Origin: Promethearchaeota archaeon
GTDB lineage: Archaea; Asgardarchaeota; Lokiarchaeia; Sigyniarchaeales; SOKP01
Direction of reading: 5' to 3'
Length of the DNA: 64,000 nucleotides
Assembly (NCBI GenBank): GCA_019057795.1
Contig: JAHLWS010000065.1
Location: 96,001 to 160,000 of the forward strand
Shown here in pieces: positions 1 through 64,000 of this stretch. The translations under genes and the position numbers were made by a program. A model generated the notes under the pieces. The model worked only from the letters and a program-made list of their open reading frames with translations, did no database searches and was not told where the DNA came from. Every line of letters starts with the position of its first letter. Positions within the stretch are counted from its first letter, which is position 1.

Positions 1-304
1 TTGCTGCAAGAACCATAATGATTATTCCCAGACTGTTTATGGGTAATGAAACCATTACTCCAACTAACCCTATTGACATTATGTAAGGAAACCAAGCTAT
101 AACCCCTAAGACGGCTCCTAATGCCCACCATTTGTTTTTAATTATTTCCTTAAAGGATTTTAATATCCCCTTTATACCTTTATCAAATGTAATTTCAGGA
201 CCTTCTTTTAATCCAATTTTTTGAAAAATAATTGCAAAATTAAAACATAGGAGTGCTATTAAAACTAAAACAATTCCAGTTATAGCGGTTATGATATCAA
301 CCAT
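1..304 (-). CDS. DMT/EamA-superfamily (NIPA-like) membrane transporter, runs off the window start
   Basis: Hand translation from ATG at 304: MVDIITAITGIVLVLIALLCFNFAIIFQKIGLKEGPE...KNKWWALGAVLGVIAW; multiple TM helices, QK and WW motifs typical of NIPA/DMT. Confidence 0.6.
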   Translation of the reverse strand, partial: MVDIITAITGIVLVLIALLCFNFAIIFQKIGLKEGPEITFDKGIKGILKSFKEIIKNKWWALGAVLGVIAWFPYIMSIGLVGVMVSLPINSLGIIIMVLAA

Positions 305-564
305 AATTATTTTATATTATATTTATTTTAAAATTCATTTATTTTATTATTAACCTATTAAAAACATGGAAAGCTTACTTAATTACTATAAAAAATTCGG
401 TATATAACTGAATTTATCGAATCAATTTTAAATACTTATCTTTTCCTAAATTTCTTAAATTATGAAATCAAAAATAAATAAAAATAATAGCAAAGTAGTT
501 TTATATTAATCGTTTTCCTTATCATATATTTAATACCAGAATAGCGAGTTACAAATAAAAAAAT

Positions 565-1551
565 ATGTTTGTTCTATCATTTTTATTTATTTTATTAATT
601 TTTTTCGTTCTATTTCTTGCCTCTATTTCAATTATTCTTAGTTTTGTTTTTATTCTTATTTTTATTAATATAAATTTTAATTTCTTTTATTATAATCATA
701 AAGCAAAGTTATCAGATATAACTTATATCAAAAATACTCTGAAATTTATAGTTAAAATGGCAAGTTTAACTTTAGGTTCTAAATATGAACTAAAAATAAC
801 AACAAGAGATAATCTTAAATATTGCGGAGATGTATTTGACAGCACGCTTTGTAAATGTCTGTACTTGAATAATAATTATGAGCCCTCTGTTACTGAATAT
901 TTAAAAAAAACATTAAAAAAAGGTGATATATTTATAGATGTTGGAGCTAATGAAGGAATGTTTGGTGTCCTTGCAGGAAAACTTGTTGGTCAAACTGGTA
1001 AGGTTTATTGTATCGAACCTTTACCAAGGAATATCTCTATTTTAAAAAAAAATATACGAATTAATAATTTGAATAATGTTATAATCTATGATGTAGCCGC
1101 TGGAGACGAAAATAAAGATGTATCATTTTTTGATATAAAAATAAACAATATGTTAGGCGGTGCTGAAAATATTATGACGACTCTATTGTCTAAAATACCA
1201 GGTATGGTTCAATTAATCAAAGTAAAACAAAGAAGATTAGATACGTTAATAAATGAACCTTTAGATAAAATCAAATTAATAAAGATAGATACAGAAGGAT
1301 ATGAAGAATATGTGTTAAAGGGATTGGATACATGGTTAATTGGAAAATGTTCCATTGATTTTATTATAGAAATGAACCCTAGTAAGTCAAAATATATTAC
1401 TGATTTACTTTTAAATAAACATAAATATACAGGATATATGCATTGGATGGATTCCGTAGCATATAATGATAATGTTAATTGGGAGAGACTCGATATAAAT
1501 TGTAACACTCAAAAAAATGTCTTGTTTACTAAAAATCGTTGGGAAAATTAG
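565..1551 (+). CDS. FkbM family SAM-dependent methyltransferase with N-terminal membrane anchor
   Basis: FIDVGANEG, IEP and IKIDTEGYE motifs. Confidence 0.9.
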   Translation: MFVLSFLFILLIFFVLFLASISIILSFVFILIFININFNFFYYNHKAKLSDITYIKNTLKFIVKMASLTLGSKYELKITTRDNLKYCGDVFDSTLCKCLYLNNNYEPSVTEYLKKTLKKGDIFIDVGANEGMFGVLAGKLVGQTGKVYCIEPLPRNISILKKNIRINNLNNVIIYDVAAGDENKDVSFFDIKINNMLGGAENIMTTLLSKIPGMVQLIKVKQRRLDTLINEPLDKIKLIKIDTEGYEEYVLKGLDTWLIGKCSIDFIIEMNPSKSKYITDLLLNKHKYTGYMHWMDSVAYNDNVNWERLDINCNTQKNVLFTKNRWEN

Positions 1552-1630
1552 ATATTAAAAGAAAATAAATTATTTCTTATTGTTTAAATTAAATTTAGAT
1601 TGAAATATAGATAAAGTGCAAAACATTATT
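1550..1630 (+). repeat. Copy 1 of ~80-bp direct repeat
   Basis: agatattaaaaga..taaattatttcttattgtttaaattaaatttagattgaaatatagataaagtg.aaaacattatt, near-identical to 5079-5158. Confidence 0.95.
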
Positions 1631-1802
1631 TATTTCATTGCTGAACTAAAATTTGCTTAGTTTTTCATACTATTCGTACAACTCTTTACTAAGTGGAGAT
1701 CAAGATTTAAAAAAAGGAAATCATAATTATTTGAGATAAATATTTTAAAATTAAAAGTCATATAAATTGTATAGAGTGAATGATTAAAAATAGAAGATAT
1801 CT

Positions 1803-2309
1803 TTGTCAACCAATTATAAAAGGTCTAAAGAATGGTTAAGTTTGGCATTTAATAATTTAGATAAGGTAATTAAATTCTATGAAATTAATGAATTCGCAGC
1901 GTGTGTTTTTAGAATTCAATTATCTACGGAACAATTACAAAAAGCATTAATTGTTCTATTAGGATTACAATTTCGAAAAACTCATGAACCATCAAAAATA
2001 TTAGAATCAATTGAATCGAACGAGCATATTGAAATCGAAGAAAAATTTCTTGAAATGATAAAAAAAATAGCAGATTTATCAAAAAACATTGAAGATGAGG
2101 GAACTGTAACGCGATATGGGATAATTATAGATGGTGAATTAATCTCTCCTGAGGAAAAATATGATAAAGCCAAAACAGACGAAAGGCTAGATGATCTAGA
2201 GAAGATTTTAATAATTTTTAAAGATTTATTTGAAGAAAATCCTGATTTTGAGTTAGAATTAACAACCTTATCAGAATTCATTGTAAAAATAGAAGAGTTA
2301 GAGGAATAA
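1803..2309 (+). CDS. HEPN domain protein (HEPN-MNT toxin-antitoxin)
   Basis: ACVFRIQLSTEQLQKAL, KTHE and TRYG motifs; stop overlaps the start of the MNT gene. Confidence 0.85.
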   Translation: MSTNYKRSKEWLSLAFNNLDKVIKFYEINEFAACVFRIQLSTEQLQKALIVLLGLQFRKTHEPSKILESIESNEHIEIEEKFLEMIKKIADLSKNIEDEGTVTRYGIIIDGELISPEEKYDKAKTDERLDDLEKILIIFKDLFEENPDFELELTTLSEFIVKIEELEE

Positions 2310-2803
2310 TGGGTGAAAATAAGGATATTGATTTATCATTTATTAAATTAGAATACTTCAAAAATGAACTTAAAGAATATCTCCAATTCATTTTTAAATT
2401 AAAGCTAAATATAAGAGCAATCTTGCTCTTTGGGTCGGTCGCAACGAGTAAAGCCCGAGATGATGATGAGTATTTAAGCGATATCGATTTATTTATAATC
2501 TGTGACGATTTACCCGAGGATTATTGGGAAAGAAGAAAATTAGTGTTTAATTTAACTAAATCCGTATGTACGGGTAAACAAGTACTTTGGCGGACTTCAA
2601 AAGAAATGGAAGGTCATGTAAAATCGAAATATTATCTGATTTTAGACGCTTTTGACGAAGGGAAGATTCTTTACGACCCTGAAAATTTTCTTTCCGAGTT
2701 AAAGAAAAAGCTCTTTAAAGACTTAGAAGAAAAAGGCGTGATAAAGACGGAACTTTACTGGCAGTGGCCAATTAAAAAGTTTGGAGATAAAATTGAATTT
2801 TAA
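2309..2803 (+). CDS. Minimal nucleotidyltransferase (MNT) antitoxin
   Basis: ILLFGSVA...SDIDL motif. Confidence 0.9.
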   Translation: MGENKDIDLSFIKLEYFKNELKEYLQFIFKLKLNIRAILLFGSVATSKARDDDEYLSDIDLFIICDDLPEDYWERRKLVFNLTKSVCTGKQVLWRTSKEMEGHVKSKYYLILDAFDEGKILYDPENFLSELKKKLFKDLEEKGVIKTELYWQWPIKKFGDKIEF

Positions 2804-3369
2804 CTCCCTTAGATCTTCTTAAAGCATTATTTTCTTGCTTGAATTTTCTATACATACCCCTTATCTATAACCGCGAGTATTACATGATATGCTTTAAAAC
2901 TTTGAGTCAAAAAAAAAAAGAATTTGACTTCAATAAAAATATATAAGCTAGGAATTATAGGACTCATAAGCGTTTATAATCACATTTAATAATTGTTTAA
3001 TTGTAAAAGGTTGTTGGGAAAAAGGTATCCTAATTTAAAAGAAAAGTCAAAATTTTATTCTTTCATCGATCAAGGGGTTGTTATAAAATTTGCTTAATCA
3101 TAGTTAGAAAACTCTATTTTTATGTCCTACAAATCTTAGTTTTTATGTCAAACCTTTTTATCTAAATTAGGAATAGTGTATACTAATTTAATCTCAAATA
3201 AAGAATTTTTGATGTTTCCTATTAAATCTAAATTAGAATGCCCTAAACTTAATAACATAATAAAAATCATCTAAATAACATTATCACTATTTAATTAAAT
3301 CTAAGGATTTAATAATAGAAAGTCTTTTTCTTAATTTCGAATAATGCAAACATTTAAATATATCTTATT

Positions 3370-3387
3370 TGTACAAAATATTGTACA
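3370..3387. promoter_or_regulatory. Inverted repeat TGTACAA-n4-TTGTACA, candidate operator
   Basis: tgtacaa aata ttgtaca about 60 bp upstream of ORF 3444. Confidence 0.35.
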
Positions 3388-3443
3388 TAATAGTGTATTA
3401 TATAAAATCTATGTTAATATTTATTAAATAATAGGGTAAAAAA

Positions 3444-3674
3444 ATGATTGTTCAAAGCGAATTTTATAAAGATTTAGAACCTTCCGGTAAAACTGCGGAG
3501 ATGCTAGGTCTAGAAATAATACAGGTATCTAAATCTGGGGAAAGATTAGACATTATTTTTCATAAAGGAATAGCACTCTCTCTTACTCAAAAAGTTTTAA
3601 CATTACACATGGACAAAATTTATAATAAAAAACAAGGAAATTTAATTGCTACAATCGACGATTTTGGCATATAG
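3444..3674 (+). CDS. Small hypothetical protein
   Basis: 76-aa ORF with ATG start, isolated in AT-rich DNA. Confidence 0.55.
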   Translation: MIVQSEFYKDLEPSGKTAEMLGLEIIQVSKSGERLDIIFHKGIALSLTQKVLTLHMDKIYNKKQGNLIATIDDFGI

Positions 3675-4048
3675 ATTCATTTTTTCACTTTAAACTTAGA
3701 TAATATTTTGATAATAATTTATGTGGAAAAAAAGAACAATATTATAAACAGTTGCACTCAGATGTATGTTCTTTATAAAAAAATATATGAAATAATTAAC
3801 ACAAATAATCCTATATCAAAGATTTTAAACATTTGTAAACAGACCATAAAGATTAAATAATTTAGAAAATAAAGTGGTTCTGTTTCAAAGACATATAGCT
3901 ATTTATCAAATAGTAGTAGATTGAAATAAATTCTTTTTTTAAATTTATATATCTGAAGAACTTAAATTGTAAATACAGATATCCTTTTCTTAAGAAAAAC
4001 TAAAAAAAGAATAAAGTAGGAAAGCATTAAATTGCGATAGAAAGAGAA

Positions 4049-4801
4049 TTATAAATATTTAAACACAAACTCAAAATCCGATAGATCAAAAGGTTTTAAT
4101 ATGTATCCATCAGCTCTTGTTTCTTGGATTTTTTCTTTTACTTCATGATCTGTAACAGCTGTTAAATAAATAACTGGTATCTTTCTGAGTTTTTCATGAG
4201 ATTTTACTCTTTTACAAATTTCAAACCCACTTATATCAGGCAAAAGTATATCTAACAAAATTAATTTTGGAAGGTTATAATTTAATTCTTCGATTCCTTT
4301 TAAACCTGTTATTACTCCTTTGCAAGTATAGCCTTTAGCATCAAAATAATTAGTAACCAATTCTATTGTAGATAAATCATCTTCAATCAATAGAATGTCG
4401 TATTGAGCAAGTTTTGCATCTGGGTGTTCTAATCTTAATATAAATCTATTTTCAAATTGTTTAATCTCATCTAATAAGTTTTTAATAATGGATAAAATAT
4501 CGTTGTTTAAATCCTTTTGATATTTTTCTACGATTAATTGGAGATTTCCTTTGATCGTTGTGAGTCTTTCTTTTAAGGCATGTGTGAAAACAGTTAAATC
4601 TTGAGCAAGTAAACTGGATTTCTCGTCGATATAATATTTAATTCCTTCTCTAACTAATTTGGAGAGCGATGAAATATCACTTTTTTTAATGAATTCTAGC
4701 CATTCTTTTTCTGTTTCTTCCGTAATGTAAACAGAGATTCGTTTTTTCCCAGAATAATAATCCTTTTTAACTTTAGTCTCTTTCTCGTCTTTAGTAATAA
4801 T
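4049..4801 (-). CDS. RHH - HisKA-like - receiver-domain response regulator, probable ATT start
   Basis: Frame stays open 137 codons upstream of the tracked TTG: RISVYITEETEKEW..SLSKLVREGI (RHH), FTHALKERLTTIKG (H-box-like), then REC (ILLIEDD, LILLDILLPD, KPF); GGTGA Shine-Dalgarno-like motif just before ATT ATT. Confidence 0.8.
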   Translation of the reverse strand: MITKDEKETKVKKDYYSGKKRISVYITEETEKEWLEFIKKSDISSLSKLVREGIKYYIDEKSSLLAQDLTVFTHALKERLTTIKGNLQLIVEKYQKDLNNDILSIIKNLLDEIKQFENRFILRLEHPDAKLAQYDILLIEDDLSTIELVTNYFDAKGYTCKGVITGLKGIEELNYNLPKLILLDILLPDISGFEICKRVKSHEKLRKIPVIYLTAVTDHEVKEKIQETRADGYILKPFDLSDFEFVFKYL

Positions 4802-5078
4802 TCTTCACCTTATATTAATCTAAAAAATTAATAATTAACAAAATTATCCATATTTTACTGAATTCGTTAAGATATTAAAGTGTAAATATATTATTTTTTA
4901 ATTAGTTTTTTACTATTCCTAATTATATTTACCTAAACCAGTAAATAAATTTGTTGTTTTAAAAATAAAGCATGAATCTTGCATATTTAAAACAATCCAA
5001 TTTTTATCAGTTAACCATATACTTTTATTAAAAAAGATAATCTAATTTTTGCCCTATTTTTTACATAATCGGACAAAA

Positions 5079-5158
5079 AGATATTAAAAGATATAAATTA
5101 TTTCTTATTGTTTAAATTAAATTTAGATTGAAATATAGATAAAGTGTAAAACATTATT
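5079..5158 (+). repeat. Copy 2 of ~80-bp direct repeat
   Basis: Differs from 1550-1630 by about 2 substitutions and 1 indel. Confidence 0.95.
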
Positions 5159-5228
5159 CTTTAATGAAACATGTGATTTGTTTTAGAGAGATAAATTTCT
5201 TAAATCTAATTTGTGAAGTTGTGGAAAA

Positions 5229-6449
5229 TTGAAAGGTATTATAATTGTAGGGTTTGAAGAAAATTCTGAAACATATATAGATACGCAGTTTCCAAGTAAT
5301 ATCTGTGAATTCTTAGGAGTGACCCCAAATCTCTTAAAAGATTTAGTCGAACAGCATTTGAACAAAAAGATGGAACCTAATTACGTTGAAATGAAACTAA
5401 ACGACGAGATTAGCGTAGCAAGTTTCTATTCGGGATTTTCATTTAGACACTATGTGGGAAAACCTAATTTCGCGATAATTATTTTCTTATCCCAAGATGA
5501 TTTTCTTTCTAACGAGTTTGAAGGAATGATGCGACGGATTGCCCACGAATTATTACCGAAAAGGGAAGCGCTTAATTTCGACGATATTTTAGGTCAATAT
5601 TATGAAATGTTAAAGAAGGAAGAATTAACATCCTATTGGGAAGAAATCATAGAGGGGGAAACAAGCGTAATTGTTGTTAAAAAAAAGGAAGAAGAAAAAC
5701 AAGATACTGAAGGAATTGAAGATGCCAAGAGAGAAATGGTTGAAGAACAGGTGAACCAGGCTAGTAGTGCAGATGTTTTGCAAGAAAATGAAGATTTAAA
5801 AGCTGAAATTCCAGAACTTCAAAATCTTATAGAGGAAAAAAAGAGTAAAATTAGGGAATTAACGAGAAAATTTACCGAACTTATGTCGGAGAATACAACA
5901 AAAACCGAAGAAATTCAAGCTCTCAAAGAGGAAATAAGCGAGCAATACATAAAACTAGAGAAATGGAGCCAACAAATGGCTGATCTTAACGAAAACAACG
6001 CGAAATTAATGAACGATGTAAAAAAATTAAATCAGAAAATAATTGAAAGAGATAACTTCTTAAAAGAAAAAGAGAGGAAAATCGAAGAACTTACGGGAAA
6101 ATTGACAAGTGAAGAAGAATTTGAAGAAAAAGCCGAAATTATGCTTCAAGAAAAAAAAGGCTTAATAACTATTAACTTTAGTTTAAATTCTGAAATAGAA
6201 AGCCTAGAAAAAGAATTTAAAAATTTGAAAAACGAAGTTGAGAAATCTCAAAACCAGATTACAATCCATATTGATACGATAACAAATTTAAAAATTGATG
6301 CCAAAAAGCTTAAATCTAAAATCTCAAGTATAGATGAAGAGAAAGAGAAGTTAAAAGATCAATCGTTAGATCTTAAAAAGGAAATCAAAATATTAAGGCG
6401 GGAAAGAGATCATTATAAAAAAATTGTAAAAGAAAATAATCTCCTATAA
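5229..6449 (+). CDS. Longin/uDENN-like N-terminal domain plus long coiled coil
   Basis: MKGIIIVGFEENSETYIDTQFP start resembles longin-fold proteins; heptad-rich C-terminal ~250 aa. Confidence 0.55.
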   Translation: MKGIIIVGFEENSETYIDTQFPSNICEFLGVTPNLLKDLVEQHLNKKMEPNYVEMKLNDEISVASFYSGFSFRHYVGKPNFAIIIFLSQDDFLSNEFEGMMRRIAHELLPKREALNFDDILGQYYEMLKKEELTSYWEEIIEGETSVIVVKKKEEEKQDTEGIEDAKREMVEEQVNQASSADVLQENEDLKAEIPELQNLIEEKKSKIRELTRKFTELMSENTTKTEEIQALKEEISEQYIKLEKWSQQMADLNENNAKLMNDVKKLNQKIIERDNFLKEKERKIEELTGKLTSEEEFEEKAEIMLQEKKGLITINFSLNSEIESLEKEFKNLKNEVEKSQNQITIHIDTITNLKIDAKKLKSKISSIDEEKEKLKDQSLDLKKEIKILRRERDHYKKIVKENNLL

Positions 6450-6620
6450 TTATTTTCTATGCTAAATTACTTTTCTTACTTTTCCCTCGCCTAACTTGAA
6501 AACGATAAGTAAAAGCATATTTTTATAAACATATACTTTTTTAATAATAATAACAAATTTAAATCTAAAAATCTAATATAATTATAACTATAAGTTATTA
6601 AAATAAGAGTGGAGTATTAA

Positions 6621-7076
6621 TTGTCAATTGATACAAAAAGTTTTGATAATATTCTTTCGAAGATTATAAAATCCGAGAGTGGAATCAAGAAAGTAATTTT
6701 GGTTGATAGAACTGGCTTAACAATCGCGAGTGTTTCAAAATTTTCCTATTTTCCAGCTGATGTCGACGGGATCGGTGCTATTGCCTCAGCGGTTTTTTGT
6801 GCATCCGAAGAACAAGGAAAGAATCTAGAATTAGGTGGCTTAGAAATCGTTACGAGTGAATTTATGGGAGGGAAGATTTTTGCGTCAAGTTGTGGACCAA
6901 AAGGCGTGCTAACTCTTATCTCTGATCCGGACATAAATATTGGGTTAATTAGATTAATACTTAAACGTTCAGGAGACGAATTAAAGGAAATCTTAGACGA
7001 GTTCTTATCAGATATTCCTGAATCATTCGACTCTGGACTGGATTTAAGCGATTTGGACGAACTAACTCCAGATTAA
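6621..7076 (+). CDS. Roadblock/LC7 (MglB/LAMTOR-like) protein
   Basis: VILVDRTGLTIA...GAIASAVF...NIGLIRL pattern; acidic tail. Confidence 0.9.
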   Translation: MSIDTKSFDNILSKIIKSESGIKKVILVDRTGLTIASVSKFSYFPADVDGIGAIASAVFCASEEQGKNLELGGLEIVTSEFMGGKIFASSCGPKGVLTLISDPDINIGLIRLILKRSGDELKEILDEFLSDIPESFDSGLDLSDLDELTPD

Positions 7077-7197
7077 TTTTAACATTTTTTCAACTCCTTA
7101 TTTTCACATTATTTGTGCCGAAGTAAATTTTACTTAAACTTATTTATTACTTAATTAACTTATTTAATCTTGAAGTTGCATTAATGACAAAAAAATT

Positions 7198-7359
7198 ATG
7201 AGATTCGAAATTGAAAAAAGATTACACAGAGTGAAAATAGCTTTTGAACAAAAAGAAATTATATGCCCCCTCTCTAAAAATTGCAGCCAAGCAGAAAATT
7301 GCAAGAGATGCGATGATTTTTATAAAAAATGTCGCATTTACATAAACGATTCTTATTAA
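7198..7359 (+). CDS. Small Cys-rich protein (53 aa, not in ORF track)
   Basis: MRFEIEKRLHRVKIAFEQKEIICPLSKNCSQAENCKRCDDFYKKCRIYINDSY; fills the gap between two + strand genes. Confidence 0.55.
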   Translation: MRFEIEKRLHRVKIAFEQKEIICPLSKNCSQAENCKRCDDFYKKCRIYINDSY

Positions 7360-7385
7360 ATAGGTTATAAAACGAGGAATTTTAG

Positions 7386-8201
7386 GTGTTAAAAAATATG
7401 AACTTAGGTTTAAAAGACAAAGTTGCATTAATCTTAGCCTCAAGTAAAGGATTGGGGCTAGCATGTGCTAAAACTTTCTATTGCGAAGGAGCAAATGTAA
7501 TAATTAGTAGTCGCTCTATGGAAAATTTAGAGCGAGCTAAAGAAGAAATTGGCAAGCATAAGCCTAAAAATTCCAATAATAAAATTATTTCTTTGGTTTC
7601 TGATCTAAATGATGAGGCTCAAATTAAATCCTTAGTAGACGAGACCGTAAAAATTTTTGGAAGAATCGATATACTGGTTCATAACGCCGGTGGACCACCC
7701 TCGGCACCAATTAATAAGATCAGTAAAGACGATTGGCAAAATTCGATTAATTTAAATCTACTTTCCTTCGTAAGAGTTTCTGAATTGGTTGTGCCAATCA
7801 TGCAACAGCAGAAGTTTGGAAGGATAATTGCGATTACTTCAGTTTCGGTGAAGCAACCTCTAAATAATCTTGTTCTATCAAATACGACACGTCTAGGAGT
7901 TGTGGGTTTTGCAAAAACGCTAGCCAACGAGTACGCTAAAGATAATATTTTGGTGAATGTTGTATGTCCAGGACCAACTCTCACTGATCGCATGAAAGAA
8001 TTAATCAATACAACAGTAAAAAAAACGGGAAAAACGTATGAAGAGGTTGAAAAAACTTGGGTAGATTCCATCCCATTAGGGCGATTAGGAGAACCAGAAG
8101 AACTATCTAATTTAGTCGTATTTTTAGCCTCAAGTAAAGCTAGTTATATTACGGGCACGGTTATTCAGGTTGATGGAGGCTTTGTAAAAAGTACTTTATA
8201 A
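7386..8201 (+). CDS. Short-chain dehydrogenase/reductase (3-oxoacyl-ACP reductase-like subfamily)
   Basis: ASSKGLG, HNAGGPP, LSNTTR, NVVCPG, VDGG. Confidence 0.9.
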   Translation: MLKNMNLGLKDKVALILASSKGLGLACAKTFYCEGANVIISSRSMENLERAKEEIGKHKPKNSNNKIISLVSDLNDEAQIKSLVDETVKIFGRIDILVHNAGGPPSAPINKISKDDWQNSINLNLLSFVRVSELVVPIMQQQKFGRIIAITSVSVKQPLNNLVLSNTTRLGVVGFAKTLANEYAKDNILVNVVCPGPTLTDRMKELINTTVKKTGKTYEEVEKTWVDSIPLGRLGEPEELSNLVVFLASSKASYITGTVIQVDGGFVKSTL

Positions 8202-8373
8202 TATAATCTAAACGGATATCACACTCATATTTTAGAAATTTATATTATAAAAACTAATTTCTATAAGATAAATAAAATAGATTTTAATATTTTTGATATT
8301 ATTATTCTAGATATTAGTTTAATAATAAATTGAACTTTGACTAATTAATATATAATTAATAAGAGAAGAGTGT

Positions 8374-11300
8374 TTGAAATTGTCTGGTAGAAATTTTGGG
8401 TATTTAAAGGTGAATAGGAGACGTAAAGAGAAGATTTTTATTTTATCCGTTTTACTTATTAATTTTCTTTTAACTCCTTTTTTAAATAATTTCAATATTT
8501 ATAACAATTTAAATGAGGACAACCATAAAAATGAAGAGTTGCCGATTAATTATATCAAAACTCAGGATTTAGTTTCTGATAATACTTTCACTGGGGTAGG
8601 TGCTCCTTGGAACGTGACTCACTATGCTAATGGAACAAAAACTAATTTGGAAGTAAGTTTTAATAATAATTCTTATGATAACTCTCAATATGTAGAATTA
8701 TACGGATGGATAGGATATCAATTAAATTCTACAATAACAAATTTATATGATACAAGAAATTGGATTAATGGAACTTTCCACGCTGGAACAGATAATGGTA
8801 TTGTTTCGAATCATGATGATACTAATGATGTTTATAATTGGACCTTTATAAAAAAGGATTTACCAGGAGGATCATACTCTAATCCTATGAGTGGAAATTA
8901 TTATGATGACTCACATTCGGAATCTGACTATCAAGATTCCTTGGAATTAATGATTGAAGATGAGGGAGTTTCCGGTTCTTATGACGTTGGTGATAAATGT
9001 TGGTGGGAAACTACTTTTGAAATTGATAGAGGGGCTGTAGATGAAGCTTGGTTAAGTTTTGCGGCATTTCCAAAATATGGTGATGGTTATAATAATCATA
9101 TGGTACTACAGGTTATAGTAAATAATAAAACTTTATGGGGTAATGGTCTTGCATCAATGCTAGAAGCATGTGGTAATTCTACTGATGGGCAATGGTATAA
9201 TCCACCATCTATTTACTTAGATGGTAATGATCAACAATTATTTCCTAATGGAGTTAAAAATATGAATATTACTTTAGAATTTAAAAGAGTTAGTGGAGAT
9301 GCTCCCGGTGCTTATGCGTCTTCCTATTCTGTACTTGTTGATAATGTATCGTTAATCGTAAAATCTAAAGCAAAACCATCTCAACTTGAGTTGCAATTAA
9401 ACAATAAAGATGTTATTGATAATGTTAATTATGGTGAAGGTTATTGTGGAATGATAGGTAATTGGAATGGGAGTGAACAATCATCGGTAAATGCAAATTT
9501 CAGTAGTAATCTGAATTGGCCTTTAACATTTGAAGAAGACGGGAGTTGGATAAGTTATAAAGTTGAACTTGATACAGATTTGAAATTATATATGAATAAA
9601 TCTACTCCTGAAAGCTATTATACTGCTGATCCTGATCTAAATTATCAAGGCTCAGCTTTTATTGTATCTAACAATAGTAATACTAATTGGACAACATATG
9701 CGCATATGGAGATTCCGACAGGATACGAAGAAACGAATATGACTATTGAATATCCTTCAGATTATAATTTAACAGGAGTATTTTTCTCTCTAAATCCTGA
9801 TTCTCTTTCTCAAACTACTATAACGAAGTATGGAAACAAAAAATTAGTAAATATTCCAGTTAGTTCTATAACAAGTAATACCAATGGATTTTGGAAGTTA
9901 ACAGCAGTATCGCCTAATTACTGCACAGAAATGGGTATATATAATAATGCCACAGATAATTGGGAGCCTAGTAATGTATTTTTAAGTGGAGATTATATTA
10001 ACATTACCGCAAGAATTAATAATTCCCAACTGATTTCTGGATATATTCAACAAACAAACGCCCAGCTTCAAATAAGATTTCCGAATGGTACAATTTGGAC
10101 TGCGAAAAATCAACTAAAGCAAGTTAATGATATTGGAATGGTTTATTTTGATCCTTTCCAGATACCTAATTCCCCTCCCGGTTATGAAGTTGGAGAATAT
10201 CAGGCAATAATTACATGGAATAATTCATATTCTAACTTTGACTTGAATGAAACAGGTTTGATATACAAAACTTTTACTGTTAGTCACAATTCTTCATTGA
10301 TTCCTGATCAGGATTATTATTCGAATATATTTGTGGGGGATATAGTTAATATAAAGGTCTCCTTTAGCGATCTTGAGAATATCCAACCAATAGAAGGTGC
10401 CAATGTTTATGCAAAAAATTTTACTGGGGGTACTCAATACTTTAATGAGATAAATCCGGGTTATTATTTTCTTGAATTTAATACTACAGGAGGGAGTGGT
10501 GGAGATCGAAATCTAACTATTTATGCCACTCATCCTTTATATGAAGATGCTAAAGTTAATACTACTATTGGATTAATTGAATATACGACTCTTACTGCTG
10601 AAGAATATCCTAATATTGAAGTCCCTTGGAATAGCAATTTCACCATTCATCTTAATTATACAGAAACATCAACGGAGAATGGTATTGAGGCGGCTACTAC
10701 AACAGTTTACTGGAGTGGTGACACATTTATAGATTCAGCAAATGGAATTTATAATGTAACGTGTAATAATACAGCATATCAGGTAAATGTTGCTCATAAT
10801 TTAAAAATTGAGTTGAATAAAACAGGATATGAATCCCAAACTATAATAATATCAATTGAAGTAGTTGAACGAGAAACATATATCGATGAAATTTTTATAA
10901 ATAATGCTGATTGTACAGCTAACAAATCTTATAACATCCATTCCGGAGAATTGATGAACATTACTGTCAAATACAAAGATACTGAAAAAAGCGGGGCTTT
11001 TATCCCTAATGCAATGGTTACATTAAATGGGACAAGTATAGGAGAAATCTTTACAGATAATAATGTCTTTAATTTTTATAATCTTACTCTAAATTCAACA
11101 AAATTAACTGTTGGAATACATTTTTTAAATATAATTGCTCAAAAAGAAAATTATACGGCTTTGACTGAGTTATTAACTATAAATGTGTTTGAGAGAAACA
11201 CTAATTGGATGTTATTCTTAAATGGAACTGATAAAACAGCTGATCCATCTATACAACTATACGATAATCAACTTTTAAATATTACTATTTCGTATATTGA

Positions 11301-12702
11301 TTCTATTGATCTGGAACATATTCCTAATGCTATTGTGGATATAAATGGCTCAGGAATATCGGAGATTCTTGTAGAAAGTTTCAATAATTATTCAGTGATT
11401 ATAGATACAACGGATTTAAATCAAGGAGTAAACTTTTTAACAATTTTCGTCCGAAAAGATGGTTATGAAGCTCATTCGATTTTACTTATAATAGAAATAA
11501 TACAAATAGAAACCAATTTAAAGTTATTTTTAGATGGGGAGGACAAAACATCTAATCCATCAATTACTCTATATCCAACCCAGACTCTCAATATTACTAT
11601 TTCGTATTATGAATCTATAGCAGTGGCCCATGTTCCTAATGCTATTGTGGATATAAATGGCTCAGGAATATCGGAGATCCTTGTAGAAAGTTTCAATAAT
11701 TATTCAGTGATTATAGATACAACGGATTTAAATCAAGGAGTAAATTTCTTATCTATTTATGCTCGCAAGAATAATTATGAACCTCAGACTATTTTACTTA
11801 TAATAGAAATAATACAAATAGAAACCGATTTAATATTATTTTTGAATGGTGAGGATAAAACTCTTGATCCCGTATATAATCTTACAATTGGTGAGATATT
11901 AAATATAACAATAAAGTATACAGAACAAAGTGGAGCATATATTCCTGATGCTGTAGTACAACTAATAGGTGAGGGAATTTTAATAAATTTAACTAAAGAT
12001 GATTCTTTACAACAGCATTCCATAGAATTAGATACCGCAAATTTGACTATTAAAGTAAATCTGTTTTCAATTGTTGCGAAGGCTACGAATTATGAGATTC
12101 AAACTAAAAGCCCGATAATAACAATTAACAGGATAATCACTTTGATTAACATTTCCTCTCAAATAAATGTAGAACCTGGAGATGATGTCACATTGGAGGT
12201 AATTTTAATGGATATGTACTTTGGAGATACTATAAAAGGTGCTGTGGTTACTTACAGATGGGCTTATGGCCAAGGAGAACTCTTGGATCTTAATAATACT
12301 GGTACTTATGAGGGATTTTTGGAAAATGTCCCAGAAGGCACTTATACTATAACAATAAATGCTTTTAAAAGTGATAATTATGATTTTATTACAAAGGAAA
12401 TAACTTTAATTGTTACTCGTACTGAAACTGAAACTGGTCCTGATTTGAGTTGGTTAGTTTACGTGTTAATTGGTGCTATAATAGGTTTGGTCGGAATTTT
12501 TACACTCTATCAGAAAACCTTAAAATATCCTCCAACTGTAAGAAAATCGAGAAAAATTAGGAAGAAAATAAGAAAAGGTAAAAAGACAAAACCTGTAAAA
12601 GACATTGCATCTCGAGAAGATTTAATTAAAGGCCACCTCGAAAGTAATGTCGAAACTATTCAGTTAGAAAAAAAAACCGAAAAGGGATTAAAAGAAAAAT
12701 AA
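8374..12702 (+). CDS. Large surface glycoprotein with tandem Ig-like repeats and C-terminal TM anchor
   Basis: N-terminal hydrophobic segment, many NxS/T sequons, ~100-aa repeats, TM WLVYVLIGAIIGLVGIF followed by a basic tail. Confidence 0.8.
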   Translation: MKLSGRNFGYLKVNRRRKEKIFILSVLLINFLLTPFLNNFNIYNNLNEDNHKNEELPINYIKTQDLVSDNTFTGVGAPWNVTHYANGTKTNLEVSFNNNSYDNSQYVELYGWIGYQLNSTITNLYDTRNWINGTFHAGTDNGIVSNHDDTNDVYNWTFIKKDLPGGSYSNPMSGNYYDDSHSESDYQDSLELMIEDEGVSGSYDVGDKCWWETTFEIDRGAVDEAWLSFAAFPKYGDGYNNHMVLQVIVNNKTLWGNGLASMLEACGNSTDGQWYNPPSIYLDGNDQQLFPNGVKNMNITLEFKRVSGDAPGAYASSYSVLVDNVSLIVKSKAKPSQLELQLNNKDVIDNVNYGEGYCGMIGNWNGSEQSSVNANFSSNLNWPLTFEEDGSWISYKVELDTDLKLYMNKSTPESYYTADPDLNYQGSAFIVSNNSNTNWTTYAHMEIPTGYEETNMTIEYPSDYNLTGVFFSLNPDSLSQTTITKYGNKKLVNIPVSSITSNTNGFWKLTAVSPNYCTEMGIYNNATDNWEPSNVFLSGDYINITARINNSQLISGYIQQTNAQLQIRFPNGTIWTAKNQLKQVNDIGMVYFDPFQIPNSPPGYEVGEYQAIITWNNSYSNFDLNETGLIYKTFTVSHNSSLIPDQDYYSNIFVGDIVNIKVSFSDLENIQPIEGANVYAKNFTGGTQYFNEINPGYYFLEFNTTGGSGGDRNLTIYATHPLYEDAKVNTTIGLIEYTTLTAEEYPNIEVPWNSNFTIHLNYTETSTENGIEAATTTVYWSGDTFIDSANGIYNVTCNNTAYQVNVAHNLKIELNKTGYESQTIIISIEVVERETYIDEIFINNADCTANKSYNIHSGELMNITVKYKDTEKSGAFIPNAMVTLNGTSIGEIFTDNNVFNFYNLTLNSTKLTVGIHFLNIIAQKENYTALTELLTINVFERNTNWMLFLNGTDKTADPSIQLYDNQLLNITISYIDSIDLEHIPNAIVDINGSGISEILVESFNNYSVIIDTTDLNQGVNFLTIFVRKDGYEAHSILLIIEIIQIETNLKLFLDGEDKTSNPSITLYPTQTLNITISYYESIAVAHVPNAIVDINGSGISEILVESFNNYSVIIDTTDLNQGVNFLSIYARKNNYEPQTILLIIEIIQIETDLILFLNGEDKTLDPVYNLTIGEILNITIKYTEQSGAYIPDAVVQLIGEGILINLTKDDSLQQHSIELDTANLTIKVNLFSIVAKATNYEIQTKSPIITINRIITLINISSQINVEPGDDVTLEVILMDMYFGDTIKGAVVTYRWAYGQGELLDLNNTGTYEGFLENVPEGTYTITINAFKSDNYDFITKEITLIVTRTETETGPDLSWLVYVLIGAIIGLVGIFTLYQKTLKYPPTVRKSRKIRKKIRKGKKTKPVKDIASREDLIKGHLESNVETIQLEKKTEKGLKEK
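11281..11825 (+). repeat. Tandem 312-bp internal duplication of an Ig-like domain
   Basis: 11321-11432 nearly identical to 11633-11744 (PNAIVDINGSGISEILVESFNNYSVIIDTTDLNQGVNFL twice). Confidence 0.9.
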
Positions 12703-12729
12703 AAACTAGTAAAAATAAAAAAATTAAAT

Positions 12730-13866
12730 GTGAAAAATATGGCAAAAGGGTATATTATCAATAACTGGACAGAAGATCAAGGCCTTGGAGTTCAATTGAG
12801 TTATCCTGAGGATTTAGTTGTAGATCTCGATGATATGATGAGAATTTTTTACGCTCATATTACCGGTGCTGGAGAAGCTGGAAATGTGTTGGTACGATTA
12901 GAAAAAGCGCGTTCAAATGTTTCCAGCTATTTTACGGGAATGGAATCTGAAAATCAATTTATGATTAATTTCATTATGGAATTAGGTGAAGATCCCGAAA
13001 TTTTCGGAGAAGCCGTACTTTCAGAAATCAATAAAAATATTCTATTTTACCTTAAAAGAATTAACCAAAATCCAGCCAGTAGATTGGACATAACAATTGA
13101 ATTGACAGATTACATAAAAAACTCTCTAATGTACTTAGAGCGTTTAAAGAATTTAACGAAAGAGCAAGTGATGGCTCAAATATATTATAGTGAAAAAGGA
13201 AGAATGATATTAGAAATCTTACAAGAAAAACCTCATACTAAAAAAGAATTACATAGCCTATTAGAAGAGAAGACAGGGAAATTCATCCCTAATATTGATA
13301 CCTTGTTGAGTCATTTTGTTAAAACTGATCTCGTTAGACAAGATTGGATTGAAGGTGATTCAGACATTTCTTTATTTCTACTTTCAGATTTCATTATAAC
13401 TAGAAGTCCGGTAAGCAAACTATTAGAGGACGCAAAAAAAGGGCTCCCAAATCCTTACTTGGCTAGCAAGTACCTTGAATTAGCAACAGGTTATTTCTCA
13501 CACTATAAACCGTCAGAAGTAGACAATTTAAAAATAGCGTCTCACATGATAAATCCAGATTTATTCGATTATATTATTCTTTTTAGAGAAAGAGCTTATC
13601 CCATAAATAAAGTACCACGGGGACCTGGACAAATTTTTGATCAGATTAGGAGTTTTTTAGCTACACTGGAATCAGATAAGATTATTACTGTTTTAAAAAA
13701 CGAGAGTGACCTTGAATGGATATTTTTATTAACAGATATAACTGCTCAAAAATTTTATCCTGAGTATTTAATAGAAAATATTCGAAAAGCAGTATCAGAA
13801 AATACGTTGAAAAAAGAACCTGCAATTAGGCATTTAGAGCTTCTTGAGCAAATATACAAGAAATAA
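12730..13866 (+). CDS. Longin-like plus winged-helix hypothetical protein
   Basis: GYIINNWTEDQGLGVQLSYP start; wHTH-like middle (ILEILQEKPHTKKEL). Confidence 0.5.
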   Translation: MKNMAKGYIINNWTEDQGLGVQLSYPEDLVVDLDDMMRIFYAHITGAGEAGNVLVRLEKARSNVSSYFTGMESENQFMINFIMELGEDPEIFGEAVLSEINKNILFYLKRINQNPASRLDITIELTDYIKNSLMYLERLKNLTKEQVMAQIYYSEKGRMILEILQEKPHTKKELHSLLEEKTGKFIPNIDTLLSHFVKTDLVRQDWIEGDSDISLFLLSDFIITRSPVSKLLEDAKKGLPNPYLASKYLELATGYFSHYKPSEVDNLKIASHMINPDLFDYIILFRERAYPINKVPRGPGQIFDQIRSFLATLESDKIITVLKNESDLEWIFLLTDITAQKFYPEYLIENIRKAVSENTLKKEPAIRHLELLEQIYKK

Positions 13867-13889
13867 GGTAAAAAGGTGATAAATTAGAG

Positions 13890-15881
13890 TTGTCTGACGA
13901 TATTGATGAGTTTAAATCGACAAAACATGTATTAGAACTTATAGGATTAACTCAAGATGAGATTGAAGCTTATTTTCATTTGACAGGAAGAGGTCCCGTA
14001 ATGGCGGGAGAAATTGCGCTTTTAATTGATGTTCCTGAGGAGAGGGCATTTCAAATTGCTAATAGTCTACTCGAAAAAGGATTAGTTCGTGAAATTCCCG
14101 GAACGAATCCATTTTATATCGCTTTACCTCCCTATTCTGCCTTACTGAACCAAATACGAAATTTTAAGGAAATAGTAAGAAAAATTCAAAAATCAACTCC
14201 AAAAGCTTTACAGTTAAAATTTAAGGAAATTGAAGAACATTCAGCAAAATTAAGTAAGTTTGATGAGTATAGAAGCTATATAAACATCATGAAAACTAAT
14301 CTGCCAGCTCAAATAAAAGCACAATTCAGTAAAGTCGAAAAAGAACTTGATAATGTAAAAAAGTTTCAAGAAATAAGAAGGTATATCCTTAATCTGAGGG
14401 AAATCGTACCTGATGAAATTATAAAAGAATTTGGTGTAGTTGAAACACGCTTAGAAAAAATTAAATCAGAGATTTCTATCGCCTTTGAAAAGCAATTTAG
14501 AATTGGAGCTTTAAAAACCATGGCAGAAAAGATTGTTTCTAGAATAATATCAGAACAATTTGGTGACCTTACTGATTATTTTCGAGAAAAATTTGTTAAT
14601 GCTATTCGAAATACTCTTGATCAAGTCACCGACCAATTAGCTTCAATTTCTGATGTCGCTGGCGAAATGAGTACCGATTTAGGAAGTTTTTTATCAGATA
14701 TCGTATCAGGATTAGAAGATACTCTAGAAGATTTGGATGGTAGAATTTCATCTGTTTATGAGGATGTTGATAAAGGAATTGAAGAATTAAAAGGATTATT
14801 TCAAAATGAAATATATAAAACGCTCGAAGAAGACATTATGGGAAATATTTTAAAACAACTTGATTTGTCTGAAAAAACTATGACTGAGTTTTGGGAACGG
14901 TCAAAAAAAGCTTCAATGTTGAGTTTCAAGGATGTGTGGTTTGTAAGAAGTGTTGAGGGCATGAAAGCTCAAATCAACGAATCTCTTACTCGAGTTAAGG
15001 CCAGATTTCATATTATCGTACCTAGATTGGAGGAAATTGATTTAGTAGCACTTTCAAAAGTAAAAAAACATATCAATGTTAGAATTTCAACAAATTTCGA
15101 TTTGAATAATCCCAACGATCAATTAAAACTAGCTGAAATTGTAAAATACCCTAACATCAACATACGGCTTTATTCTCGAGAAAGTTTATATGCAATCAAT
15201 AGAGATTTTGAAGAAGTCGTAGTTTGTGCCGCATCAAAATCAAAATTGGGAGATATGGAGATAGCTGGTATGGGGTCTATTCTTGAAGAACATGTCAAAT
15301 TATTTGCAGGTCTATTAGAAGATATATGGATTCAAAGTCGGAAAGTTAAAACTGAAGAAATCATGTATGCTATTCAATCATCTCAAAGGATAGAAAAAGT
15401 ACAACAGCCGATTCAGCAAACTACTTTTCAAATGCCGCAAACACCTTCAGTACCAATAAAACCCGAAATCCAAATTAAACCCACTACAACTATTGTGGAA
15501 AATAATGTACTAAAACCATTTGAACAAAAACCTACAGTTCCAACTCAACCAACACTTCCTCAATTGCCAACCGCAGAACAACAAGAGGGTGTAAAAAAAC
15601 CAATAGCTACGCTTGATTCAACATTAAATAAAGAGGGAACTATTTCGCAATTATTTGATGATATAATTAATCTTCTTGATAAAAAAATAGGTTCTGAAAT
15701 TTCAAACGATTTAGAACACATTCGAAATAGAATAACTGAGGAGATTGGATATACGGCTGTTTTAAGACAAATAGGTCTTACAATAGCTTCCTTAAAAACA
15801 GTACCTAATTTACTATCTTCAATGGAAGTAGAAGATACTATAAAAAAGATAAATTTTTGGAGAAAAAAAATTAATGTATAG
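13890..15881 (+). CDS. TrmB-type HTH regulator with long helical insert and PLD-like effector domain
   Basis: IGLTQDEIEAYFHL..SLLEKGLV..YIALPP (TrmB HTH); helical repeats; C-terminal TrmB/PLD-like region. Confidence 0.7.
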   Translation: MSDDIDEFKSTKHVLELIGLTQDEIEAYFHLTGRGPVMAGEIALLIDVPEERAFQIANSLLEKGLVREIPGTNPFYIALPPYSALLNQIRNFKEIVRKIQKSTPKALQLKFKEIEEHSAKLSKFDEYRSYINIMKTNLPAQIKAQFSKVEKELDNVKKFQEIRRYILNLREIVPDEIIKEFGVVETRLEKIKSEISIAFEKQFRIGALKTMAEKIVSRIISEQFGDLTDYFREKFVNAIRNTLDQVTDQLASISDVAGEMSTDLGSFLSDIVSGLEDTLEDLDGRISSVYEDVDKGIEELKGLFQNEIYKTLEEDIMGNILKQLDLSEKTMTEFWERSKKASMLSFKDVWFVRSVEGMKAQINESLTRVKARFHIIVPRLEEIDLVALSKVKKHINVRISTNFDLNNPNDQLKLAEIVKYPNINIRLYSRESLYAINRDFEEVVVCAASKSKLGDMEIAGMGSILEEHVKLFAGLLEDIWIQSRKVKTEEIMYAIQSSQRIEKVQQPIQQTTFQMPQTPSVPIKPEIQIKPTTTIVENNVLKPFEQKPTVPTQPTLPQLPTAEQQEGVKKPIATLDSTLNKEGTISQLFDDIINLLDKKIGSEISNDLEHIRNRITEEIGYTAVLRQIGLTIASLKTVPNLLSSMEVEDTIKKINFWRKKINV

Positions 15882-16001
15882 AATAATAAGATCTGACCTC
15901 TTGTTTCTCTTAATATAAATAAAAAAAAAATTCGAGAGTTAAATTAGTATAGCTTATCTCACTGCCCTGACCTAAAAAATGAAAAGTACCTAAAAGTCGT
16001 C

Positions 16002-16700
16002 TTAGTTGGTATTACTTCCATCTTTTTCACCATTGATATTGTTAATTTTTTCAGTAATCTCATCAAGAGTAGTTTTATCGTCATAATTAATCTTTTTAAC
16101 TTTCATTACATGCCATGTGTAAAATGTAGCCACTATTCCTATTATCGAGCATAAAAGGAACACGATCCTAACTCCTAAGACTTCAGCTAAAGGTCCCGCA
16201 ATTAAAGCACCAAAAGGGGCGATCATTGATGAGATTGACTGATCTATAGAACTCACTCTACCCATTTTATCGTGTGGAACAATTGTTTGTATGATTGTCA
16301 TGTATATTGTGTTACCAATGGGTAATAAAAAGCCAACTACAAATGTTGCGACTCCCATCATTAGGAAAAAACCATTCGGTGCGAAAGCAAATACTGAAAG
16401 TATTCCTGTTATCACCACCAAAGAACCAAAGTAAGTAAAAAGCTTATGTTTCCACTCCTTTTTTACACTGGTGAGTAACGCTCCCAATACCATGCCAACC
16501 TGAAATAATACCATTATAAACGCAAAATCTGAAGCTGATCCTGCATGAATATGAGGCGCTTCTACTATATAAGGTAATAACACGTTGAAAGGCATCAGCA
16601 AAAAGTTAAGCAACATAAACAGCAATAATAACGTTAAAATCCCAGGTATAAGTCTTATCGTCTTTAATCCTGTTTTAAATTCAAAAAGAAAATTTCTTAT
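16002..16700 (-). pseudogene. MFS transporter, C-terminal half only
   Basis: QTIVPHDKMGRVSS and GPLAEVLGVR MFS motifs; frame closed by TAA just upstream of RNFLFEFKTGLKTI; N-terminal six TM helices absent. Confidence 0.75.
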
Positions 16701-16732
16701 TTACAACCGACTAAGAAATAATCAGAATTAGT

Positions 16733-17161
16733 TTATTCCCATAATTCTAAGAAATCAAACTCAGATAATTCATTTATTCTTGGGAAATGTCTTCTGTCTT
16801 TTGTTATCAGAGTAACTTTGTTTGCTATGGCAATAGATGCATTTAAAAGATCAAATTGAGGCACTCGAAGCCCTTGATCATCCAATTCGGCGCAAATTTC
16901 GCCGTATATTTTACTTGAATTATTATCTAATGTTAGAATTTCCGGAAAATTTAATATAAACTTATTCAATTTTTTTACTTCGGCAATTTGTTTTTCTTTT
17001 GATTTTAGGCGATAGGCACCATACCATAGTTCACATGCGGTGATTTGAGTAATTCGTAGATCTGCTCCTTGAACTATCAATTCATTTATTTTTTTATTGG
17101 TTTCTTGATTTTTACCTCTCAAGAAATCAATAGCTACATCAGTCTCAATAATTTTAATCAT
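16733..17161 (-). CDS. vapC: VapC PIN-domain toxin
   Basis: IETDVAIDFL, ACELW, FDLLNASIA, TKDRRHF. Confidence 0.9.
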   Translation of the reverse strand: MIKIIETDVAIDFLRGKNQETNKKINELIVQGADLRITQITACELWYGAYRLKSKEKQIAEVKKLNKFILNFPEILTLDNNSSKIYGEICAELDDQGLRVPQFDLLNASIAIANKVTLITKDRRHFPRINELSEFDFLELWE

Positions 17162-17381
17162 TGGTTTCGCGACCTGTTAAATTATTTTCTCTAATTCTTT
17201 TTACATTTTCTTCTAACCCATTCCATAATTCAGGATCAAACTTGTTTTGCAATAATAGCCATGGATTGTCTTTTTTAGAAATTAACCTTTCGATCAATCT
17301 TGAGAATGATTCACCTTCTCGTTTTTCGTTTTTTAGTAAATTATATGCTTGCTCTGATAATGAAATTGTTTTTTGTGTCAT
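17154..17381 (-). CDS. vapB: VapB-type antitoxin (DUF217-like)
   Basis: KTISLSEQAYNLLKNEKREGESFSRLIERL; overlaps vapC start. Confidence 0.88.
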   Translation of the reverse strand: MTQKTISLSEQAYNLLKNEKREGESFSRLIERLISKKDNPWLLLQNKFDPELWNGLEENVKRIRENNLTGRETND

Positions 17382-17507
17382 AATTAAGTAACATAAATAG
17401 ACCTATTTAAATAGATCTACTTTTTTCTCTTTATCATAATCAATTGTCTTTATAAAAGCATCCGCTTTTTACTCAAATTGATTTTAACTTGTTTATCAAT
17501 AAATACC

Positions 17508-18035
17508 TTAAAATAGGTTTAGATTCGCGATTCCTAGATATTTCTCTACAACCTCTAAAACTTCTTCTTTTGACCCAATATATCCAAAGATTTGATGTCT
17601 AGCTTTTCCATGGGACGCATTATCGATAGATTCAAACTGACTTAGTTGTAGCTCGATTTCCCCATATTTTAAAGATAATTTATTTGGAGATTCCGAATTA
17701 TACGATTGAACCACGCCAATTTCGCTCTCTGGATGATCTCGAGAAACATCAAAACAGTCATCTTGAGTTTTAGGGATATCGTTGGAAAGCTTAACTAGAA
17801 AACCATATTCTTCTGAATCGGGAATTTTAAGTACATAACCGATTTTTGCGTGCCGAGTAAAATCAATATCTTCAGGTCGAACTGCTAACTTGTAAACATC
17901 GTCAACATCTAATTTGAAGGCAATGTAATTGTCTCCTACTTTCAATCGATCTTCGGGGATAATGCGAAAGTAGGACTTTGAGTAATTAACAATATTTTTC
18001 CTGCTGTTATCATCATCTGTCAAAAAGGAAAACAT
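17508..18035 (-). pseudogene. C-terminal part of an interrupted host gene (DUF6786-like)
   Basis: SYFRIIP..KIGY..VQSYN..YGEIE; directly abuts the left island repeat. Confidence 0.6.
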
Positions 18036-18037
18036 CT

Positions 18038-18052
18038 TATTATACGAAAGTA
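18038..18052 (+). repeat. Left boundary direct repeat TATTATACGAAAGTA
   Basis: Exact match to 33504-33518. Confidence 0.9.
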
Positions 18053-18096
18053 AACTTAGACAATTTTAATTGTATTTTTCTCAATCATTATTTTAA

Positions 18097-18530
18097 TTAA
18101 AGTATAAAAAGTCTGTTTTTCAGTTCGTAAGGATAGTTACAAAAGACAGCGATGCTGAGGAACTTAAGTATCTTATTGTTATAGATGAAGTTCATGCTAT
18201 TTTAGAAAAAATTATCACTACAAACAGCGATACAGCTGATTTCATCGTTAAAGAACAAATGGCGAAAAGATTCTCAGAATTATTAAAGGAGGATCGAAGT
18301 CGCGGTGTCGGGTTCGCTATTACGGATCAATCTCCCGCTCGTTTGTTCGATGATGTGGTTTCTCAGCCAAATATAAAAGTGATTTTCAGGGAAGTCTATA
18401 TCCAAATAACCTTCTTTTTTCACAAGATGCTGTTGAACGACAAATTTTAACACAACTAGCCAATAGACTAGCATTATTAATTAATGGAGCGAAATGGGAA
18501 AAATATTTAATCCGATCTTTAAATTTTTCT
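18097..18530 (+). pseudogene. C-terminal remnant of a second HerA/VirB4-like ATPase
   Basis: KYLIVIDEVHAIL (Walker B)...LLKEDRSRGVGFAITDQSPARL; no Walker A and no upstream start codon. Confidence 0.75.
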
Positions 18531-18552
18531 TTGTTATAAAACAATAGGAAAC

Positions 18553-19323
18553 TTAAATGAGTTTTTTATCTTTAAGATGATTTACTATTCGGTTTACAAC
18601 AGCTATGCATTCAGAAAGCAGATCTTGAACATCGTCATTTGTATAAGTTAATTCGGGATGTGCAGTAGGATTTCTGTAATTTACGCGAATTGCATCTAAT
18701 TGATCTAAAATTTCCCTTGGTGGAGGGACTGATATACTTTTTAAGTTTATTACAATATTTCCCCAGTTATCTTTACAGCCAGATGAACTATTTAATTTAT
18801 CAAAGAACCACCTCACAATTCCCTCCATACCACGTAGTATATGAAACGCTCCTGCTGTCGATCTTTCAAAGGCAATGCATTTTCCACCTTCGCTGAAATC
18901 GAATCGTGGTAAATCAGGGAGTTCATTAAAAATATTTTGTGCAAATAAATCTTTTATTTCATCTAATAACTTTTCAACTTTTATCCTTTTTTCTGTTATT
19001 ACATAAACTATCCTCCCTTGTAATTCAGCATGAATAACCGTATTTATTTTATCCATCAGAAGAAATATCTCGTTTACATCTTTCTTTTCTAATGTATACT
19101 TGCTATCTGTTTCATCAAGTCTTTCTTTATATTCCTTTAACTCACTGAACCATTCTACATTAGATGTTACCTCTAAATTTAATTCATCTATGTTTTCTAT
19201 GAAACGTTCAAAGCTATCTTTAACAAAGTTTTCTTTATGATAAGGGAAACCAGGTTCTACTAATCTTAGATAATTAATATCTCGTCCAAATGCTACATAA
19301 TCCTTAATGTTTTTCGTCTTCAT
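18553..19323 (-). CDS. HEPN-type (DUF4145-like) protein
   Basis: EGGKCIAFERSTAGAFHILRGME...YRNPTAHP (RxxxxH). Confidence 0.7.
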   Translation of the reverse strand: MKTKNIKDYVAFGRDINYLRLVEPGFPYHKENFVKDSFERFIENIDELNLEVTSNVEWFSELKEYKERLDETDSKYTLEKKDVNEIFLLMDKINTVIHAELQGRIVYVITEKRIKVEKLLDEIKDLFAQNIFNELPDLPRFDFSEGGKCIAFERSTAGAFHILRGMEGIVRWFFDKLNSSSGCKDNWGNIVINLKSISVPPPREILDQLDAIRVNYRNPTAHPELTYTNDDVQDLLSECIAVVNRIVNHLKDKKLI

Positions 19324-19556
19324 ATTTAATCTTTTATCTTTCCCGTTATATATCTTTTACTATTTTCTTAAAAGATCTTATTATAATTATTAAATCAAGT
19401 TATAATGAGATGTGACTTTCGTAAAAATGATTAAAAATAAGAAAGATTGTCAAAATTTTTGTTCTATCTCATTAAACAGATTATTTCTTTGGCAATATAT
19501 CAAATTTCTATTTTTACTTACTTTGCGATTATTAAATTTAAATTAGTGAAAAAATT

Positions 19557-20384
19557 CTAATCTTTTATATTTATACCTTGCTCTTTCAAGCAATCCCTGA
19601 AATATTTGAGAAATTCTTCTAAAACATGTTGGTTATTAATTAATTCACCATATGAAAAGGTTTCATTTGATTTCTCGTTGTGAATTGAGGTTTCGTTAAA
19701 TCTAATCTCGATAGACCATTTAGAATTATGTAATTTTATATTTCTTCCTGAACCGTGATGATCAATAATTAAATCTTCCTTTAACCTCTGTATCATTGCA
19801 AAATCAAGCTTGATAATTAAATTAATATTAATATCATCTGATTGTGGGTTTTTTAAAATATTGTATAATTCTTGGTATTTTCTTTGCTTATGATTAATCT
19901 GATAATCTTGGTGGGTTAAATTTTTATTCATTAACCTAATATACGGCAATGATTCTCCACTCCCCAAAATCTTTGTCTTTCTCATAGTATCTATTACGAA
20001 TTCGACGTATTTTTCTGCCTCTGGTTGCCTGAACGTTTGCTTTAACGATTCAAATCTATGCTGGTAAACACTTCTTTCAATATGGAAATCTTTAACGATC
20101 TCATCATAACTTTTTAAATTCCAAGGGAAATTTTGTTGCATATTTTTATATAGTATTGGAAAGTCGTAAGTTCGACCATCTCTTTTATTCTTAAATATTA
20201 AATCTATACGATTGTTTTCTGCCATCACAACCATACATATCTTAGACAAAACATTATCAGCAAGGTAATGACCTAACTCATAAATTATCGGAATTTCGTT
20301 TTTCGCAAGGTTTTTTGCTATACTTATCATTTTTTTAAGAGTCGTATTATAGGAACGAATATTAGCTTTATCCATGATTAACAA
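19557..20384 (-). CDS. Putative HEPN-like protein, paralog of 27450..28325
   Basis: YELGHYLADNVLSKIC...ERSVYQH (RxxxxH). Confidence 0.6.
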   Translation of the reverse strand: MLIMDKANIRSYNTTLKKMISIAKNLAKNEIPIIYELGHYLADNVLSKICMVVMAENNRIDLIFKNKRDGRTYDFPILYKNMQQNFPWNLKSYDEIVKDFHIERSVYQHRFESLKQTFRQPEAEKYVEFVIDTMRKTKILGSGESLPYIRLMNKNLTHQDYQINHKQRKYQELYNILKNPQSDDININLIIKLDFAMIQRLKEDLIIDHHGSGRNIKLHNSKWSIEIRFNETSIHNEKSNETFSYGELINNQHVLEEFLKYFRDCLKEQGINIKD

Positions 20385-20706
20385 AACTTAATTTTGATAT
20401 TTTAAAATTCTTATTAACTAGAACACATGTTATTTAGATTAATTAATTAAATTATCAAGCCTTTGATTTGTTTTATTCGAGGAGAGAGTAAGGATTTTCT
20501 CTATAATTGTTATTTAAAGAATCAATTCTTCTATTAACCTACACCTTTATTAAAAAGATTTAACGACGATTCATTTTAGTAATTCCATTATAATAGTGCC
20601 AAATAGCAAAATTTGATTGTTTTTTAAATTCAATTTGATAAACCAAGAAAGATTTTTTAATTTCTAAATACTTATCATTTTAAAATCTAAATATTAGCAT
20701 TTTATC

Positions 20707-21456
20707 ATGTTTGATATCACTTTAAAATCTGTTTATAATCTGGGTCCAGAAAATTCGTGGTTTATTATCGCTCCTATATCATTTGCCTTTAATAATGTGT
20801 ATTATTTAGAGCTCGAGATAATTCCACCATTGAGTGATAAAAGAAAACAAATTGAAGGAAAGTATAAAATAGCGTATATTTATGGTGATCAAAAAACTTT
20901 CATAGATGAAAGATTTCTAAATAGTATAAAAAAAAGAGTTGTAAAAAAAAAGGACCCCGAACAACCGCTCGATATTGATTATAAAGTATGCTTATTGTGT
21001 TTAGAAATAAGTGACCCGTTAGATGCCCAATACTTAATTCGAGCAAAAATGTCAGTAATTAATAAAGAACTAATTGATTCTCTTTTGACATCAAACGTAA
21101 AGAAAAAAGATTTAATTGCTCTAACTGAAAGATTTCTTAAACAAGATTATAAAACTGCTATAAAGGAAGCAGGTATATTTGGGGAATATATAGCAAAACA
21201 ATTTCTTAAAAAATTAAAAAAGAAGTATGTAAGTTATAGTTCCGCAGTTAATCATTTATCAAATCTAAAGAAAACTAACAGGATGAAAATCAATTACAAA
21301 TTAATTGGAAATTTCCTTCATCCAATTTATTTTATCAGAAACGAAGCAATGCATCCAAGTTCAGAAATTCCAATGGACGAGACTACTGCATCCTTAGTCT
21401 TAACAAATCTTTCCGGATTAATTACATATCTTTCTATCAATCAGATAAAATTTTAA
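20707..21456 (+). CDS. Unknown N-terminal domain plus C-terminal HEPN-like domain
   Basis: DYKTAIKEAGIFGE...IRNEAMHP. Confidence 0.6.
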   Translation: MFDITLKSVYNLGPENSWFIIAPISFAFNNVYYLELEIIPPLSDKRKQIEGKYKIAYIYGDQKTFIDERFLNSIKKRVVKKKDPEQPLDIDYKVCLLCLEISDPLDAQYLIRAKMSVINKELIDSLLTSNVKKKDLIALTERFLKQDYKTAIKEAGIFGEYIAKQFLKKLKKKYVSYSSAVNHLSNLKKTNRMKINYKLIGNFLHPIYFIRNEAMHPSSEIPMDETTASLVLTNLSGLITYLSINQIKF

Positions 21457-21511
21457 AGAAAAAGAAGCTATGGCTTAACTTTAAGTTCAATTAAAATTAA
21501 TATATGATTAA

Positions 21512-22231
21512 ATGTCGGATAATAACATAGAAAAAATTAGACAAATACTTCATTATAAGGAAAGGGATGATTTATCTGAATTACTTTCTCAATCCAAATC
21601 TAAAGTCCAAGCTTCGTCGTCTTATGGAAGTAAATTAAATTCCATTTTAAGCACATTTGAAATTTACTCATCAATTGAATATACTGAAAAGTTAAGGAAT
21701 TTAAATAAGGAGGAACACGACCTTATTTTTCTTGCAGTTAAAGAAGTTTACCCTATTAGAGATGCTTCTCCAGAAATCATGGATGTAAAATATTACATTA
21801 GTTCCAGTGAGGAAAATAATGATCTCGATTCAGCGGATTCATTATGGGCTAATATTCATCCAGATATTACAAAAGTCTCAAAACAATTATTTAGTGATAA
21901 ACATTATGCACAAGCTGTTTTTTCTGCATTTATAGAAGTGAATTTTCGCGTGAAAAACATAGTTAAGAATAAAATTGGAGAGGAATTAGACGGAAAAGAT
22001 TTAATGTTCAAAGCTTTTAATTTAGGAGATCCAATAATTCAATTAAGTAATTGTTCAACTAAAACAGAAAAAAATATTCAAGAGGGATACGGACATCTAT
22101 TTGCTGGGGCAATCCAAGGTATTCGAAATCCAAAAGCCCATGAAAACATAACAATTGATGAAAATAGGGCAATACACTTTATATATTTAGCAAGTCTTTT
22201 AATGTATAAAATAGATGAATCATATCAGTAA
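21512..22231 (+). CDS. TIGR02391/Ymh-family HEPN protein
   Basis: IHPDI..HYAQAVFSAFIEV..LDGKDLM..GAIQGIRNPKAH. Confidence 0.85.
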   Translation: MSDNNIEKIRQILHYKERDDLSELLSQSKSKVQASSSYGSKLNSILSTFEIYSSIEYTEKLRNLNKEEHDLIFLAVKEVYPIRDASPEIMDVKYYISSSEENNDLDSADSLWANIHPDITKVSKQLFSDKHYAQAVFSAFIEVNFRVKNIVKNKIGEELDGKDLMFKAFNLGDPIIQLSNCSTKTEKNIQEGYGHLFAGAIQGIRNPKAHENITIDENRAIHFIYLASLLMYKIDESYQ

Positions 22232-22233
22232 AA

Positions 22234-23358
22234 TTATCCATACCCGTTTCCCTCTTTATTGCCCTTTTTACTTTTCTGTTTTTTTCGCTTGTATTTTTCG
22301 TAGCGAATCCTGTTTATCTCGACTGTCTCCCTTAATTCTTCGATATTCTTAATTCTATAACTCATTACAAGCATTTTATACCGTACTTCGCGCCCCAGCT
22401 CTAATTCGTGGTCGATTAGCTGAACGTGGATGGTGTGCGGAAATTTCCCCCCCGTTCTTACGAGCCCTTTTTTTATTCTTCTGGTTGGTTTTTTGCAAAC
22501 TTTACATTTGTGGGGGATGTATTTCGTTACCGTGTGAATAGGTTCTAAATGCTTAGAATTTACGAACCCCGTTGTCTCGTAGGCGGGCTTTAGTTTTCCG
22601 TCGCCCTTTCTCCACAACGCACAATGGGTAAGGGTATAAAAAAGCGTATGGTAAGCGTCTTCCCTGCTTCCGAAATTAACGTACACCCAATCTTTAAATT
22701 TTTCCCTAAAATCATTCGCGTGTAGCACGTAACCGTACCCTATGTAGTGAAAGTGAGGGCTTAGAATCCGTTTTAAGTCTTGAGTTTCGCACGAACACCC
22801 GTAGTCTTTTTTTCCGCAAGTTCTACACTGCTTAACCCATAGATCGAGTATTAAAACGCCTCCAAATAGTCCAGATTCTTCTAAAATAGTATTTACTACG
22901 CGTTCCCTTCTAAATTTGAGAAATTTATCGTAATCCGTTAGTATTTCCTTCAGTAACTCTTTTGTCGGGCTTAAGGCGATGTGCTTTACCATACCAATTT
23001 TAACACCTTCTTTTAACGCTTTTTCTCTAAGTTCCTTCAATTTCCCGTTTAACTCTCTTGCTCTCGTTGACGAGGCTTGGATAAAACAAGATTCGCAATC
23101 CATTTTGTTGCAATGGTTGTAATGTAGCGTGAGGCTTTTGTATATGTGGTCTTTACACGCGCTAGCTCCTCGAAAAGTGTTGCAATTATCCCTGTACCTC
23201 CCGTCGTCGTGCGTTTTCTCGAAATTTCCGCTCCCCGCGATTATCCAGTTTGCTAATCTCTCGAATTCTAAAGCTTGGTTCTCTTTTATCTGGTCTATTA
23301 CGTTGTATTTGCTTTCAGTTAGGATTTCTACTTCTAAAGCCATTTTTTGTCGTTGCAA
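22234..23358 (-). CDS. HUH rolling-circle replication initiator/endonuclease (SNJ1 RepA/IS91-like, Zn-binding)
   Basis: N-terminal C..C..CxxxxCxxC cluster; motif 1 KHIALSP, motif 2 SPHFHYIG, motif 3 YHTLFYTLTH; extra CxxC pairs. Confidence 0.8.
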   Translation of the reverse strand: MQRQKMALEVEILTESKYNVIDQIKENQALEFERLANWIIAGSGNFEKTHDDGRYRDNCNTFRGASACKDHIYKSLTLHYNHCNKMDCESCFIQASSTRARELNGKLKELREKALKEGVKIGMVKHIALSPTKELLKEILTDYDKFLKFRRERVVNTILEESGLFGGVLILDLWVKQCRTCGKKDYGCSCETQDLKRILSPHFHYIGYGYVLHANDFREKFKDWVYVNFGSREDAYHTLFYTLTHCALWRKGDGKLKPAYETTGFVNSKHLEPIHTVTKYIPHKCKVCKKPTRRIKKGLVRTGGKFPHTIHVQLIDHELELGREVRYKMLVMSYRIKNIEELRETVEINRIRYEKYKRKKQKSKKGNKEGNGYG

Positions 23359-23707
23359 ATTTTTTTGATTTCGTTAGATTTTTGTACTTTAATTACTTCC
23401 AATCGACCTTTAAAAACTGCCCGACAAAATTTCGTGTCACGATATTCTAAATCCTTTATCTCCTAAGAATTCCCCCTTCAATCGTTTTAAATAATCCTTA
23501 GATTCTTAAAAATAATATTAAAGTAATAATAATTAAATTAAATTCAATTATTTATTTCTCAGAATAGATTTAATATCTCCTTAGTCTTATAATATTTTAA
23601 ATCTGTTTTTTTTTAGATTTACTTAATATCATTTTTAAATTTTATTCAAAAAATATTAAAGAAAGAAAGTGTTAATATAAAAATGCATTTCTGTAAATGA
23701 ACCTAAT

Positions 23708-24589
23708 ATGAAAGACTTTTGGAATAAAGAAACCGAAAAAAGATTTTTTAAACAGGCTTTAAAAAATTTCGCGACAGTAGAAAAGTTGTTCTATAAAACT
23801 AATAAGGGTGAATACTTTGCTTATTGGAAAAAAAAATATGAAGGTGAAAGATACACGCTTCAAAGCAGAAATTCATTAATCGGTAATTTTACCGAAAAAT
23901 ATTCGAAAGATTTATTACAGGAAACTGTCCAAGAGAGAAATTTATATGCCGTAAATAATGTTGTATGTAAAGAAATCGGTTTAACTAGAAGATCACCTGC
24001 TGATGTGGTAATTTCAAAAAGGAATCAGATTAATTTAAGACCAGAGGATATAGTTTTAATAGTAGAAGTTAAAATGTCTCTCGTTTGGAACTGGAGGTAT
24101 GAAATAAAAGGATCTGAAAATATTTTTAAATGTGTTGGAGATTACTTATCTCATGCAGGAACCCCCGGATTATTACGTTCAGATTCAATGTTAAAAGCAA
24201 TAGGAAAAAGCATTAATATAAGAGTTTCTGATTTTCAATCATCTAAAATTCCGATTATTATTTTAGGAAATACGCCAATTACAAATAATTATTATGATAA
24301 AGTTGACCATTTAAAAATTGCAGGTATTATTCAAGGTTTTTGCTCAATTAACCCATCCCCTATAAATGATACTACCCGAAATATAAAATCTACTCCTAAG
24401 CATGGATTTATTAGATTTGATAGATTTGACGAGTTTAAGAAGTATATTAATAAAATTATTTCATCTGATTATAACTTCTTTTCTAGCATGAAAAATCGGA
24501 AAGATTTGGGTATAATCATTGAAAAAGCAAATAAAAAACAAACTTATGAGGAAAAAGCTGAAGAATTTCTTAGATTAATACGAAATTAG
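23708..24589 (+). CDS. Putative type II restriction endonuclease (PD-(D/E)xK)
   Basis: PADVVI...IVEVK; directly upstream of a DNA methyltransferase. Confidence 0.7.
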   Translation: MKDFWNKETEKRFFKQALKNFATVEKLFYKTNKGEYFAYWKKKYEGERYTLQSRNSLIGNFTEKYSKDLLQETVQERNLYAVNNVVCKEIGLTRRSPADVVISKRNQINLRPEDIVLIVEVKMSLVWNWRYEIKGSENIFKCVGDYLSHAGTPGLLRSDSMLKAIGKSINIRVSDFQSSKIPIIILGNTPITNNYYDKVDHLKIAGIIQGFCSINPSPINDTTRNIKSTPKHGFIRFDRFDEFKKYINKIISSDYNFFSSMKNRKDLGIIIEKANKKQTYEEKAEEFLRLIRN

Positions 24590-24655
24590 AAAATTTATAA
24601 AATCTTAACCTCTTATTAGTGAATTTTTTATACATATTTTCTTATTATTATTATA

Positions 24656-25570
24656 ATGCCAGTTAATAATAGTAAGGGTACAAAAACAAGTTCATTTGGA
24701 GTCTCTAAACGAGAAGGTCATGACTCGTCCCATTTTTATAATTCTAAATTATATGAAAACATTACTAGACCTAAAATTGTTAAATATATTGATAATTCTA
24801 AATTAATTTCTCCTAAAGTATTGGATCATGTAATTTTAGGAGATAGTAGAGATATGCATTTAATCCCCGATAACTCTATTCATCTTATGGTTACATCCCC
24901 GCCGTATAATGTTAGAAAAGATTACGATGATGATTTATCATTATTAGAATATTTGCATCTACTTGAAGGGGTTTTTAAAGAAACTTGGCGTGTTTTAGTG
25001 CCTGGGGGAAGAGTTGCTATTAATGTTGCTAATGTAGGACGAAAGCCTTATATTCCTCTTCATGCATATTTTATCGAAATAATGTTTAATATAGGATTTC
25101 ATATGCGAGGAGAAATCATCTGGAATAAAGCTGCTTCTGCAGGCGTATCAACAGCGTGGGGATCATTCGCTTCTGCAAGTAATCCATGTCTAAGAGATGT
25201 GCATGAATATATTTTAATATTTTCAAAATTAACAAACAAACTTGAAAAGGAACAAAGGGAAAACTCAATAGAAAAAAAAGATTTTGTTGAGTGGTCAAAG
25301 TCAATTTGGTCGTTTTCAGCAGCTTCTGCTAGGAAAATTGGTCATCCTGCTCCTTTTCCAGAAGAATTACCTCGCCGATTAATAGAATTTTACACTTATA
25401 AGGGTGATGTTATATTAGATCCTTTTATTGGAAGTGGAACAACAGCTATTGCCTCATTAAAGTTAAATAGACATTATATTGGTTATGAAATATCGCCAGA
25501 ATTTGTTAATTTAGCAAAAAAAAGAATTTCAAATGTAAAAGACCAATTAAAAATTGATAATTTCATTTAA
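24656..25570 (+). CDS. Site-specific DNA methyltransferase, beta class (N4-C/N6-A)
   Basis: TSPPY precedes HPAPFP and DPFIGSGTT. Confidence 0.92.
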   Translation: MPVNNSKGTKTSSFGVSKREGHDSSHFYNSKLYENITRPKIVKYIDNSKLISPKVLDHVILGDSRDMHLIPDNSIHLMVTSPPYNVRKDYDDDLSLLEYLHLLEGVFKETWRVLVPGGRVAINVANVGRKPYIPLHAYFIEIMFNIGFHMRGEIIWNKAASAGVSTAWGSFASASNPCLRDVHEYILIFSKLTNKLEKEQRENSIEKKDFVEWSKSIWSFSAASARKIGHPAPFPEELPRRLIEFYTYKGDVILDPFIGSGTTAIASLKLNRHYIGYEISPEFVNLAKKRISNVKDQLKIDNFI

Positions 25571-25582
25571 TCTTTTAAAGTT

Positions 25583-27307
25583 TTATTCTTTATCCTTTTC
25601 GATCTCTTCCAAAAATCCTTCGGTTAGCAATAAGTTATCTATAAACTTATCAAATTCCTCTACTTTTTTGTCTTCCTCTTCCAATTTAACTGAACATAGC
25701 ACGCAATAATCGGCGTTCGTCGCGATTTCTTTCCCGCAAAACTTACAAAAACTTTTCGCTTCAAGTTTTTTATCTCTTGATAACGTGCCTTCCTTTTGCG
25801 TTTCCTTTTGTTTTTCCGTCCGTTCTAAAATCTCCTCGTTTTTTTCCACGATTTCCTCGTCCGAGAGCCAACTCCTCTTAACGTGTTCCGTTGCCATCGC
25901 GAACGGTTTCTCGATCGAGTTAACTCTAATTAAACATTGCCCCCTTTTTAACATCGATAAGTATTCCTTCTGCCATTCCTTTAAATTTAGTAATTCTTGC
26001 ATTAAGTCTTTTTGCATGTGTACTTGAAACGTAACGAGCACCCCGCAATTTGCTAATATTTCCCTGCTAATGTTAGGGCGGGTCGCGAGCGAAATCAAAC
26101 ATTCCCCAGTCCCCCTCAACAATAACGCGATATCCTCGATGTAAGAAGTGAGTTTTGTTCTACTACTAAGTTCTTGGGGGGCGAAATACTGCGCGTCCTC
26201 TATTATTGTTACGTGCTTAATTCCCTCGTAATTTTTGCTCCCCGTTTCTATGTTCTTGTCCCACAAATATTTTAGCACCATGTTTAAGAAAAACAACGCG
26301 TCTTCTTTTTCTCCCCCTTTGCGGATGATCGAGCTCAAGTCTAATAAAACCCTGTGGTTAAACAGCTCTTTCACGTTAAGACCGCTTTTCTTGTCGAATA
26401 TGTTTTTTAACGTGCTTACAGAATAGCGACGGATTCTATTTCTGATCGCTTGAACGCTTTTTTTCATGGTAAAATCTTCTTGTTTCGCGTAATATTTATC
26501 AAATTCGCTAAAAAACTTGTCCCAGCTCCTATTTTCTTCTTTTGGACAAATTTCGTATAGAATGTCGATAAATACTTTTTCCATTTGAGGCGAATAATCG
26601 ACGTTCTCTAACAAACCCCCGCTTTCGAAGATTTTAAACACCCTTTCTGCGTGAATGTACGGGTCTCCCCCTTCGGGATCGAAAATGTTAATCGAAAAGT
26701 TCTCGCCCGGCTTTAGTATCAGCAAATTGTCGATTTTCTTCTGCAAAAATTGGTATTCCCCCTTAAATTCCGTTAAAAGAAAGGGGATGTCGTATTTTTT
26801 AGTAAAATTCAACAGAAAATGTTGCAAAAAATTGCTTTTTCCCGTGCCCGTCGTTCCGCACACAAACATGTGTTGCGCTAAATCGTCAACGTTGAGGCTA
26901 AATTTATGCTTGACCTTGTGCTTGTCGATAACCCTTCCTATGTTTATGTTACCGATCTTAGACTCGGATTTTGACGGGTATTCCATTATCAGTTCGAATA
27001 TTTTCGGAGATTTAAAAGTGTATAGGAACAAAATGGAAGAAATAACTAAACTTAATTGAGAACCCCCTATAAAAACTATTTCTATAATAGATGACGACGG
27101 CTCTGCCGTAAATATTTCTAAATTAACTATCAAAAAAACGAATAAAATCACAAATATGACTATAATAGCGCAACGCATCGCTATTATCATAATGCTGTGC
27201 TTTATACCTCGTCTTTTACGCTTCTCTTTTGAGTTTGAGTAAAATAAAAACAAAATAAGAGCGATAGGAATAAGCGATAAAATGAAATACGGTAGTAGCG
27301 TGTCCAT
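25583..27307 (-). CDS. Membrane-anchored HerA/FtsK/VirB4-like ATPase with C-terminal zinc ribbon
   Basis: Three N-terminal TM helices, HMFVCGTTGTGKS (Walker A), TIIEDAQ (variant Walker B), CKFC...CVLC. Confidence 0.85.
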   Translation of the reverse strand: MDTLLPYFILSLIPIALILFLFYSNSKEKRKRRGIKHSIMIIAMRCAIIVIFVILFVFLIVNLEIFTAEPSSSIIEIVFIGGSQLSLVISSILFLYTFKSPKIFELIMEYPSKSESKIGNINIGRVIDKHKVKHKFSLNVDDLAQHMFVCGTTGTGKSNFLQHFLLNFTKKYDIPFLLTEFKGEYQFLQKKIDNLLILKPGENFSINIFDPEGGDPYIHAERVFKIFESGGLLENVDYSPQMEKVFIDILYEICPKEENRSWDKFFSEFDKYYAKQEDFTMKKSVQAIRNRIRRYSVSTLKNIFDKKSGLNVKELFNHRVLLDLSSIIRKGGEKEDALFFLNMVLKYLWDKNIETGSKNYEGIKHVTIIEDAQYFAPQELSSRTKLTSYIEDIALLLRGTGECLISLATRPNISREILANCGVLVTFQVHMQKDLMQELLNLKEWQKEYLSMLKRGQCLIRVNSIEKPFAMATEHVKRSWLSDEEIVEKNEEILERTEKQKETQKEGTLSRDKKLEAKSFCKFCGKEIATNADYCVLCSVKLEEEDKKVEEFDKFIDNLLLTEGFLEEIEKDKE

Positions 27308-27449
27308 TAAAACAATTATTTTGATAGAATGTTATAAACTCCTATTTTTTAAATACAATAGTAGAAAGATAGTATTTTTATAGACTAAATTTGATAAAAT
27401 TTTTTACTTGTATTATACCTTCATGATTGACATATAATAAAAAGAGAAT

Positions 27450-28325
27450 TTATTTAATTCTGGAACTAAGGCATTCTAGAATATTTGAAATTGTTTTGAA
27501 GTCTTGTATTGGATTATCATCAAATGCAAACTTCATTATCTTATCAATTCCAAAATTTTGAATATCTATAATAATTTCAAGATTTTGATTACAATTGACA
27601 TTAATTAAAATTCGTGTTACTTCCTTTTTGTTTTTGAAAAAAATAAAATCTGTAATTTTTATAATATTTCTTTCAAGATAGGAAACACCTAATGATTGTA
27701 ATAAAACTTTATGTGTTTTAATTAAATCTAATGCTGATATAATTGCCCCTGTGAATTTATTTCGAGGTCGAAAGGAAGAATTATAAATATGTGAACAAAT
27801 CTCTTGTAAAGCATTTATACATTGAATTTTTGTGTCTTTTTCTTTAACTAATTTTTGAGCTTCAAATTTATCTTTTCTTATAGGGTTTAAATAATTAGAA
27901 GGTGTGATATTCTCGTTTTTATTTATAAATTGAACTTCATTTAATATTTCTTCAGCAATTTCAATATATTGTTGCGCATATTCTTTATTAAAATGGTGGC
28001 TTATGGAAGATTGACCGTGCTGGTAAATATTTCTTTGGTTATGCAAAGCTTCTAATCTTTTAAAATCAGGGATATTAGGGGATTTAGATTTTAATACTTT
28101 ATTATACAGATCATAAAATGAATAAGTTATACTCCTACTACTTTTATTTTTTCTTGTAAAATTTAATCCATTTTCTATAGCGATAATGATACAAATTTTA
28201 GATATTAAATTATCAGTTAAGTAATGTCCAAGCTCATAAAATTGTGGATTATCGGAATTACATAATTCTTTAGCAAAACTAAACATTTTCTTAATTATAT
28301 TTCTCTCTATCTTTTTGTTCGGCAT
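27450..28325 (-). CDS. Putative HEPN-like protein, paralog of 19557..20384
   Basis: YELGHYLTDNLISKIC...QRNIYQH. Confidence 0.6.
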   Translation of the reverse strand: MPNKKIERNIIKKMFSFAKELCNSDNPQFYELGHYLTDNLISKICIIIAIENGLNFTRKNKSSRSITYSFYDLYNKVLKSKSPNIPDFKRLEALHNQRNIYQHGQSSISHHFNKEYAQQYIEIAEEILNEVQFINKNENITPSNYLNPIRKDKFEAQKLVKEKDTKIQCINALQEICSHIYNSSFRPRNKFTGAIISALDLIKTHKVLLQSLGVSYLERNIIKITDFIFFKNKKEVTRILINVNCNQNLEIIIDIQNFGIDKIMKFAFDDNPIQDFKTISNILECLSSRIK

Positions 28326-28409
28326 TTTAATTTTATTCAGACAATATAATTTTATAGGATTTTATTCAAATATTTTTATAATCCGATTATTGTTGAATTA
28401 TTATATTAT

Positions 28410-28745
28410 TTATTTAGTGACTTCAATTCCAAATTCTTCTAAATTAAACATTTTTTTATACCTTAAACCTCCCCCTTTAACAGAAATCGGTTCTACAATA
28501 TTAGATTTTGCCCAATCATTCCAATATTTAACTACTGTTGAATGACCTACAGAAACCTTCTCTGCTATTTTTCTGCTACTATTTTTACCATCACTATCAT
28601 GATATATTGATTGTTTTATATCATTATTTAATACACTAAGTAATACTTCTTTTGCTTTACTCCAAGCTTGAAATTTAGTCCATTTTACAAGTTCTTGTAA
28701 TAATTTTATAATTTGGTCATCTTGTCCTTTATTCATACTTTTCAC
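28410..28745 (-). CDS. HTH DNA-binding protein
   Basis: SSRKIAEKVSVGHSTVVKYW. Confidence 0.7.
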   Translation of the reverse strand: MKSMNKGQDDQIIKLLQELVKWTKFQAWSKAKEVLLSVLNNDIKQSIYHDSDGKNSSRKIAEKVSVGHSTVVKYWNDWAKSNIVEPISVKGGGLRYKKMFNLEEFGIEVTK

Positions 28746-29250
28746 CTTTAATTATTTTTGCAATAGCATCGTTTTTGTTTAATTTGTTTTGTAATACTTC
28801 TTTAATTAAGTTAAATAGAAATTTAGTAGTAAAAAACGTAAACCCATAATAATTTAGAAATTTTTTAGCGTTAGGTGTTAATGGATCATCTCTTTCATCA
28901 GGATTTTTATTCCTATAATGATTTATTACAAAAATTCCTTTTAATTCATTAGCTTTAGATGTTATCACCAGTTCTTGTTGAATCCAACTATCTAATTGGA
29001 TTATATCTTCTTTTTTGCCTTGTTTTGTTAGTCCTTTAACTTCTAAAATATATTTTATTCCTTCATGAATAAAAGAAATATCATGATTATTACTATCGTT
29101 TACAAGAACAACATCTTCTAAATTTAATAATTTCAAGCAATATGTAACTGCTTCTTCAAGTGGTTTACCTGTTCCATATAATAGACTTTCAATAATTTCA
29201 AAATGATTTATATTTTCTTTCAATTTTTTAATTTTTTTTATCGTTTCCAT
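28729..29250 (-). CDS. PD-(D/E)xK (Mrr-like) nuclease domain, possibly N-truncated
   Basis: GKPLEEAV..HDISF..ILEVKG..IIQLDSW..GIFVINH. Confidence 0.65.
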   Translation of the reverse strand: METIKKIKKLKENINHFEIIESLLYGTGKPLEEAVTYCLKLLNLEDVVLVNDSNNHDISFIHEGIKYILEVKGLTKQGKKEDIIQLDSWIQQELVITSKANELKGIFVINHYRNKNPDERDDPLTPNAKKFLNYYGFTFFTTKFLFNLIKEVLQNKLNKNDAIAKIIKGEKYE

Positions 29251-29372
29251 ATCTATTATTATAACTGTTATAGTTAATATAACACATAAGCGCAGTTAAA
29301 TAAACTAAGAGTCCTATAATTTTTCGTATAACAGAAAAAGATATATATACTATAATTGTTTCTATTACTATT

Positions 29373-29525
29373 ATGGAAAGTAAAAAAATTACGACTTTAA
29401 TAAAAAGTCCTACTAAGAAAGGAGATCAGTATTATTTCAGTATACCTATAGAATTTATTCGTTCAAAAAAAATTGACCCTGAGAAAAACTACGAAATTCA
29501 AATTTTCTCTTTATCTCAGGACTAA
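29373..29525 (+). CDS. Small AbrB-like DNA-binding protein (50 aa, not in ORF track)
   Basis: MESKKITTLIKSPTKKGDQYYFSIPIEFIRSKKIDPEKNYEIQI; BRE/TATA-like aaaagatatatata ~30 bp upstream. Confidence 0.6.
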   Translation: MESKKITTLIKSPTKKGDQYYFSIPIEFIRSKKIDPEKNYEIQIFSLSQD

Positions 29526-29640
29526 AGTTTTTAGTAATTTATTAAAGATATGTGTAGTAAAGAGTTAAAAATTTATAAACATAAATTTCAATATTTAGTA
29601 TAAGAATAAAAATCGAAAAGAATTTATTACTTTTAATAAA

Positions 29641-30792
29641 ATGAAACTGAATAAATTAAAATTGTATGGCAATATTGGTAAATTCTTCCCTTATTTAATG
29701 ATTCTTTATTTTACAGTTAGCTACTTATTCTTTTTTGAAAGCATAATCAATTTATTTCTTTTAATTTCATTCTTAGCTGTATTTATATTTTCTATTATTC
29801 AGTATGTAAAATTATATAAAAAAAACACTAAAGAAATTAAAACAGAACTTGAAAATGAAATTAAAAACATGAAAATAAATTCTACTTTATTCACACCTGA
29901 ATTTCTCATATCATATGCGAGAAAAATACCCTTTACATCTAAAAGGAGTATGGATAGGATTAAGATTCTTATCGCTCATTTATTTAAACAAAAAGAACTT
30001 GAAAGAGAAAAGTTGGTTAGTGCTTTCCAAGGTAAATTTTTTGAGAAAATAAAAGAATCTTTACAGATTTTACTCTATTTTATAAATATAGAAGAATATG
30101 AATTAAATAAATATTTATCTATTAAGAGAAAAAAGCACTTCTTATTCTGGTCAATTTCTCAAGTCATAGTATTAAGTTTAATATTAATTTTTGGATTTTT
30201 AATTGCATTTATTGAACTTCCTCAATTTTTTATTTTCTTTCTCTTTCTAATAATTCTCCTTCTTTTTGTGATTTTTAGAGATATTAAATTGGTTGTTAAT
30301 AAGAAGTTCCAAAATGGTCTTAATAGATACCACAAAAATAAGAAAATATTTAGTGAATATCAAATATCACTTAATTTGCTATGCAATAATCATTATTTTC
30401 TTTCTTTAGAACAATATAAGGATGTCAAATCATTATTGAATTTAACAAATTTAAAAATTAATTACTATAAGGAGATAATAAAACCATATTATTTTTATAT
30501 GTTGAAATATGAAATTATTGGTTTTTTTGGAATTCTCTGTGTAATCATTAGTGCTATTTTTCAAGAGATATCCCATCAAATTTCAATAACTTTATTTAAT
30601 TTTAATATTATAACTATAATCCTCTTTTTAGTCTTTATTTGCGGTTTTATCATAATCCCAATTATACTATTTAGAAAACCTCTCAAAATTAATATTTTAA
30701 TTGATGAAAGAGGTAAGAAGCTTAAAGAAAACTTAGAACTTCTTAAAGTATGCCAATATGCATTTATAATAATCAATAAAAATCAAAATTAG
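29641..30792 (+). CDS. Multi-pass membrane protein, unknown function
   Basis: Three pairs of TM helices; extremely AT-rich. Confidence 0.6.
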   Translation: MKLNKLKLYGNIGKFFPYLMILYFTVSYLFFFESIINLFLLISFLAVFIFSIIQYVKLYKKNTKEIKTELENEIKNMKINSTLFTPEFLISYARKIPFTSKRSMDRIKILIAHLFKQKELEREKLVSAFQGKFFEKIKESLQILLYFINIEEYELNKYLSIKRKKHFLFWSISQVIVLSLILIFGFLIAFIELPQFFIFFLFLIILLLFVIFRDIKLVVNKKFQNGLNRYHKNKKIFSEYQISLNLLCNNHYFLSLEQYKDVKSLLNLTNLKINYYKEIIKPYYFYMLKYEIIGFFGILCVIISAIFQEISHQISITLFNFNIITIILFLVFICGFIIIPIILFRKPLKINILIDERGKKLKENLELLKVCQYAFIIINKNQN

Positions 30793-30963
30793 TAGAATAG
30801 TTTTTCTAAATTGCTTAGGTTTCATAAGATTAGTTCTTTTTAAATAAAGTAACAATGAAAAATATTTATAAATTTAATTCGGTTCTAATTACGTTAAATT
30901 ATTCAATCTTAAAAATCATGATTCTATACCATCTGATGTTTATAAAAATTAAAACAGGATACT

Positions 30964-31196
30964 GCTTCGCAACCATCCTTAGATGATCGGGGTTGATGGG
31001 GGGTTTATCCCCCCCTAAATTACGATACTTCCGCGTTCAAAAAAAATATGGCTTAAAAGCTTCGAGACCAAAAACATCCCGTTAAAAAGTAGATAGTAGA
31101 TACATGTAAGTTAAAAGATTCGGAGCGACCCGTTAGCCCTTGATGGTTGCGAAGCGAAGCGAAGCAAGGTCGCGACAGCGGAGCGTAAGCGACGCT
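30964..31196. other. GC-rich structured non-coding region, candidate rolling-circle origin
   Basis: 14-bp inverted repeat 30964-30977/31142-31155, G6-tttat-C7 hairpin 30998-31015, (GCGAA)3, palindrome gtcgcgac. Confidence 0.55.
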
Positions 31197-31478
31197 AAAT
31201 ACTATTTTTTTCGTGCGGAAAAAGGAAAGAAAAAAAAATACGCCCTTTATATTCTGAATTTCTAAAGGAACAACCGTTGATGAAAGCTGTTAAACAAAAA
31301 TGTAATTTGTATCGTTATTTTTAGTACTTTGTTTAACGCGTTTTAAATAAAGATCAATATTATTAAAACCATAATAAATTCTCTTATAAATATTATAGTC
31401 TATACATTATTTGTAAACATTGATGTTTAACACCAATATTATAATAAATATTTACTATAAGAGGAAAAAAAATTTATA

Positions 31479-31799
31479 ATGGATCAAAAGTACTATATAG
31501 ATTTAAAAGATAAGAATGGAAATTCATACATGTTAAGTATTTTAATCGAACGGGATTTAGGAAAAAACGGAATTTTTATTATGGAACACGCTAACGGTAC
31601 TCAAAAATCGTTTAAAAAAATTACAAGGGCGTTGAAATATCTAAAAAAAAAGAAATTTTCTCCCGATGAAATTAAAAGAGTAATAGATTTAAACCAGAAA
31701 ATCATGAGACTTAGAGATTCCGAAAAACGCAGGTTTATCTCACCTCCTTTTGGTTTTGAATATTCTAAAGAAATTAATAAAAAGTATTCAAAGAAATAA
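31479..31799 (+). CDS. Hypothetical basic protein
   Basis: 106-aa ORF with ATG and gagg upstream. Confidence 0.55.
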   Translation: MDQKYYIDLKDKNGNSYMLSILIERDLGKNGIFIMEHANGTQKSFKKITRALKYLKKKKFSPDEIKRVIDLNQKIMRLRDSEKRRFISPPFGFEYSKEINKKYSKK

Positions 31800-31830
31800 A
31801 ACAATAAAAATTGGAAATATATGAATTATA

Positions 31831-32157
31831 ATGTCGCAAAAAAAAGACAAAATTATAGGGATAAGATTAACAAATACGGAAAAAGAAGAAATTGATAACT
31901 ACACCAAAAATAGAGGTTCTAACCTTACAGAATTTATTAGACAAGCGATAGCTTTTTATCTAAACAATTTAGAAGAAAATCCTGAATCAATTAATATAGA
32001 AAATGTAGTTGAATATTCTAAAAAAATAAGGACATCGATAAAAAATGTTAACATTAACTTTAACCAATTAAAATTAGCTCTAAATGAGCTTTCAAATAAC
32101 TTCAATCAATTGGATAAAGAATTGGTAATTTATTTAAGAAAATGGTATAAAAAGTAG
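31831..32157 (+). CDS. Ribbon-helix-helix (CopG/MobC-like) protein with coiled coil
   Basis: IIGIRLTNTEKEEI...NLTEFIRQAI. Confidence 0.75.
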   Translation: MSQKKDKIIGIRLTNTEKEEIDNYTKNRGSNLTEFIRQAIAFYLNNLEENPESINIENVVEYSKKIRTSIKNVNINFNQLKLALNELSNNFNQLDKELVIYLRKWYKK

Positions 32158-32259
32158 TCTAGCTAATAAAGTCGAATTTTAAGAGTAGCGACGGTTGTGA
32201 AATGATGTTTATGAATGAAACAACCGAGCAACCTCTGAAAATGAGCGGGAAGGTTCGCG

Positions 32260-32282
32260 AAGGAAACCGAAGGGGTTTCCTT
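32260..32282. other. 9-bp stem-loop between convergent genes (terminator or ssDNA signal)
   Basis: aaggaaacc-gaagg-ggtttcctt. Confidence 0.5.
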
Positions 32283-32300
32283 GCAAGAGTAAACGGGTAA

Positions 32301-32879
32301 CTATTTTACATCTCTTTTCTTTAAAGGAAATCCGCTCTCAATGTCTCGTAGAAACGAGTTATATCTTGACCGTCCCCAAAGATATCTATCCTTACTTCTT
32401 AAATCTTTGAATTCTTTCTCTAATTTTAACGCCTTAAATGCTTCTATAAATTCTAAATATCTTTCTGCTTTTCTTTCTGATTTTTCATAATCTAAATTTT
32501 CAAATCTTTCTAATTCTTCGTGTTCTACAACTCTAAAATCGTATACCGTGAATCTTTTAGGATATAGCACTGTTAATATGGCAGAAGCAGTAGCTATCCG
32601 AAATTCCCAATCAAATAGAATTTTAATTCTTTCTAAATCGGATTTAGCCCTATGTATTTCGCGAGTTAATATTTTAACGTTCTCGTCAAATGTTTTAGAT
32701 TCTTCTTTTTTTATTATTTTTCGAGCGTTTAAAAATTTTACTCTTTCAGCCTTCCAAATTAAAATACAATAAAATTGAACTCCACTGATATAACCGTTTA
32801 ATTGAAAAAATTCCGTAACATCCTTATATAAATAACTTTCCAAATCGTAAAATTTCTCGTAATCTATATCCTCGCTCAT
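32301..32879 (-). CDS. HhH-GPD-like (DNA glycosylase-related) protein
   Basis: ILIWK..FRIATASAILTVLYPKRFTVYDFRV..LRSKDRYLW. Confidence 0.55.
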   Translation of the reverse strand: MSEDIDYEKFYDLESYLYKDVTEFFQLNGYISGVQFYCILIWKAERVKFLNARKIIKKEESKTFDENVKILTREIHRAKSDLERIKILFDWEFRIATASAILTVLYPKRFTVYDFRVVEHEELERFENLDYEKSERKAERYLEFIEAFKALKLEKEFKDLRSKDRYLWGRSRYNSFLRDIESGFPLKKRDVK

Positions 32880-32980
32880 TTTGGTTTTTACCTCTTTTTG
32901 TATTTTTATCCCAAATCATTTCTCGTTTATAAATATAAGATCTATTAATTTAAAAAAGAGTTTTAAAAAAAATAAACGAA

Positions 32981-33322
32981 TTACTTCTCTCTCTTTAATT
33001 TGTCCTCAGAAAAATCTCTAAAATCCCGAAATTGATAACCGCTTTCGACGGATATTTTACGCTCGTCTTCCAAACTCTTAGCTCCTCCTTCCCTCTTGAG
33101 CAAGCCCTTTACAAAAGCTTCCACGGCAACTTTATACTCGCCAACTCTGCTCTTAGGTACTTGAAAAAACAAAAAAGCCGAACCCTCCCCCAAAGTTAAC
33201 TCTATTGCGAACTTACCCTCAACGAATTCCCGAACAGCCTCTCGATACTCCAATATCTTGCTCGTAGGAACCCTCACGCTCACCCAACCCGATGCTTCCC
33301 CAAACTTACGCTTTCTACCCAA
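32981..33322 (-). CDS. Small putative DNA-binding protein with internal duplication
   Basis: GRKRKFGE..VSVRVPTSKILEYREAV repeated as FFQVPKSRVGEYKVAV. Confidence 0.5.
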   Translation of the reverse strand: MGRKRKFGEASGWVSVRVPTSKILEYREAVREFVEGKFAIELTLGEGSAFLFFQVPKSRVGEYKVAVEAFVKGLLKREGGAKSLEDERKISVESGYQFRDFRDFSEDKLKREK

Positions 33323-33420
33323 GAATACAAACCAAAACTAGTTTAAACTTTCTTAAATTATAAGTTAGAGGCAACGATTTTAAACCGCTAGAATTTTAAA
33401 AGAAAAACTTTCGAAAATTT

Positions 33421-33480
33421 CGCGACTCGAATTTACGCGTTCCGAGACTCGAAATAACCCCCCTACTTTTCCGCGACTCG
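33421..33480 (+). repeat. Three sub-terminal CG(C/A)GACTCG repeats
   Basis: cgcgactcg 33421, cgagactcg 33443, cgcgactcg 33472. Confidence 0.75.
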
Positions 33481-33503
33481 TAAAAACCATATGTATCTTG
33501 ATA

Positions 33504-33518
33504 TATTATACGAAAGTA
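33504..33518 (+). repeat. Right boundary direct repeat TATTATACGAAAGTA
   Basis: Exact match to 18038-18052. Confidence 0.9.
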
Positions 33519-33778
33519 CTAAAAAAACTAAAAAATTCTCTTTCCGGACTAATCCAATATCTATCTCCGCCAATATCCCTTCTTCTTGTTTTAAATACTT
33601 CTTTTATATCTGGATTAATCCACAGCAAACTATAACAATCGTTCTTTGGATACAGCCCTAAAAGGCGCCCTCCATACTCAGAAACTACCGCAGAACTTTC
33701 GTTGTTAAAATTTAATTCGATAGGATTACCAATATCTTCCTTGAAAGATAAAAGAGTATTTTTGGTAAAGTAGTTCAT
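33506..33778 (-). pseudogene. N-terminal part of the interrupted host gene (DUF6786-like)
   Basis: YGGRLLGL..LLWIN..GGDRYWISPEREFF, then stops inside the boundary repeat. Confidence 0.65.
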
Positions 33779-33915
33779 AATCTTAACTAAAGCAAAATTA
33801 TTAAAAGATTTTTCTATTTGAGTTGAGATATTTAAGCTTCTACCTTTACTTCTTAATTTGTTTAAATTTTTATGTTCAATAATAAAAAAAAGGTTTAATT
33901 TATGGAAAAAGTGTA

Positions 33916-34557
33916 CTAAGGTACTAGGAATATTGGGATGATCATAGATAAAGCATAACCAAGGATATAAACTAATCCCGCATATTTCATATTATTATCA
34001 TTGTTTTTGAAACCATGAATTATTAGCAAAATAAATCCAATCAAATGTAGCCAGAAAAAAAAGCCTACTATTATGGAAATTGAAGTAATTGTTAAAACAT
34101 CAAATGTAGAAAGTACAAACAAAATATAATATAATTCTCCGTTTAATACTATCACATTTATGGAATAATAAATAATCCATAAAATACCTGAAATCATAAT
34201 ATAAGACTTTAATAGTTGCCGATTTTTTAATCCAAATAATAACAACACCACGCCATATGTAATCAATGATGGAACGCTAAATAATAATCCCCGAAAAACA
34301 TTATATACTAAAAATATTTGAGTTTCAGTTCCATTATATGGAGATGTTAATGATAAATCAGGTATTAAAAAGTATAAAACGATAAAACTTATATTAGTAA
34401 TACCAAGATAAATTAAATATTTAGAAGCATGGACCTCTGGAGATTGTTTTTTTCCCGATTGAATAAAGAATATATTGTAAATTATCGCAATTATTGAGCT
34501 AGTTATTGTTATATAGTGTAGCCATGAAAAATCAATAAAATCAAAGACCAAAGTCAT
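33916..34557 (-). CDS. Integral membrane protein (about 6 TM)
   Basis: Hydrophobicity pattern; GGTGA upstream of ATG. Confidence 0.75.
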   Translation of the reverse strand: MTLVFDFIDFSWLHYITITSSIIAIIYNIFFIQSGKKQSPEVHASKYLIYLGITNISFIVLYFLIPDLSLTSPYNGTETQIFLVYNVFRGLLFSVPSLITYGVVLLLFGLKNRQLLKSYIMISGILWIIYYSINVIVLNGELYYILFVLSTFDVLTITSISIIVGFFFWLHLIGFILLIIHGFKNNDNNMKYAGLVYILGYALSMIIPIFLVP

Positions 34558-34808
34558 ATTTTCACCCTCTCTTTTTTTTTTTTAATAATTTTTTTAAATT
34601 TAATACAACCTATCAACTATAATATTTAAATGTCCCCATGATCTCATAGTTTTAAATAAATTAATCTAAGCACTATTCTATAACATTATTTTTAGATTGC
34701 CTTTGAATAATGCCTTGTATTTGCGTTAGACTTTATAATTTGTTATAATAAACTTTTTAATAGTATCCTAACATTATTCATTGTTAATTTTATGATGAGG
34801 ACTCTAAA

Positions 34809-35789
34809 ATGATTATAAAAGCTACTGATGAGTATATATCCTTGTTAAACCAAGCAGTTGCTCGCGAAATTCAGGTTTCAGCGCAATACATGCTACAACA
34901 CACCAAAATAGAAAAATTAAAGCGAAAAGTTATTAAAGAAAACTATTTATTGGAAAGCACTACTTACGACGAGTTTGGAAAACTATTAGAAGAATTAGCG
35001 ATCCAAGAGATGAAACATCTCGCAGATATCGTGGAAAGAATTTATATTTTAGGTGGAGAGGCAACCACTAAACCTGATAAAATTATTATCGGAAACTCCA
35101 TGAGAGAATTCGCTGAACTAAATGTAAAGGCAGAAGAGGAAGCCTTAGAATTGTATCGTCAGATAATAGAAGCTGCTAAAGTTATTGGAGACCGTAAGAC
35201 ATGGGTAATGTTTTCCAAAATATACAGCGACGAAGAGGAACACTTATTGAAGTTTCAAGATTATTCAGAGATGGAAAACGAGCCCGATTTAGGAGAAACT
35301 CCAGAATCCGAATGGAGGGCAATTTTCGGTAATGATTATGTTACACTCTTGAATAAAGCTCTCGCTAGCGAGATATCAGCGGTTGTTCAATATACAACTC
35401 AGCACGAAAAAGCAGAAGGATTAGAACGAATGAGGCGGAAAAAAGCTGCTTTAGAGGTTATTACGGGAAAGAACAAAGCCAGCGTTGTATCAGACATGCT
35501 CAAGAAGATTTTTCGCGAAGAAATGGACCACATGGAAAAGATCGCAGAACGAATCTACGAAATAGATCGAGAAGCTATAGCTACTGTTGACCCAATACCT
35601 AAGGTAGGAAATACGCTCGATGATTTTATAAAACTTGATAGAGAGGCTGAAAACTATGCTATCATTTTATATAGAAAAGTTATCGACGAGGCATCTCGAC
35701 TTGGAGACATAAAAACTAAAAAACTGTTCGAGGATATAATTCAACAAGAAGAAGAACACTATTGGGCATTCGACGATTTCTTGCCCTAG
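34809..35789 (+). CDS. Tandem two-domain bacterioferritin/ferritin-like protein
   Basis: LLNxAxAxEI..QY..QH..EMxH..ERIY..E..Y..EEEH occurs twice. Confidence 0.85.
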   Translation: MIIKATDEYISLLNQAVAREIQVSAQYMLQHTKIEKLKRKVIKENYLLESTTYDEFGKLLEELAIQEMKHLADIVERIYILGGEATTKPDKIIIGNSMREFAELNVKAEEEALELYRQIIEAAKVIGDRKTWVMFSKIYSDEEEHLLKFQDYSEMENEPDLGETPESEWRAIFGNDYVTLLNKALASEISAVVQYTTQHEKAEGLERMRRKKAALEVITGKNKASVVSDMLKKIFREEMDHMEKIAERIYEIDREAIATVDPIPKVGNTLDDFIKLDREAENYAIILYRKVIDEASRLGDIKTKKLFEDIIQQEEEHYWAFDDFLP

Positions 35790-35886
35790 CTTAACAAAAA
35801 AAATTTTTTTTTTTTCAATCTTTTTTAATTTAAAACAAATTAATATATATAGCATTTCGAAATTTTACATTGTAAACAATAATAAG

Positions 35887-36264
35887 GTGTTAAATGTGCC
35901 AAAAGTTATTCATTTTGAAATTAATGCTGATGAAATTTTAAGAGCTAAAAAGTTTTACGAAAATGTGTTTAATTGGAAAATCGAAAAATGGGAAGGCCCT
36001 GTAGAATATTGGACGATTGATGCCGGAGATGACAATGAAAAAGGAATAGAGGGTGGTATACAAAAACGCGAGCAAGCAGAAGATCAGATTTTTAATTATA
36101 TTCAAGTGCCTTCTGTTGATGAATTTAGTAAAAAAATTGAGGAGAATGGAGGGACTCTATCTTCACCCAAAATAACAGTGCCCGGAGTCGGTTATTTCTA
36201 CATATTTAAGGATACTGAAGGAAATAAGCTAGGGATAATGCAAGAAGACGAGTTAGCAAAATAA
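35887..36264 (+). CDS. VOC/glyoxalase family protein
   Basis: VIHFEI..RAKKFYENVFNW..FKDTEGN. Confidence 0.9.
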   Translation: MLNVPKVIHFEINADEILRAKKFYENVFNWKIEKWEGPVEYWTIDAGDDNEKGIEGGIQKREQAEDQIFNYIQVPSVDEFSKKIEENGGTLSSPKITVPGVGYFYIFKDTEGNKLGIMQEDELAK

Positions 36265-36305
36265 TTCGAAACATTAAAAACTTTAAAAATCTTAAGATTT
36301 AACTT

Positions 36306-37052
36306 CTATTTTTTTTTGTACCCTACTTTAATAGTCATAGAAAGAGTTTCGTCAAACGCTTGACCTTCTGTTATGCATTTAAAGCTTAGATCTTCTGCGC
36401 TAAACAATTCTGAAAAATATCCAAGCCAGTAGCGCGAATATCTTTTGTTTTGCCTGTGTTTAAACAACACGTGATACTCATCACCTTCCTTATGAACATC
36501 TATCTTATAGAAATAATTCGCAACAACCCAAATCTTCGCTATAGTAGCGATTATTTCGTCTATTGAAAGGTTTTTAAGGGGCTTTTCGGTATACCATAAG
36601 ATTAAGTCAAACGCTATGTTTTTTTTAAAAGGTTTATCTAAAGCCTTTTTAGGAGCGTCAGCTGCCGCTATCAATTGATTAAAAGTTGTTTTCCCAATAA
36701 GCATCATTTTCATCTCATCTCGAGACCTAACCCATAAATCGCGATCAAGATTCTTTTGTTTGCCATAATAACTGATTGCGCGTTCTAAAAAGGAAACTAA
36801 TTTTTCCTCTTCTTCCTTATATGTATCAACAATGGCTTTAACTTCAGGTGATATAGAATTATATTCGTCATACATTTCAATTGCAACCTTTACTAAATTA
36901 GAAATTGTCGTTCCTAAATTCTTGTATTTATCGATAATGTTCCTAGTAGTTTCATCTACTTTAACGTAGATTGGTTTGTCTTTTGATTCAACTTCTTTCG
37001 TTTCATCAGAATTTTTATTATTCTTCTTATTAATATGAGCCATAAGAATCAC
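36306..37052 (-). CDS. Putative RHH-type transcriptional regulator
   Basis: PIYVKVDETTRNII..TISNLVKVAI. Confidence 0.5.
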   Translation of the reverse strand: MILMAHINKKNNKNSDETKEVESKDKPIYVKVDETTRNIIDKYKNLGTTISNLVKVAIEMYDEYNSISPEVKAIVDTYKEEEEKLVSFLERAISYYGKQKNLDRDLWVRSRDEMKMMLIGKTTFNQLIAAADAPKKALDKPFKKNIAFDLILWYTEKPLKNLSIDEIIATIAKIWVVANYFYKIDVHKEGDEYHVLFKHRQNKRYSRYWLGYFSELFSAEDLSFKCITEGQAFDETLSMTIKVGYKKK

Positions 37053-37431
37053 CTATAAAATTATTTAACCTTTTTTTCCTTTTTTACCTTCTATGTTTCT
37101 ATTTTAATATATATTTCAATATTAAATAACTATGTTAATAAATGTTCAGATTATTTATAATTAGGATTACGACCGTAACAATTTATTTATATTGATATAT
37201 ATAAAAATATTCCTTATTTTTGACGCGTTTAATTATAGAGTGATGTTTTTCTAATTTAAATTTATATATTCTTTCATATATTTAAGAAGTTAGAAAAAAG
37301 TAGTTTTAGGCTTATTCTATCACATTTATTTCTATATACGAAACATTTATATATATAATTATACTAATTATTAATTGAGTATATATAAAAATATATAAAA
37401 ATATAAAATAATATTAAAATTAAAATATAAA

Positions 37432-37842
37432 ATGTCAAAGAAAAATTCAGGAGTAGGATGTATAGTAGGATTATTATTTTTTATGGCTTTCGGGCTATTT
37501 TTTATCCTTGAGGTACCATTTAGCATCTTTCAATTTATACCATTTTTCCCAGTGATTTTCATTTTTATTTTTATAATAGCCGTTGCAGGTGCTTCTTCTG
37601 GAAAGTCTAAACATTGTAAACCAGCACAAAATAATTACGATCAAGATCATTATAAACAAGTTCCAAGAGTTAACCCTTATATTGTGGGGAGCTCTGTTAG
37701 AAACGATGTTCAAACTTTGTTAGTAGAAGATTACAAACCAATAGAGCCTACAAAAACGAAAGCTCTCTTTTGTCAATTTTGCGGGACGGGGATTGATAAA
37801 GATGCTCGCTTTTGCCACCAATGTGGATCCAAGTTGGAATAA
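37432..37842 (+). CDS. Two-TM membrane protein with C-terminal zinc ribbon
   Basis: FCQFCG...FCHQCGSKL. Confidence 0.8.
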   Translation: MSKKNSGVGCIVGLLFFMAFGLFFILEVPFSIFQFIPFFPVIFIFIFIIAVAGASSGKSKHCKPAQNNYDQDHYKQVPRVNPYIVGSSVRNDVQTLLVEDYKPIEPTKTKALFCQFCGTGIDKDARFCHQCGSKLE

Positions 37843-37880
37843 TTAAATAATAAATTTAAAATTAAAAATAAAAATAAAGA

Positions 37881-38792
37881 GTGTTGGAAAAAATGGATGT
37901 GTATGATTTATTTTTTAGCATTTGTTTGGGGTTGTTCATCGGGGGCCTTCTTTTCAGCATAATCTCAGTGTTCTTAGCTCAAATGGAGTCGCAATCGTTA
38001 GGTACGGAGATAGACACTGATGTAGATATCGATGCCGACATAGATATTGATGTCGATGTTGATGTCGATGTTGATGTCGATGTAGATGTTGATGTAGATG
38101 TCGATGTAGATGTCGATATTGACGCTGATGTTGATTTAGATATTGATGTAGATGTTGATTTAGATGTTGATTTAGATATTGATGTAGATTACGATATAGG
38201 GGCGGAATTCGACTCGATCGAAGCTGATGTTGATGTAGATGTGGACGCGGGGGTAGATATTGATAGCGATGTGGATATAGACATAGACACGGATATTGAT
38301 ATTGATGTAGATGTAGATATAGATGTAGATTCTGATATGTTCGGCACTACAATTACCCCTGCTCCAATTATGCTATTAATATCTGCATTTCTCTTAGTAT
38401 TCGGCATTTCAGGAATCTCGCTTTACTATATAATCACCATTGAAGGCTTAAAGTTTATAATGTTCATAGGATCCCCTAGTATTGCGCTTATCACTTCGAA
38501 ATATCTAAATGTAGCTTGGAAACATATTGCGAAATCGCAGTATTATAAAATATCCTCGACGCAGAATTTAATAGGAAGAGAAGGAGAGGTTGTATTACCT
38601 ATCGATGAGAGAGGAGGTGTAATTAGAATAAATTCAACAACCCCTATGAAATACGAGAAGCTTCATGTTATGCCATATGACGACACATCTTATTTCGAGA
38701 GAGGTATGAAAGTTTATATTGTAGCAGTTAAAGATAATAAAGTGAGGGTATCTTCTAATAAAAGTATTATTAAAAAAAGAGGTGAAAAATAA
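37881..38792 (+). CDS. NfeD/YuaF-like membrane protein with acidic DV/DI repeat
   Basis: TM - (Dx)n - two TM - LIGREGEVVLPI OB-fold; upstream of an SPFH gene. Confidence 0.8.
   Translation: MLEKMDVYDLFFSICLGLFIGGLLFSIISVFLAQMESQSLGTEIDTDVDIDADIDIDVDVDVDVDVDVDVDVDVDVDVDIDADVDLDIDVDVDLDVDLDIDVDYDIGAEFDSIEADVDVDVDAGVDIDSDVDIDIDTDIDIDVDVDIDVDSDMFGTTITPAPIMLLISAFLLVFGISGISLYYIITIEGLKFIMFIGSPSIALITSKYLNVAWKHIAKSQYYKISSTQNLIGREGEVVLPIDERGGVIRINSTTPMKYEKLHVMPYDDTSYFERGMKVYIVAVKDNKVRVSSNKSIIKKRGEK
38007..38340 (+). repeat. Hexamer-period coding repeat (GAY-GTN/ATH)n
   Basis: gatgtt/gatgtc/gatgta/gatatt units encoding about 110 aa of alternating Asp and hydrophobic residues. Confidence 0.95.
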
Positions 38793-38991
38793 AAAAATGA
38801 GCGTGAGTGAAAGAGAAATGGAAGAGAATATATACAACTGGCTCTATTTTCATGGCAGAGATGTGCGTACTAAAAAGTTTCAAAAGAAAATTAACAAAAA
38901 GCCTACTTTAACTTATGCTATTTTGATAAACACCGCTATTATTTTAGGTAGCATCTTGACAATTTGGATATTAGCTAACCTAATGGGTTAA
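38782..38991 (+). CDS. Small C-terminally anchored membrane protein
   Basis: One TM at the C-terminus; lies inside the operon. Confidence 0.55.
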   Translation: MKNKKMSVSEREMEENIYNWLYFHGRDVRTKKFQKKINKKPTLTYAILINTAIILGSILTIWILANLMG

Positions 38992-39071
38992 TATATTAAT
39001 GATTAAAATTTATAAAAAAATGGAATAAAAAAAGATAAGAAAATTAAAAAAAAAGGAGGTTTTAAAAAAAA

Positions 39072-40247
39072 ATGTTGTTTCAAGAGATTAATGGATTGGT
39101 TGTCGGCATTGTAGTGACTTGTGCGATAATAGGGTTCTTGTTCATAATATTTATGGCCGCAAGATATCGGAAATTTAAAACAAATCAGTTTGTAATTCAT
39201 TTAAGAAATGGTAAGGTAAAATCAGCAGGTCTCGGTGGTAGTCTATGGTTATTGCCCTTAATTGACGAATATATTGTTATTCCGACTACTAGTATACAAA
39301 CGATTTTAGAAGCTCACGATCAGGTAGTTTCACAGGAATACCAAAATATTGAATTCGTAGGCATGATTATTTGGAAAGTCGTTGATCCTGAAAAAGCGTT
39401 TAGCTCGGTTTCATGGAACTTGCGGGATGAGAACTACGTTGAAAAGATTTTAAAAGCAGCTGCGGAGGCAGTTATGAGAACAATATGTGCAAATATGCCG
39501 CTTGAATTAATCATTAGAGAGAGAAGACAGATAATTGACCATGTTTTAAAAGATTTACACGAGTTATCGGCAGATTGGGGTATTCTAATCGAAACATTCG
39601 AAATATTGGAAGTCATAATCGTAGAGGCCGAATTAAAAAAGAACATGGAAGCTGTCAAGCAAGCGGTTGAGTACAGAAAGGCTAGGATTGCCAAAGCAGA
39701 CGCAGAGCGTATATCAAGGTTGCGAGAACTCGAAGTACAGAACGATATTGGTACTCAAGAGCAATTAGTTCAGAGAGAAATTGAACTACGAAGGAAAGAT
39801 AAAGAAATCGCAATTGCTGAGAAAGAACGCGAGCGTAAACAGATTGAAGCCGATGGGGAACGGCGAAGAGTAGTAATTGAAGCCGATGGTCAAGCTTCTG
39901 CTATTAAGAAAAAATTAATTGCTCAAGCAGAAGGTGAGGCTGAAGGTATAAGGCAACAAATGCTCGCTCAAGCAGAGGGTTTCCGAGAACAAGTAGATGC
40001 TATGAGCAACGCCGATCAAAGGTTCTTGGCAGTTCAATTAACTAACATTTTACCTGAGATATTTAAGCACTTAAGCCCCGATAAAATGTTTATTATGGGT
40101 AATGGCGACGAGGCGTTTAGCTCGCTTTCGAAAGCCATTTTGCCATTTTTGCAATTATTGCCTGAATACTCAGATAAAATAAAGAATTTCTTAGGGAACG
40201 GAGACGTGCAGTCCAAGGTTAAAGAATTGTTAACAATTCAGAAATAG
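39072..40247 (+). CDS. SPFH/flotillin-like protein
   Basis: N-terminal TM, Band-7 domain (WKVVDPEKAF..RTICANM..WGILIETFEI), EA-rich coiled coil. Confidence 0.9.
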   Translation: MLFQEINGLVVGIVVTCAIIGFLFIIFMAARYRKFKTNQFVIHLRNGKVKSAGLGGSLWLLPLIDEYIVIPTTSIQTILEAHDQVVSQEYQNIEFVGMIIWKVVDPEKAFSSVSWNLRDENYVEKILKAAAEAVMRTICANMPLELIIRERRQIIDHVLKDLHELSADWGILIETFEILEVIIVEAELKKNMEAVKQAVEYRKARIAKADAERISRLRELEVQNDIGTQEQLVQREIELRRKDKEIAIAEKERERKQIEADGERRRVVIEADGQASAIKKKLIAQAEGEAEGIRQQMLAQAEGFREQVDAMSNADQRFLAVQLTNILPEIFKHLSPDKMFIMGNGDEAFSSLSKAILPFLQLLPEYSDKIKNFLGNGDVQSKVKELLTIQK

Positions 40248-40387
40248 TAATAAAATATATTTTTTTTTTTTTTTCTTTAAAATTTTTTTAACTAATTAAA
40301 AAAGTAAGAAAAGGAATTTAGAACAAGACAGGAATTAATACTAATAATATATAATTATAATTTAATTTACGAGAGAAGTGAATAAAT

Positions 40388-41344
40388 TTGATTAGTGAAT
40401 TTGAAGATTTAGAAGATTTATTGATAGAAGGAAATAAAAAATACCAGTGGAAGATTGTGCAAGAGGAGGAAACGCCTAAAATTGACGGCCCAATTCCAAA
40501 GTATCCTGTTTTAATCCTTACTTGCATGAACCCAAGTATTGATGTATATCGAATATTTCAATTAAAGCCCGGAGATGTCTTCGTTTTAAGAAACGCGGGA
40601 AATGTGTATACCGAAGATGTTTTGAGATCCGTTTTAATTGCGATACACGAGTATAACATTAAATACATAGTAATTTTGGGACACATTGATTGTGGTTTGA
40701 AAAAGATTCGTTTAGGTGTTCTAAAGGATAAATTGAACGATTCAGCAATAAAAAAGATCGGAAGATATGGCACGAATTTTTATCTGGAACTACAGAAGTT
40801 TTTTAAAACTTTTATTGACGAGATAAAAAATATTGAGAATCAATTACAAAAATTTAGAAACGCAAAAGAATTACCCACAAATATCGAAATTAAGGGAATG
40901 CTCTACGATCCTAATTCGGGATGGGTATTTGAAGAGAAAGTGTTTAGAAAATACTCGGTTTATGAAAACTTCGCTAAAGATTATCGAAAAATCTTAAAAG
41001 CAAAACAATTTGAGTTGATTGATTATTTAGAAAAAATTGAAGATGAGATTATTAGTGGAGATGTACTACAAGAATTAGAAGAACCAGAAATAATTGACGA
41101 AGACGGCGAAGTACCGCAGGTTGGGGGAGAAATGAACGATCAAGAACCTTTTAATGTGGATGTATTAGAAGAAAGAACTAGTAAAACTTCTTCTTTTGAT
41201 GATCATAACTTTGACTTCGAACAGTTTCAAAACAAATCTATTCCAATGCCAACACTGCAAATCCCAAAAATCTACATACACATACCTAAGATTAAAGTCT
41301 ATGTCCCGGTGTTATATAAAAAAAAGAGTCTAAAATCCGAATAG
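40388..41344 (+). CDS. Beta-carbonic anhydrase-like protein with degenerate active site and acidic tail
   Basis: LTCMNPSI, LRNAGN, GHIDCG. Confidence 0.8.
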   Translation: MISEFEDLEDLLIEGNKKYQWKIVQEEETPKIDGPIPKYPVLILTCMNPSIDVYRIFQLKPGDVFVLRNAGNVYTEDVLRSVLIAIHEYNIKYIVILGHIDCGLKKIRLGVLKDKLNDSAIKKIGRYGTNFYLELQKFFKTFIDEIKNIENQLQKFRNAKELPTNIEIKGMLYDPNSGWVFEEKVFRKYSVYENFAKDYRKILKAKQFELIDYLEKIEDEIISGDVLQELEEPEIIDEDGEVPQVGGEMNDQEPFNVDVLEERTSKTSSFDDHNFDFEQFQNKSIPMPTLQIPKIYIHIPKIKVYVPVLYKKKSLKSE

Positions 41345-41485
41345 ATTTTAAAATAAATGTTTTTTTGTATTGATCTATCTATTAAAACTTGAGAACCAAA
41401 ACTAGCAGATTATTAGTAGGTAGTAAAAAAATTTTTAATTTAGAAATAATTTATTAATTTAAAAAATTTTCAATATCTATAAAGA

Positions 41486-41618
41486 GCCTCCGTGGCTTAG
41501 GCGGTAGAGCATTGCCTTGGTAAGGCAATTTATTAAGAATATATCTTAATAAGCTTATAGGTCGCGGGTTCAAAAGAAAGAAACATTTTGTTTTATTTGG
41601 AAACTCCCGCCGGAGGCT
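41486..41618 (+). tRNA. tRNA-Thr(GGT) with two introns (41529-41558 at 43/44; 41575-41604 at 59/60)
   Basis: Acceptor GCCTCCG/CGGAGGC, D arm GCTT/GAGC, anticodon arm TTGCC-TTGGTAA-GGCAA, T stem GCGGG/CCCGC; BHB motifs at both introns. Confidence 0.9.
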
Positions 41619-41710
41619 TTCTTATTTCTTTTTACTTCTTCTAATAAAACAAAAAAGATAATAATAATTTTAAATTAGATTAATAGTTAATAATATTATA
41701 AATTTAATTT

Positions 41711-41848
41711 GCCGGTGTGGCTTAGCTGGTTATAAAACATTCGTATTAAATGTTTGTTTAATAAGCGCCAGACTCATAATCCTACTGAAAAAATGGGTCA
41801 GACTGGATGCAATCTGGAGGTTCGTGGGCTCATATCCCACCACCGGCA
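41711..41848 (+). tRNA. tRNA-Met(CAT), probably elongator, with two introns (about 41735-41764 in the D arm; 33 nt at 37/38 or 38/39)
   Basis: Acceptor GCCGGTG/CACCGGC, anticodon arm CCAGA-CTCATAA-TCTGG, T stem GTGGG/CCCAC. Confidence 0.85.
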
Positions 41849-41992
41849 CTTTTCCTATTTTGAAATCAATATTTCAAATAATTTAAGACTATTATCTGGG
41901 GAAAAAGATTAATATGCCAAAAACTTATTAAATAGGAATGAATTAGTAAATATGGGATTAATTAGAATAAAGAAGTATGGTTTTGAATTAAA

Positions 41993-42181
41993 ATGAAAAT
42001 AAAGAAAGTTGATTCTCAGGGTAGAATCGTTTTACCTCGTAGATGGAAGGAAGAGGAGCTTAAGGATGGAAATGAAGTTATAATTATTGAGGAAAAAGGT
42101 ATTTTGAAAATAATTTCAAAAAAGAAAATCGAATTAGCCCAATTTTTTGATACATTAGATTTTGGAGAAGAAGTACTTTAA
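41993..42181 (+). CDS. AbrB/MazE-type DNA-binding protein (orphan antitoxin, possibly truncated)
   Basis: KKVDSQGRIVLPRRW. Confidence 0.7.
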   Translation: MKIKKVDSQGRIVLPRRWKEEELKDGNEVIIIEEKGILKIISKKKIELAQFFDTLDFGEEVL

Positions 42182-42340
42182 AAATTGAAAGATTCACTTT
42201 CGATAAACACTTTCGGAAACTAAAATATATTAGATGTTTACCACAATTTCCTAAAAAATTCAAATAAATTGCATTAAATTCTTCAAATAAAGAAATTAAA
42301 CCTAAAGATTTTTTATCGCATAATCTTAAAGATAATTGTT

Positions 42341-43894
42341 ATGGAAAGATTTATTTCAAAAAAGATTTCTTCCGAAGAATTGGCTATATTAGACAATAAT
42401 TCTGAATGGTTAGGAATTCCAAAAAGCCATTTAATGGAATGCGCGGGGTATTCTTTCGCAACAGAAATAGTATCTCAGGGTTATTTAAAGGAAAACTCAA
42501 AGGTCGTTATTTTTTGTGGAACGGGAAATAATGGGGGAGATGGATTTGTTATCGCTCGTCATTTGTCTTCTTTTGGAGCAAAGGTATTAGTGGTCTTAGT
42601 TGGAACACCTGATAAAATAAGAACAAAAGAAGCTCAACTCAATTGGAACATAATACGTAACAATCTAACTTACTCGATTAAAATAGAATTTATTAAAGAT
42701 TCTACTGACGTAAAAAAGATTGAATCTATTATTGAAAAAGATCAAAGTTATATGTTAATAATAGATGGATTACTCGGTACGGGGATAAAGGGACACGTCA
42801 GAGAACCAATATCATCAACAATTGACCTCATAAATAATATACGGGAAAAAGAAAGAGAGCGCATTAAGGTTGCCTCTATTGATATACCTTCCGGAATGAA
42901 TCCCGATACAGGAAAAGTTCCTGATAAAGCAGTTAATACGGATTTAGTAATAACCTTTCATAGGATTAAAAAAGGCATGAAAACTGGAAAATATCAAATA
43001 GTAGTAAAATCTATTGGGATACCACAAGAAGCAAGTATCTTTGTTGGAAAAGGTGATTTAATCCCAACTTTGAAATCAAGAAAAATTGATAACCACAAGG
43101 GAGAATTCGGAAGGGTTTTGGTTATTGGTGGCTCAAAGAATTATTCTGGAGCGCCTGCTTACGCTTCGTTATCAAGTATTCGTTTTGGATGCGACTTAGT
43201 TATAACTTACGTTCCGGAAGTCGTTGGAAATGTAGTAAGAAGTTATTCTCCAAACATGATAGTAAGGACAAGTCCAGGAGATTGGTTAACTACAAAAGCA
43301 TTAGACGAAATTTTATTGTTAATTGATTGGGCAAACACAATAATTATTGGCCCAGGATTAGGAACTGAAAACGCAAGCGAGGAACTCTTAATTAAAGTCT
43401 TAGAACCAATTAAAAATAAGGATAAATCAATTGTTATAGATGCAGATGCTTTAAAATTAATCAAAAACCATCTTGATTTAATAAAGGGAAAAAATGTGAT
43501 TTTAACTCCTCACGAAGGAGAATTGAAAATTATGGCGGGTATTGAATTACCACCCTATCACGAAATAGAACGGAGGGGAACCGAGATATTTAACTTAGCT
43601 AAAAAACTTGGCGTTACGTTATTGGTAAAAGGACCATATGATTACATTAGCAATGGTAAAAAACTAAAAATAAATAGAACTGGCTGCCCAGAAATGTCCA
43701 TTGGCGGAACTGGCGACGTGTTAGCGGGATTGTGCGCTAGCTTTTTAACTATAAGAAATAGTCCGTTCCAATCTGCATGCTCTGCCGCTTTTTTGAATGG
43801 TTATATAGGAGAATTTTGTAAAAAAACGATAGGACTTCGATTTACGGCAATGGATATGATAATTAACATTAATAAAGGAATTTTGAGCTTATAA
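42341..43894 (+). CDS. nnr: Bifunctional NAD(P)HX epimerase/dehydratase
   Basis: LMECAG, GNNGGDG, DIPSG, HKGEFG, IDADAL, LTPHEGE, GGTGDVLAG. Confidence 0.95.
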   Translation: MERFISKKISSEELAILDNNSEWLGIPKSHLMECAGYSFATEIVSQGYLKENSKVVIFCGTGNNGGDGFVIARHLSSFGAKVLVVLVGTPDKIRTKEAQLNWNIIRNNLTYSIKIEFIKDSTDVKKIESIIEKDQSYMLIIDGLLGTGIKGHVREPISSTIDLINNIREKERERIKVASIDIPSGMNPDTGKVPDKAVNTDLVITFHRIKKGMKTGKYQIVVKSIGIPQEASIFVGKGDLIPTLKSRKIDNHKGEFGRVLVIGGSKNYSGAPAYASLSSIRFGCDLVITYVPEVVGNVVRSYSPNMIVRTSPGDWLTTKALDEILLLIDWANTIIIGPGLGTENASEELLIKVLEPIKNKDKSIVIDADALKLIKNHLDLIKGKNVILTPHEGELKIMAGIELPPYHEIERRGTEIFNLAKKLGVTLLVKGPYDYISNGKKLKINRTGCPEMSIGGTGDVLAGLCASFLTIRNSPFQSACSAAFLNGYIGEFCKKTIGLRFTAMDMIININKGILSL

Positions 43895-44032
43895 AATTAT
43901 TAAAATCTTTTTGTCAGATGACAACTATACAAGGTTATATAGCTTGTTTTCTGCAAATTAATTTTTAATAAAAGTTTATTAACATCTAATATATTATTAT
44001 AGTATAAAATTATTGTCCTTATTATAACACAG

Positions 44033-44896
44033 TTGGTTGAGAGTATATTGGGAACTCAAGTATTCAGGATATTACCAGATGGTAACACAGAAGAAAACAA
44101 GACAGAAGGCCCTATAAAAGATATTCTAAAGACGGCAGAGTGCTACGTAATAGTTTCTGACGAATACCGTAAAGTTTATTTATGGAAAGGCATTGAGAGT
44201 AATGTTAGATCGAAATTTATAGGTGCAAAACGTAGCCAAGATATACGCGGTCAGGTAGGCATGCATTTTGGGGTTGTTCCTCTCGACGAGGGAGATGAAG
44301 AACCAGATTTTATAAAGTTAATTGGTGGGAAGACCGAAGGAGGTATTGCAAAGGAGATTAAAGAGGAAGGAAAACCAGCAGCTAGAGCCACTCCAGCAGG
44401 GCATCCCTTAAGAGGGAAAAATGTATTTGGTACCCCTAAACCTGCAGCGGGAATGAATATAGCCGGGTCCAGAGATAGAGCAACTCAAAACACAGGACCT
44501 TTGTATACTGGTCAGGAGTCGTTTTCTACGCTTATGCAAGACGAAACACACGTGGATTTTAACGAAATTATGCAAAAATTAGAAGCCATCAAAATACCTG
44601 ATGGATTTGAAAGAGAATTAATAATTATCGGGAATCACGCATACTCAGTAGTCGAAAGAGTTCAAACGTTTTTGGGCAAAAAACAAGTATCAAAAGAGAT
44701 TTCAAAGGTTGGAGCCATTCCAGAAGGTGTATTTTTTGCTGAGGATTATTCTCCAAGAATTTTATCAGAGAATGGCAAGATATTAGCAATAGAATTTCTT
44801 AAACATACAAGTGGACCTAAGGATGTTAAAGTAGAGTATAAATCTAAGAAAGAAATTTTAAAAAACCAGATAAAAACTCAGCTTGAAAAACGATAG
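44033..44896 (+). CDS. Single gelsolin-domain protein with C-terminal unknown domain
   Basis: CYVIV..VYLWKGIESNVRSKFIGA..DEGDEEPDF. Confidence 0.85.
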   Translation: MVESILGTQVFRILPDGNTEENKTEGPIKDILKTAECYVIVSDEYRKVYLWKGIESNVRSKFIGAKRSQDIRGQVGMHFGVVPLDEGDEEPDFIKLIGGKTEGGIAKEIKEEGKPAARATPAGHPLRGKNVFGTPKPAAGMNIAGSRDRATQNTGPLYTGQESFSTLMQDETHVDFNEIMQKLEAIKIPDGFERELIIIGNHAYSVVERVQTFLGKKQVSKEISKVGAIPEGVFFAEDYSPRILSENGKILAIEFLKHTSGPKDVKVEYKSKKEILKNQIKTQLEKR

Positions 44897-45065
44897 AATT
44901 TTTCTTTAACCATATTCTTTTATTTAATTTTTTATTGAGTTCTAATTAAACTTTAAAACAATTTAACCTATTAATTGAATAATATAAATTTTTAAGTTCG
45001 AAACGTCTATTTTATATTAAATAAAGAATAATAAAAAGATCAATTAAAAGCCAGAGATTATTCAA

Positions 45066-45449
45066 ATGAGCGATTTAAGCCAAGATCAAGCACATAGCTT
45101 ATCGAAATTTCTTGGTAATATTACCGAGCACACGGAATTAGAAGCCCTTGCCTTAGTAACCCGTGATGGTTTACGCCTTGCTTTTTCTTGCATCCCGGAT
45201 TACGAAGTGGACCCCGATTTATTTTCGAGTTTAAGTGCTGTAGTAATGCAAAGTGGTTATGATGCTATACAATCATTAGGGTATAATAATTTGTTAGAAG
45301 TGGTTTTAAGAGGAGATAATTCGTTTATAATTTTAAGTGGAGCAGGTAGGTTTTTCCTCATGGGAGGGAGCAGAAAGATTGAAGATTTGGGGAAGATCGT
45401 AACTGTATTCCGCTACTACGCGGGAGAGATTTCAAAAAGATATCCTTAA
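45066..45449 (+). CDS. Roadblock/LC7 domain protein
   Basis: ALALVTRDGLRLA..FSSLSAVV..EVVLRGDNSFII. Confidence 0.85.
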   Translation: MSDLSQDQAHSLSKFLGNITEHTELEALALVTRDGLRLAFSCIPDYEVDPDLFSSLSAVVMQSGYDAIQSLGYNNLLEVVLRGDNSFIILSGAGRFFLMGGSRKIEDLGKIVTVFRYYAGEISKRYP

Positions 45450-45532
45450 ACATATCATTTTATATATGTAATAAGAAGATATTATGCGAATTTTTTAATA
45501 GACATATATTTATATACTTTAAAAAAAAATAG

Positions 45533-47830
45533 TTGATGGTCATGTCTGAAATTAAGATTTTTGTTGATATTAGCGAAAGTACTACCGGTAAAGTGGCGAT
45601 TTGTCAAGAAAATGCTAATAAATTAGGAATAAAAAATGGAGCTTCAGTTGAAATTGAAAATCCAGATAATAGCAAAAAAACAGCAGCGGTTATCGAAATT
45701 TCAAATATGGTACTAGATTTTGCGGGTCAAGTTTCAAAAAACATTGTAGATGCCCTCGAGTTTACTGGAGTTGAGCTAATTATCCGACCAACGAGTAGTA
45801 TGGGTTTAATTGTTCCTAAATTACAAATTCCGAAGGTTCCAGTTCTGAAACCAGTAGTACCTCCTCCTTCAACATCTAAACCCGGATTAACGCCATTACC
45901 AACGAGACCTCCTCAATTAACGCCGTCTAGACCTACGCCTCAACCGACTACTGCACCAATTCCTCAAACTCCACCACCGTCAGAACCTCAGCCTGTTCCG
46001 GGTCACATACCAATTCCAACTCAACAACCAGCGCCTACACCACCATTTCAGCCTGTTGCGGGTCACATACCAATTCCAGCTCAACAACCAGCACCTACAC
46101 CACCACCTCAACCAACATTAGTACCATCACCCCAATTAACCCCAACGCCAACTCCACCATCACCAACTCCCATACCACAAGTTTCGCTGCCTCAGATACC
46201 TCAACCTATCCCAAATCAAGCCCCACTCCCAACTCCTGGACAAGAACTTGGTGTAACTACTGCTCCTGTTGATCCTTACTCTAATAGAATTGATGCTAAT
46301 ATATTAAGAAGCCAAAAAAATGGTATTGTATTAACTCCAACTGTAGATGATTCTATTGAAGGTGGGAGAGTTCGACTTAGTAGTACAGTTATCCAACAAT
46401 TAGGTCTTGGGCAAAGTATGTTAATAGCATGGGAAGATCCACTTACACGCGTTATGGGTTCTGCCAGGATTGATCAGGCAATGATCGGTCCTACAGAGAT
46501 TAGAATGAGTAGAGATACTAAAGAAGACACAAATATTCAATCCCAACAGATTGTAGTGTATTCCACCGAACCTTCCATTCAAAAATCGTCTCAAATAATG
46601 TTAGAAGTACAATCACAACCAAACTTAATGGGATACGCACTAGTAAGCCCTAGAACGCAGCACACGCTTTCACTTGTACAAGATAACGTACTTGCCTTTG
46701 AAGACGAGCTTACAGGGGCAATTGGAGCAGGGAAAGTAGAAATACTGGAATCTGTACCAGATAACACCATCATTATTGATAGTGAAATTCTGGAAGCTTC
46801 TGGAATTGGAAGTTTTGAAGTTAAAGTATCCAAAAATACTCGACCAATAATACCATTACAAAATGTCTCGCTTGGAATTTCGCCAATCTCGGGCGAAAAC
46901 ATGTGGGAGATTATTAGCACCGCCCGGCAGAATGTTGACTCGCTAAAAGGTTGGTTAGCTAATTACATAATCTTTAAAGGAATAAAATTAAGATGGAACG
47001 CTGTAAATATTGCGTGCTCTATTCTTACAACTACTCCAGATTTAGTAGGCGACATATTAGCACAAATAACTGAAAGTACCGCAATAAATTTGAGTCCTAC
47101 TGGCTTAGTCCCATTCAATGCCATATTGATCATTGATATTAGCCGATCCATGATGGCAAGGGATGTACTTATTAGAAACATCGCTCCTGCAATTGAGGGG
47201 ATTAAAGCAGCAATGGAATCGCGAGAGATTCAAGAATTTTTAAAGCATTTCAAAGAAGGCATTAACGTACCTAGGAGAATTTCTGCAGCTTTCGCAGCAG
47301 TTCTTTTCTTAAGTGAGAAAGTTGGACGTGGTTTTGGCGAAAAGGTGTCAATAATTCGCTTTGCAGATGAAGCGCAATTGCTCCCCTTCGGTAATAATTT
47401 CTATATGGACTCAGCAAGCGGAAAGAAAGGAGTATTAGAGGAGGCAGCAAGGATGGTGGTGGATCGTATAGGAAATGCTTACGGTCAAAGTACCAATATG
47501 GGACAAGCAATGGTAAAAGCCCACCAAGTTTTAACCGAATTCGATAAAATGAGTCAAGGTAATCCACAACCCACTATGATTGTATTGCTAACTGATGGTG
47601 TACCAACGGATCCTGAAAGCTTCCTAAAATCAATAAAGCTATTCGCCGAGATGCCTAATGTTATATTATATATCGTCGGTTTAGGGAACCCAGATAGGGA
47701 GTTAATGACTCGTGCAGCCCATTTATGTGGTGGCGAATATTTCGAACCAGCAGATGCGGGAGAATTATTAATTTGGTACTCAAAACGTGCTCGAGATCTG
47801 ACCATTAAGATGAAAGCCCATAAAGAATAA
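45533..47830 (+). CDS. Repeated CDC48-N-like barrels, Pro-rich linker and C-terminal VWA domain
   Basis: GKVAICQENANKLGI / GRVRLSSTVIQQLGL / GYALVSPRTQHTLSL; MIDAS DISRS..T..LTDG. Confidence 0.8.
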   Translation: MMVMSEIKIFVDISESTTGKVAICQENANKLGIKNGASVEIENPDNSKKTAAVIEISNMVLDFAGQVSKNIVDALEFTGVELIIRPTSSMGLIVPKLQIPKVPVLKPVVPPPSTSKPGLTPLPTRPPQLTPSRPTPQPTTAPIPQTPPPSEPQPVPGHIPIPTQQPAPTPPFQPVAGHIPIPAQQPAPTPPPQPTLVPSPQLTPTPTPPSPTPIPQVSLPQIPQPIPNQAPLPTPGQELGVTTAPVDPYSNRIDANILRSQKNGIVLTPTVDDSIEGGRVRLSSTVIQQLGLGQSMLIAWEDPLTRVMGSARIDQAMIGPTEIRMSRDTKEDTNIQSQQIVVYSTEPSIQKSSQIMLEVQSQPNLMGYALVSPRTQHTLSLVQDNVLAFEDELTGAIGAGKVEILESVPDNTIIIDSEILEASGIGSFEVKVSKNTRPIIPLQNVSLGISPISGENMWEIISTARQNVDSLKGWLANYIIFKGIKLRWNAVNIACSILTTTPDLVGDILAQITESTAINLSPTGLVPFNAILIIDISRSMMARDVLIRNIAPAIEGIKAAMESREIQEFLKHFKEGINVPRRISAAFAAVLFLSEKVGRGFGEKVSIIRFADEAQLLPFGNNFYMDSASGKKGVLEEAARMVVDRIGNAYGQSTNMGQAMVKAHQVLTEFDKMSQGNPQPTMIVLLTDGVPTDPESFLKSIKLFAEMPNVILYIVGLGNPDRELMTRAAHLCGGEYFEPADAGELLIWYSKRARDLTIKMKAHKE
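45988..46105 (+). repeat. 60-bp tandem duplication in the Pro-rich linker
   Basis: QPVPGHIPIPTQQPAPTPP / QPVAGHIPIPAQQPAPTPP. Confidence 0.9.
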
Positions 47831-48035
47831 TTGAAAAGAAAGAAAAAAATTTATTTTTTTAGTATTATATCATTAAATTCTAATTAAATAGTCTTTCCAA
47901 ACGAATCTGATGAATGATAATACTAAGAAAATTACGATTTTATTTTTATCTCTTTGTTCGCTTTCTATAAAATTTTTATACTTATAATTTAATAATAACT
48001 ATAAATAAGCAAAATATGTAATTTGTGTCAAACCA

Positions 48036-48437
48036 ATGAAAGAAGTTAAAATTCTTACAATAGACGAACGTGGTAGAATAGTTATTCCACAAATCGTAAG
48101 GAAATCCTTAGGAATTACCACAAATTCGCAATTAATGATGATTAGCGACTCTGAAGCTAAAGAAATAAAAATATCTCCAATTGGTCTACGGGATGAGAGT
48201 AACCTTATTAAATTAAGAATTACTATGGGAGATACACCTGGAGCGTTAGCAAAATTAGCAACCACTTTCGGAGATTTAAATCTAAGTATGATGTATAGCG
48301 AAGCTGTTATCATTGAAAAAGGCAAAACTGCTGTTTGGACTGTAATATCCGAGAGCTTTGGGAGTTTAGAAGAACTCGAAAAAATTTTAAAAGAAAAAGG
48401 AGAAGCGCTTAAAGTAGAATTTCTATCTTTGGAATAA
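48036..48437 (+). CDS. AbrB + ACT domain regulator
   Basis: TIDERGRIVIP; DTPGALAKLA. Confidence 0.85.
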   Translation: MKEVKILTIDERGRIVIPQIVRKSLGITTNSQLMMISDSEAKEIKISPIGLRDESNLIKLRITMGDTPGALAKLATTFGDLNLSMMYSEAVIIEKGKTAVWTVISESFGSLEELEKILKEKGEALKVEFLSLE

Positions 48438-48472
48438 TATATATCTTATTATAAAGTTGAGGTTTAAGTCTT

Positions 48473-49204
48473 ATGGCTAAAAAAAAGAAGAAAGAGAAGA
48501 AAAAAATAGAAGAGAAAGTTCCTAACTTCACTTTAGATAATGTTTTGAAATCGTCGAAAAAGACTGAATCAACCTTGCACGGATTACTTAAAGCCTTCAC
48601 TGAAGATAAAGGGTTTATTTCTCCAAAAGAAGAAGAAAAAATTTCGCCTCAGCTTTCTTATGAAGTTAAGAAGAAAATAGCAGAAGATTACATGATAGAA
48701 GAAATTCCGATTACCGAGAGAAAGCCTCTTCCAAAGAGTGAGCCTCTTCCAAAAGTTTCTGAAGAAAAAGAAAAACCAAAGGTGGAAGTCCCTACTACTG
48801 CCCCTAGCACCATTAAAACGCCCTCATTCTCTAAGAAAGACGATATTTACTTAAAATTATCTGATTTTTTTGAAGAAGTATTTAAAGGTTATGTAGATCG
48901 TTATAACCAATGGGAGAATTCTATATCTTCAATCCTTTCAATACTTAGAAAAATGAGGAAGATAACAAAGAAAAACACCGAAGACTTATCTACGACGATA
49001 AATAACTTATTCGATAAAATTCGATACTATTTGGAACAATTTAAGGTAAAGCGCGAGGAAGTTGAAAAGATTGCAGGTGTAGATATTGAATCTATGTCCA
49101 GTGAATTTAAAATGGTTTTAGGGTTATTAGAATTGCAAGTGAAGGAATATCAATTAAAAAAATTATCGGATGAATACATCCATCAACAACAAACGTTCTC
49201 ATAA
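48473..49204 (+). CDS. Hypothetical protein (disordered N-terminus, helical C-terminus)
   Basis: 243-aa ORF in operon orientation. Confidence 0.7.
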   Translation: MAKKKKKEKKKIEEKVPNFTLDNVLKSSKKTESTLHGLLKAFTEDKGFISPKEEEKISPQLSYEVKKKIAEDYMIEEIPITERKPLPKSEPLPKVSEEKEKPKVEVPTTAPSTIKTPSFSKKDDIYLKLSDFFEEVFKGYVDRYNQWENSISSILSILRKMRKITKKNTEDLSTTINNLFDKIRYYLEQFKVKREEVEKIAGVDIESMSSEFKMVLGLLELQVKEYQLKKLSDEYIHQQQTFS

Positions 49205-49251
49205 AGGTAGTACTTAAGATCATTTTGATATTAAACAATTAAAAAATAATT

Positions 49252-50448
49252 ATGTCAGATACTGATAACGATCAATTACTTCCATTAATTCTCGATATAG
49301 GTTGCAATAATTTTAGGATGGGCTGGGCTGGAGGCGATTTTCCGGACATTATTGCTCCTAGCGTATATGTCGATATTTCTGATTACTTATTCAAGTCTGA
49401 TATAATTAATGGATTAGGAGATATTTTTTTAAATACGAATACACAAGCCCATTTAGTAGGACATGATGCCTTAAAATATAAGAGCATTTTGAAAATACGC
49501 GAATTTAGAAAAGAAAACAATTATAACATTCTTCTAAAGTTTTTTTATCATTATTACCAACAATTAAATATATCAGAAGAATTGCGGTTTAAACAACCAA
49601 TAATCATTATTACTCCATTTTACAAATCAGAGTTAGAAAAAACAAAGCTTCAAGAAATTTACTTCAACTTGTTGAATTTCCCTTATCTTCTATTTTTATC
49701 TGAGAGTCAGGCAATTTTATCCACCTTACAGAAATCTAGTGGCGTAATCGTTAATATCGGAGAATCTAATACTTATATCTCCACAATTTTTCATGGATTT
49801 ACGAACATAATGGCGCGTGATATGTTTCCGATTACCGGAAAAGATTTAACTAGCTATCTTCTTAATTTAATTTTAAGTAAAATCGGCGCTATCAAAAACA
49901 TTTATCTTGATATTGCAATCACAAAAGAGATTAAAGAACGATTGTCTTTATGTATATTAGATCCTACGGGAGAAAATAAAAGAGTAAAAGAAGGATTAAC
50001 CAAATACGATCGGATAGTAGATTTACCAGATGGTACTAAGCTAAAATTAAACTCAGAACGGTTTTTACTATCAGAACCTTTATTTAATCCTAAGATCATT
50101 CATGTTGATTATATTGGTTTAGCTGAGGCTATTTCTAAGGTAATAAAGACATGGGATAGAGAAAATTGGGAAGAGCTTCTTTCAAATGTTATCCTTTCGG
50201 GAGGAAGTAGCTTGATACCTGGTTTGAGTGAAAGATTAAAAGTAGAATTGCAGAAATACTTCTCGGAAAAGCTAAAAAATAAAATCAAAGTGGTAGCAGC
50301 CTCAGGAAGGGAAAATATGGGCTGGATAGGGGCTTCAATTCTTTATTCAAAAAATCAATTAAAAAAGGGATGGTTAAATAACCCTAATCTTCAAGATCCT
50401 GATCAAGAACAAAATGATCAAACGAGCTCTCAAAATGAATTAAAATAA
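49252..50448 (+). CDS. Divergent actin-family (actin-related) protein
   Basis: LILDIGCNNFRMGWAGGDFP, QAILS, GVIVNIGE, LPDG..ERF..EPLFNP, NVILSGGSS, WIGASIL. Confidence 0.9.
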   Translation: MSDTDNDQLLPLILDIGCNNFRMGWAGGDFPDIIAPSVYVDISDYLFKSDIINGLGDIFLNTNTQAHLVGHDALKYKSILKIREFRKENNYNILLKFFYHYYQQLNISEELRFKQPIIIITPFYKSELEKTKLQEIYFNLLNFPYLLFLSESQAILSTLQKSSGVIVNIGESNTYISTIFHGFTNIMARDMFPITGKDLTSYLLNLILSKIGAIKNIYLDIAITKEIKERLSLCILDPTGENKRVKEGLTKYDRIVDLPDGTKLKLNSERFLLSEPLFNPKIIHVDYIGLAEAISKVIKTWDRENWEELLSNVILSGGSSLIPGLSERLKVELQKYFSEKLKNKIKVVAASGRENMGWIGASILYSKNQLKKGWLNNPNLQDPDQEQNDQTSSQNELK

Positions 50449-50457
50449 TTAGCGTAA

Positions 50458-53055
50458 GTGGTTTCAATGTCTATTAACTTAAAATTAAAAACAAATTTCT
50501 TAAAAGATTTTCAACAAAAAATAATACAAGGAAGAAGATTATTACAATCAGCTAATCATTTATGGGCGGATCGCTTATTGACCGATTTGTATTTTGAGAT
50601 AGAAAAAACTGATTGGCTCGACATCCAGAAAAAGCACCAATTAACCATGATAATATCAAATTCATGGTGGATTTACATCAATTCCTTGACGCGTAAAACT
50701 GACGAAGGGACCGAAGTAGATGTAATCAGATATTTAGACGCTTATAAAAGATTTTTCTCGTTTTTATCAAAATTAGACGATTTCTATCTTTTCAATAATT
50801 TTGTAACCAACTTGTTGAAATCGTTTATTACAATGGACGAGTTATCTCAAACGGGGATAACTAAATTCATAAACTCTTTCTGCGTTAAAGTGTCTGAAAG
50901 GAAGGAGTATATTAAACTGATTGAATTACAAATAGTTTTAATGTACTTAAGAAAATCTGTTATCCCACAAGAATATTTTCATTTAAGTATGGAAGTTTTA
51001 GGCAGAACAATATTTAAACTAGAACCTGGGAAAAGGGCTTTGTTTCTTTATATTTTTATAGAAAATGTTAATATGCATTATCATCTCATGGATAACTCCG
51101 AAGATTTCGTTAAATATATGAAAAGTCTATTAGTAAATCGGATTCCAGGATATTTAAAAAATGAATTTAGTAATTTAAGTAAAATCTCTATAAATAAAAT
51201 AAATTTTAATACAATTTTAGTAGAGTTAGAAGAATTAATCTATTATTTAAACGATATTGGAGAATATACCTGGATTATCATTATCATTAAAAATCTATTT
51301 TCAAAAATTCGCGAATTTCAATCCTACGGTGACGCAGTTACGTATATTAGGAAATTCATAGATTTCGCAATTTCAAGGAATAGATTTGAAATAGCATTTG
51401 ACATCTATGATTTCTTAGAAGATCTGTTTATGTACCAAACGGATCTTGGATACGATAATATTTTAATTGAATTATGGGTTGAGGCTTCCAAAAAATTCGT
51501 AGAAATGAAAGAGAAAAAATATCTATTGCAATCTCTTGAAAAATTAAACATTCATCTGAAAATGCCTCAAAATAATGCTCAATTATATCATTATTTTTAC
51601 ACTTGTAATTTCTTATGGCAATTTAAGTCAATTTTTTTCTCGTTAGAGCAGAGAGATTTCTGGAGAATGACTTTCTATCGTGCATTATATGAAGAAAATG
51701 ATTTCAATCTCGCTCAAAAAATATTACCTTACTTAGAAAAGAATTTAAAAGCGTTGATTACCGATCCGCTTCTACTATATAACGAAACAGAATCATTTAA
51801 GAGAGATATCTATTCGCTTGGAGAAGACGATCTTTTTTTTATGGGATTTGAAGAAGGCTTTATAATAAAGCAAATGACATTTAGGATAAATGCTGAAGGG
51901 TCAATATCTATTCGAATGATTTCTCAAGAAGATAAAATAGTTGAAGGAAAAATACTTGACGAATATTGGAATGATGCTCATATTCTTGACATTTACAACG
52001 ATATCTTCTCTGATAGCCTAGAAAAAAAGTACAACTTTACATTAAATGAATTTGGTCGATTGTTATATGTTTTTCTTCCTAATAAAATAAGAACTTTTTT
52101 TAAACAATTTGAGATAAAGGCTTTAAATTTTACTCCAGAAATCTATTTTATTTTAGACGATATGACCATCCCTTTCGATTTAATTTACGATAAAAGTTTT
52201 TTCTTATTAAAATATTCCATTAGTTACATAATTGGAGAGCCTCCATTAGGGGGTATAACTTTTGGTCGTGAACTTGAAGAAAATAAAGAAGGGTTAAAGG
52301 TGCAGAAGAAATTTAATGTACTTATAATAGAAAGCATTAATAATTCAGGTCCCGTTAGATGGAATGAAAAGCTTAAATCTAAGGAGCTAATATTTCCATT
52401 TGAAGCTGGAATAAATGAATTTAATTATATTACAGAATTCTTTAATAATCGAGAAGAAATAAACCAAATTACCGTTTTAACAGGACCAGACTCGACTCGA
52501 GAAAATATTTTATCACATATAGCTGACGGAGCGAACCATATAATCCATTTTGTAGGAAATATCTTTTACTCCAAGTGGAATCCCCGTGATAGCTTTTTTC
52601 TGACTAACGACAACGAAATAGTTACATTTAACGATATCAGCAATTCAATAAAAGGGAGTAAATCTAATATGATTCCTTTCTTGTTTTTCAACTCTCAAAT
52701 ATATGATGTTGAAGGAAAGAAGTTAAAAAATGCTTCCAGAACTTTCGGGGAAATTGTAGAACATTTTGATTACGATAAAATTATAGGCATTATATCGAGA
52801 AATTACCCTATTTTTGACGATGAAACTAAAGAGATAATCGCAAATTTTTACGTTAATTTGTTCAGTAATCGGAGCCAAGGAGTTTCGCTCTTGAAAGCTC
52901 GTCAAGCATGTATGGCAAATAAAATGACTAAACTCGTAGAACAAAATTTTAAAGATTTATCCGCTGAAGACGGTACTAAAAGCATCGATTTAGAAAGTTC
53001 CTTAGCAATTTCTAGTTTCATAATCTTCGGTAAGCCTTGGAAGAAATTAAGTTAA
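50458..53055 (+). CDS. Alpha-helical protein with C-terminal degenerate CHAT (caspase-like) domain
   Basis: IPFDLIYD, HIIHFVGN, FLFFNSQ, SLLKARQ, FIIFGKP. Confidence 0.65.
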   Translation: MVSMSINLKLKTNFLKDFQQKIIQGRRLLQSANHLWADRLLTDLYFEIEKTDWLDIQKKHQLTMIISNSWWIYINSLTRKTDEGTEVDVIRYLDAYKRFFSFLSKLDDFYLFNNFVTNLLKSFITMDELSQTGITKFINSFCVKVSERKEYIKLIELQIVLMYLRKSVIPQEYFHLSMEVLGRTIFKLEPGKRALFLYIFIENVNMHYHLMDNSEDFVKYMKSLLVNRIPGYLKNEFSNLSKISINKINFNTILVELEELIYYLNDIGEYTWIIIIIKNLFSKIREFQSYGDAVTYIRKFIDFAISRNRFEIAFDIYDFLEDLFMYQTDLGYDNILIELWVEASKKFVEMKEKKYLLQSLEKLNIHLKMPQNNAQLYHYFYTCNFLWQFKSIFFSLEQRDFWRMTFYRALYEENDFNLAQKILPYLEKNLKALITDPLLLYNETESFKRDIYSLGEDDLFFMGFEEGFIIKQMTFRINAEGSISIRMISQEDKIVEGKILDEYWNDAHILDIYNDIFSDSLEKKYNFTLNEFGRLLYVFLPNKIRTFFKQFEIKALNFTPEIYFILDDMTIPFDLIYDKSFFLLKYSISYIIGEPPLGGITFGRELEENKEGLKVQKKFNVLIIESINNSGPVRWNEKLKSKELIFPFEAGINEFNYITEFFNNREEINQITVLTGPDSTRENILSHIADGANHIIHFVGNIFYSKWNPRDSFFLTNDNEIVTFNDISNSIKGSKSNMIPFLFFNSQIYDVEGKKLKNASRTFGEIVEHFDYDKIIGIISRNYPIFDDETKEIIANFYVNLFSNRSQGVSLLKARQACMANKMTKLVEQNFKDLSAEDGTKSIDLESSLAISSFIIFGKPWKKLS

Positions 53056-53105
53056 AGTATCATATTTAATTATTCATATTAAAAATTAAAATTATAAAAG
53101 ATTAG

Positions 53106-53654
53106 TTGATAGATTTGTCTGATAGAATTATCGAACTCCGGGTTGAAAACGACCGCCTTAGAAGAGAAGTTCAAAAATTAGAGAGTAAGGTTTTATCACT
53201 AGTAGGAATTATAAACTTGGAATCTTCAGGGGGTCCTAAAGGCAAGAATAGAATTAACGAGCGTTTAATTAATCTAATTACCTCGACAAAACAACAGTTA
53301 AATATTCTTTCACCTAAGATCGATAGATTCTACGCTAATGAGGTAAAGAAGTTAACTCAGAAAGGAATTCCAATTTTGATAATTACTAACGATAGAGGTA
53401 GCATTCCAAAAGCTTTTCAAGAAGTATACGACGACCTAAAAGTAACCTCTGGACTGAGTATTGTAAACAATCCTAACGTTAATTATTTGTTAGTTTTCAA
53501 TTCTGAAGAAGCTATTTATTCGAGTGGTTCATTAGTTAAGGAAGAACTTGAAAAAGCGGTTTTGATTATTACTACAGTTAAGGAAGCTACTAAGTTGAGA
53601 AAAATTGCAGAAATTTTTAGCTTAATGCTCCCGTCATTTATGCGCGGCAAGTAA
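53106..53654 (+). CDS. Coiled coil plus PLD-like (TrmB C-terminal) domain protein
   Basis: LNILSPKI..GIPILIITND..LLVFNSEEAIYSSGSL; HKD motif absent. Confidence 0.55.
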   Translation: MIDLSDRIIELRVENDRLRREVQKLESKVLSLVGIINLESSGGPKGKNRINERLINLITSTKQQLNILSPKIDRFYANEVKKLTQKGIPILIITNDRGSIPKAFQEVYDDLKVTSGLSIVNNPNVNYLLVFNSEEAIYSSGSLVKEELEKAVLIITTVKEATKLRKIAEIFSLMLPSFMRGK

Positions 53655-53882
53655 GTAAACAAACTTTTATTTTATTAATTATAATTAATATATTAGTATT
53701 TTTCGGAGATATTAATCTTTAAATCAGAAATGTGTAAAAATGTAGTTAGAGATGACAGAAAAAACAGTAGGCAAAAAAATACGAAAGAAGGAAAGAATTG
53801 AAGGTCCATTTTTAGAACAAAAGATAGATAACAACTCTAATTCTGAAGATATATTTGATTGGGATTTTATACTTGATAGAGA

Positions 53883-56066
53883 ATGGTTGAGAACGAAAAA
53901 GTAGAAAAAGTAATTGATTCAAAAAAAATTTCTGAACTATTTGGAATAGGCTCAGATATTTATAACGAGATCACTAATTTTCTTGAAAAACAAGCGAAAT
54001 TAGACGAATTAGAATTCAAAAAGAAATATCAGCTTTGGAAATCGATTTTTAAACGCATTTATGGTAAAGATATTGATCATTTTCTTTTTCTAAAACATTC
54101 CTACTTCGCACTGATTCTAAAGCTTTTAGTAGTGAGAAAACTAAACGCTCAAGGAAAAGAAAATCTTAAAAAATTTTATCCGGATCAGAACTTAAGTGAA
54201 TTAAAATATTTTTTTTGTCCAGATCTCAAAAAAGATGTTATCAACCAATTACACATATTATTAAAAGATTCTCGTTTTGCCTATCATGATCTCTTCCAAA
54301 AATTGTATCAGCAAGTTTTCTTTATTATAACTAGGCACAAATTAGGAGAATTCTATACTCCACCTAAACTTGCTAAAAAAATGATTGACGATTTTTACCA
54401 AATGGGAGTAAAGACTTTAGATCCTTCTTGCGGTTCTGGTGGTTTTTTAATAGAGATCATTATTAAAATTCTCAATTCCAATGTTAAAAAAAATGTAAAA
54501 TTTGATGCGATTGAAAACATATACGGCTTTGATATTAACCTATTAGCAACCTTGACAGCTAAGGTAAATATATTATTGTTACTTTTCGATTATTACAATG
54601 CAGAAAACGATAAACTCCCCAAAATAAATATTTTTCTAATAGACGCTCTTTTTCCCGACCAGAATAAAGAAAACCTAAAGATAAATTTATCGGAGCTTTA
54701 CCATTCGTTTGACTTAGTTATTGGAAACCCTCCTTGGTTAACTTATAAAGACATTTTCAATAAAGCGTACCAAATAAAGATTAGAACGCTGTCTGAAATG
54801 TTAGGAATAAAGCCCCAAAGTCAGTACATCACCCACATTGAACTAGCATCAATTTTTTTTTACGCGATCCCATTAACATTCTTAAAAATTGGAGGAAGTA
54901 TATTTTTTGTTCTTACTAAGAGTATTTTAAACGGAGATCACTGCTATAAGTTCCGCGCGTTTTCAATTTTTAATAAGATTGAAATATGGGATTTTCCAAA
55001 CAATTATTTCTTTAACGTAGAGCATATTTGCCTAAAAGCGAAATATATTGGAAAAAGTTCTGAAATTCCAATTTCCGAAAAATACCCAATTAAAACTCAA
55101 ATTTACGATAACGCTCTTGAACTTCAACGGGTAACAAATTACTCTAGTTTAGACTTCAACGAGAAGGGAGCAAAAATTATTTTACCAGAAAAAGATCTAA
55201 ATTTCTTAAATACGCTTTCAGAAAGTCAATACAGGCGTAAATTCTTTCAAGGGGCGACTTTGGTACCTCGAGCGCTTGTTTTTTTTAAAATAGACGAGAA
55301 AAATGAAGAATATCTACAAATTTCTTCCGATCCTGAAGTTAAAAAACGCGCTAAGAAAAATTGGAAGTATTCTTTTCAAAATAAAAAAATTGAAAGCAAA
55401 TTCAATTTTAAGGCTTTTTTAAACAAAGATTTAATACCATTCTGTATAAAGCGATTTAAACGTGTTTTTTTACCAATTAACGAGAATTTTGAATTCGACG
55501 AGACCTTCCTTAGGAATAATCCAAAAGCTTTAGACTTTTACGATGAGCTTAATAAATTTTACCAAGAAAACAAACGAGAAACGAGCGAGATAGATAATCT
55601 TTTTTCAAACTTGAATTATTGGAATAAATTAACGAAGCAAATAAATAACAAACAATATATCGTTGTATACAACGCAAGTGGTTCCCGTCTGAAATCGGCA
55701 GTTATCGATAACGAAGAAAAGGAAATAATAATTTGTTCAGAAAATTACTACTATTCCACCAATTCACAGAACGAGGCGCATTATCTATCGGCAATTTTCA
55801 ACTCTCCAATACTTTCGAAAAATATTAAGCTCATAAAATCGAGTAGACACATTCATAAAAGACCTTTCTCTTTTCCAATACCATTATTCGACGAACAGAA
55901 CGACCTCCATAGAAAATTAGCAAAAAAAAGCCAAAAATATCATACCATAGTACAAGATTTGGTATTCAACAACCCAAAAATAACTCCTGAGAAAGTTAGA
56001 ACCTTTATCTACCCGAAGTTAATGAAACTCGATAGCTTGACTAAAGAAGTAGTTTTTAAGATTTAA
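53883..56066 (+). CDS. N6-adenine DNA methyltransferase (type IIG/Eco57I-like, with target recognition domain)
   Basis: GEFYTP, LDPSCGSG, IGNPPW. Confidence 0.9.
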   Translation: MVENEKVEKVIDSKKISELFGIGSDIYNEITNFLEKQAKLDELEFKKKYQLWKSIFKRIYGKDIDHFLFLKHSYFALILKLLVVRKLNAQGKENLKKFYPDQNLSELKYFFCPDLKKDVINQLHILLKDSRFAYHDLFQKLYQQVFFIITRHKLGEFYTPPKLAKKMIDDFYQMGVKTLDPSCGSGGFLIEIIIKILNSNVKKNVKFDAIENIYGFDINLLATLTAKVNILLLLFDYYNAENDKLPKINIFLIDALFPDQNKENLKINLSELYHSFDLVIGNPPWLTYKDIFNKAYQIKIRTLSEMLGIKPQSQYITHIELASIFFYAIPLTFLKIGGSIFFVLTKSILNGDHCYKFRAFSIFNKIEIWDFPNNYFFNVEHICLKAKYIGKSSEIPISEKYPIKTQIYDNALELQRVTNYSSLDFNEKGAKIILPEKDLNFLNTLSESQYRRKFFQGATLVPRALVFFKIDEKNEEYLQISSDPEVKKRAKKNWKYSFQNKKIESKFNFKAFLNKDLIPFCIKRFKRVFLPINENFEFDETFLRNNPKALDFYDELNKFYQENKRETSEIDNLFSNLNYWNKLTKQINNKQYIVVYNASGSRLKSAVIDNEEKEIIICSENYYYSTNSQNEAHYLSAIFNSPILSKNIKLIKSSRHIHKRPFSFPIPLFDEQNDLHRKLAKKSQKYHTIVQDLVFNNPKITPEKVRTFIYPKLMKLDSLTKEVVFKI

Positions 56067-56196
56067 TTGTATATTAAATTAATTCAATATACTATTTTTA
56101 TCAAAAATTTGAATTTTAGAAAAGTTTATCTTTCATAAAGATATTATATACTTGAATAAGAGTGAAAAAGAAAGCATTTTTTAGTGAATAAATAAA

Positions 56197-57342
56197 TTGA
56201 CTTTTACAGAATTAGGAATTAACGAACATAGCGTTAATGAATTAAAAAAACTTGAAATAGTAAAACCTACACCTGTCCAACAGAAGGCTATTCCTTTAAT
56301 TTTAAAGGGCCAAAATATTATGGCTCAAGCGAGAACGGGTAGTGGTAAAACTTTAGCTTTTGTACTTCCAATAATAGAAAGACTGAAATATAAGCGTAAT
56401 GAAGCATTAATTTTAGTCCCAACTAGAGAGTTAGCAAATCAAATATACGAAGTAATTAGAGATTTGGGAACAAGAGTAAAAGCATTTCCGATTTATGGCG
56501 GAGTTTCTATAAATAATCAAATAAATAAACTAGAAAACGGCATAAATATAATCATTGGAACTCCTGGAAGAATAATTGATTTATACAAAAGAAGAAAGTT
56601 AAGATTAAATGAAATTAGGTTTGTTGTTGTTGATGAAGCTGATAGAATGTTTGACATGGGTTTCACTCCAGATGTGAAATACATTTTAAATCAAATACAT
56701 TCGGAATACCAATTCATGCTCTTCTCTGCAACTTTTGACAACAGAATCAGAGAATTAGTGAAAAAATATTCGAAAAACAGTTTCGAATTTTTAAACTTGA
56801 GCAGAGATAATTTGACTGTTGGAAATACAAAACAGTTCTATTATCTGATAGACAGATATGGAGATAAACTAAAAACTTTCCTTAAAATACTGCGGAGAGA
56901 AAAACCAGATCACCTTCTAGTCTTCGTAAACACGAAAAGAACTGCGTCTTGGTTGAGCAAGAGGTTAAAATCGTTAGATAATTTCATGTATAACGTGGAT
57001 CTCATTTCTGGAGACTTATCTCAATATCAAAGAGAAAAAATTTTAAAAGCTTTTAAAGCGCATAAGATTAACCTACTCATTGCCACAGATGTTGCAGCTA
57101 GAGGTTTGGATATCAATAATATTTCGCATGTTTTTAATTACGACATTCCAAAGTTCCCAGAGAATTATGTCCATAGAATTGGGAGAACTTCTCGCATGAA
57201 TAAACGCGGAGTTGCAATTACACTCTGTTTAAAAGACGAATACGAATATCTTTGTCACATCGAAGGATTGATCGATAAGGAAATTAAGGAAAAAACCATA
57301 TTTTCTCAACAAAATACTCAATATCATAACCCCTTTTACTAA
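56197..57342 (+). CDS. DEAD-box RNA helicase
   Basis: ARTGSGKT, PTRELA, DEAD, SAT, ARGLD, HRIGRT. Confidence 0.95.
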   Translation: MTFTELGINEHSVNELKKLEIVKPTPVQQKAIPLILKGQNIMAQARTGSGKTLAFVLPIIERLKYKRNEALILVPTRELANQIYEVIRDLGTRVKAFPIYGGVSINNQINKLENGINIIIGTPGRIIDLYKRRKLRLNEIRFVVVDEADRMFDMGFTPDVKYILNQIHSEYQFMLFSATFDNRIRELVKKYSKNSFEFLNLSRDNLTVGNTKQFYYLIDRYGDKLKTFLKILRREKPDHLLVFVNTKRTASWLSKRLKSLDNFMYNVDLISGDLSQYQREKILKAFKAHKINLLIATDVAARGLDINNISHVFNYDIPKFPENYVHRIGRTSRMNKRGVAITLCLKDEYEYLCHIEGLIDKEIKEKTIFSQQNTQYHNPFY

Positions 57343-57562
57343 AGCTAAATTTGAATGTATTATCTTTTTCTTAACAAAAAAACTTCAAATTTTATTCGTG
57401 ATATATGGATACTAGAATTAATTACATTCAGTTAGAATTAATTGAATTATTAAGAATAGCAAAGTTTTTGATTTGCAAAATTTAATATATATTAAGTATT
57501 ATTAGTTCTATAATTCTATAAAATCAAACTTGACTTTTTAATTATAATCGAGGTTTTAATCA

Positions 57563-58177
57563 ATGCCAAGCAGACGAGGAGATGGAACGCTTGTTTTTAA
57601 AATTTGTTTTTACGGTCCTTCGCTCGGTGGAAAAACTACGGCACTAGAATGGGTTTACCATCGCGAGGGATTGGCCAGTGGGGACATGCAACAAATTCAG
57701 GACCCTACTGGACGAACATTATTTTTTGATCGGGTAGTTGCAAGAGTATCTAATGTAGTCTTTCAGGTTTACACTGTAGCAGGGCAAAGGCGCCACAAAT
57801 TCCAACGCCAGACCGTTTTGAAGGGTACAGATGCCGTGATCTTCACTTTCGATTCCCTAATTGACCAATGGAGTGAGAATATATGGTCATTAAAAGAACT
57901 ATTGAAGTTTTACGGTGATAAATTAATTCCACCAGCCCTTTTTGACCCACCAGAAGTACCACTGGTAGTGTTAGCCAATAAGAGAGATCTTGAAGACATC
58001 GTCGAGATATCAAAAATTAGACAGGTTTTAGATACCGCCAAGATGAACCACACCTTGATTTACGAAACTATCGCTATTACGGGAGTAAATGTAAAAAGAG
58101 CATTTGTATTTGCAGCCAGACAAGCTGTGCTTAACCACTACAAAAAATTGAGTGGTAAAGCTATGGAAAGCGAATAA
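57563..58177 (+). CDS. MglA-like small GTPase
   Basis: GPSLGGKT, RTLFFD, YTVAGQ, NKRD. Confidence 0.9.
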   Translation: MPSRRGDGTLVFKICFYGPSLGGKTTALEWVYHREGLASGDMQQIQDPTGRTLFFDRVVARVSNVVFQVYTVAGQRRHKFQRQTVLKGTDAVIFTFDSLIDQWSENIWSLKELLKFYGDKLIPPALFDPPEVPLVVLANKRDLEDIVEISKIRQVLDTAKMNHTLIYETIAITGVNVKRAFVFAARQAVLNHYKKLSGKAMESE

Positions 58178-58301
58178 TCAGACCTTAATTTTAAAATTTT
58201 TTTAAGTCTAAATTTTAATAATACTCTTAAGCTCAACTCATTTACTTTATCAGCTAGGATTTTATCAGCTTTGTGTTCTAACTCTTCGTATTTTAAATAT
58301 T

Positions 58302-58856
58302 TTATAAATATTTAATTTTAGGTTCTACTTTCTCTTTTGAAATTCTCAAATAACCGTATGAACTAATTACTGTAAATTTATTATCGATAGGAGTTGTTGT
58401 TCCTGGATTTAAAAATAAGATATCGTGGTGTATCTCATTAACGGGCCTATGAGTATGGCCAAAAATTACAATGTTATAATCAGAATTAAGCAAGTCTAAT
58501 TTTTTAATTAACCGTTTAACGATTATATTTGGACCGCCCATCCCATGTAACATTAATATTTTATGACCGAATAATTCAAATTCCTGCTTTTCAGGAAGCG
58601 TTTCTTTTAGTTTTGAGTCAAAATCCATGTTGCCGAGAACCGCAATTACTTTTTTTTCGCTAAAAGTATCGATAAGAGCTTTATATACTTTATACGAAAC
58701 GAAATCCCCCATATGAAATACATAATCCACATTCCTTTTCTTAAAGTCATCAATAATGACCTGTGGAATTTCATTAGTTCTTTGGGGAATGTGTGTGTCA
58801 GACAATAGACCAATCAACAATTCTTCTTTATCAGTTGTAATCATGAGAAACACCAA
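58302..58856 (-). CDS. YfcE/Vps29-family metallophosphoesterase
   Basis: SDTH, GD, GNMD, HG, GHTH, NPG. Confidence 0.9.
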   Translation of the reverse strand: MVFLMITTDKEELLIGLLSDTHIPQRTNEIPQVIIDDFKKRNVDYVFHMGDFVSYKVYKALIDTFSEKKVIAVLGNMDFDSKLKETLPEKQEFELFGHKILMLHGMGGPNIIVKRLIKKLDLLNSDYNIVIFGHTHRPVNEIHHDILFLNPGTTTPIDNKFTVISSYGYLRISKEKVEPKIKYL

Positions 58857-58885
58857 AAATAATGGAAAAATGAAATTATTTATTT

Positions 58886-59773
58886 TTATTTAATGAAACC
58901 TGCAGCTTTTAAAGCTTTAATATTTTGCACAATAAGCCAATGTATTCCCCCAAGATTTTCTTTGGGAAATATTTTTGAATTGGGGATGATGTGTTCTTGA
59001 TATTTTTCAGTTACGTAATCAGCATTCGGATTTTCATTATACCATTTTATGATCGAATCTTTCACATTGAAGTATTTGGCTTTAAGACCATCTAAAAAAC
59101 TCTGAAAATCATCACCACTATACACACCGAAGTGGGCAAGAGAGATAGATTCCAATTGATCTTTCATTCCTTGAAGTTTATCAAATGAATTCAATAATGA
59201 TTGTTCATCAAAATGTGGTCCAAATAGTACGGGGAAATAAGTCTCATTGTCAAAGTGATCCATGATCGCATCTCCTACGATGATGTTTTTATGTACCTTA
59301 TCATATACGCCAATTGAATCTTGCGTGTGCCCAAAAAGTTCGTAAATGCTAAGTTCAAACCCATTCAAATCAATAGTATCATTTTTCTTCAACGAAGTTA
59401 CGTTTTCTATAGGTTCTACTGTATACTCAAAAAATTTGTTCATTTCCTCAGGATCTTTTAAAATGCCAAGAGCATTTTCATGTGCCAATATTTCAACATC
59501 TTCGCCCTCCATTTGTTTTAAGATTCGAGGGAGTGCTTGAATATGGTCCCAATGCGCGTGAGTAAGTAGGATCTTATGGATTGGGAAAAGTTCTAAGGCT
59601 TTAAGCTTTTTGACGATCTTTCTTGCAGCCAACATTTCTCCAACATCAATTAACATCCGCATTCCATCATTTTCTAAAAGATACAATGATAAAGTCCCCT
59701 TAAGCTTCATGAATTCTGCATCTATCAAGTATGAATTTTCGTTAAACTTACCTTCTTTATTAAAATGACCCAT
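58886..59773 (-). CDS. Metallo-beta-lactamase fold hydrolase
   Basis: THAHWDH, GHT, GDA, AHFG. Confidence 0.9.
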   Translation of the reverse strand: MGHFNKEGKFNENSYLIDAEFMKLKGTLSLYLLENDGMRMLIDVGEMLAARKIVKKLKALELFPIHKILLTHAHWDHIQALPRILKQMEGEDVEILAHENALGILKDPEEMNKFFEYTVEPIENVTSLKKNDTIDLNGFELSIYELFGHTQDSIGVYDKVHKNIIVGDAIMDHFDNETYFPVLFGPHFDEQSLLNSFDKLQGMKDQLESISLAHFGVYSGDDFQSFLDGLKAKYFNVKDSIIKWYNENPNADYVTEKYQEHIIPNSKIFPKENLGGIHWLIVQNIKALKAAGFIK

Positions 59774-59867
59774 AATAAAATCCTTAATCTAAAATTAAGT
59801 TTCTTTAAGATGAATTAGATGTCTTGATATAAAAACATTGATGAATTGAATTAAAGAGATATTTTTT

Positions 59868-60794
59868 CTATTCTTCTTGAGAGTCTTGCTTTCTCATTCT
59901 AAATTTAACGACTCTAAGCGCAAAATTTACGATTTCTTCTACGGTGTTCCATCGTCCTTCGTCAAGTTTTTCTTTTATCCAATAATATAGATCTTGTTCT
60001 ATGGGAATAGTCGTGTATATGGGTTGCGATAACTGCGCTTCTTGAGAATGAGCTTTATTCATAAGCCAAGAGATTACATTAGAAATTAATTTAAAGTTGT
60101 CAGCAGCGTGAATGCCGTATAAATCGTGGAAGCTAGAAAAAAGAGACAAGTTCCCTATAGCTACGATTTTTCCCATGCTATAATGTCCAATTGCGATTAT
60201 TGGTAAACTTTTGACAGGTTCATCAACCCATTCTTCTCCATCAAAATATTTGTGCCAAGCAGACTCTTCAGAGGAGATTGCGACTGCGCTAACATCAATA
60301 TCTTCATTTTCAACTGATTTATCAATTTCTAAAGTACAGCCTACAGAATGAATAATTTGAGTGATATCTCGAGTTATAAAGTGTTTTTTGAATTCTTTAA
60401 TTATCGGACGTGAATTATCTTTCGAGAAATTTTCGTTATCAAATAGCTGATCGTGGTTGAATTTAATTCCAAAATGTTTTGTTAACTCGGATAAATTATT
60501 TTTGTTCTCGTGGTCTCCTCCTTTATCGTTTACAATTAGAAGAGACCCTCCATCTTTAACGTATTTCAATAAATCCTCAATCTCTTCCAGAGTTAAATAA
60601 GATTCAGCAATTGGAACACCTATAATAAATACATTATAAGCAGATAATTTTTCGTAAGTAATTCCCGCTTCAATTTTTCCCAATTTTAAATCCGAATTAA
60701 ATAGAAATTCAATAAAATCGGTGAATCCGGGGTCTTCTATTATTAACTTGTTTTTATGGGAATAATCAAAACCAATATTATATTCAGTACTCAT
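59868..60794 (-). CDS. GIFT/DUF4350-like (GATase-like fold) domain plus C-terminal RHH
   Basis: FDYSH..YVKDGGSLL..FGI..GKIVAIG..DNFKLISNVISWL; TTIPIEQDLYYWI..TVEEIVNFALR. Confidence 0.6.
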   Translation of the reverse strand: MSTEYNIGFDYSHKNKLIIEDPGFTDFIEFLFNSDLKLGKIEAGITYEKLSAYNVFIIGVPIAESYLTLEEIEDLLKYVKDGGSLLIVNDKGGDHENKNNLSELTKHFGIKFNHDQLFDNENFSKDNSRPIIKEFKKHFITRDITQIIHSVGCTLEIDKSVENEDIDVSAVAISSEESAWHKYFDGEEWVDEPVKSLPIIAIGHYSMGKIVAIGNLSLFSSFHDLYGIHAADNFKLISNVISWLMNKAHSQEAQLSQPIYTTIPIEQDLYYWIKEKLDEGRWNTVEEIVNFALRVVKFRMRKQDSQEE

Positions 60795-61505
60795 AAATTA
60801 ACACCCTTTGATATTGATATCACTTTAATATATCATATTATTTTATTATAATAAAAAATTATTTCTATTATACTAAAGAAGAAAAAAGAAATTTAAAAAA
60901 TTGAAAATAATTTGAATCAAAAGATTTTATGTTTTTAGAAATATCTTCAAATCTAAACTTGGTAACTTTCCTTAATTAGATGGTTTTTGTATTCCCGTAA
61001 ATTTTTGTGAATTAAAATTCAAATCAATTTCTCTCGATGATGTTTTTCAATTTTATATTATTTTTTGTTTTTCGAATTCTCTTCTTTCTTCTATACTCAA
61101 CGATTCTAAGTACCTTTCCTTAATTGGCTGTTTTTGGTATTCTCTTAAATATTCCCAAACTTCTCGCTTCATTTGTATATTCTTATTTTTCATTTAAGAT
61201 TAGGCTCTATTTTTTTATAAAGAAAAATTAGATAAAATTATATATATTACTTTTGTAGACCAATTTTTTTAAGAGAATATGAATTTTATAATTTTCAATA
61301 TTTTTAAAAGTTCAAGATTCAAAGAAAAGATGAGCTAGATTTCAGATTGGGTTAGGAAGGAAATTGAAATTATTCTGATTTAAAAAAAATAATAACTTAC
61401 CTTCTCAATGCATATTGATTCAGTACGAATAAAATTGCACTCCTTGAATTTGATATCAAACTAATATGTGATATTATTTTATTAGATTAAAAATTTATTT
61501 CTATT

Positions 61506-61865
61506 ATGATAAAAAAGAATTATAAAGAAGTGGAAAACAAAGAAGCGACATTAACAGATGGCACTCCAGTTAAAAACGTTTATGTTAGGTGGGTAATTAA
61601 CAAAGAAGATGATGGAGCTCAAAACTTCGCCATGAGGCGATTTGAAATTAGACCAGATACTAAAGTACCCCTTCACAATCACCCCCAAGACCATGAAATC
61701 TACATTTTAAGCGGAAAAGGAAAGTTTTACGACGATTCTGGTAAGGAAGAAATAGTTGGGAGCGGAGATGTGTTGTATATCCCTCCTTTTGAGAAACATG
61801 GAATAGATAATCTTAGTGAAGACGATCTAGTCTTCATATGCCTTATTCCATATCTTAAAAAATAG
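61506..61865 (+). CDS. Cupin domain protein
   Basis: HNHPQDHEIYILSG..PPFEKH. Confidence 0.9.
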   Translation: MIKKNYKEVENKEATLTDGTPVKNVYVRWVINKEDDGAQNFAMRRFEIRPDTKVPLHNHPQDHEIYILSGKGKFYDDSGKEEIVGSGDVLYIPPFEKHGIDNLSEDDLVFICLIPYLKK

Positions 61866-61888
61866 ACAACAAAAGAAAGTTAATCTTT

Positions 61889-64000
61889 TCATTTTTCTTC
61901 CTTATCGTCAATGAATGTTGCGCATTTACCTATAGCAACAACTGAGTCGTCTTTATATAGTTTTATTGCTCTAACTCCTTTTGCTTTTCTATGAGTTATC
62001 CTAATTGAATCCAATGGAAGTCTGATTACTTGTCCTTGTTCTGTGCCTATCAAGATATCCACCAATTTTCCCATTTTTATTGCAATAACTTTGTCATTTT
62101 TTTCAAGATTTAATGAAATATTTTTTACTCCTTTAGCATTTCTCCCTGTTTTTCGATATTCTTTAAGAAAGGTTCTTTGTCCGTAGCCTTTTTCAGTTAG
62201 GGTTAGAATAATATTATCGTCAGTTACTAACAAACTATCGATTACTTCATCCCCTTTCCTTAACGAGGCTCCTTTCACGCCCATTGAGGTTCTTCCTAAT
62301 TGTCTTAGCTCTGATTCGTCAAATCTTACTGCATAACCGAGTTTTGTTGCAATAAAAATATCTTGTAGCTCGTTTGAAAGTCTTTTTACGCTAATTAATT
62401 CATCATCTGGTCTTATTCGATGAGCTCGCACACCTGTTTTTTTAAATTTCGAGAATAACCTTAAAGGGCACTTCTTTATAATGCCCTTTTTAGTGGTCAT
62501 AATGAGCATTTCATTAGTGTCAAAGTTATTAATTGGAATCATCGCTGATATGTTTTCCCCCGGTTGTAGGGCGACCAAATTTATGATGGGTTTCCCTCTA
62601 GCCGTGCGCGTTTGTAATGGAAGTTCAAAACATTTCATGGAATATACTCTACCTTTGGAAGTAAAAATTAAGATCGTGTCGTGAGTTGAACAAACAAATA
62701 AATCGGTTATGAAATCTTCTTCACGAATAGTCATACCTTTTTTTCCGCGTCCGCCTCGCCTTTGAGCGTGGTAATCTTCTACAGAAATTCTTTTTATGTA
62801 TTGGTTTTTAGTGAAGATTACAATTGTTGGCTCTTTTTTAATCAAATCTTTTCTTTTTAGTTCTCTAATATTTTGGTCTTCAATAATCTCAATTCTTGTT
62901 TTTCTTTTATTGCCGTACTTTTTGTATAGTTCGGTCAATTCTTGCTTAATTATACTTAAACGGATTTTTTTGCTTTCTAATATCTTTTCTAATTCTGTGA
63001 TACTTTTTTTCAAAGATTTTTCTTCGTCAACTAGTTTTTGTTGTTCTAAATTTGTTAATCTCGATAATGGCATACTCAATATTGCTTGAACTTGAATATC
63101 ACTTAATATATATGCTATTTTCAATTTATTCTTTGCGTCGTTGGTATCACTAGCGCTTTTAATAATGTTTACAACATTGTCTATATTATTTAAAGCGATT
63201 AGGAGACCCTCAACTTTATGAAGCCTACCTTTAGCTTTTTTGAGATGAAATTCCGTTCTTTTATTAATAATTTTAAGGCGGTGCTCAATATATTCTTCGA
63301 TTAACTCTTTCAAATTAAGAATCTTAGGTTGTCTTCCTTCGTTTATTAATACTAAATTACTAATGTTAAATGTCGTTTGAAGCCTAGTTCTTTTAAATAT
63401 GATATTTTTCAGTATAACGGGTTGAGCATTTTTAGATAATTCTATAACAATTCGCATACCTTTTCTATCAGATTCGTCTCTTAAATCTCGAACATCTTTA
63501 AGTACTCCATCTTTTATAAGTTTGGCAATCGCTTCGATTAGGGTAGTTTTATTCACTAAATAAGGAATTTCAGAAATAATTAATCGATTTTTATTTCCTT
63601 TTGTTTCGACATCAACTGTTCCTCTTAAAGTTATATTGCCCATTCCAGTTGTATAAGCATTGTAAATACCATTCGTATCAATAATGGTTCCTCCTGTTGG
63701 AAAGTCTGGTCCCTTTATAATTTCCATAAGTTCCTCAGTAGATATTACAGGATCGTCAACTGTTGCAATAATTCCTTGACAAATTTCCGTTAGGTTATGA
63801 GGAGCCATAGACGTAGCCATCCCAACTGCTATTCCTTTTGTTCCGTTGATTAGCATATTTGGTAACTTAGCAGGTAAAAAGGCAGGTTCTTTTAAGCTAT
63901 CATCAAAATTTGGGACAAAGTCCACTGTTTCATTATCTAGATCTTCGATTAGTTCATTAGATATTTGTGCTAATCGTGCTTCAGTATAACGCATAGCAGC
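61889..64000 (-). CDS. gyrA: DNA gyrase subunit A (5' part lies outside the window)
   Basis: AAMRYTEAR catalytic Tyr, GIAVGMAT, GPDFPTGG, GyrA-box QRRGGRG, C-terminal pinwheel repeats. Confidence 0.97.
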   Translation of the reverse strand, partial: AAMRYTEARLAQISNELIEDLDNETVDFVPNFDDSLKEPAFLPAKLPNMLINGTKGIAVGMATSMAPHNLTEICQGIIATVDDPVISTEELMEIIKGPDFPTGGTIIDTNGIYNAYTTGMGNITLRGTVDVETKGNKNRLIISEIPYLVNKTTLIEAIAKLIKDGVLKDVRDLRDESDRKGMRIVIELSKNAQPVILKNIIFKRTRLQTTFNISNLVLINEGRQPKILNLKELIEEYIEHRLKIINKRTEFHLKKAKGRLHKVEGLLIALNNIDNVVNIIKSASDTNDAKNKLKIAYILSDIQVQAILSMPLSRLTNLEQQKLVDEEKSLKKSITELEKILESKKIRLSIIKQELTELYKKYGNKRKTRIEIIEDQNIRELKRKDLIKKEPTIVIFTKNQYIKRISVEDYHAQRRGGRGKKGMTIREEDFITDLFVCSTHDTILIFTSKGRVYSMKCFELPLQTRTARGKPIINLVALQPGENISAMIPINNFDTNEMLIMTTKKGIIKKCPLRLFSKFKKTGVRAHRIRPDDELISVKRLSNELQDIFIATKLGYAVRFDESELRQLGRTSMGVKGASLRKGDEVIDSLLVTDDNIILTLTEKGYGQRTFLKEYRKTGRNAKGVKNISLNLEKNDKVIAIKMGKLVDILIGTEQGQVIRLPLDSIRITHRKAKGVRAIKLYKDDSVVAIGKCATFIDDKEEK

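Follow-up and report, generated by a model that had tools for sequence, protein, structure and literature searches.

In the 64-kb window, which is the whole stretch of DNA analysed here, a host gene of the DUF6786 family (PF20583) is split in two pieces around an island. Its 3′ part, from about residue 200, lies at 17508-17975 and its 5′ part of about 84 codons at 33530-33778, both on the minus strand, and in relatives the gene is unbroken with a length of 355-388 aa. Since host homology ends at 17975 on the left and at 33530 on the right, the insert comprises positions 17976-33529 and 351 bp of the DUF6786 gene have been lost. The exact 15-bp direct repeat that the original prediction placed at the island ends is present at 18038-18052 (plus strand) and, as an exact direct copy, at 33504-33518; the left copy holds an 11-bp box, TATACGAAAGT (18041-18051), which is the rep-downstream element end. 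Pieces of one host gene do flank the island as had been claimed, but they are not both immediately outside the repeats. On the left, 62 bp left over from a host gene of the YkgJ family (CxxCxxCC; 17976-18037, minus strand) form a fuzzy end outside the box, and on the right lies a 12-bp A-rich linker (33518-33529, plus strand), a trimmed form of the ~40-nt A/C-rich tail found at the YkgJ locus. The remnant is 83% identical over 63 nt (E 3e-13) to the intact YkgJ gene of genome G020, and sister elements sit in YkgJ, which suggests that it was carried over from an earlier insertion site. The junction end of the 3′ DUF6786 piece carries a cryptic box-like sequence (17963-17973).

A lone 15-mer repeat is within chance (92% of shuffles of 22 kb of local DNA have one), and copies at both boundaries were seen in 0 of 200 shuffles. 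That the repeat is fortuitous in a patchwork defence island, or that the island is a misassembly, has next to no probability and is already refuted: the same ends occur on 52 distinct contigs and in nine complete elements, and both island junctions are bridged at flat depth by contigs of two runs, possibly from the source sample, so that the assembly is sound. Junction joints from runs X3 and X4 belong to other strains and are used as leads only. Rejoining the host gene at a single copy of the repeat does not recover the reading frame, and a tRNA target was rejected since the window contains no tRNA.

Genes and conserved blocks of the island

The left end is followed by a remnant of a soluble HerA/VirB4-like ATPase (18097-18450, plus strand), comprising the Walker B region and common to sister element L238; the remnant clusters by BLAST with a 684-aa ATPase on contig C53, and a Pfam search of the remnant alone gave no match. 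The cargo then comprises a weakly HEPN-like protein (18553-19323, minus; E 0.012) with homologs in several sister elements, a member of a family recurrent in these elements (19557-20384, minus) with a paralog at 27450-28325, a weak match to the type I R-M HsdR N-terminal region (20707-21456, plus; NCBIfam E 4e-5) and a Ymh-domain/HEPN-like protein (21512-22231, plus; PF09509 E 2e-29; PADLOC PD-Lambda-3_B and Aga_HEPN). Beyond the rep gene (22234-23358, minus) lies a type II R-M pair (23708-25570, plus), in which an N4/N6 methyltransferase (24656-25570; PADLOC E 1e-121) is preceded by an REase-like gene (23708-24589; Atlas 0.97; its single-sequence fold, at pLDDT 31, was discarded as unusable). 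The "defence arsenal" once ascribed to the island thus shrinks, in this copy, to one R-M pair plus weak HEPN-like genes.

The right half contains the membrane ATPase (25583-27307, minus), three cargo genes of 291 aa, 111 aa (HTH-like) and 173 aa (27450-29250, minus), a conserved block with a 50-aa gene (29232-29526, plus; gene at 29373-29525) found in at least five sister elements, and a multi-pass membrane protein (29641-30792, plus) absent from the sister elements examined. A conserved non-coding block (30950-31215), 90-97% identical in six other elements, is a candidate lagging-strand origin or regulatory site. It is followed by a 106-aa gene and an RHH/NikA-like gene (31479-32157, plus; RHH at 31831-32157), a conserved structured non-coding block (32165-32295) present in more than ten sister elements, and a 192-aa cargo gene with a small 113-aa gene (32301-33322, minus), the latter being the innermost first gene at many right ends. 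Three 8-bp iterons (33422-33480, plus; starts at 33422, 33444 and 33473) lead to the right end (33493-33518, plus), where a nick-like motif, GTATCTTG/ATA (33493-33503), precedes the box (33507-33517). The predicted regulators were borne out for RHH and, weakly, for HTH (28410-28745), while the AbrB label of the 50-aa gene fell away (no Pfam match). Likewise the DNA described as hairpin-rich folds better than shuffles at 32160-32300 (z -4.4) but not at 30960-31240 or the right end, although these are conserved in sister elements. As predicted, Pfam and NCBIfam searches of the island ORFs gave no match to a tyrosine or serine recombinase, a DDE transposase or a capsid, nor to a wyrdvirus, pleolipovirus or inovirus capsid or morphogenesis block. 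An integron-like cassette repeat of contig C78 is absent from the window.

The claim of an HUH endonuclease with Zn clusters holds for the rep product, which has an H202-F-H204 motif, one conserved tyrosine (Y241), three Cys clusters and a conserved G-x-G-Y-G tail; across 100 homologs H202 and Y241 are invariant and H204 is conserved in >90%. The protein combines the H-U-H motif and tyrosine that define the HUH superfamily, and the top VIA rows are HUH Reps (Z 4-5). Rep is a Zn-rich, single-tyrosine HUH protein, and the comparison of folds that had been asked of it supports a predicted HUH-like fold nearest to IS91/Rep_1-type proteins, the matches being weak (best Z 5.3; TM 0.47-0.51). Zn_Tnp_IS91 (PF14319) is a weak similarity in 4 of the 100 homologs (best E 2.5e-4); the window Rep itself matched neither IS91 family in Pfam (PF04986, PF14319), Foldseek against the PDB gave nothing below E 0.001 and sequence profiles against the PDB gave zinc-finger noise only. 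The Rep-Arvir family (PMC13107129) was rejected as its identity, being Rep_trans-like and a different protein.

The second predicted gene, a TM-anchored HerA/FtsK-type ATPase, was confirmed with three N-terminal hydrophobic segments and Walker A/B motifs; it has paralogs on C53 (86%) and C5 and weak CedD/CedB/TraD similarity. An obligatory chassis of Rep plus ATPase is not supported: among the nine complete elements, four carry Rep and only two carry the ATPase, while ATPases of this family occur almost throughout the host family (106 of 135 genomes, against 12 with Rep). The ATPase often accompanies Rep, being near about half of the rep loci, yet it is an optional module.

A family defined by its ends

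The island is one copy of a mobile-element family of the Lokiarchaeia (Promethearchaeia) that is without integrase, swaps defence and other cargo, and is apparently undescribed. This upholds the original prediction of a mobile, integrase-less, HUH-associated element, here with variable cargo, and the repeat is tied to the Rep family. The census gave 52 distinct right ends, nine elements that are complete (2-28 kb long) and no fewer than six target loci. Iterons, a pGT5-type nick motif and the box make up an origin-like block at the right end; a 25-mer of this block is identical in 42 of the 52 distinct ends, and other members carry a second iteron class. The left end is a bare box and the bases before it vary. 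Right ends were found in 11 of 135 host-family genomes at no more than three loci per genome, with 0 hits for a control pattern. Only paired or rep-adjacent boxes were counted because the bare 11-mer occurs genome-wide at background frequency, and eight metagenome pattern matches (L221, L222, L226, L227, L231, L232, L240 and L251) were left out as chance. ORFs in the right flank face the element in 34 of 42 cases, a fixed orientation.

The interior of the elements is mosaic and gene content varies freely between members, with R-M, HEPN-like, OLD, McrBC and KAP NTPase genes among the cargo; Rep itself is missing from five of the nine complete elements. No integrase or transposase family was among the listed Pfam matches (25 of 34 families) of 49 cargo ORFs, and the contig annotations of six further rep loci contained in this respect only one unrelated DDE IS and one RT.

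The box tracks rep. In 9 of 16 rep loci, across genera, it lies 5-32 nt downstream of the rep stop codon on the same strand (chance per locus 3.5e-5), and in four more the first match is within 1-4.2 kb of rep (4e-3). These box-associated loci spread over one well-supported Rep clade (100/97), and a rep facing the left end with the box directly behind it is the ancestral layout. The remaining three of the 16 loci lack a box within 6 kb, and the members of one sub-clade (G252, G257, G218) reside in larger elements with Cdc6, SSB and RadA; the Rep family therefore also serves other elements.

Junctions, mobilisation and competing explanations

The repeat is neither an att core nor a target duplication, as either of which it had been open to be read, since empty target sites lack the box and host DNA is deleted. 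Instead, the junctions carry donor flank, trim the tail and cost 5 bp to 5 kb of host DNA, with both boxes always intact within 3-40 nt of a junction. YkgJ donor flank lies outside the left box at two other loci (C49 and L238), and right tails elsewhere share a mean common run of 11.4 nt with the YkgJ-locus tails against 7.9 ± 0.3 in shuffles. The tails are 62% A and 20% C, and the idea that a Rep75-like nucleotidyl transferase adds them de novo was rejected since they are largely inherited. Three host lineages share the identical DUF6786 junction, with their native flanks around it and two classes of iteron among the copies. The proposed check for a circular junction at the 15-bp repeat showed none in contigs of two runs, where depth is flat, and none of 51 contigs tested was circular.

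The explanation we favour, with confidence slightly better than even, is that these elements are cargo transposons driven by an HUH enzyme, with direct repeats at their termini and with junctions that are fuzzy and delete host DNA. They would be analogues of Replitrons and of IS91 but members of neither, and the island would be an autonomous-looking copy. Rep would bind the box and nick DNA in single-stranded form at the two ends or next to them, and the strand would be released by rolling-circle displacement that runs past the boxes, over up to ~40 nt on the right and, on the left, up to ~90 nt or the whole start of a gene. Rep might then engage a target, often one with a partial box, and join one end, while host repair would seal the other at microhomology or at homology with the carried flank, at the cost of the 5 bp to 5 kb noted above. 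Copies without Rep would be mobilised in trans, the membrane ATPase may act as an optional export or uptake helper, and cargo would turn over between the ends.

In favour of HUH-driven transposition are the IS91 layout of rep and box, the right-end match to the pGT5/pTN1 origin core, the box-free empty sites, the donor flank at the junctions, the DUF6786 junction shared between lineages, the lack of integrase families and the Replitron-like signature, as well as a variant right-end motif, TATCCTG, which is the RP4/T-DNA form of the nick motif. Against it stand the three rep loci lacking a nearby box, the sub-clade in larger elements, the weak fold matches, the small number of recurring target loci, the absence of any circle, excision or empty-site read in the contigs, and the four tyrosine recombinases of the host, together with a box that resembles one arm of lox/Xer (XerC) sites. 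Simple rolling-circle cut-and-join predicts a box at one end and no host deletion; here both ends keep an intact box plus flank, and this chemistry is not accounted for by HUH-driven transposition.

The recombinases and the XerC-like box would suit an integrative rolling-circle plasmid or satellite (IMEX/pdif-like), in which a XerA-like host recombinase excises a circle at the boxes, Rep only replicates from the right-end origin and re-entry is by recombinase or repair. If a circle closed box to box, the nick motif and iterons next to the right box would be placed like a double-strand origin, and L283 and L284, two lone boxes that have an A/C-rich tail, might be scars. We nevertheless regard this as unlikely: empty targets hold no box or dif-like site, and the right end is not a chromosomal dif, as its commonest form occurs in only 8 of 400 phylum genomes. 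A second arm matches at 2 of 11 positions with a 6-bp spacer and 6 of 11 with 7 bp, no symmetric site with <3 mismatches exists in the genome, and the junctions lie outside boxes that follow the rep stop codon.

Homology-driven spread would account for the small number of recurring target loci no less well than transposition. These loci, the deletions, a Sua5 gene restored at one locus by a foreign allele of the gene start, the mosaic interior and the weakly Ced- and TraD-like ATPase near half of the rep loci would agree with replacement islands. In that case chromosomal fragments would arrive by transformation or by a Ced-like or conjugative route that uses the ATPase; homology would fix one side and microhomology the other, an oriT-like site and a relic would form the ends, and Rep would be a relaxase rather than a transposase. 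This explanation seems improbable to us because it does not explain the ever-intact boxes so close to the junctions, the same junction positions in diverged hosts with native flanks, or entry into new loci with unrelated YkgJ flank.

We consider it highly improbable that the family is a virus satellite in which a helper virus cuts the box as a cos-like cohesive end, the linear box-ended DNA being captured at chromosomal breaks. If a circle with one box were cut with a stagger of 11 nt, this would be expected to yield element-derived direct repeats and ragged junctions, and distant Rep relatives are partly viral. On the other hand, neither Rep nor the right end was found in IMG/VR viral contigs, PHROGs and the plasmid and phage collections gave no match for Rep or the homologs tried (three in the plasmid and phage collections), sizes of 2-28 kb indicate no capsid constraint and donor flank past the boxes is unexpected.

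Significance and relation to known systems

If HUH-driven transposition is taken further, the family may tentatively, with confidence short of even, be seen as an independently evolved HUH-transposon group, the first in Asgard archaea, with cargo and terminal direct repeats. One Rep-binding box would mark the two ends and, in partial form, some of the targets; integration would replace host DNA and could restore the interrupted gene from flank that the element brings along. Replitrons would then have a counterpart among prokaryotes, in the lineage closest to eukaryotes. Four HUH-mobilised transposon groups have been described, IS200/605, IS91/ISCR, Helitrons and Replitrons (PMC10288648), and terminal direct repeats were so far thought unique to the last, whose mechanism remains open. 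The mechanism becomes testable with oligonucleotides in a prokaryotic system that has a Replitron-like end signature, an enzyme of 374 aa and a defined end of 25 bp. The elements also offer a concrete route for defence-gene swapping in Lokiarchaeia without integrases; island finders based on integrases or att sites would miss or mis-delimit them, and the 25-bp end can serve directly as a search tag.

Among described Asgard mobile elements, none of the Yucahu-i ICE, aloposons, WyrdV4/5 and the NMV2S satellite (10.64898/2026.08.12.739948) has been described with these ends. Yucahu-i (PMC11529989) shares R-M cargo and an 11-bp terminal repeat but encodes a tyrosine integrase and possesses a genuine att site, aloposons (PMC8813620) differ in their giant genes and tRNA targets, and the wyrdviruses WyrdV4/5 (bioRxiv 10.1101/2021.07.29.453957) combine an HUH Rep and an ATPase as here, but with capsid genes and a TM-less ATPase. 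Unlike integrase-made islands (ICE/IME/CIE), the family has no tyrosine or serine recombinase of its own, its repeat is not in the empty site and host sequence is deleted. It differs from IMEX/pdif modules in lacking a recognisable dif target, in having direct rather than inverted sites and in occupying many loci. The junctions formed on AAV integration are imprecise. Integrase-less entry and HUH-dependent integration at origin-like targets are likewise known for AAV Rep and TrwC (PMC5714925).

The origin core of pGT5/pTN1 is TATCTTG/ATA (PMC9569500), and on sequence the same core with adjacent repeats appears to be shared with these Rep75/Rep74 plasmids (PMC9569500, PMC2926602), which like the SNJ1 RepA-type integrated elements (PMC6563490) have archaeal HUH Reps distantly related to IS91 transposases. 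In contrast to both, the motif here is at the element end, and the copies are chromosomal and have no integrase or att site. In IS91 the origin end is downstream of the transposase (PMC13181058, PMC6218425). With IS91/ISCR the family shares an HUH enzyme of weak Zn_Tnp_IS91 similarity, a conserved end that immediately follows the gene, a CTTG at the opposite end, no target duplication and a co-mobilised flank. It differs in having no fixed tetranucleotide by the left end, an 11-bp repeat at both ends and one conserved tyrosine; in addition, its upstream end bears iterons and the longest conserved stretch, host DNA is deleted, and cargo also lies between rep and its end.

In behaviour the elements resemble the Replitrons of eukaryotes (plants and algae), whose signature is terminal direct repeats, a fuzzy downstream end, fixed orientation and non-autonomous copies (PMC10288648). 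Both have a single-tyrosine HUH enzyme without helicase, element-owned short terminal direct repeats, orientation-fixed insertion, a fuzzy donor flank at the transposase-downstream end and non-autonomous copies. The enzymes are set apart by description, with an HFH motif II, three Cys clusters and IS91/Rep_1-type affinity here against HUQ and a CRESS-type protein with an oligomerisation domain in Replitrons. The present elements are archaeal, have 11-bp rather than ~6-bp repeats and carry kilobases of cargo, and they delete target DNA and carry flank at both ends where Replitrons duplicate the target. The likeness is best regarded as an analogy, and homology is not claimed.

Island boundaries and the interrupted host gene

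The window belongs to contig C65 of a 4.95 Mb assembly (genome G000). As the original prediction held, an exact 15-bp direct repeat occurs at both island ends, at 18038 and 33504; by itself the repeat is within chance, but copies at both boundaries are beyond it. The two pieces of a DUF6786 gene, uninterrupted in 14 of 24 congeners sampled, are the ORFs flanking the island, as expected, but do not both directly adjoin the repeats. Alignment with intact DUF6786 alleles shows that host sequence stops at 17975 and restarts at 33530, with 351 bp of host DNA deleted, and this sequence was absent from the rest of the assembly. A 62-bp relic of a second host gene separates host DNA from the left repeat; it belongs to the YkgJ/CxxCxxCC family and shares 83% identity with an intact allele. 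Outside the right box, the 11-bp core of the repeat (18041-18051 and 33507-33517), lies an A-rich linker of 12 bp. The repeat is not a host site. Rejoining the host gene at a single retained copy did not restore the reading frame.

Contigs from two runs, possibly of the source sample, bridge both junctions at flat depth, which argues against misassembly; the predicted circular junction had no counterpart in them, as no box-to-box joint was seen. Immediately left of the island a second rearrangement is evident (16002-17507): an MFS gene, truncated at 16704, retains only its 3′ half, an inserted VapB/PIN toxin-antitoxin pair occupies 16733-17381, and some 6 kb of genes found in genome G020 are missing. 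At 37881-38792 the window encodes a membrane protein in which an Asp-Val/Ile dipeptide is repeated over a long stretch, the length of which varies among relatives.

A family of ends and its targets

Further copies of the right end (33422-33518) are present on contig C49 of this genome as well as in congeners. Its components are iterons, of which there are two classes, a GTATC(C/T)TG motif, a stretch of six bases and the box. A relaxed 25-bp pattern detected it in 11 of 135 host-family genomes from two genera, against none for the reversed control, and, before removal of eight chance matches, on 46 contigs from metagenomes. After this removal there were 52 distinct right ends, some being sister strains sharing one insertion, and 42 carry an identical 25-mer. 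Complete elements, in which the host boundary is marked by a second, like-oriented box, number nine: those of the window (15.5 kb), C49 (4.5 kb), genomes G020 (28.5 kb), G015 (10.9 kb) and G008 (8.2 kb), and loci L229 (2.0 kb), L238 (4.6 kb), L242 (2.9 kb) and L301 (9.3 kb). A cos-like satellite was also considered for such two-box elements and is highly improbable. Small non-coding blocks and small genes are common to them, while the cargo varies (R-M systems, McrBC, OLD, HNH, KAP NTPase, HEPN-like, LRR, Ras-family GTPase). The GTPase, a eukaryotic signature protein, is cargo of the G015 element (L044 7994-8527) and the LRR protein of another.

At least six loci are occupied: YkgJ, Sua5, the M24-peptidase/CDC48 region, DUF6786, a site beside rpS2 and a hydrolase-like gene. 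The box was absent from the empty alleles. About 6 bp of host DNA is lost at YkgJ and 5-14 bp at Sua5; the loss at DUF6786 amounts to 351 or about 530 bp, and the CDC48 region lacks 4-5 kb with three genes. All 11 YkgJ right ends are joined behind one same heptamer, and the DUF6786 right junction falls on the identical base in three host lineages and two iteron classes. Its left junction, at residue 200, is seen again in a distant lineage, and both positions hold partial boxes. The flanks of the DUF6786 right junctions are native (94-96% to each lineage's own relatives). At Sua5 the gene is restored by a start region of foreign origin that lies outside the left box. At other loci the tails on the right (median length 19 nt, 62% A) are shortened forms of the one at YkgJ. 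In 34 of 42 cases, which are not independent loci, the host ORF on the right side is oriented towards the element.

The C49 element (68-72.6 kb) replaced M24 peptidase, hydrolase and aminotransferase genes; orthologs of the peptidase and aminotransferase were not found elsewhere in the G000 assembly. Genome G198 has right-type and left-type ends spaced 92-103 bp apart (L208 768-895; L209 39638-39746), which would be either elements in tandem or a two-box junction that has integrated. Lone intergenic boxes with an A/C-rich tail (L283 ~8525; L284 ~2876), missing in the orthologous G000 region, are possible scars. Separately, a GC-rich repeat of ~40-120 bp occurs in at least 13 copies between unrelated cargo-like genes, several homologous to window cargo, on G000 contig C78 (58-90 kb), an arrangement resembling a cassette array or MITE; further sites are C5 (7.7 and 9.6 kb) and L017 9016-9147.

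Rep, ATPase and the proposed mechanism

The predicted HUH nature of Rep (22234-23358, minus strand) is upheld by H202 and Y241, invariant in 100 homologs examined out of 709 found, and more weakly by the model (pLDDT 82), whose PDB matches to HUH Reps are weak (SIRV1 ORF119, parvovirus NS1, pMV158 RepB; Z 4.5-5.3). Atlas matches are to Rep_1 and IS91-type clusters, and four homologs match the IS91 zinc domain. The nearest relatives are in Promethearchaeota/Lokiarchaeota genomes, and Asgard Reps form a single clade. In 9 of 16 loci the rep stop codon is followed, 5-32 nt later, by the box or by a variant differing from it in one base; in four further loci, window included, the first box match is within 1-4.2 kb. 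This placement is the key link between box and Rep. The sequence coding for the conserved Rep C-terminal tail contains the complement of a portion of the box, and in one locus the two fold together (z -1.8); the tail may therefore be constrained at the DNA level. A Rep sub-clade without tail or box resides in larger elements (L213/L279, G252 C7 343-357 kb; L214/L280, G257 C82; L215) with ATPase, a 700-aa unknown gene, small membrane genes, RadA, Cdc6 and SSB/RPA. Downstream of rep in L022 (10300-17700; G198 C66), cargo genes are interspersed with five or six copies of a ~250-bp unit that contains an ORF of 56-63 aa.

With rep in four of the nine complete elements and the ATPase in two, the minimal two-gene chassis originally proposed is not supported as an obligatory unit; the ATPase (25583-27307, minus strand) is dispensable. 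It has three N-terminal hydrophobic segments and similarity, far under cut-off, to HerA, CedD/CedB and coupling proteins. A copy lies within 10 kb of roughly half of the ~20 rep loci, above chance, and one stands alone on C53. The family is present in 106 of 135 host-family genomes, and Rep in 12. Near single-copy across the Lokiarchaeia family, including 105 other genomes, this membrane-anchored HerA/CedB-like ATPase may represent a core gene for DNA transfer that has escaped recognition. A soluble HerA/VirB4-like ATPase with membrane proteins is found at the end of C53 (116-122 kb); at 18097-18450 the window carries a remnant with a relationship to that block.

The mechanism we propose builds on what is observed: the anatomy, the family, the junction pattern and, as predicted, no recognised recombinase. 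Excision by a recombinase, with Rep as replicator, is kept as an unlikely alternative, and homology-driven replacement as a somewhat less likely one. In the HUH-mobilised cargo transposon that we somewhat favour, Rep would recognise the box and release a strand running past both ends; one end would be attached to a target that is preferred or holds a partial box, with host repair closing the other. Plain rolling-circle chemistry predicts one box and no deletion, and the family's departure from both is the weak point of this mechanism.

Relation to known systems

A similar unexplained departure is reported for Replitron-1 (PMC10288648). Literature searches, incomplete for subscription papers, yielded neither an account of these ends nor any Asgard HUH transposon, and the described Asgard mobile elements differ from the family with these ends. 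The element layout follows that of IS91 (PMC13181058, PMC6218425), the end signature of the Lokiarchaeia elements follows that of Replitrons (PMC10288648), and the origin core of pGT5 sits in their far end (PMC9569500). The elements work like both IS91 and Replitrons, yet fail one defining test of each, and are therefore filed as a variant of the HUH-mobilised kind, within which they might tentatively be regarded as a separate group of transposons.

Follow-up and report, generated by a model that had tools for sequence, protein, structure and literature searches.

A likely one-tyrosine HUH endonuclease from a divergent Asgard branch of the SNJ1 RepA family, encoded in an integrated element of a Promethearchaeota genome

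The characterised protein that bears most directly on the gene described here is RepA, the rolling-circle initiator of the haloarchaeal sphaerolipovirus SNJ1, which has homologues on plasmids and proviruses (Wang et al. 2018, J Gen Virol 99:416, doi 10.1099/jgv.0.001009; as relayed in PMC6563490 and PMC6213432). The SNJ1 genome record labels gp11-12 as the rolling-circle initiator RepA, and the family around this protein has already been published. A second and, judged from profile comparisons, more distant kinship leads to the transposases of IS91, an element that is short and present in many copies and whose transposase carries an invariant Y..RY (Y261, R264 and Y265) about 100 residues after the HUH motif. 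In IS91 and ISCR elements the site known as oriIS sits immediately 3' of the transposase gene. In classical conjugative relaxases, the catalytic tyrosine comes before the HUH motif. The newly described archaeal initiator family Rep-Arvir is characterized by DUF7845, a Rep_trans-like, TBP-like fold and no HUH motif (PMC13107129); identity of the present protein with this family was rejected because Pfam scans gave no DUF7845 match and the protein has an HUH motif and a predicted HUH-like fold.

The gene lies in a 64,000-nucleotide stretch of contig JAHLWS010000065.1 of a Promethearchaeota archaeon (assembly GCA_019057795.1, positions 96,001 to 160,000), the whole of which is referred to below as the window. 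The open frame at 22234..23358 on the minus strand comprises 374 codons if the possible start codon TTG at 23358 is used, but close homologues start at an ATG five codons in (MALE.., 23343), so the true HUH protein product is probably 369 amino acids long. An earlier note, made from the letters of the DNA, had listed the motifs HIALSP, SPHFH and YHTLFYTLTH, together with an N-terminal cysteine cluster, a CxxC..CxC ahead of the HUH motif, a third CxxC and a basic tail. All of these are found in the open frame, and conservation in relatives shows that they are not due to chance. The features of the gene and its product, numbered from the TTG, are as follows.

22234..23358, minus strand: HUH endonuclease gene (rep), 374 aa from TTG, probable start ATG 23343; single copy in the 4.95-Mb genome
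23086..23184, minus strand: N-terminal Cys/His cluster C59..C68..H71..C83-x4-C88-x2-C91, which aligns with the zinc fingers of SNJ1 RepA and IS91
22966..22983, minus strand: motif 1, H126-I-A-L-S-P (H126 to P131), on the first HUH-domain strand in the model; aligns with HHIxFTxP of IS91
22789..22827, minus strand: zinc ribbon insert C178-x2-C181...C188-x-C190 (CRTC..CSC), between the position-172 strand and the HUH strand
22747..22755, minus strand: HUH motif H202-F-H204 (within SPHFH, residues 200-204), on the central strand, domain-model residues 140-154
22624..22653, minus strand: tyrosine motif Y236..Y241-T-L-T-H245 (YHTLFYTLTH), on a helix, domain-model residues 181-189; aligns with YALSH of SNJ1 RepA
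22495..22506, minus strand: C-terminal CxxC, C285 and C288 (CKVC), conserved in the wide set
22237..22302, minus strand: basic Lys/Arg-rich tail (residues 353-366) and terminal G-N-G-Y-G, from the clade alignment

The conservation of these features was evaluated in an alignment of 23 close homologues and in a wide set of 143 sequences. The four ribbon cysteines, H202, H204, Y241, C285 and C288 are invariant among the close homologues. In the wide set H202, H204 and Y241 are each present in 128 of the 128 sequences with a residue at that position, C83 and C88 in 130 of 130, and C91 in 124 of 131, while motif 1 is represented by H126 (132/139), S130 (121/139) and P131 (114/139), and the C-terminal CxxC by C285 (97/99) and C288 (95/97). 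Twelve cysteines and histidines are conserved, a number that suffices for three zinc sites, and of the 97-103 wider-family sequences with a residue at a given ribbon column, 65-85 have cysteine. Position 172 is histidine in 121 of 140 sequences, aspartate in the window protein, and glutamine or histidine in its close relatives. A further feature, absent from the earlier note, is that nearly all clade members terminate in GNGYG, with Y373 present in at least 90% of the close-homologue alignment and G374 invariant.

The tyrosine motif required closer reading, since it holds two tyrosines that the earlier note had taken together as a YxxxxY pair. That interpretation is not borne out: Y236 is near-invariant in the close Asgard clade only, falls below a 60% consensus in the wide family, and is aligned to a residue other than tyrosine in SNJ1 RepA, whereas Y241 is the only invariant one. 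The histidine that follows it, H245, is found in 108 of 128 sequences. Because Y236 is without consensus in the wide family while Y241 is present throughout, the conserved catalytic motif is, on the evidence of the alignment, the Y241-x-L-(S/T)-H245 of a one-tyrosine enzyme, with Y241 as the candidate nucleophile.

Domain libraries gave little guidance on the identity of the family. Scans of the protein and its homologues against Pfam, PHROGs and NCBIfam and a PDB sequence search returned only noise, none of the ten distant relatives scanned had a significant Pfam domain, and none of the 25 homologues retrieved by a word-indexed search carries a function name. Those of the 25 that are named by organism all come from Asgard metagenome-assembled genomes (Loki-, Odin-, Hermod- or Promethearchaeota). 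An exhaustive profile search was considerably more productive: with an E-value limit of 1e-3 it yielded 715 cluster representatives, and with a limit of 1e-10 it yielded 291. The distant ones span the core of the protein (profile positions about 49-290). No relatives were found by tblastn against annotated phages and plasmids, nor by a pattern scan of IMG/VR viral contigs.

Profile methods connect the family with SNJ1 RepA, in agreement with the likeness to archaeal-virus RepA proteins that had been suggested earlier. Alignment with hhalign of a 90-sequence core profile to the single SNJ1 RepA sequence gave a probability of 98.4% and an E-value of 1e-14 over 172 columns that begin at the zinc finger and take in the tyrosine motif, and a hidden Markov model built from the wide alignment scores SNJ1 RepA at E 2.9e-22. 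A model built from the close clade only (E 0.016) and BLASTP (E 0.021) did not find SNJ1 RepA significant. The two proteins share the same order of motifs, namely the C-x4-C-P-x-C zinc finger, H-x3-S-P-P, H..W/R and P-H-x-H, followed by a single tyrosine in Y-x-L-S/T-H-C-A (Y-A-L-S-H-C-A in RepA). They differ at the Cys4 ribbon of the Asgard clade, the place of which is taken in RepA by a longer insert lacking the ribbon cysteines, and in the C-terminal part, which in the Asgard clade is distinctive and finishes with GNGYG. The setting also differs, the SNJ1 provirus being extrachromosomal and the Asgard elements being integrated in chromosomes, with no integrase found.

In a FastTree phylogeny of 141 core sequences, the close homologues form a clade of 35 tips on a branch 0.48 long with a support of 0.994, and SNJ1 RepA lies inside the wide-family tree but outside this clade. 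The proposal of a possible new Asgard clade of HUH enzymes thus agrees with both the tree and the origin of the named members, all of which come from Asgard metagenome-assembled genomes, and the branch is apparently specific to Asgard archaea, as judged from the sequences retrieved. The sister group of the clade includes the protein of a 4.4-kb contig that is circular, with a 141-bp end overlap. Of 36 other genomes of the same genus, 4 carry the gene, and a search of 24 from a sample of the rest of the order and the class found it in none.

The comparison with IS91 was made with a profile of 26 full-length transposases having both Pfam domains (Zn_Tnp_IS91, PF14319, and Y2_Tnp, PF04986), a set that was seeded from a fragment on another contig of the same assembly. 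Profile-profile alignment gave a probability of 95.7% and an E-value of 8.7e-9, covering the zinc finger to the HUH motif only. The whole Cys/His pattern is shared, including the C-x4-C-P-x-C spacing of the zinc finger and the C-terminal CxxC, which is invariant in IS91; the inserted Cys4 ribbon aligns to gaps in the IS91 profile. The Pfam IS91 models, however, do not match the protein at E up to 10 or its 23 homologues at E up to 1, and as a control the true IS91 fragment elsewhere in the assembly scores 1.3e-30. The relation to IS91 claimed at the outset therefore stands as profile homology and fails as membership of the Pfam-defined IS91 transposases, from which the protein also differs in having one invariant tyrosine instead of the Y..RY pair. 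When 301 genomes of the phylum, including that of the window, were searched for Y2_Tnp, only one contig was found, belonging to this assembly and with closest relatives that are bacterial; this copy is probably contamination and unrelated to the HUH gene.

The structural predictions point in the same direction. A full-length model had a pLDDT of 82.6, and an AlphaFold model of the core (residues 56-300, from the 90-sequence alignment) had a pLDDT of 94.8 and a pTM of 0.87. The core model places H126 on the first strand, residue 172 on a long second strand, the Cys4 ribbon in a hairpin excursion, the HxH on the third strand, and Y241 on the helix following the fourth strand, that is, after the HUH strand. 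Neither model had a significant Foldseek match in the PDB. When the model was aligned structurally to 48,161 representative solved chains, the top five were all HUH nucleases, namely 2x3g (SIRV1 ORF119; Z 5.9 over 105 residues, the best), 9pqq (Vientovirus Rep, 5.3), 3dkx and 8amu (RepB of pMV158, 5.3 and 5.2) and 9pqf (Vientovirus endonuclease domain, 4.9), although a Z of about 5-6 is modest and falls in the range where the common ferredoxin-like arrangement can produce matches. Lower in the ranking, the HUH domains of nanoviruses, parvoviruses, Helitrons, geminiviruses and circoviruses and the MobM relaxase are mixed with other ferredoxin-like folds. Foldseek against the BFVD viral models returned six matches at E up to 1e-3 (probability 0.98-1.00, 230-260 columns, best E 8e-6), and the named matches just under these six comprise replication initiators of microviruses and one protein of the G2P type.

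A structural match to HUH endonucleases, the absence of which had been named as grounds for refutation, was thus obtained, in that HUH nucleases head the solved structures and microvirus initiators the named viral models. The scores are modest, but the enrichment for HUH proteins among the structural matches is consistent and agrees with the positions of the motifs. Of the attributes by which the HUH superfamily is recognized, the protein has an HxH predicted to lie on the central strand and, with modest scores, the characteristic alpha+beta fold. With the Microviridae initiators (gpA/VP4), SIRV1 ORF119, pMV158 RepB and the CRESS-virus Reps it shares, as modelled, the arrangement of an HUH on the central strand and a tyrosine on a later helix, but it has no detectable sequence similarity to them, and the structural scores are modest (Z 5-6, TM 0.43-0.48). 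The combination of homology, fold and conservation makes it very likely, as far as models and alignments can indicate, that the protein is an HUH nuclease of the lineage of SNJ1 RepA and IS91, and the original interpretation of an HUH enzyme near RepA and IS91 in an Asgard clade is largely supported.

The genomic context of the gene was examined by comparison with sister genomes and with eleven other loci that carry relatives. The features of the element in which rep resides are as follows.

17976..33529, no strand: inserted element of 15.5 kb, delimited by comparison with the uninterrupted host gene in sister genome G005
33504..33518, minus strand: motif copy at the end upstream of rep, reading TACTTTCGTATAATA on the rep strand
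18038..18052, minus strand: motif copy at the opposite end, on the downstream side of rep, repeating the 33504 copy directly and exactly over 15 nt
33418..33488, no strand: three iteron-like 20-nt repeats with spacings of 22 and 29 nt, adjoining the upstream motif copy on its inner side
25583..27307, minus strand: HerA/FtsK-type ATPase (Pfam DUF87 and FtsK_SpoIIIE), a recurrent partner of rep in larger elements
19557..20384, minus strand: 275-aa protein of unassigned family; 55-67% identical proteins adjoin rep, directly downstream, in L002 and L010

Empty sites were found for three elements. The flanks of the window element are 90.8% and 92% identical to G005, and its insertion interrupts a DUF6786-like gene, with 351 nt of the host gene lost relative to G005. 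The element of genome G015 (locus L002, 2201-13259), whose Rep is 70% identical to that of the window, is inserted in the 5' end of Sua5 with a loss of 14 nt and provides a divergent substitute N-terminus for Sua5; the empty site is seen in five of the sister-genome loci compared (G014, G011, G027, G030 and G002). The third element (L006, 7009-11303) is 4295 bp long and has Rep as its only gene of more than 149 aa, and its empty site, seen in G329, in G005 and in the window's own genome, is clean apart from a CA ambiguity. Two of the three insertions are therefore accompanied by target deletions (14 and 351 nt), and the junctions of the three compared with their empty sites show neither a long target duplication nor a shared att core.

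No integrase domain was detected by Pfam in the open reading frames of the window element, a negative that leaves room for a small or unrecognised recombinase among the unassigned frames. The neighbours of rep comprise HEPN-like and Hypoth_Ymh genes, an N6/N4 methyltransferase with a probable endonuclease, the HerA/FtsK ATPase, and small HTH and RHH genes. Proteins 63-67% identical to the ATPase are encoded near rep in three other loci, and its gene has 93% nucleotide identity in the element of genome G020. The comparison across loci resolves a shared backbone, consisting of rep, the ATPase and the 275-aa protein downstream, between whose parts unrelated cargo has been swapped. The window has a restriction-modification pair there, L010 has McrBC with a cytosine methyltransferase, and G020 has 11.6 kb of other DNA. 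A complex prediction for the C-terminal part of Rep with the soluble part of the ATPase scored 0.00, and, being without controls, counts neither way.

A short sequence, ACT(T/A)TCGTATAAT, recurs on the rep strand in these loci, sitting close behind rep on its 3' side or forming subterminal direct repeats in the element. It lies 14-34 nt after the rep stop codon in four distant relatives (L004, L005, L006 and L008), follows at least one further downstream gene in L010, L022, L003, L002 and the window, and takes the variant form ACTATCGTATAT on the rep strand in L028 and L029. Its background frequency is low, with about nine unexplained matches, allowing up to one mismatch, in roughly 500 kb of strand, or about one per 56 kb. 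The chance of a match in a given 40-nt interval is accordingly about 7e-4, and that of finding it by chance in four of ten loci is of the order of 1e-10.

The motif is found near both ends of four elements, those of the window, G015, G020 and the 4.3-kb element of L006. The same-strand pairs in G015 (L002; positions 2226 and 13079) and G020 (2756 and 31239) resemble the pair in the window, the second copy being far upstream of rep, and the upstream copy and the adjoining 14 bases on its inner side make up an end of 29 nt that is identical in the window, G015 and G020 elements. The copies are subterminal, at a distance of 6-25 nt from one end and 62-166 nt from the other (6 and 75 nt in the 4295-bp element). 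The 15-nt direct repeats were rejected as an att core or as the exact ends, since comparison with the empty sites places the junctions 6-25 and 62-166 nt further out, with no core in common. When the DNA around the motif was folded, no hairpin surpassed those of shuffled controls, which leaves a hairpin-loop nick site unsupported. Just inside the upstream motif copy, the iteron-like repeats at 33418..33488 are candidates for the binding part of an origin, and the G015 element has different repeats, TCGTGGCAC twice with 22-nt spacing, at the same position. The host sequence at one junction of the window element resembles the motif.

Taken together, these findings make it likely that the protein is a one-tyrosine HUH single-strand DNA endonuclease, of a divergent Asgard branch of the SNJ1 RepA family, which probably serves as both the Rep and the transposase of its element. 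The position and conservation of the motif suggest that Rep acts on it. By analogy with the characterised relative SNJ1 RepA, and given the small circular replicon that carries a distant member, Rep would start rolling-circle replication. It probably also excises and inserts the element, because the motif is present in two same-strand copies, no second candidate enzyme is encoded by the 4.3-kb element, and Pfam detected no integrase in the element of the window.

In the mechanism proposed, a divalent metal would be held by H202, H204 and residue 172 (aspartate here, histidine in most relatives), and Y241 would cut one strand at or near the motif and remain attached to the 5' phosphate. The 3' OH exposed by the cut would prime rolling-circle synthesis, and cutting and rejoining at the second motif copy would release a single-stranded circle. 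The same chemistry on a target would probably insert the element, so that one protein would be both Rep and transposase. A single catalytic tyrosine per monomer implies that this cycle of cutting and rejoining would depend on oligomers or on a second nucleophile.

Three alternatives retain appreciable weight. The first, which must be regarded as unlikely but which has several observations in its favour, is that the protein is purely the replication initiator of an integrated plasmid or virus, whose insertion and excision are due to an unrecognised recombinase or to host recombination. SNJ1 RepA is after all a replication protein, a distant member of the family is on a small circular replicon, the iteron-like repeats adjoin one motif copy as they do in plasmid origins, and two of the three insertions are untidy. 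Against a protein confined to replication stand the failure to find an integrase domain in the 15.5-kb element, the clean insertion of the 4.3-kb element, where every other gene is at or below 149 aa, and the repetition of the motif near both ends of four elements.

The second and converse possibility, that the protein is an IS91-like rolling-circle transposase without autonomous replication, which moves from an ori-like end beside its gene to a ter-like end, appears improbable. The profile homology to IS91 from zinc finger to HUH fits such an enzyme, as do the likely recognition motif immediately 3' of the gene, which is the place of oriIS, and insertions without a long target duplication, and the foreign copy of the Sua5 5' end in one element is what read-through capture would be expected to produce. 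Against these likenesses must be set the single copy of the gene in the genome, where IS91 is multi-copy, the size of the elements (4.3-28.5 kb, with cargo) and the subterminal direct repeats at their ends, neither of which is IS91-like, as well as the failure of Y2_Tnp and Zn_Tnp_IS91 to match, the one invariant tyrosine, and the closer relationship to SNJ1 RepA, a replicative protein. The third possibility, held to be very unlikely, is a relaxase for conjugation or mobilisation: the protein would nick an oriT, and the neighbouring membrane-anchored HerA/FtsK ATPase, with the RHH protein (31831-32157) assisting, would pump it across along with the DNA. In its favour, rep and the ATPase occur together in five independent elements, the ATPase has a weak match to the TrwB coupling protein (E 0.002), the RHH gene is NikA-like (E 2e-7) and the basic C-terminal tail has a conserved end. 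Against it, the invariant tyrosine follows the HUH by 37 residues, which is the order of Reps, and does not precede it, the ATPase is absent from the G015 and 4.3-kb elements, and the RHH gene stretch has no DNA similarity in the G020 element and no blastp homologue in the other loci compared.

If the preferred reading of a combined Rep and transposase is carried further, the protein could be the sole recombinase of a class of Asgard integrative rolling-circle elements of 4-28 kb, in which one tyrosine and a subterminal motif of 12-15 nt suffice for replication, excision and insertion; this generalization is offered tentatively. Were it true, the elements would be cargo-carrying hybrids of an SNJ1-type replicon and an IS91-type transposon that spread defence genes without an integrase. 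A recurrent family of chromosomal islands whose cargo includes restriction-modification, McrBC and HEPN-type genes gains a recognizable replication and mobility enzyme, a candidate recognition motif and defined borders. The published surveys of Asgard viruses and elements that were consulted mention HUH replication endonucleases only for two wyrdviruses, and the literature searched contained no description of this branch from Asgard archaea, characterized by the Cys4 ribbon and the conserved tail, of the motif, or of the integrase-less elements.

The family also constitutes a well-populated intermediate group between SNJ1 RepA and the bacterial IS91 transposases, and as such it bears on the interconversion of rolling-circle replicons and rolling-circle transposons. 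Since its roughly 715 cluster representatives have no Pfam model, a family profile would annotate many proteins that are at present hypothetical. A C-terminal (Y/F)G, like that which ends the conserved tail of the Asgard clade, was also observed in several of the distant relatives.

The DNA that lies between rep, the gene for a predicted one-tyrosine HUH endonuclease, and the HerA/FtsK-type ATPase gene is a part of the window element whose counterparts differ in content from one related element to the next. The genes concerned in the window, together with five unannotated genes in a row, are the following:

23708-25570: between rep and the ATPase gene, a 293-aa protein that belongs to no known family, then an N6/N4 DNA methyltransferase (Pfam match, E 1.4e-48)
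18553-19323: unannotated gene
19557-20384: unannotated gene
20707-21456: unannotated gene
21512-22231: unannotated gene
27450-28325: unannotated gene

At the related locus L010 the same slot contains HhH-GPD, McrBC and a C5 methyltransferase, and in the genome G020 it is occupied by 11.6 kb of different DNA. The slot appears to be a hot spot for defence-gene cargo. The five unannotated genes include one whose product is of the Hypoth_Ymh type (E 2e-29) and another that gives a weak HEPN match (E 0.012); those at 19557-20384 and 27450-28325 are paralogous, and both are also found adjoining rep at other loci.

Two non-coding blocks (window 29232-29526 and 31113-31210) are 83-97% identical among the window, G015 and G020, while the genes beside them differ among the three. 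The first block includes an inverted copy, with one mismatch, of the short motif conserved on the rep strand: TTTTCGTATAA.

The G015 element lies within the 5' end of Sua5. It brings a divergent version of roughly the first 30 codons of that gene (L002 13094-13259), which keeps the Sua5 reading frame open. This segment either was picked up as flanking DNA in an earlier host or is a built-in means of repairing the target.

Three further features lie outside the window:

L006 7009-11303: minimal relative of the window element, 4295 bp, with rep and six small ORFs
L033: contig of 4542 bp with a terminal overlap of 141 bp
Contig C6 of the window's own genome, L020 1060-1812: broken IS91-family transposase with one in-frame stop (Y2_Tnp, E 1.3e-30)

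The minimal element is inserted downstream of a leucyl-tRNA synthetase gene in two assemblies, and its empty site is present in the window's own genome (contig C73, L054 about 2309). L033 is a circular small replicon of ~4.4 kb and 24% GC. Besides six or seven ORFs of 46-86 aa, it encodes a distant family member 417 aa long, whose protein cluster recurs on contigs of ~4.54-4.65 kb in several assemblies. The IS91-family transposase is most closely related to proteins from Dehalococcoidia and Aerophobetes. Since its family was found in none of 300 other sampled genomes of the phylum, contig C6 is probably bacterial contamination of the assembly.

Many family members, distant ones included, have an aromatic residue and then Gly as their last two residues (..GYG, ..DFG, ..DYG), as is seen in P0047, P0049, P0055, P0057, P0082, P0090, P0096, P0119 and the close clade of Asgard relatives. 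This C-terminus may serve as a docking peptide for some partner.
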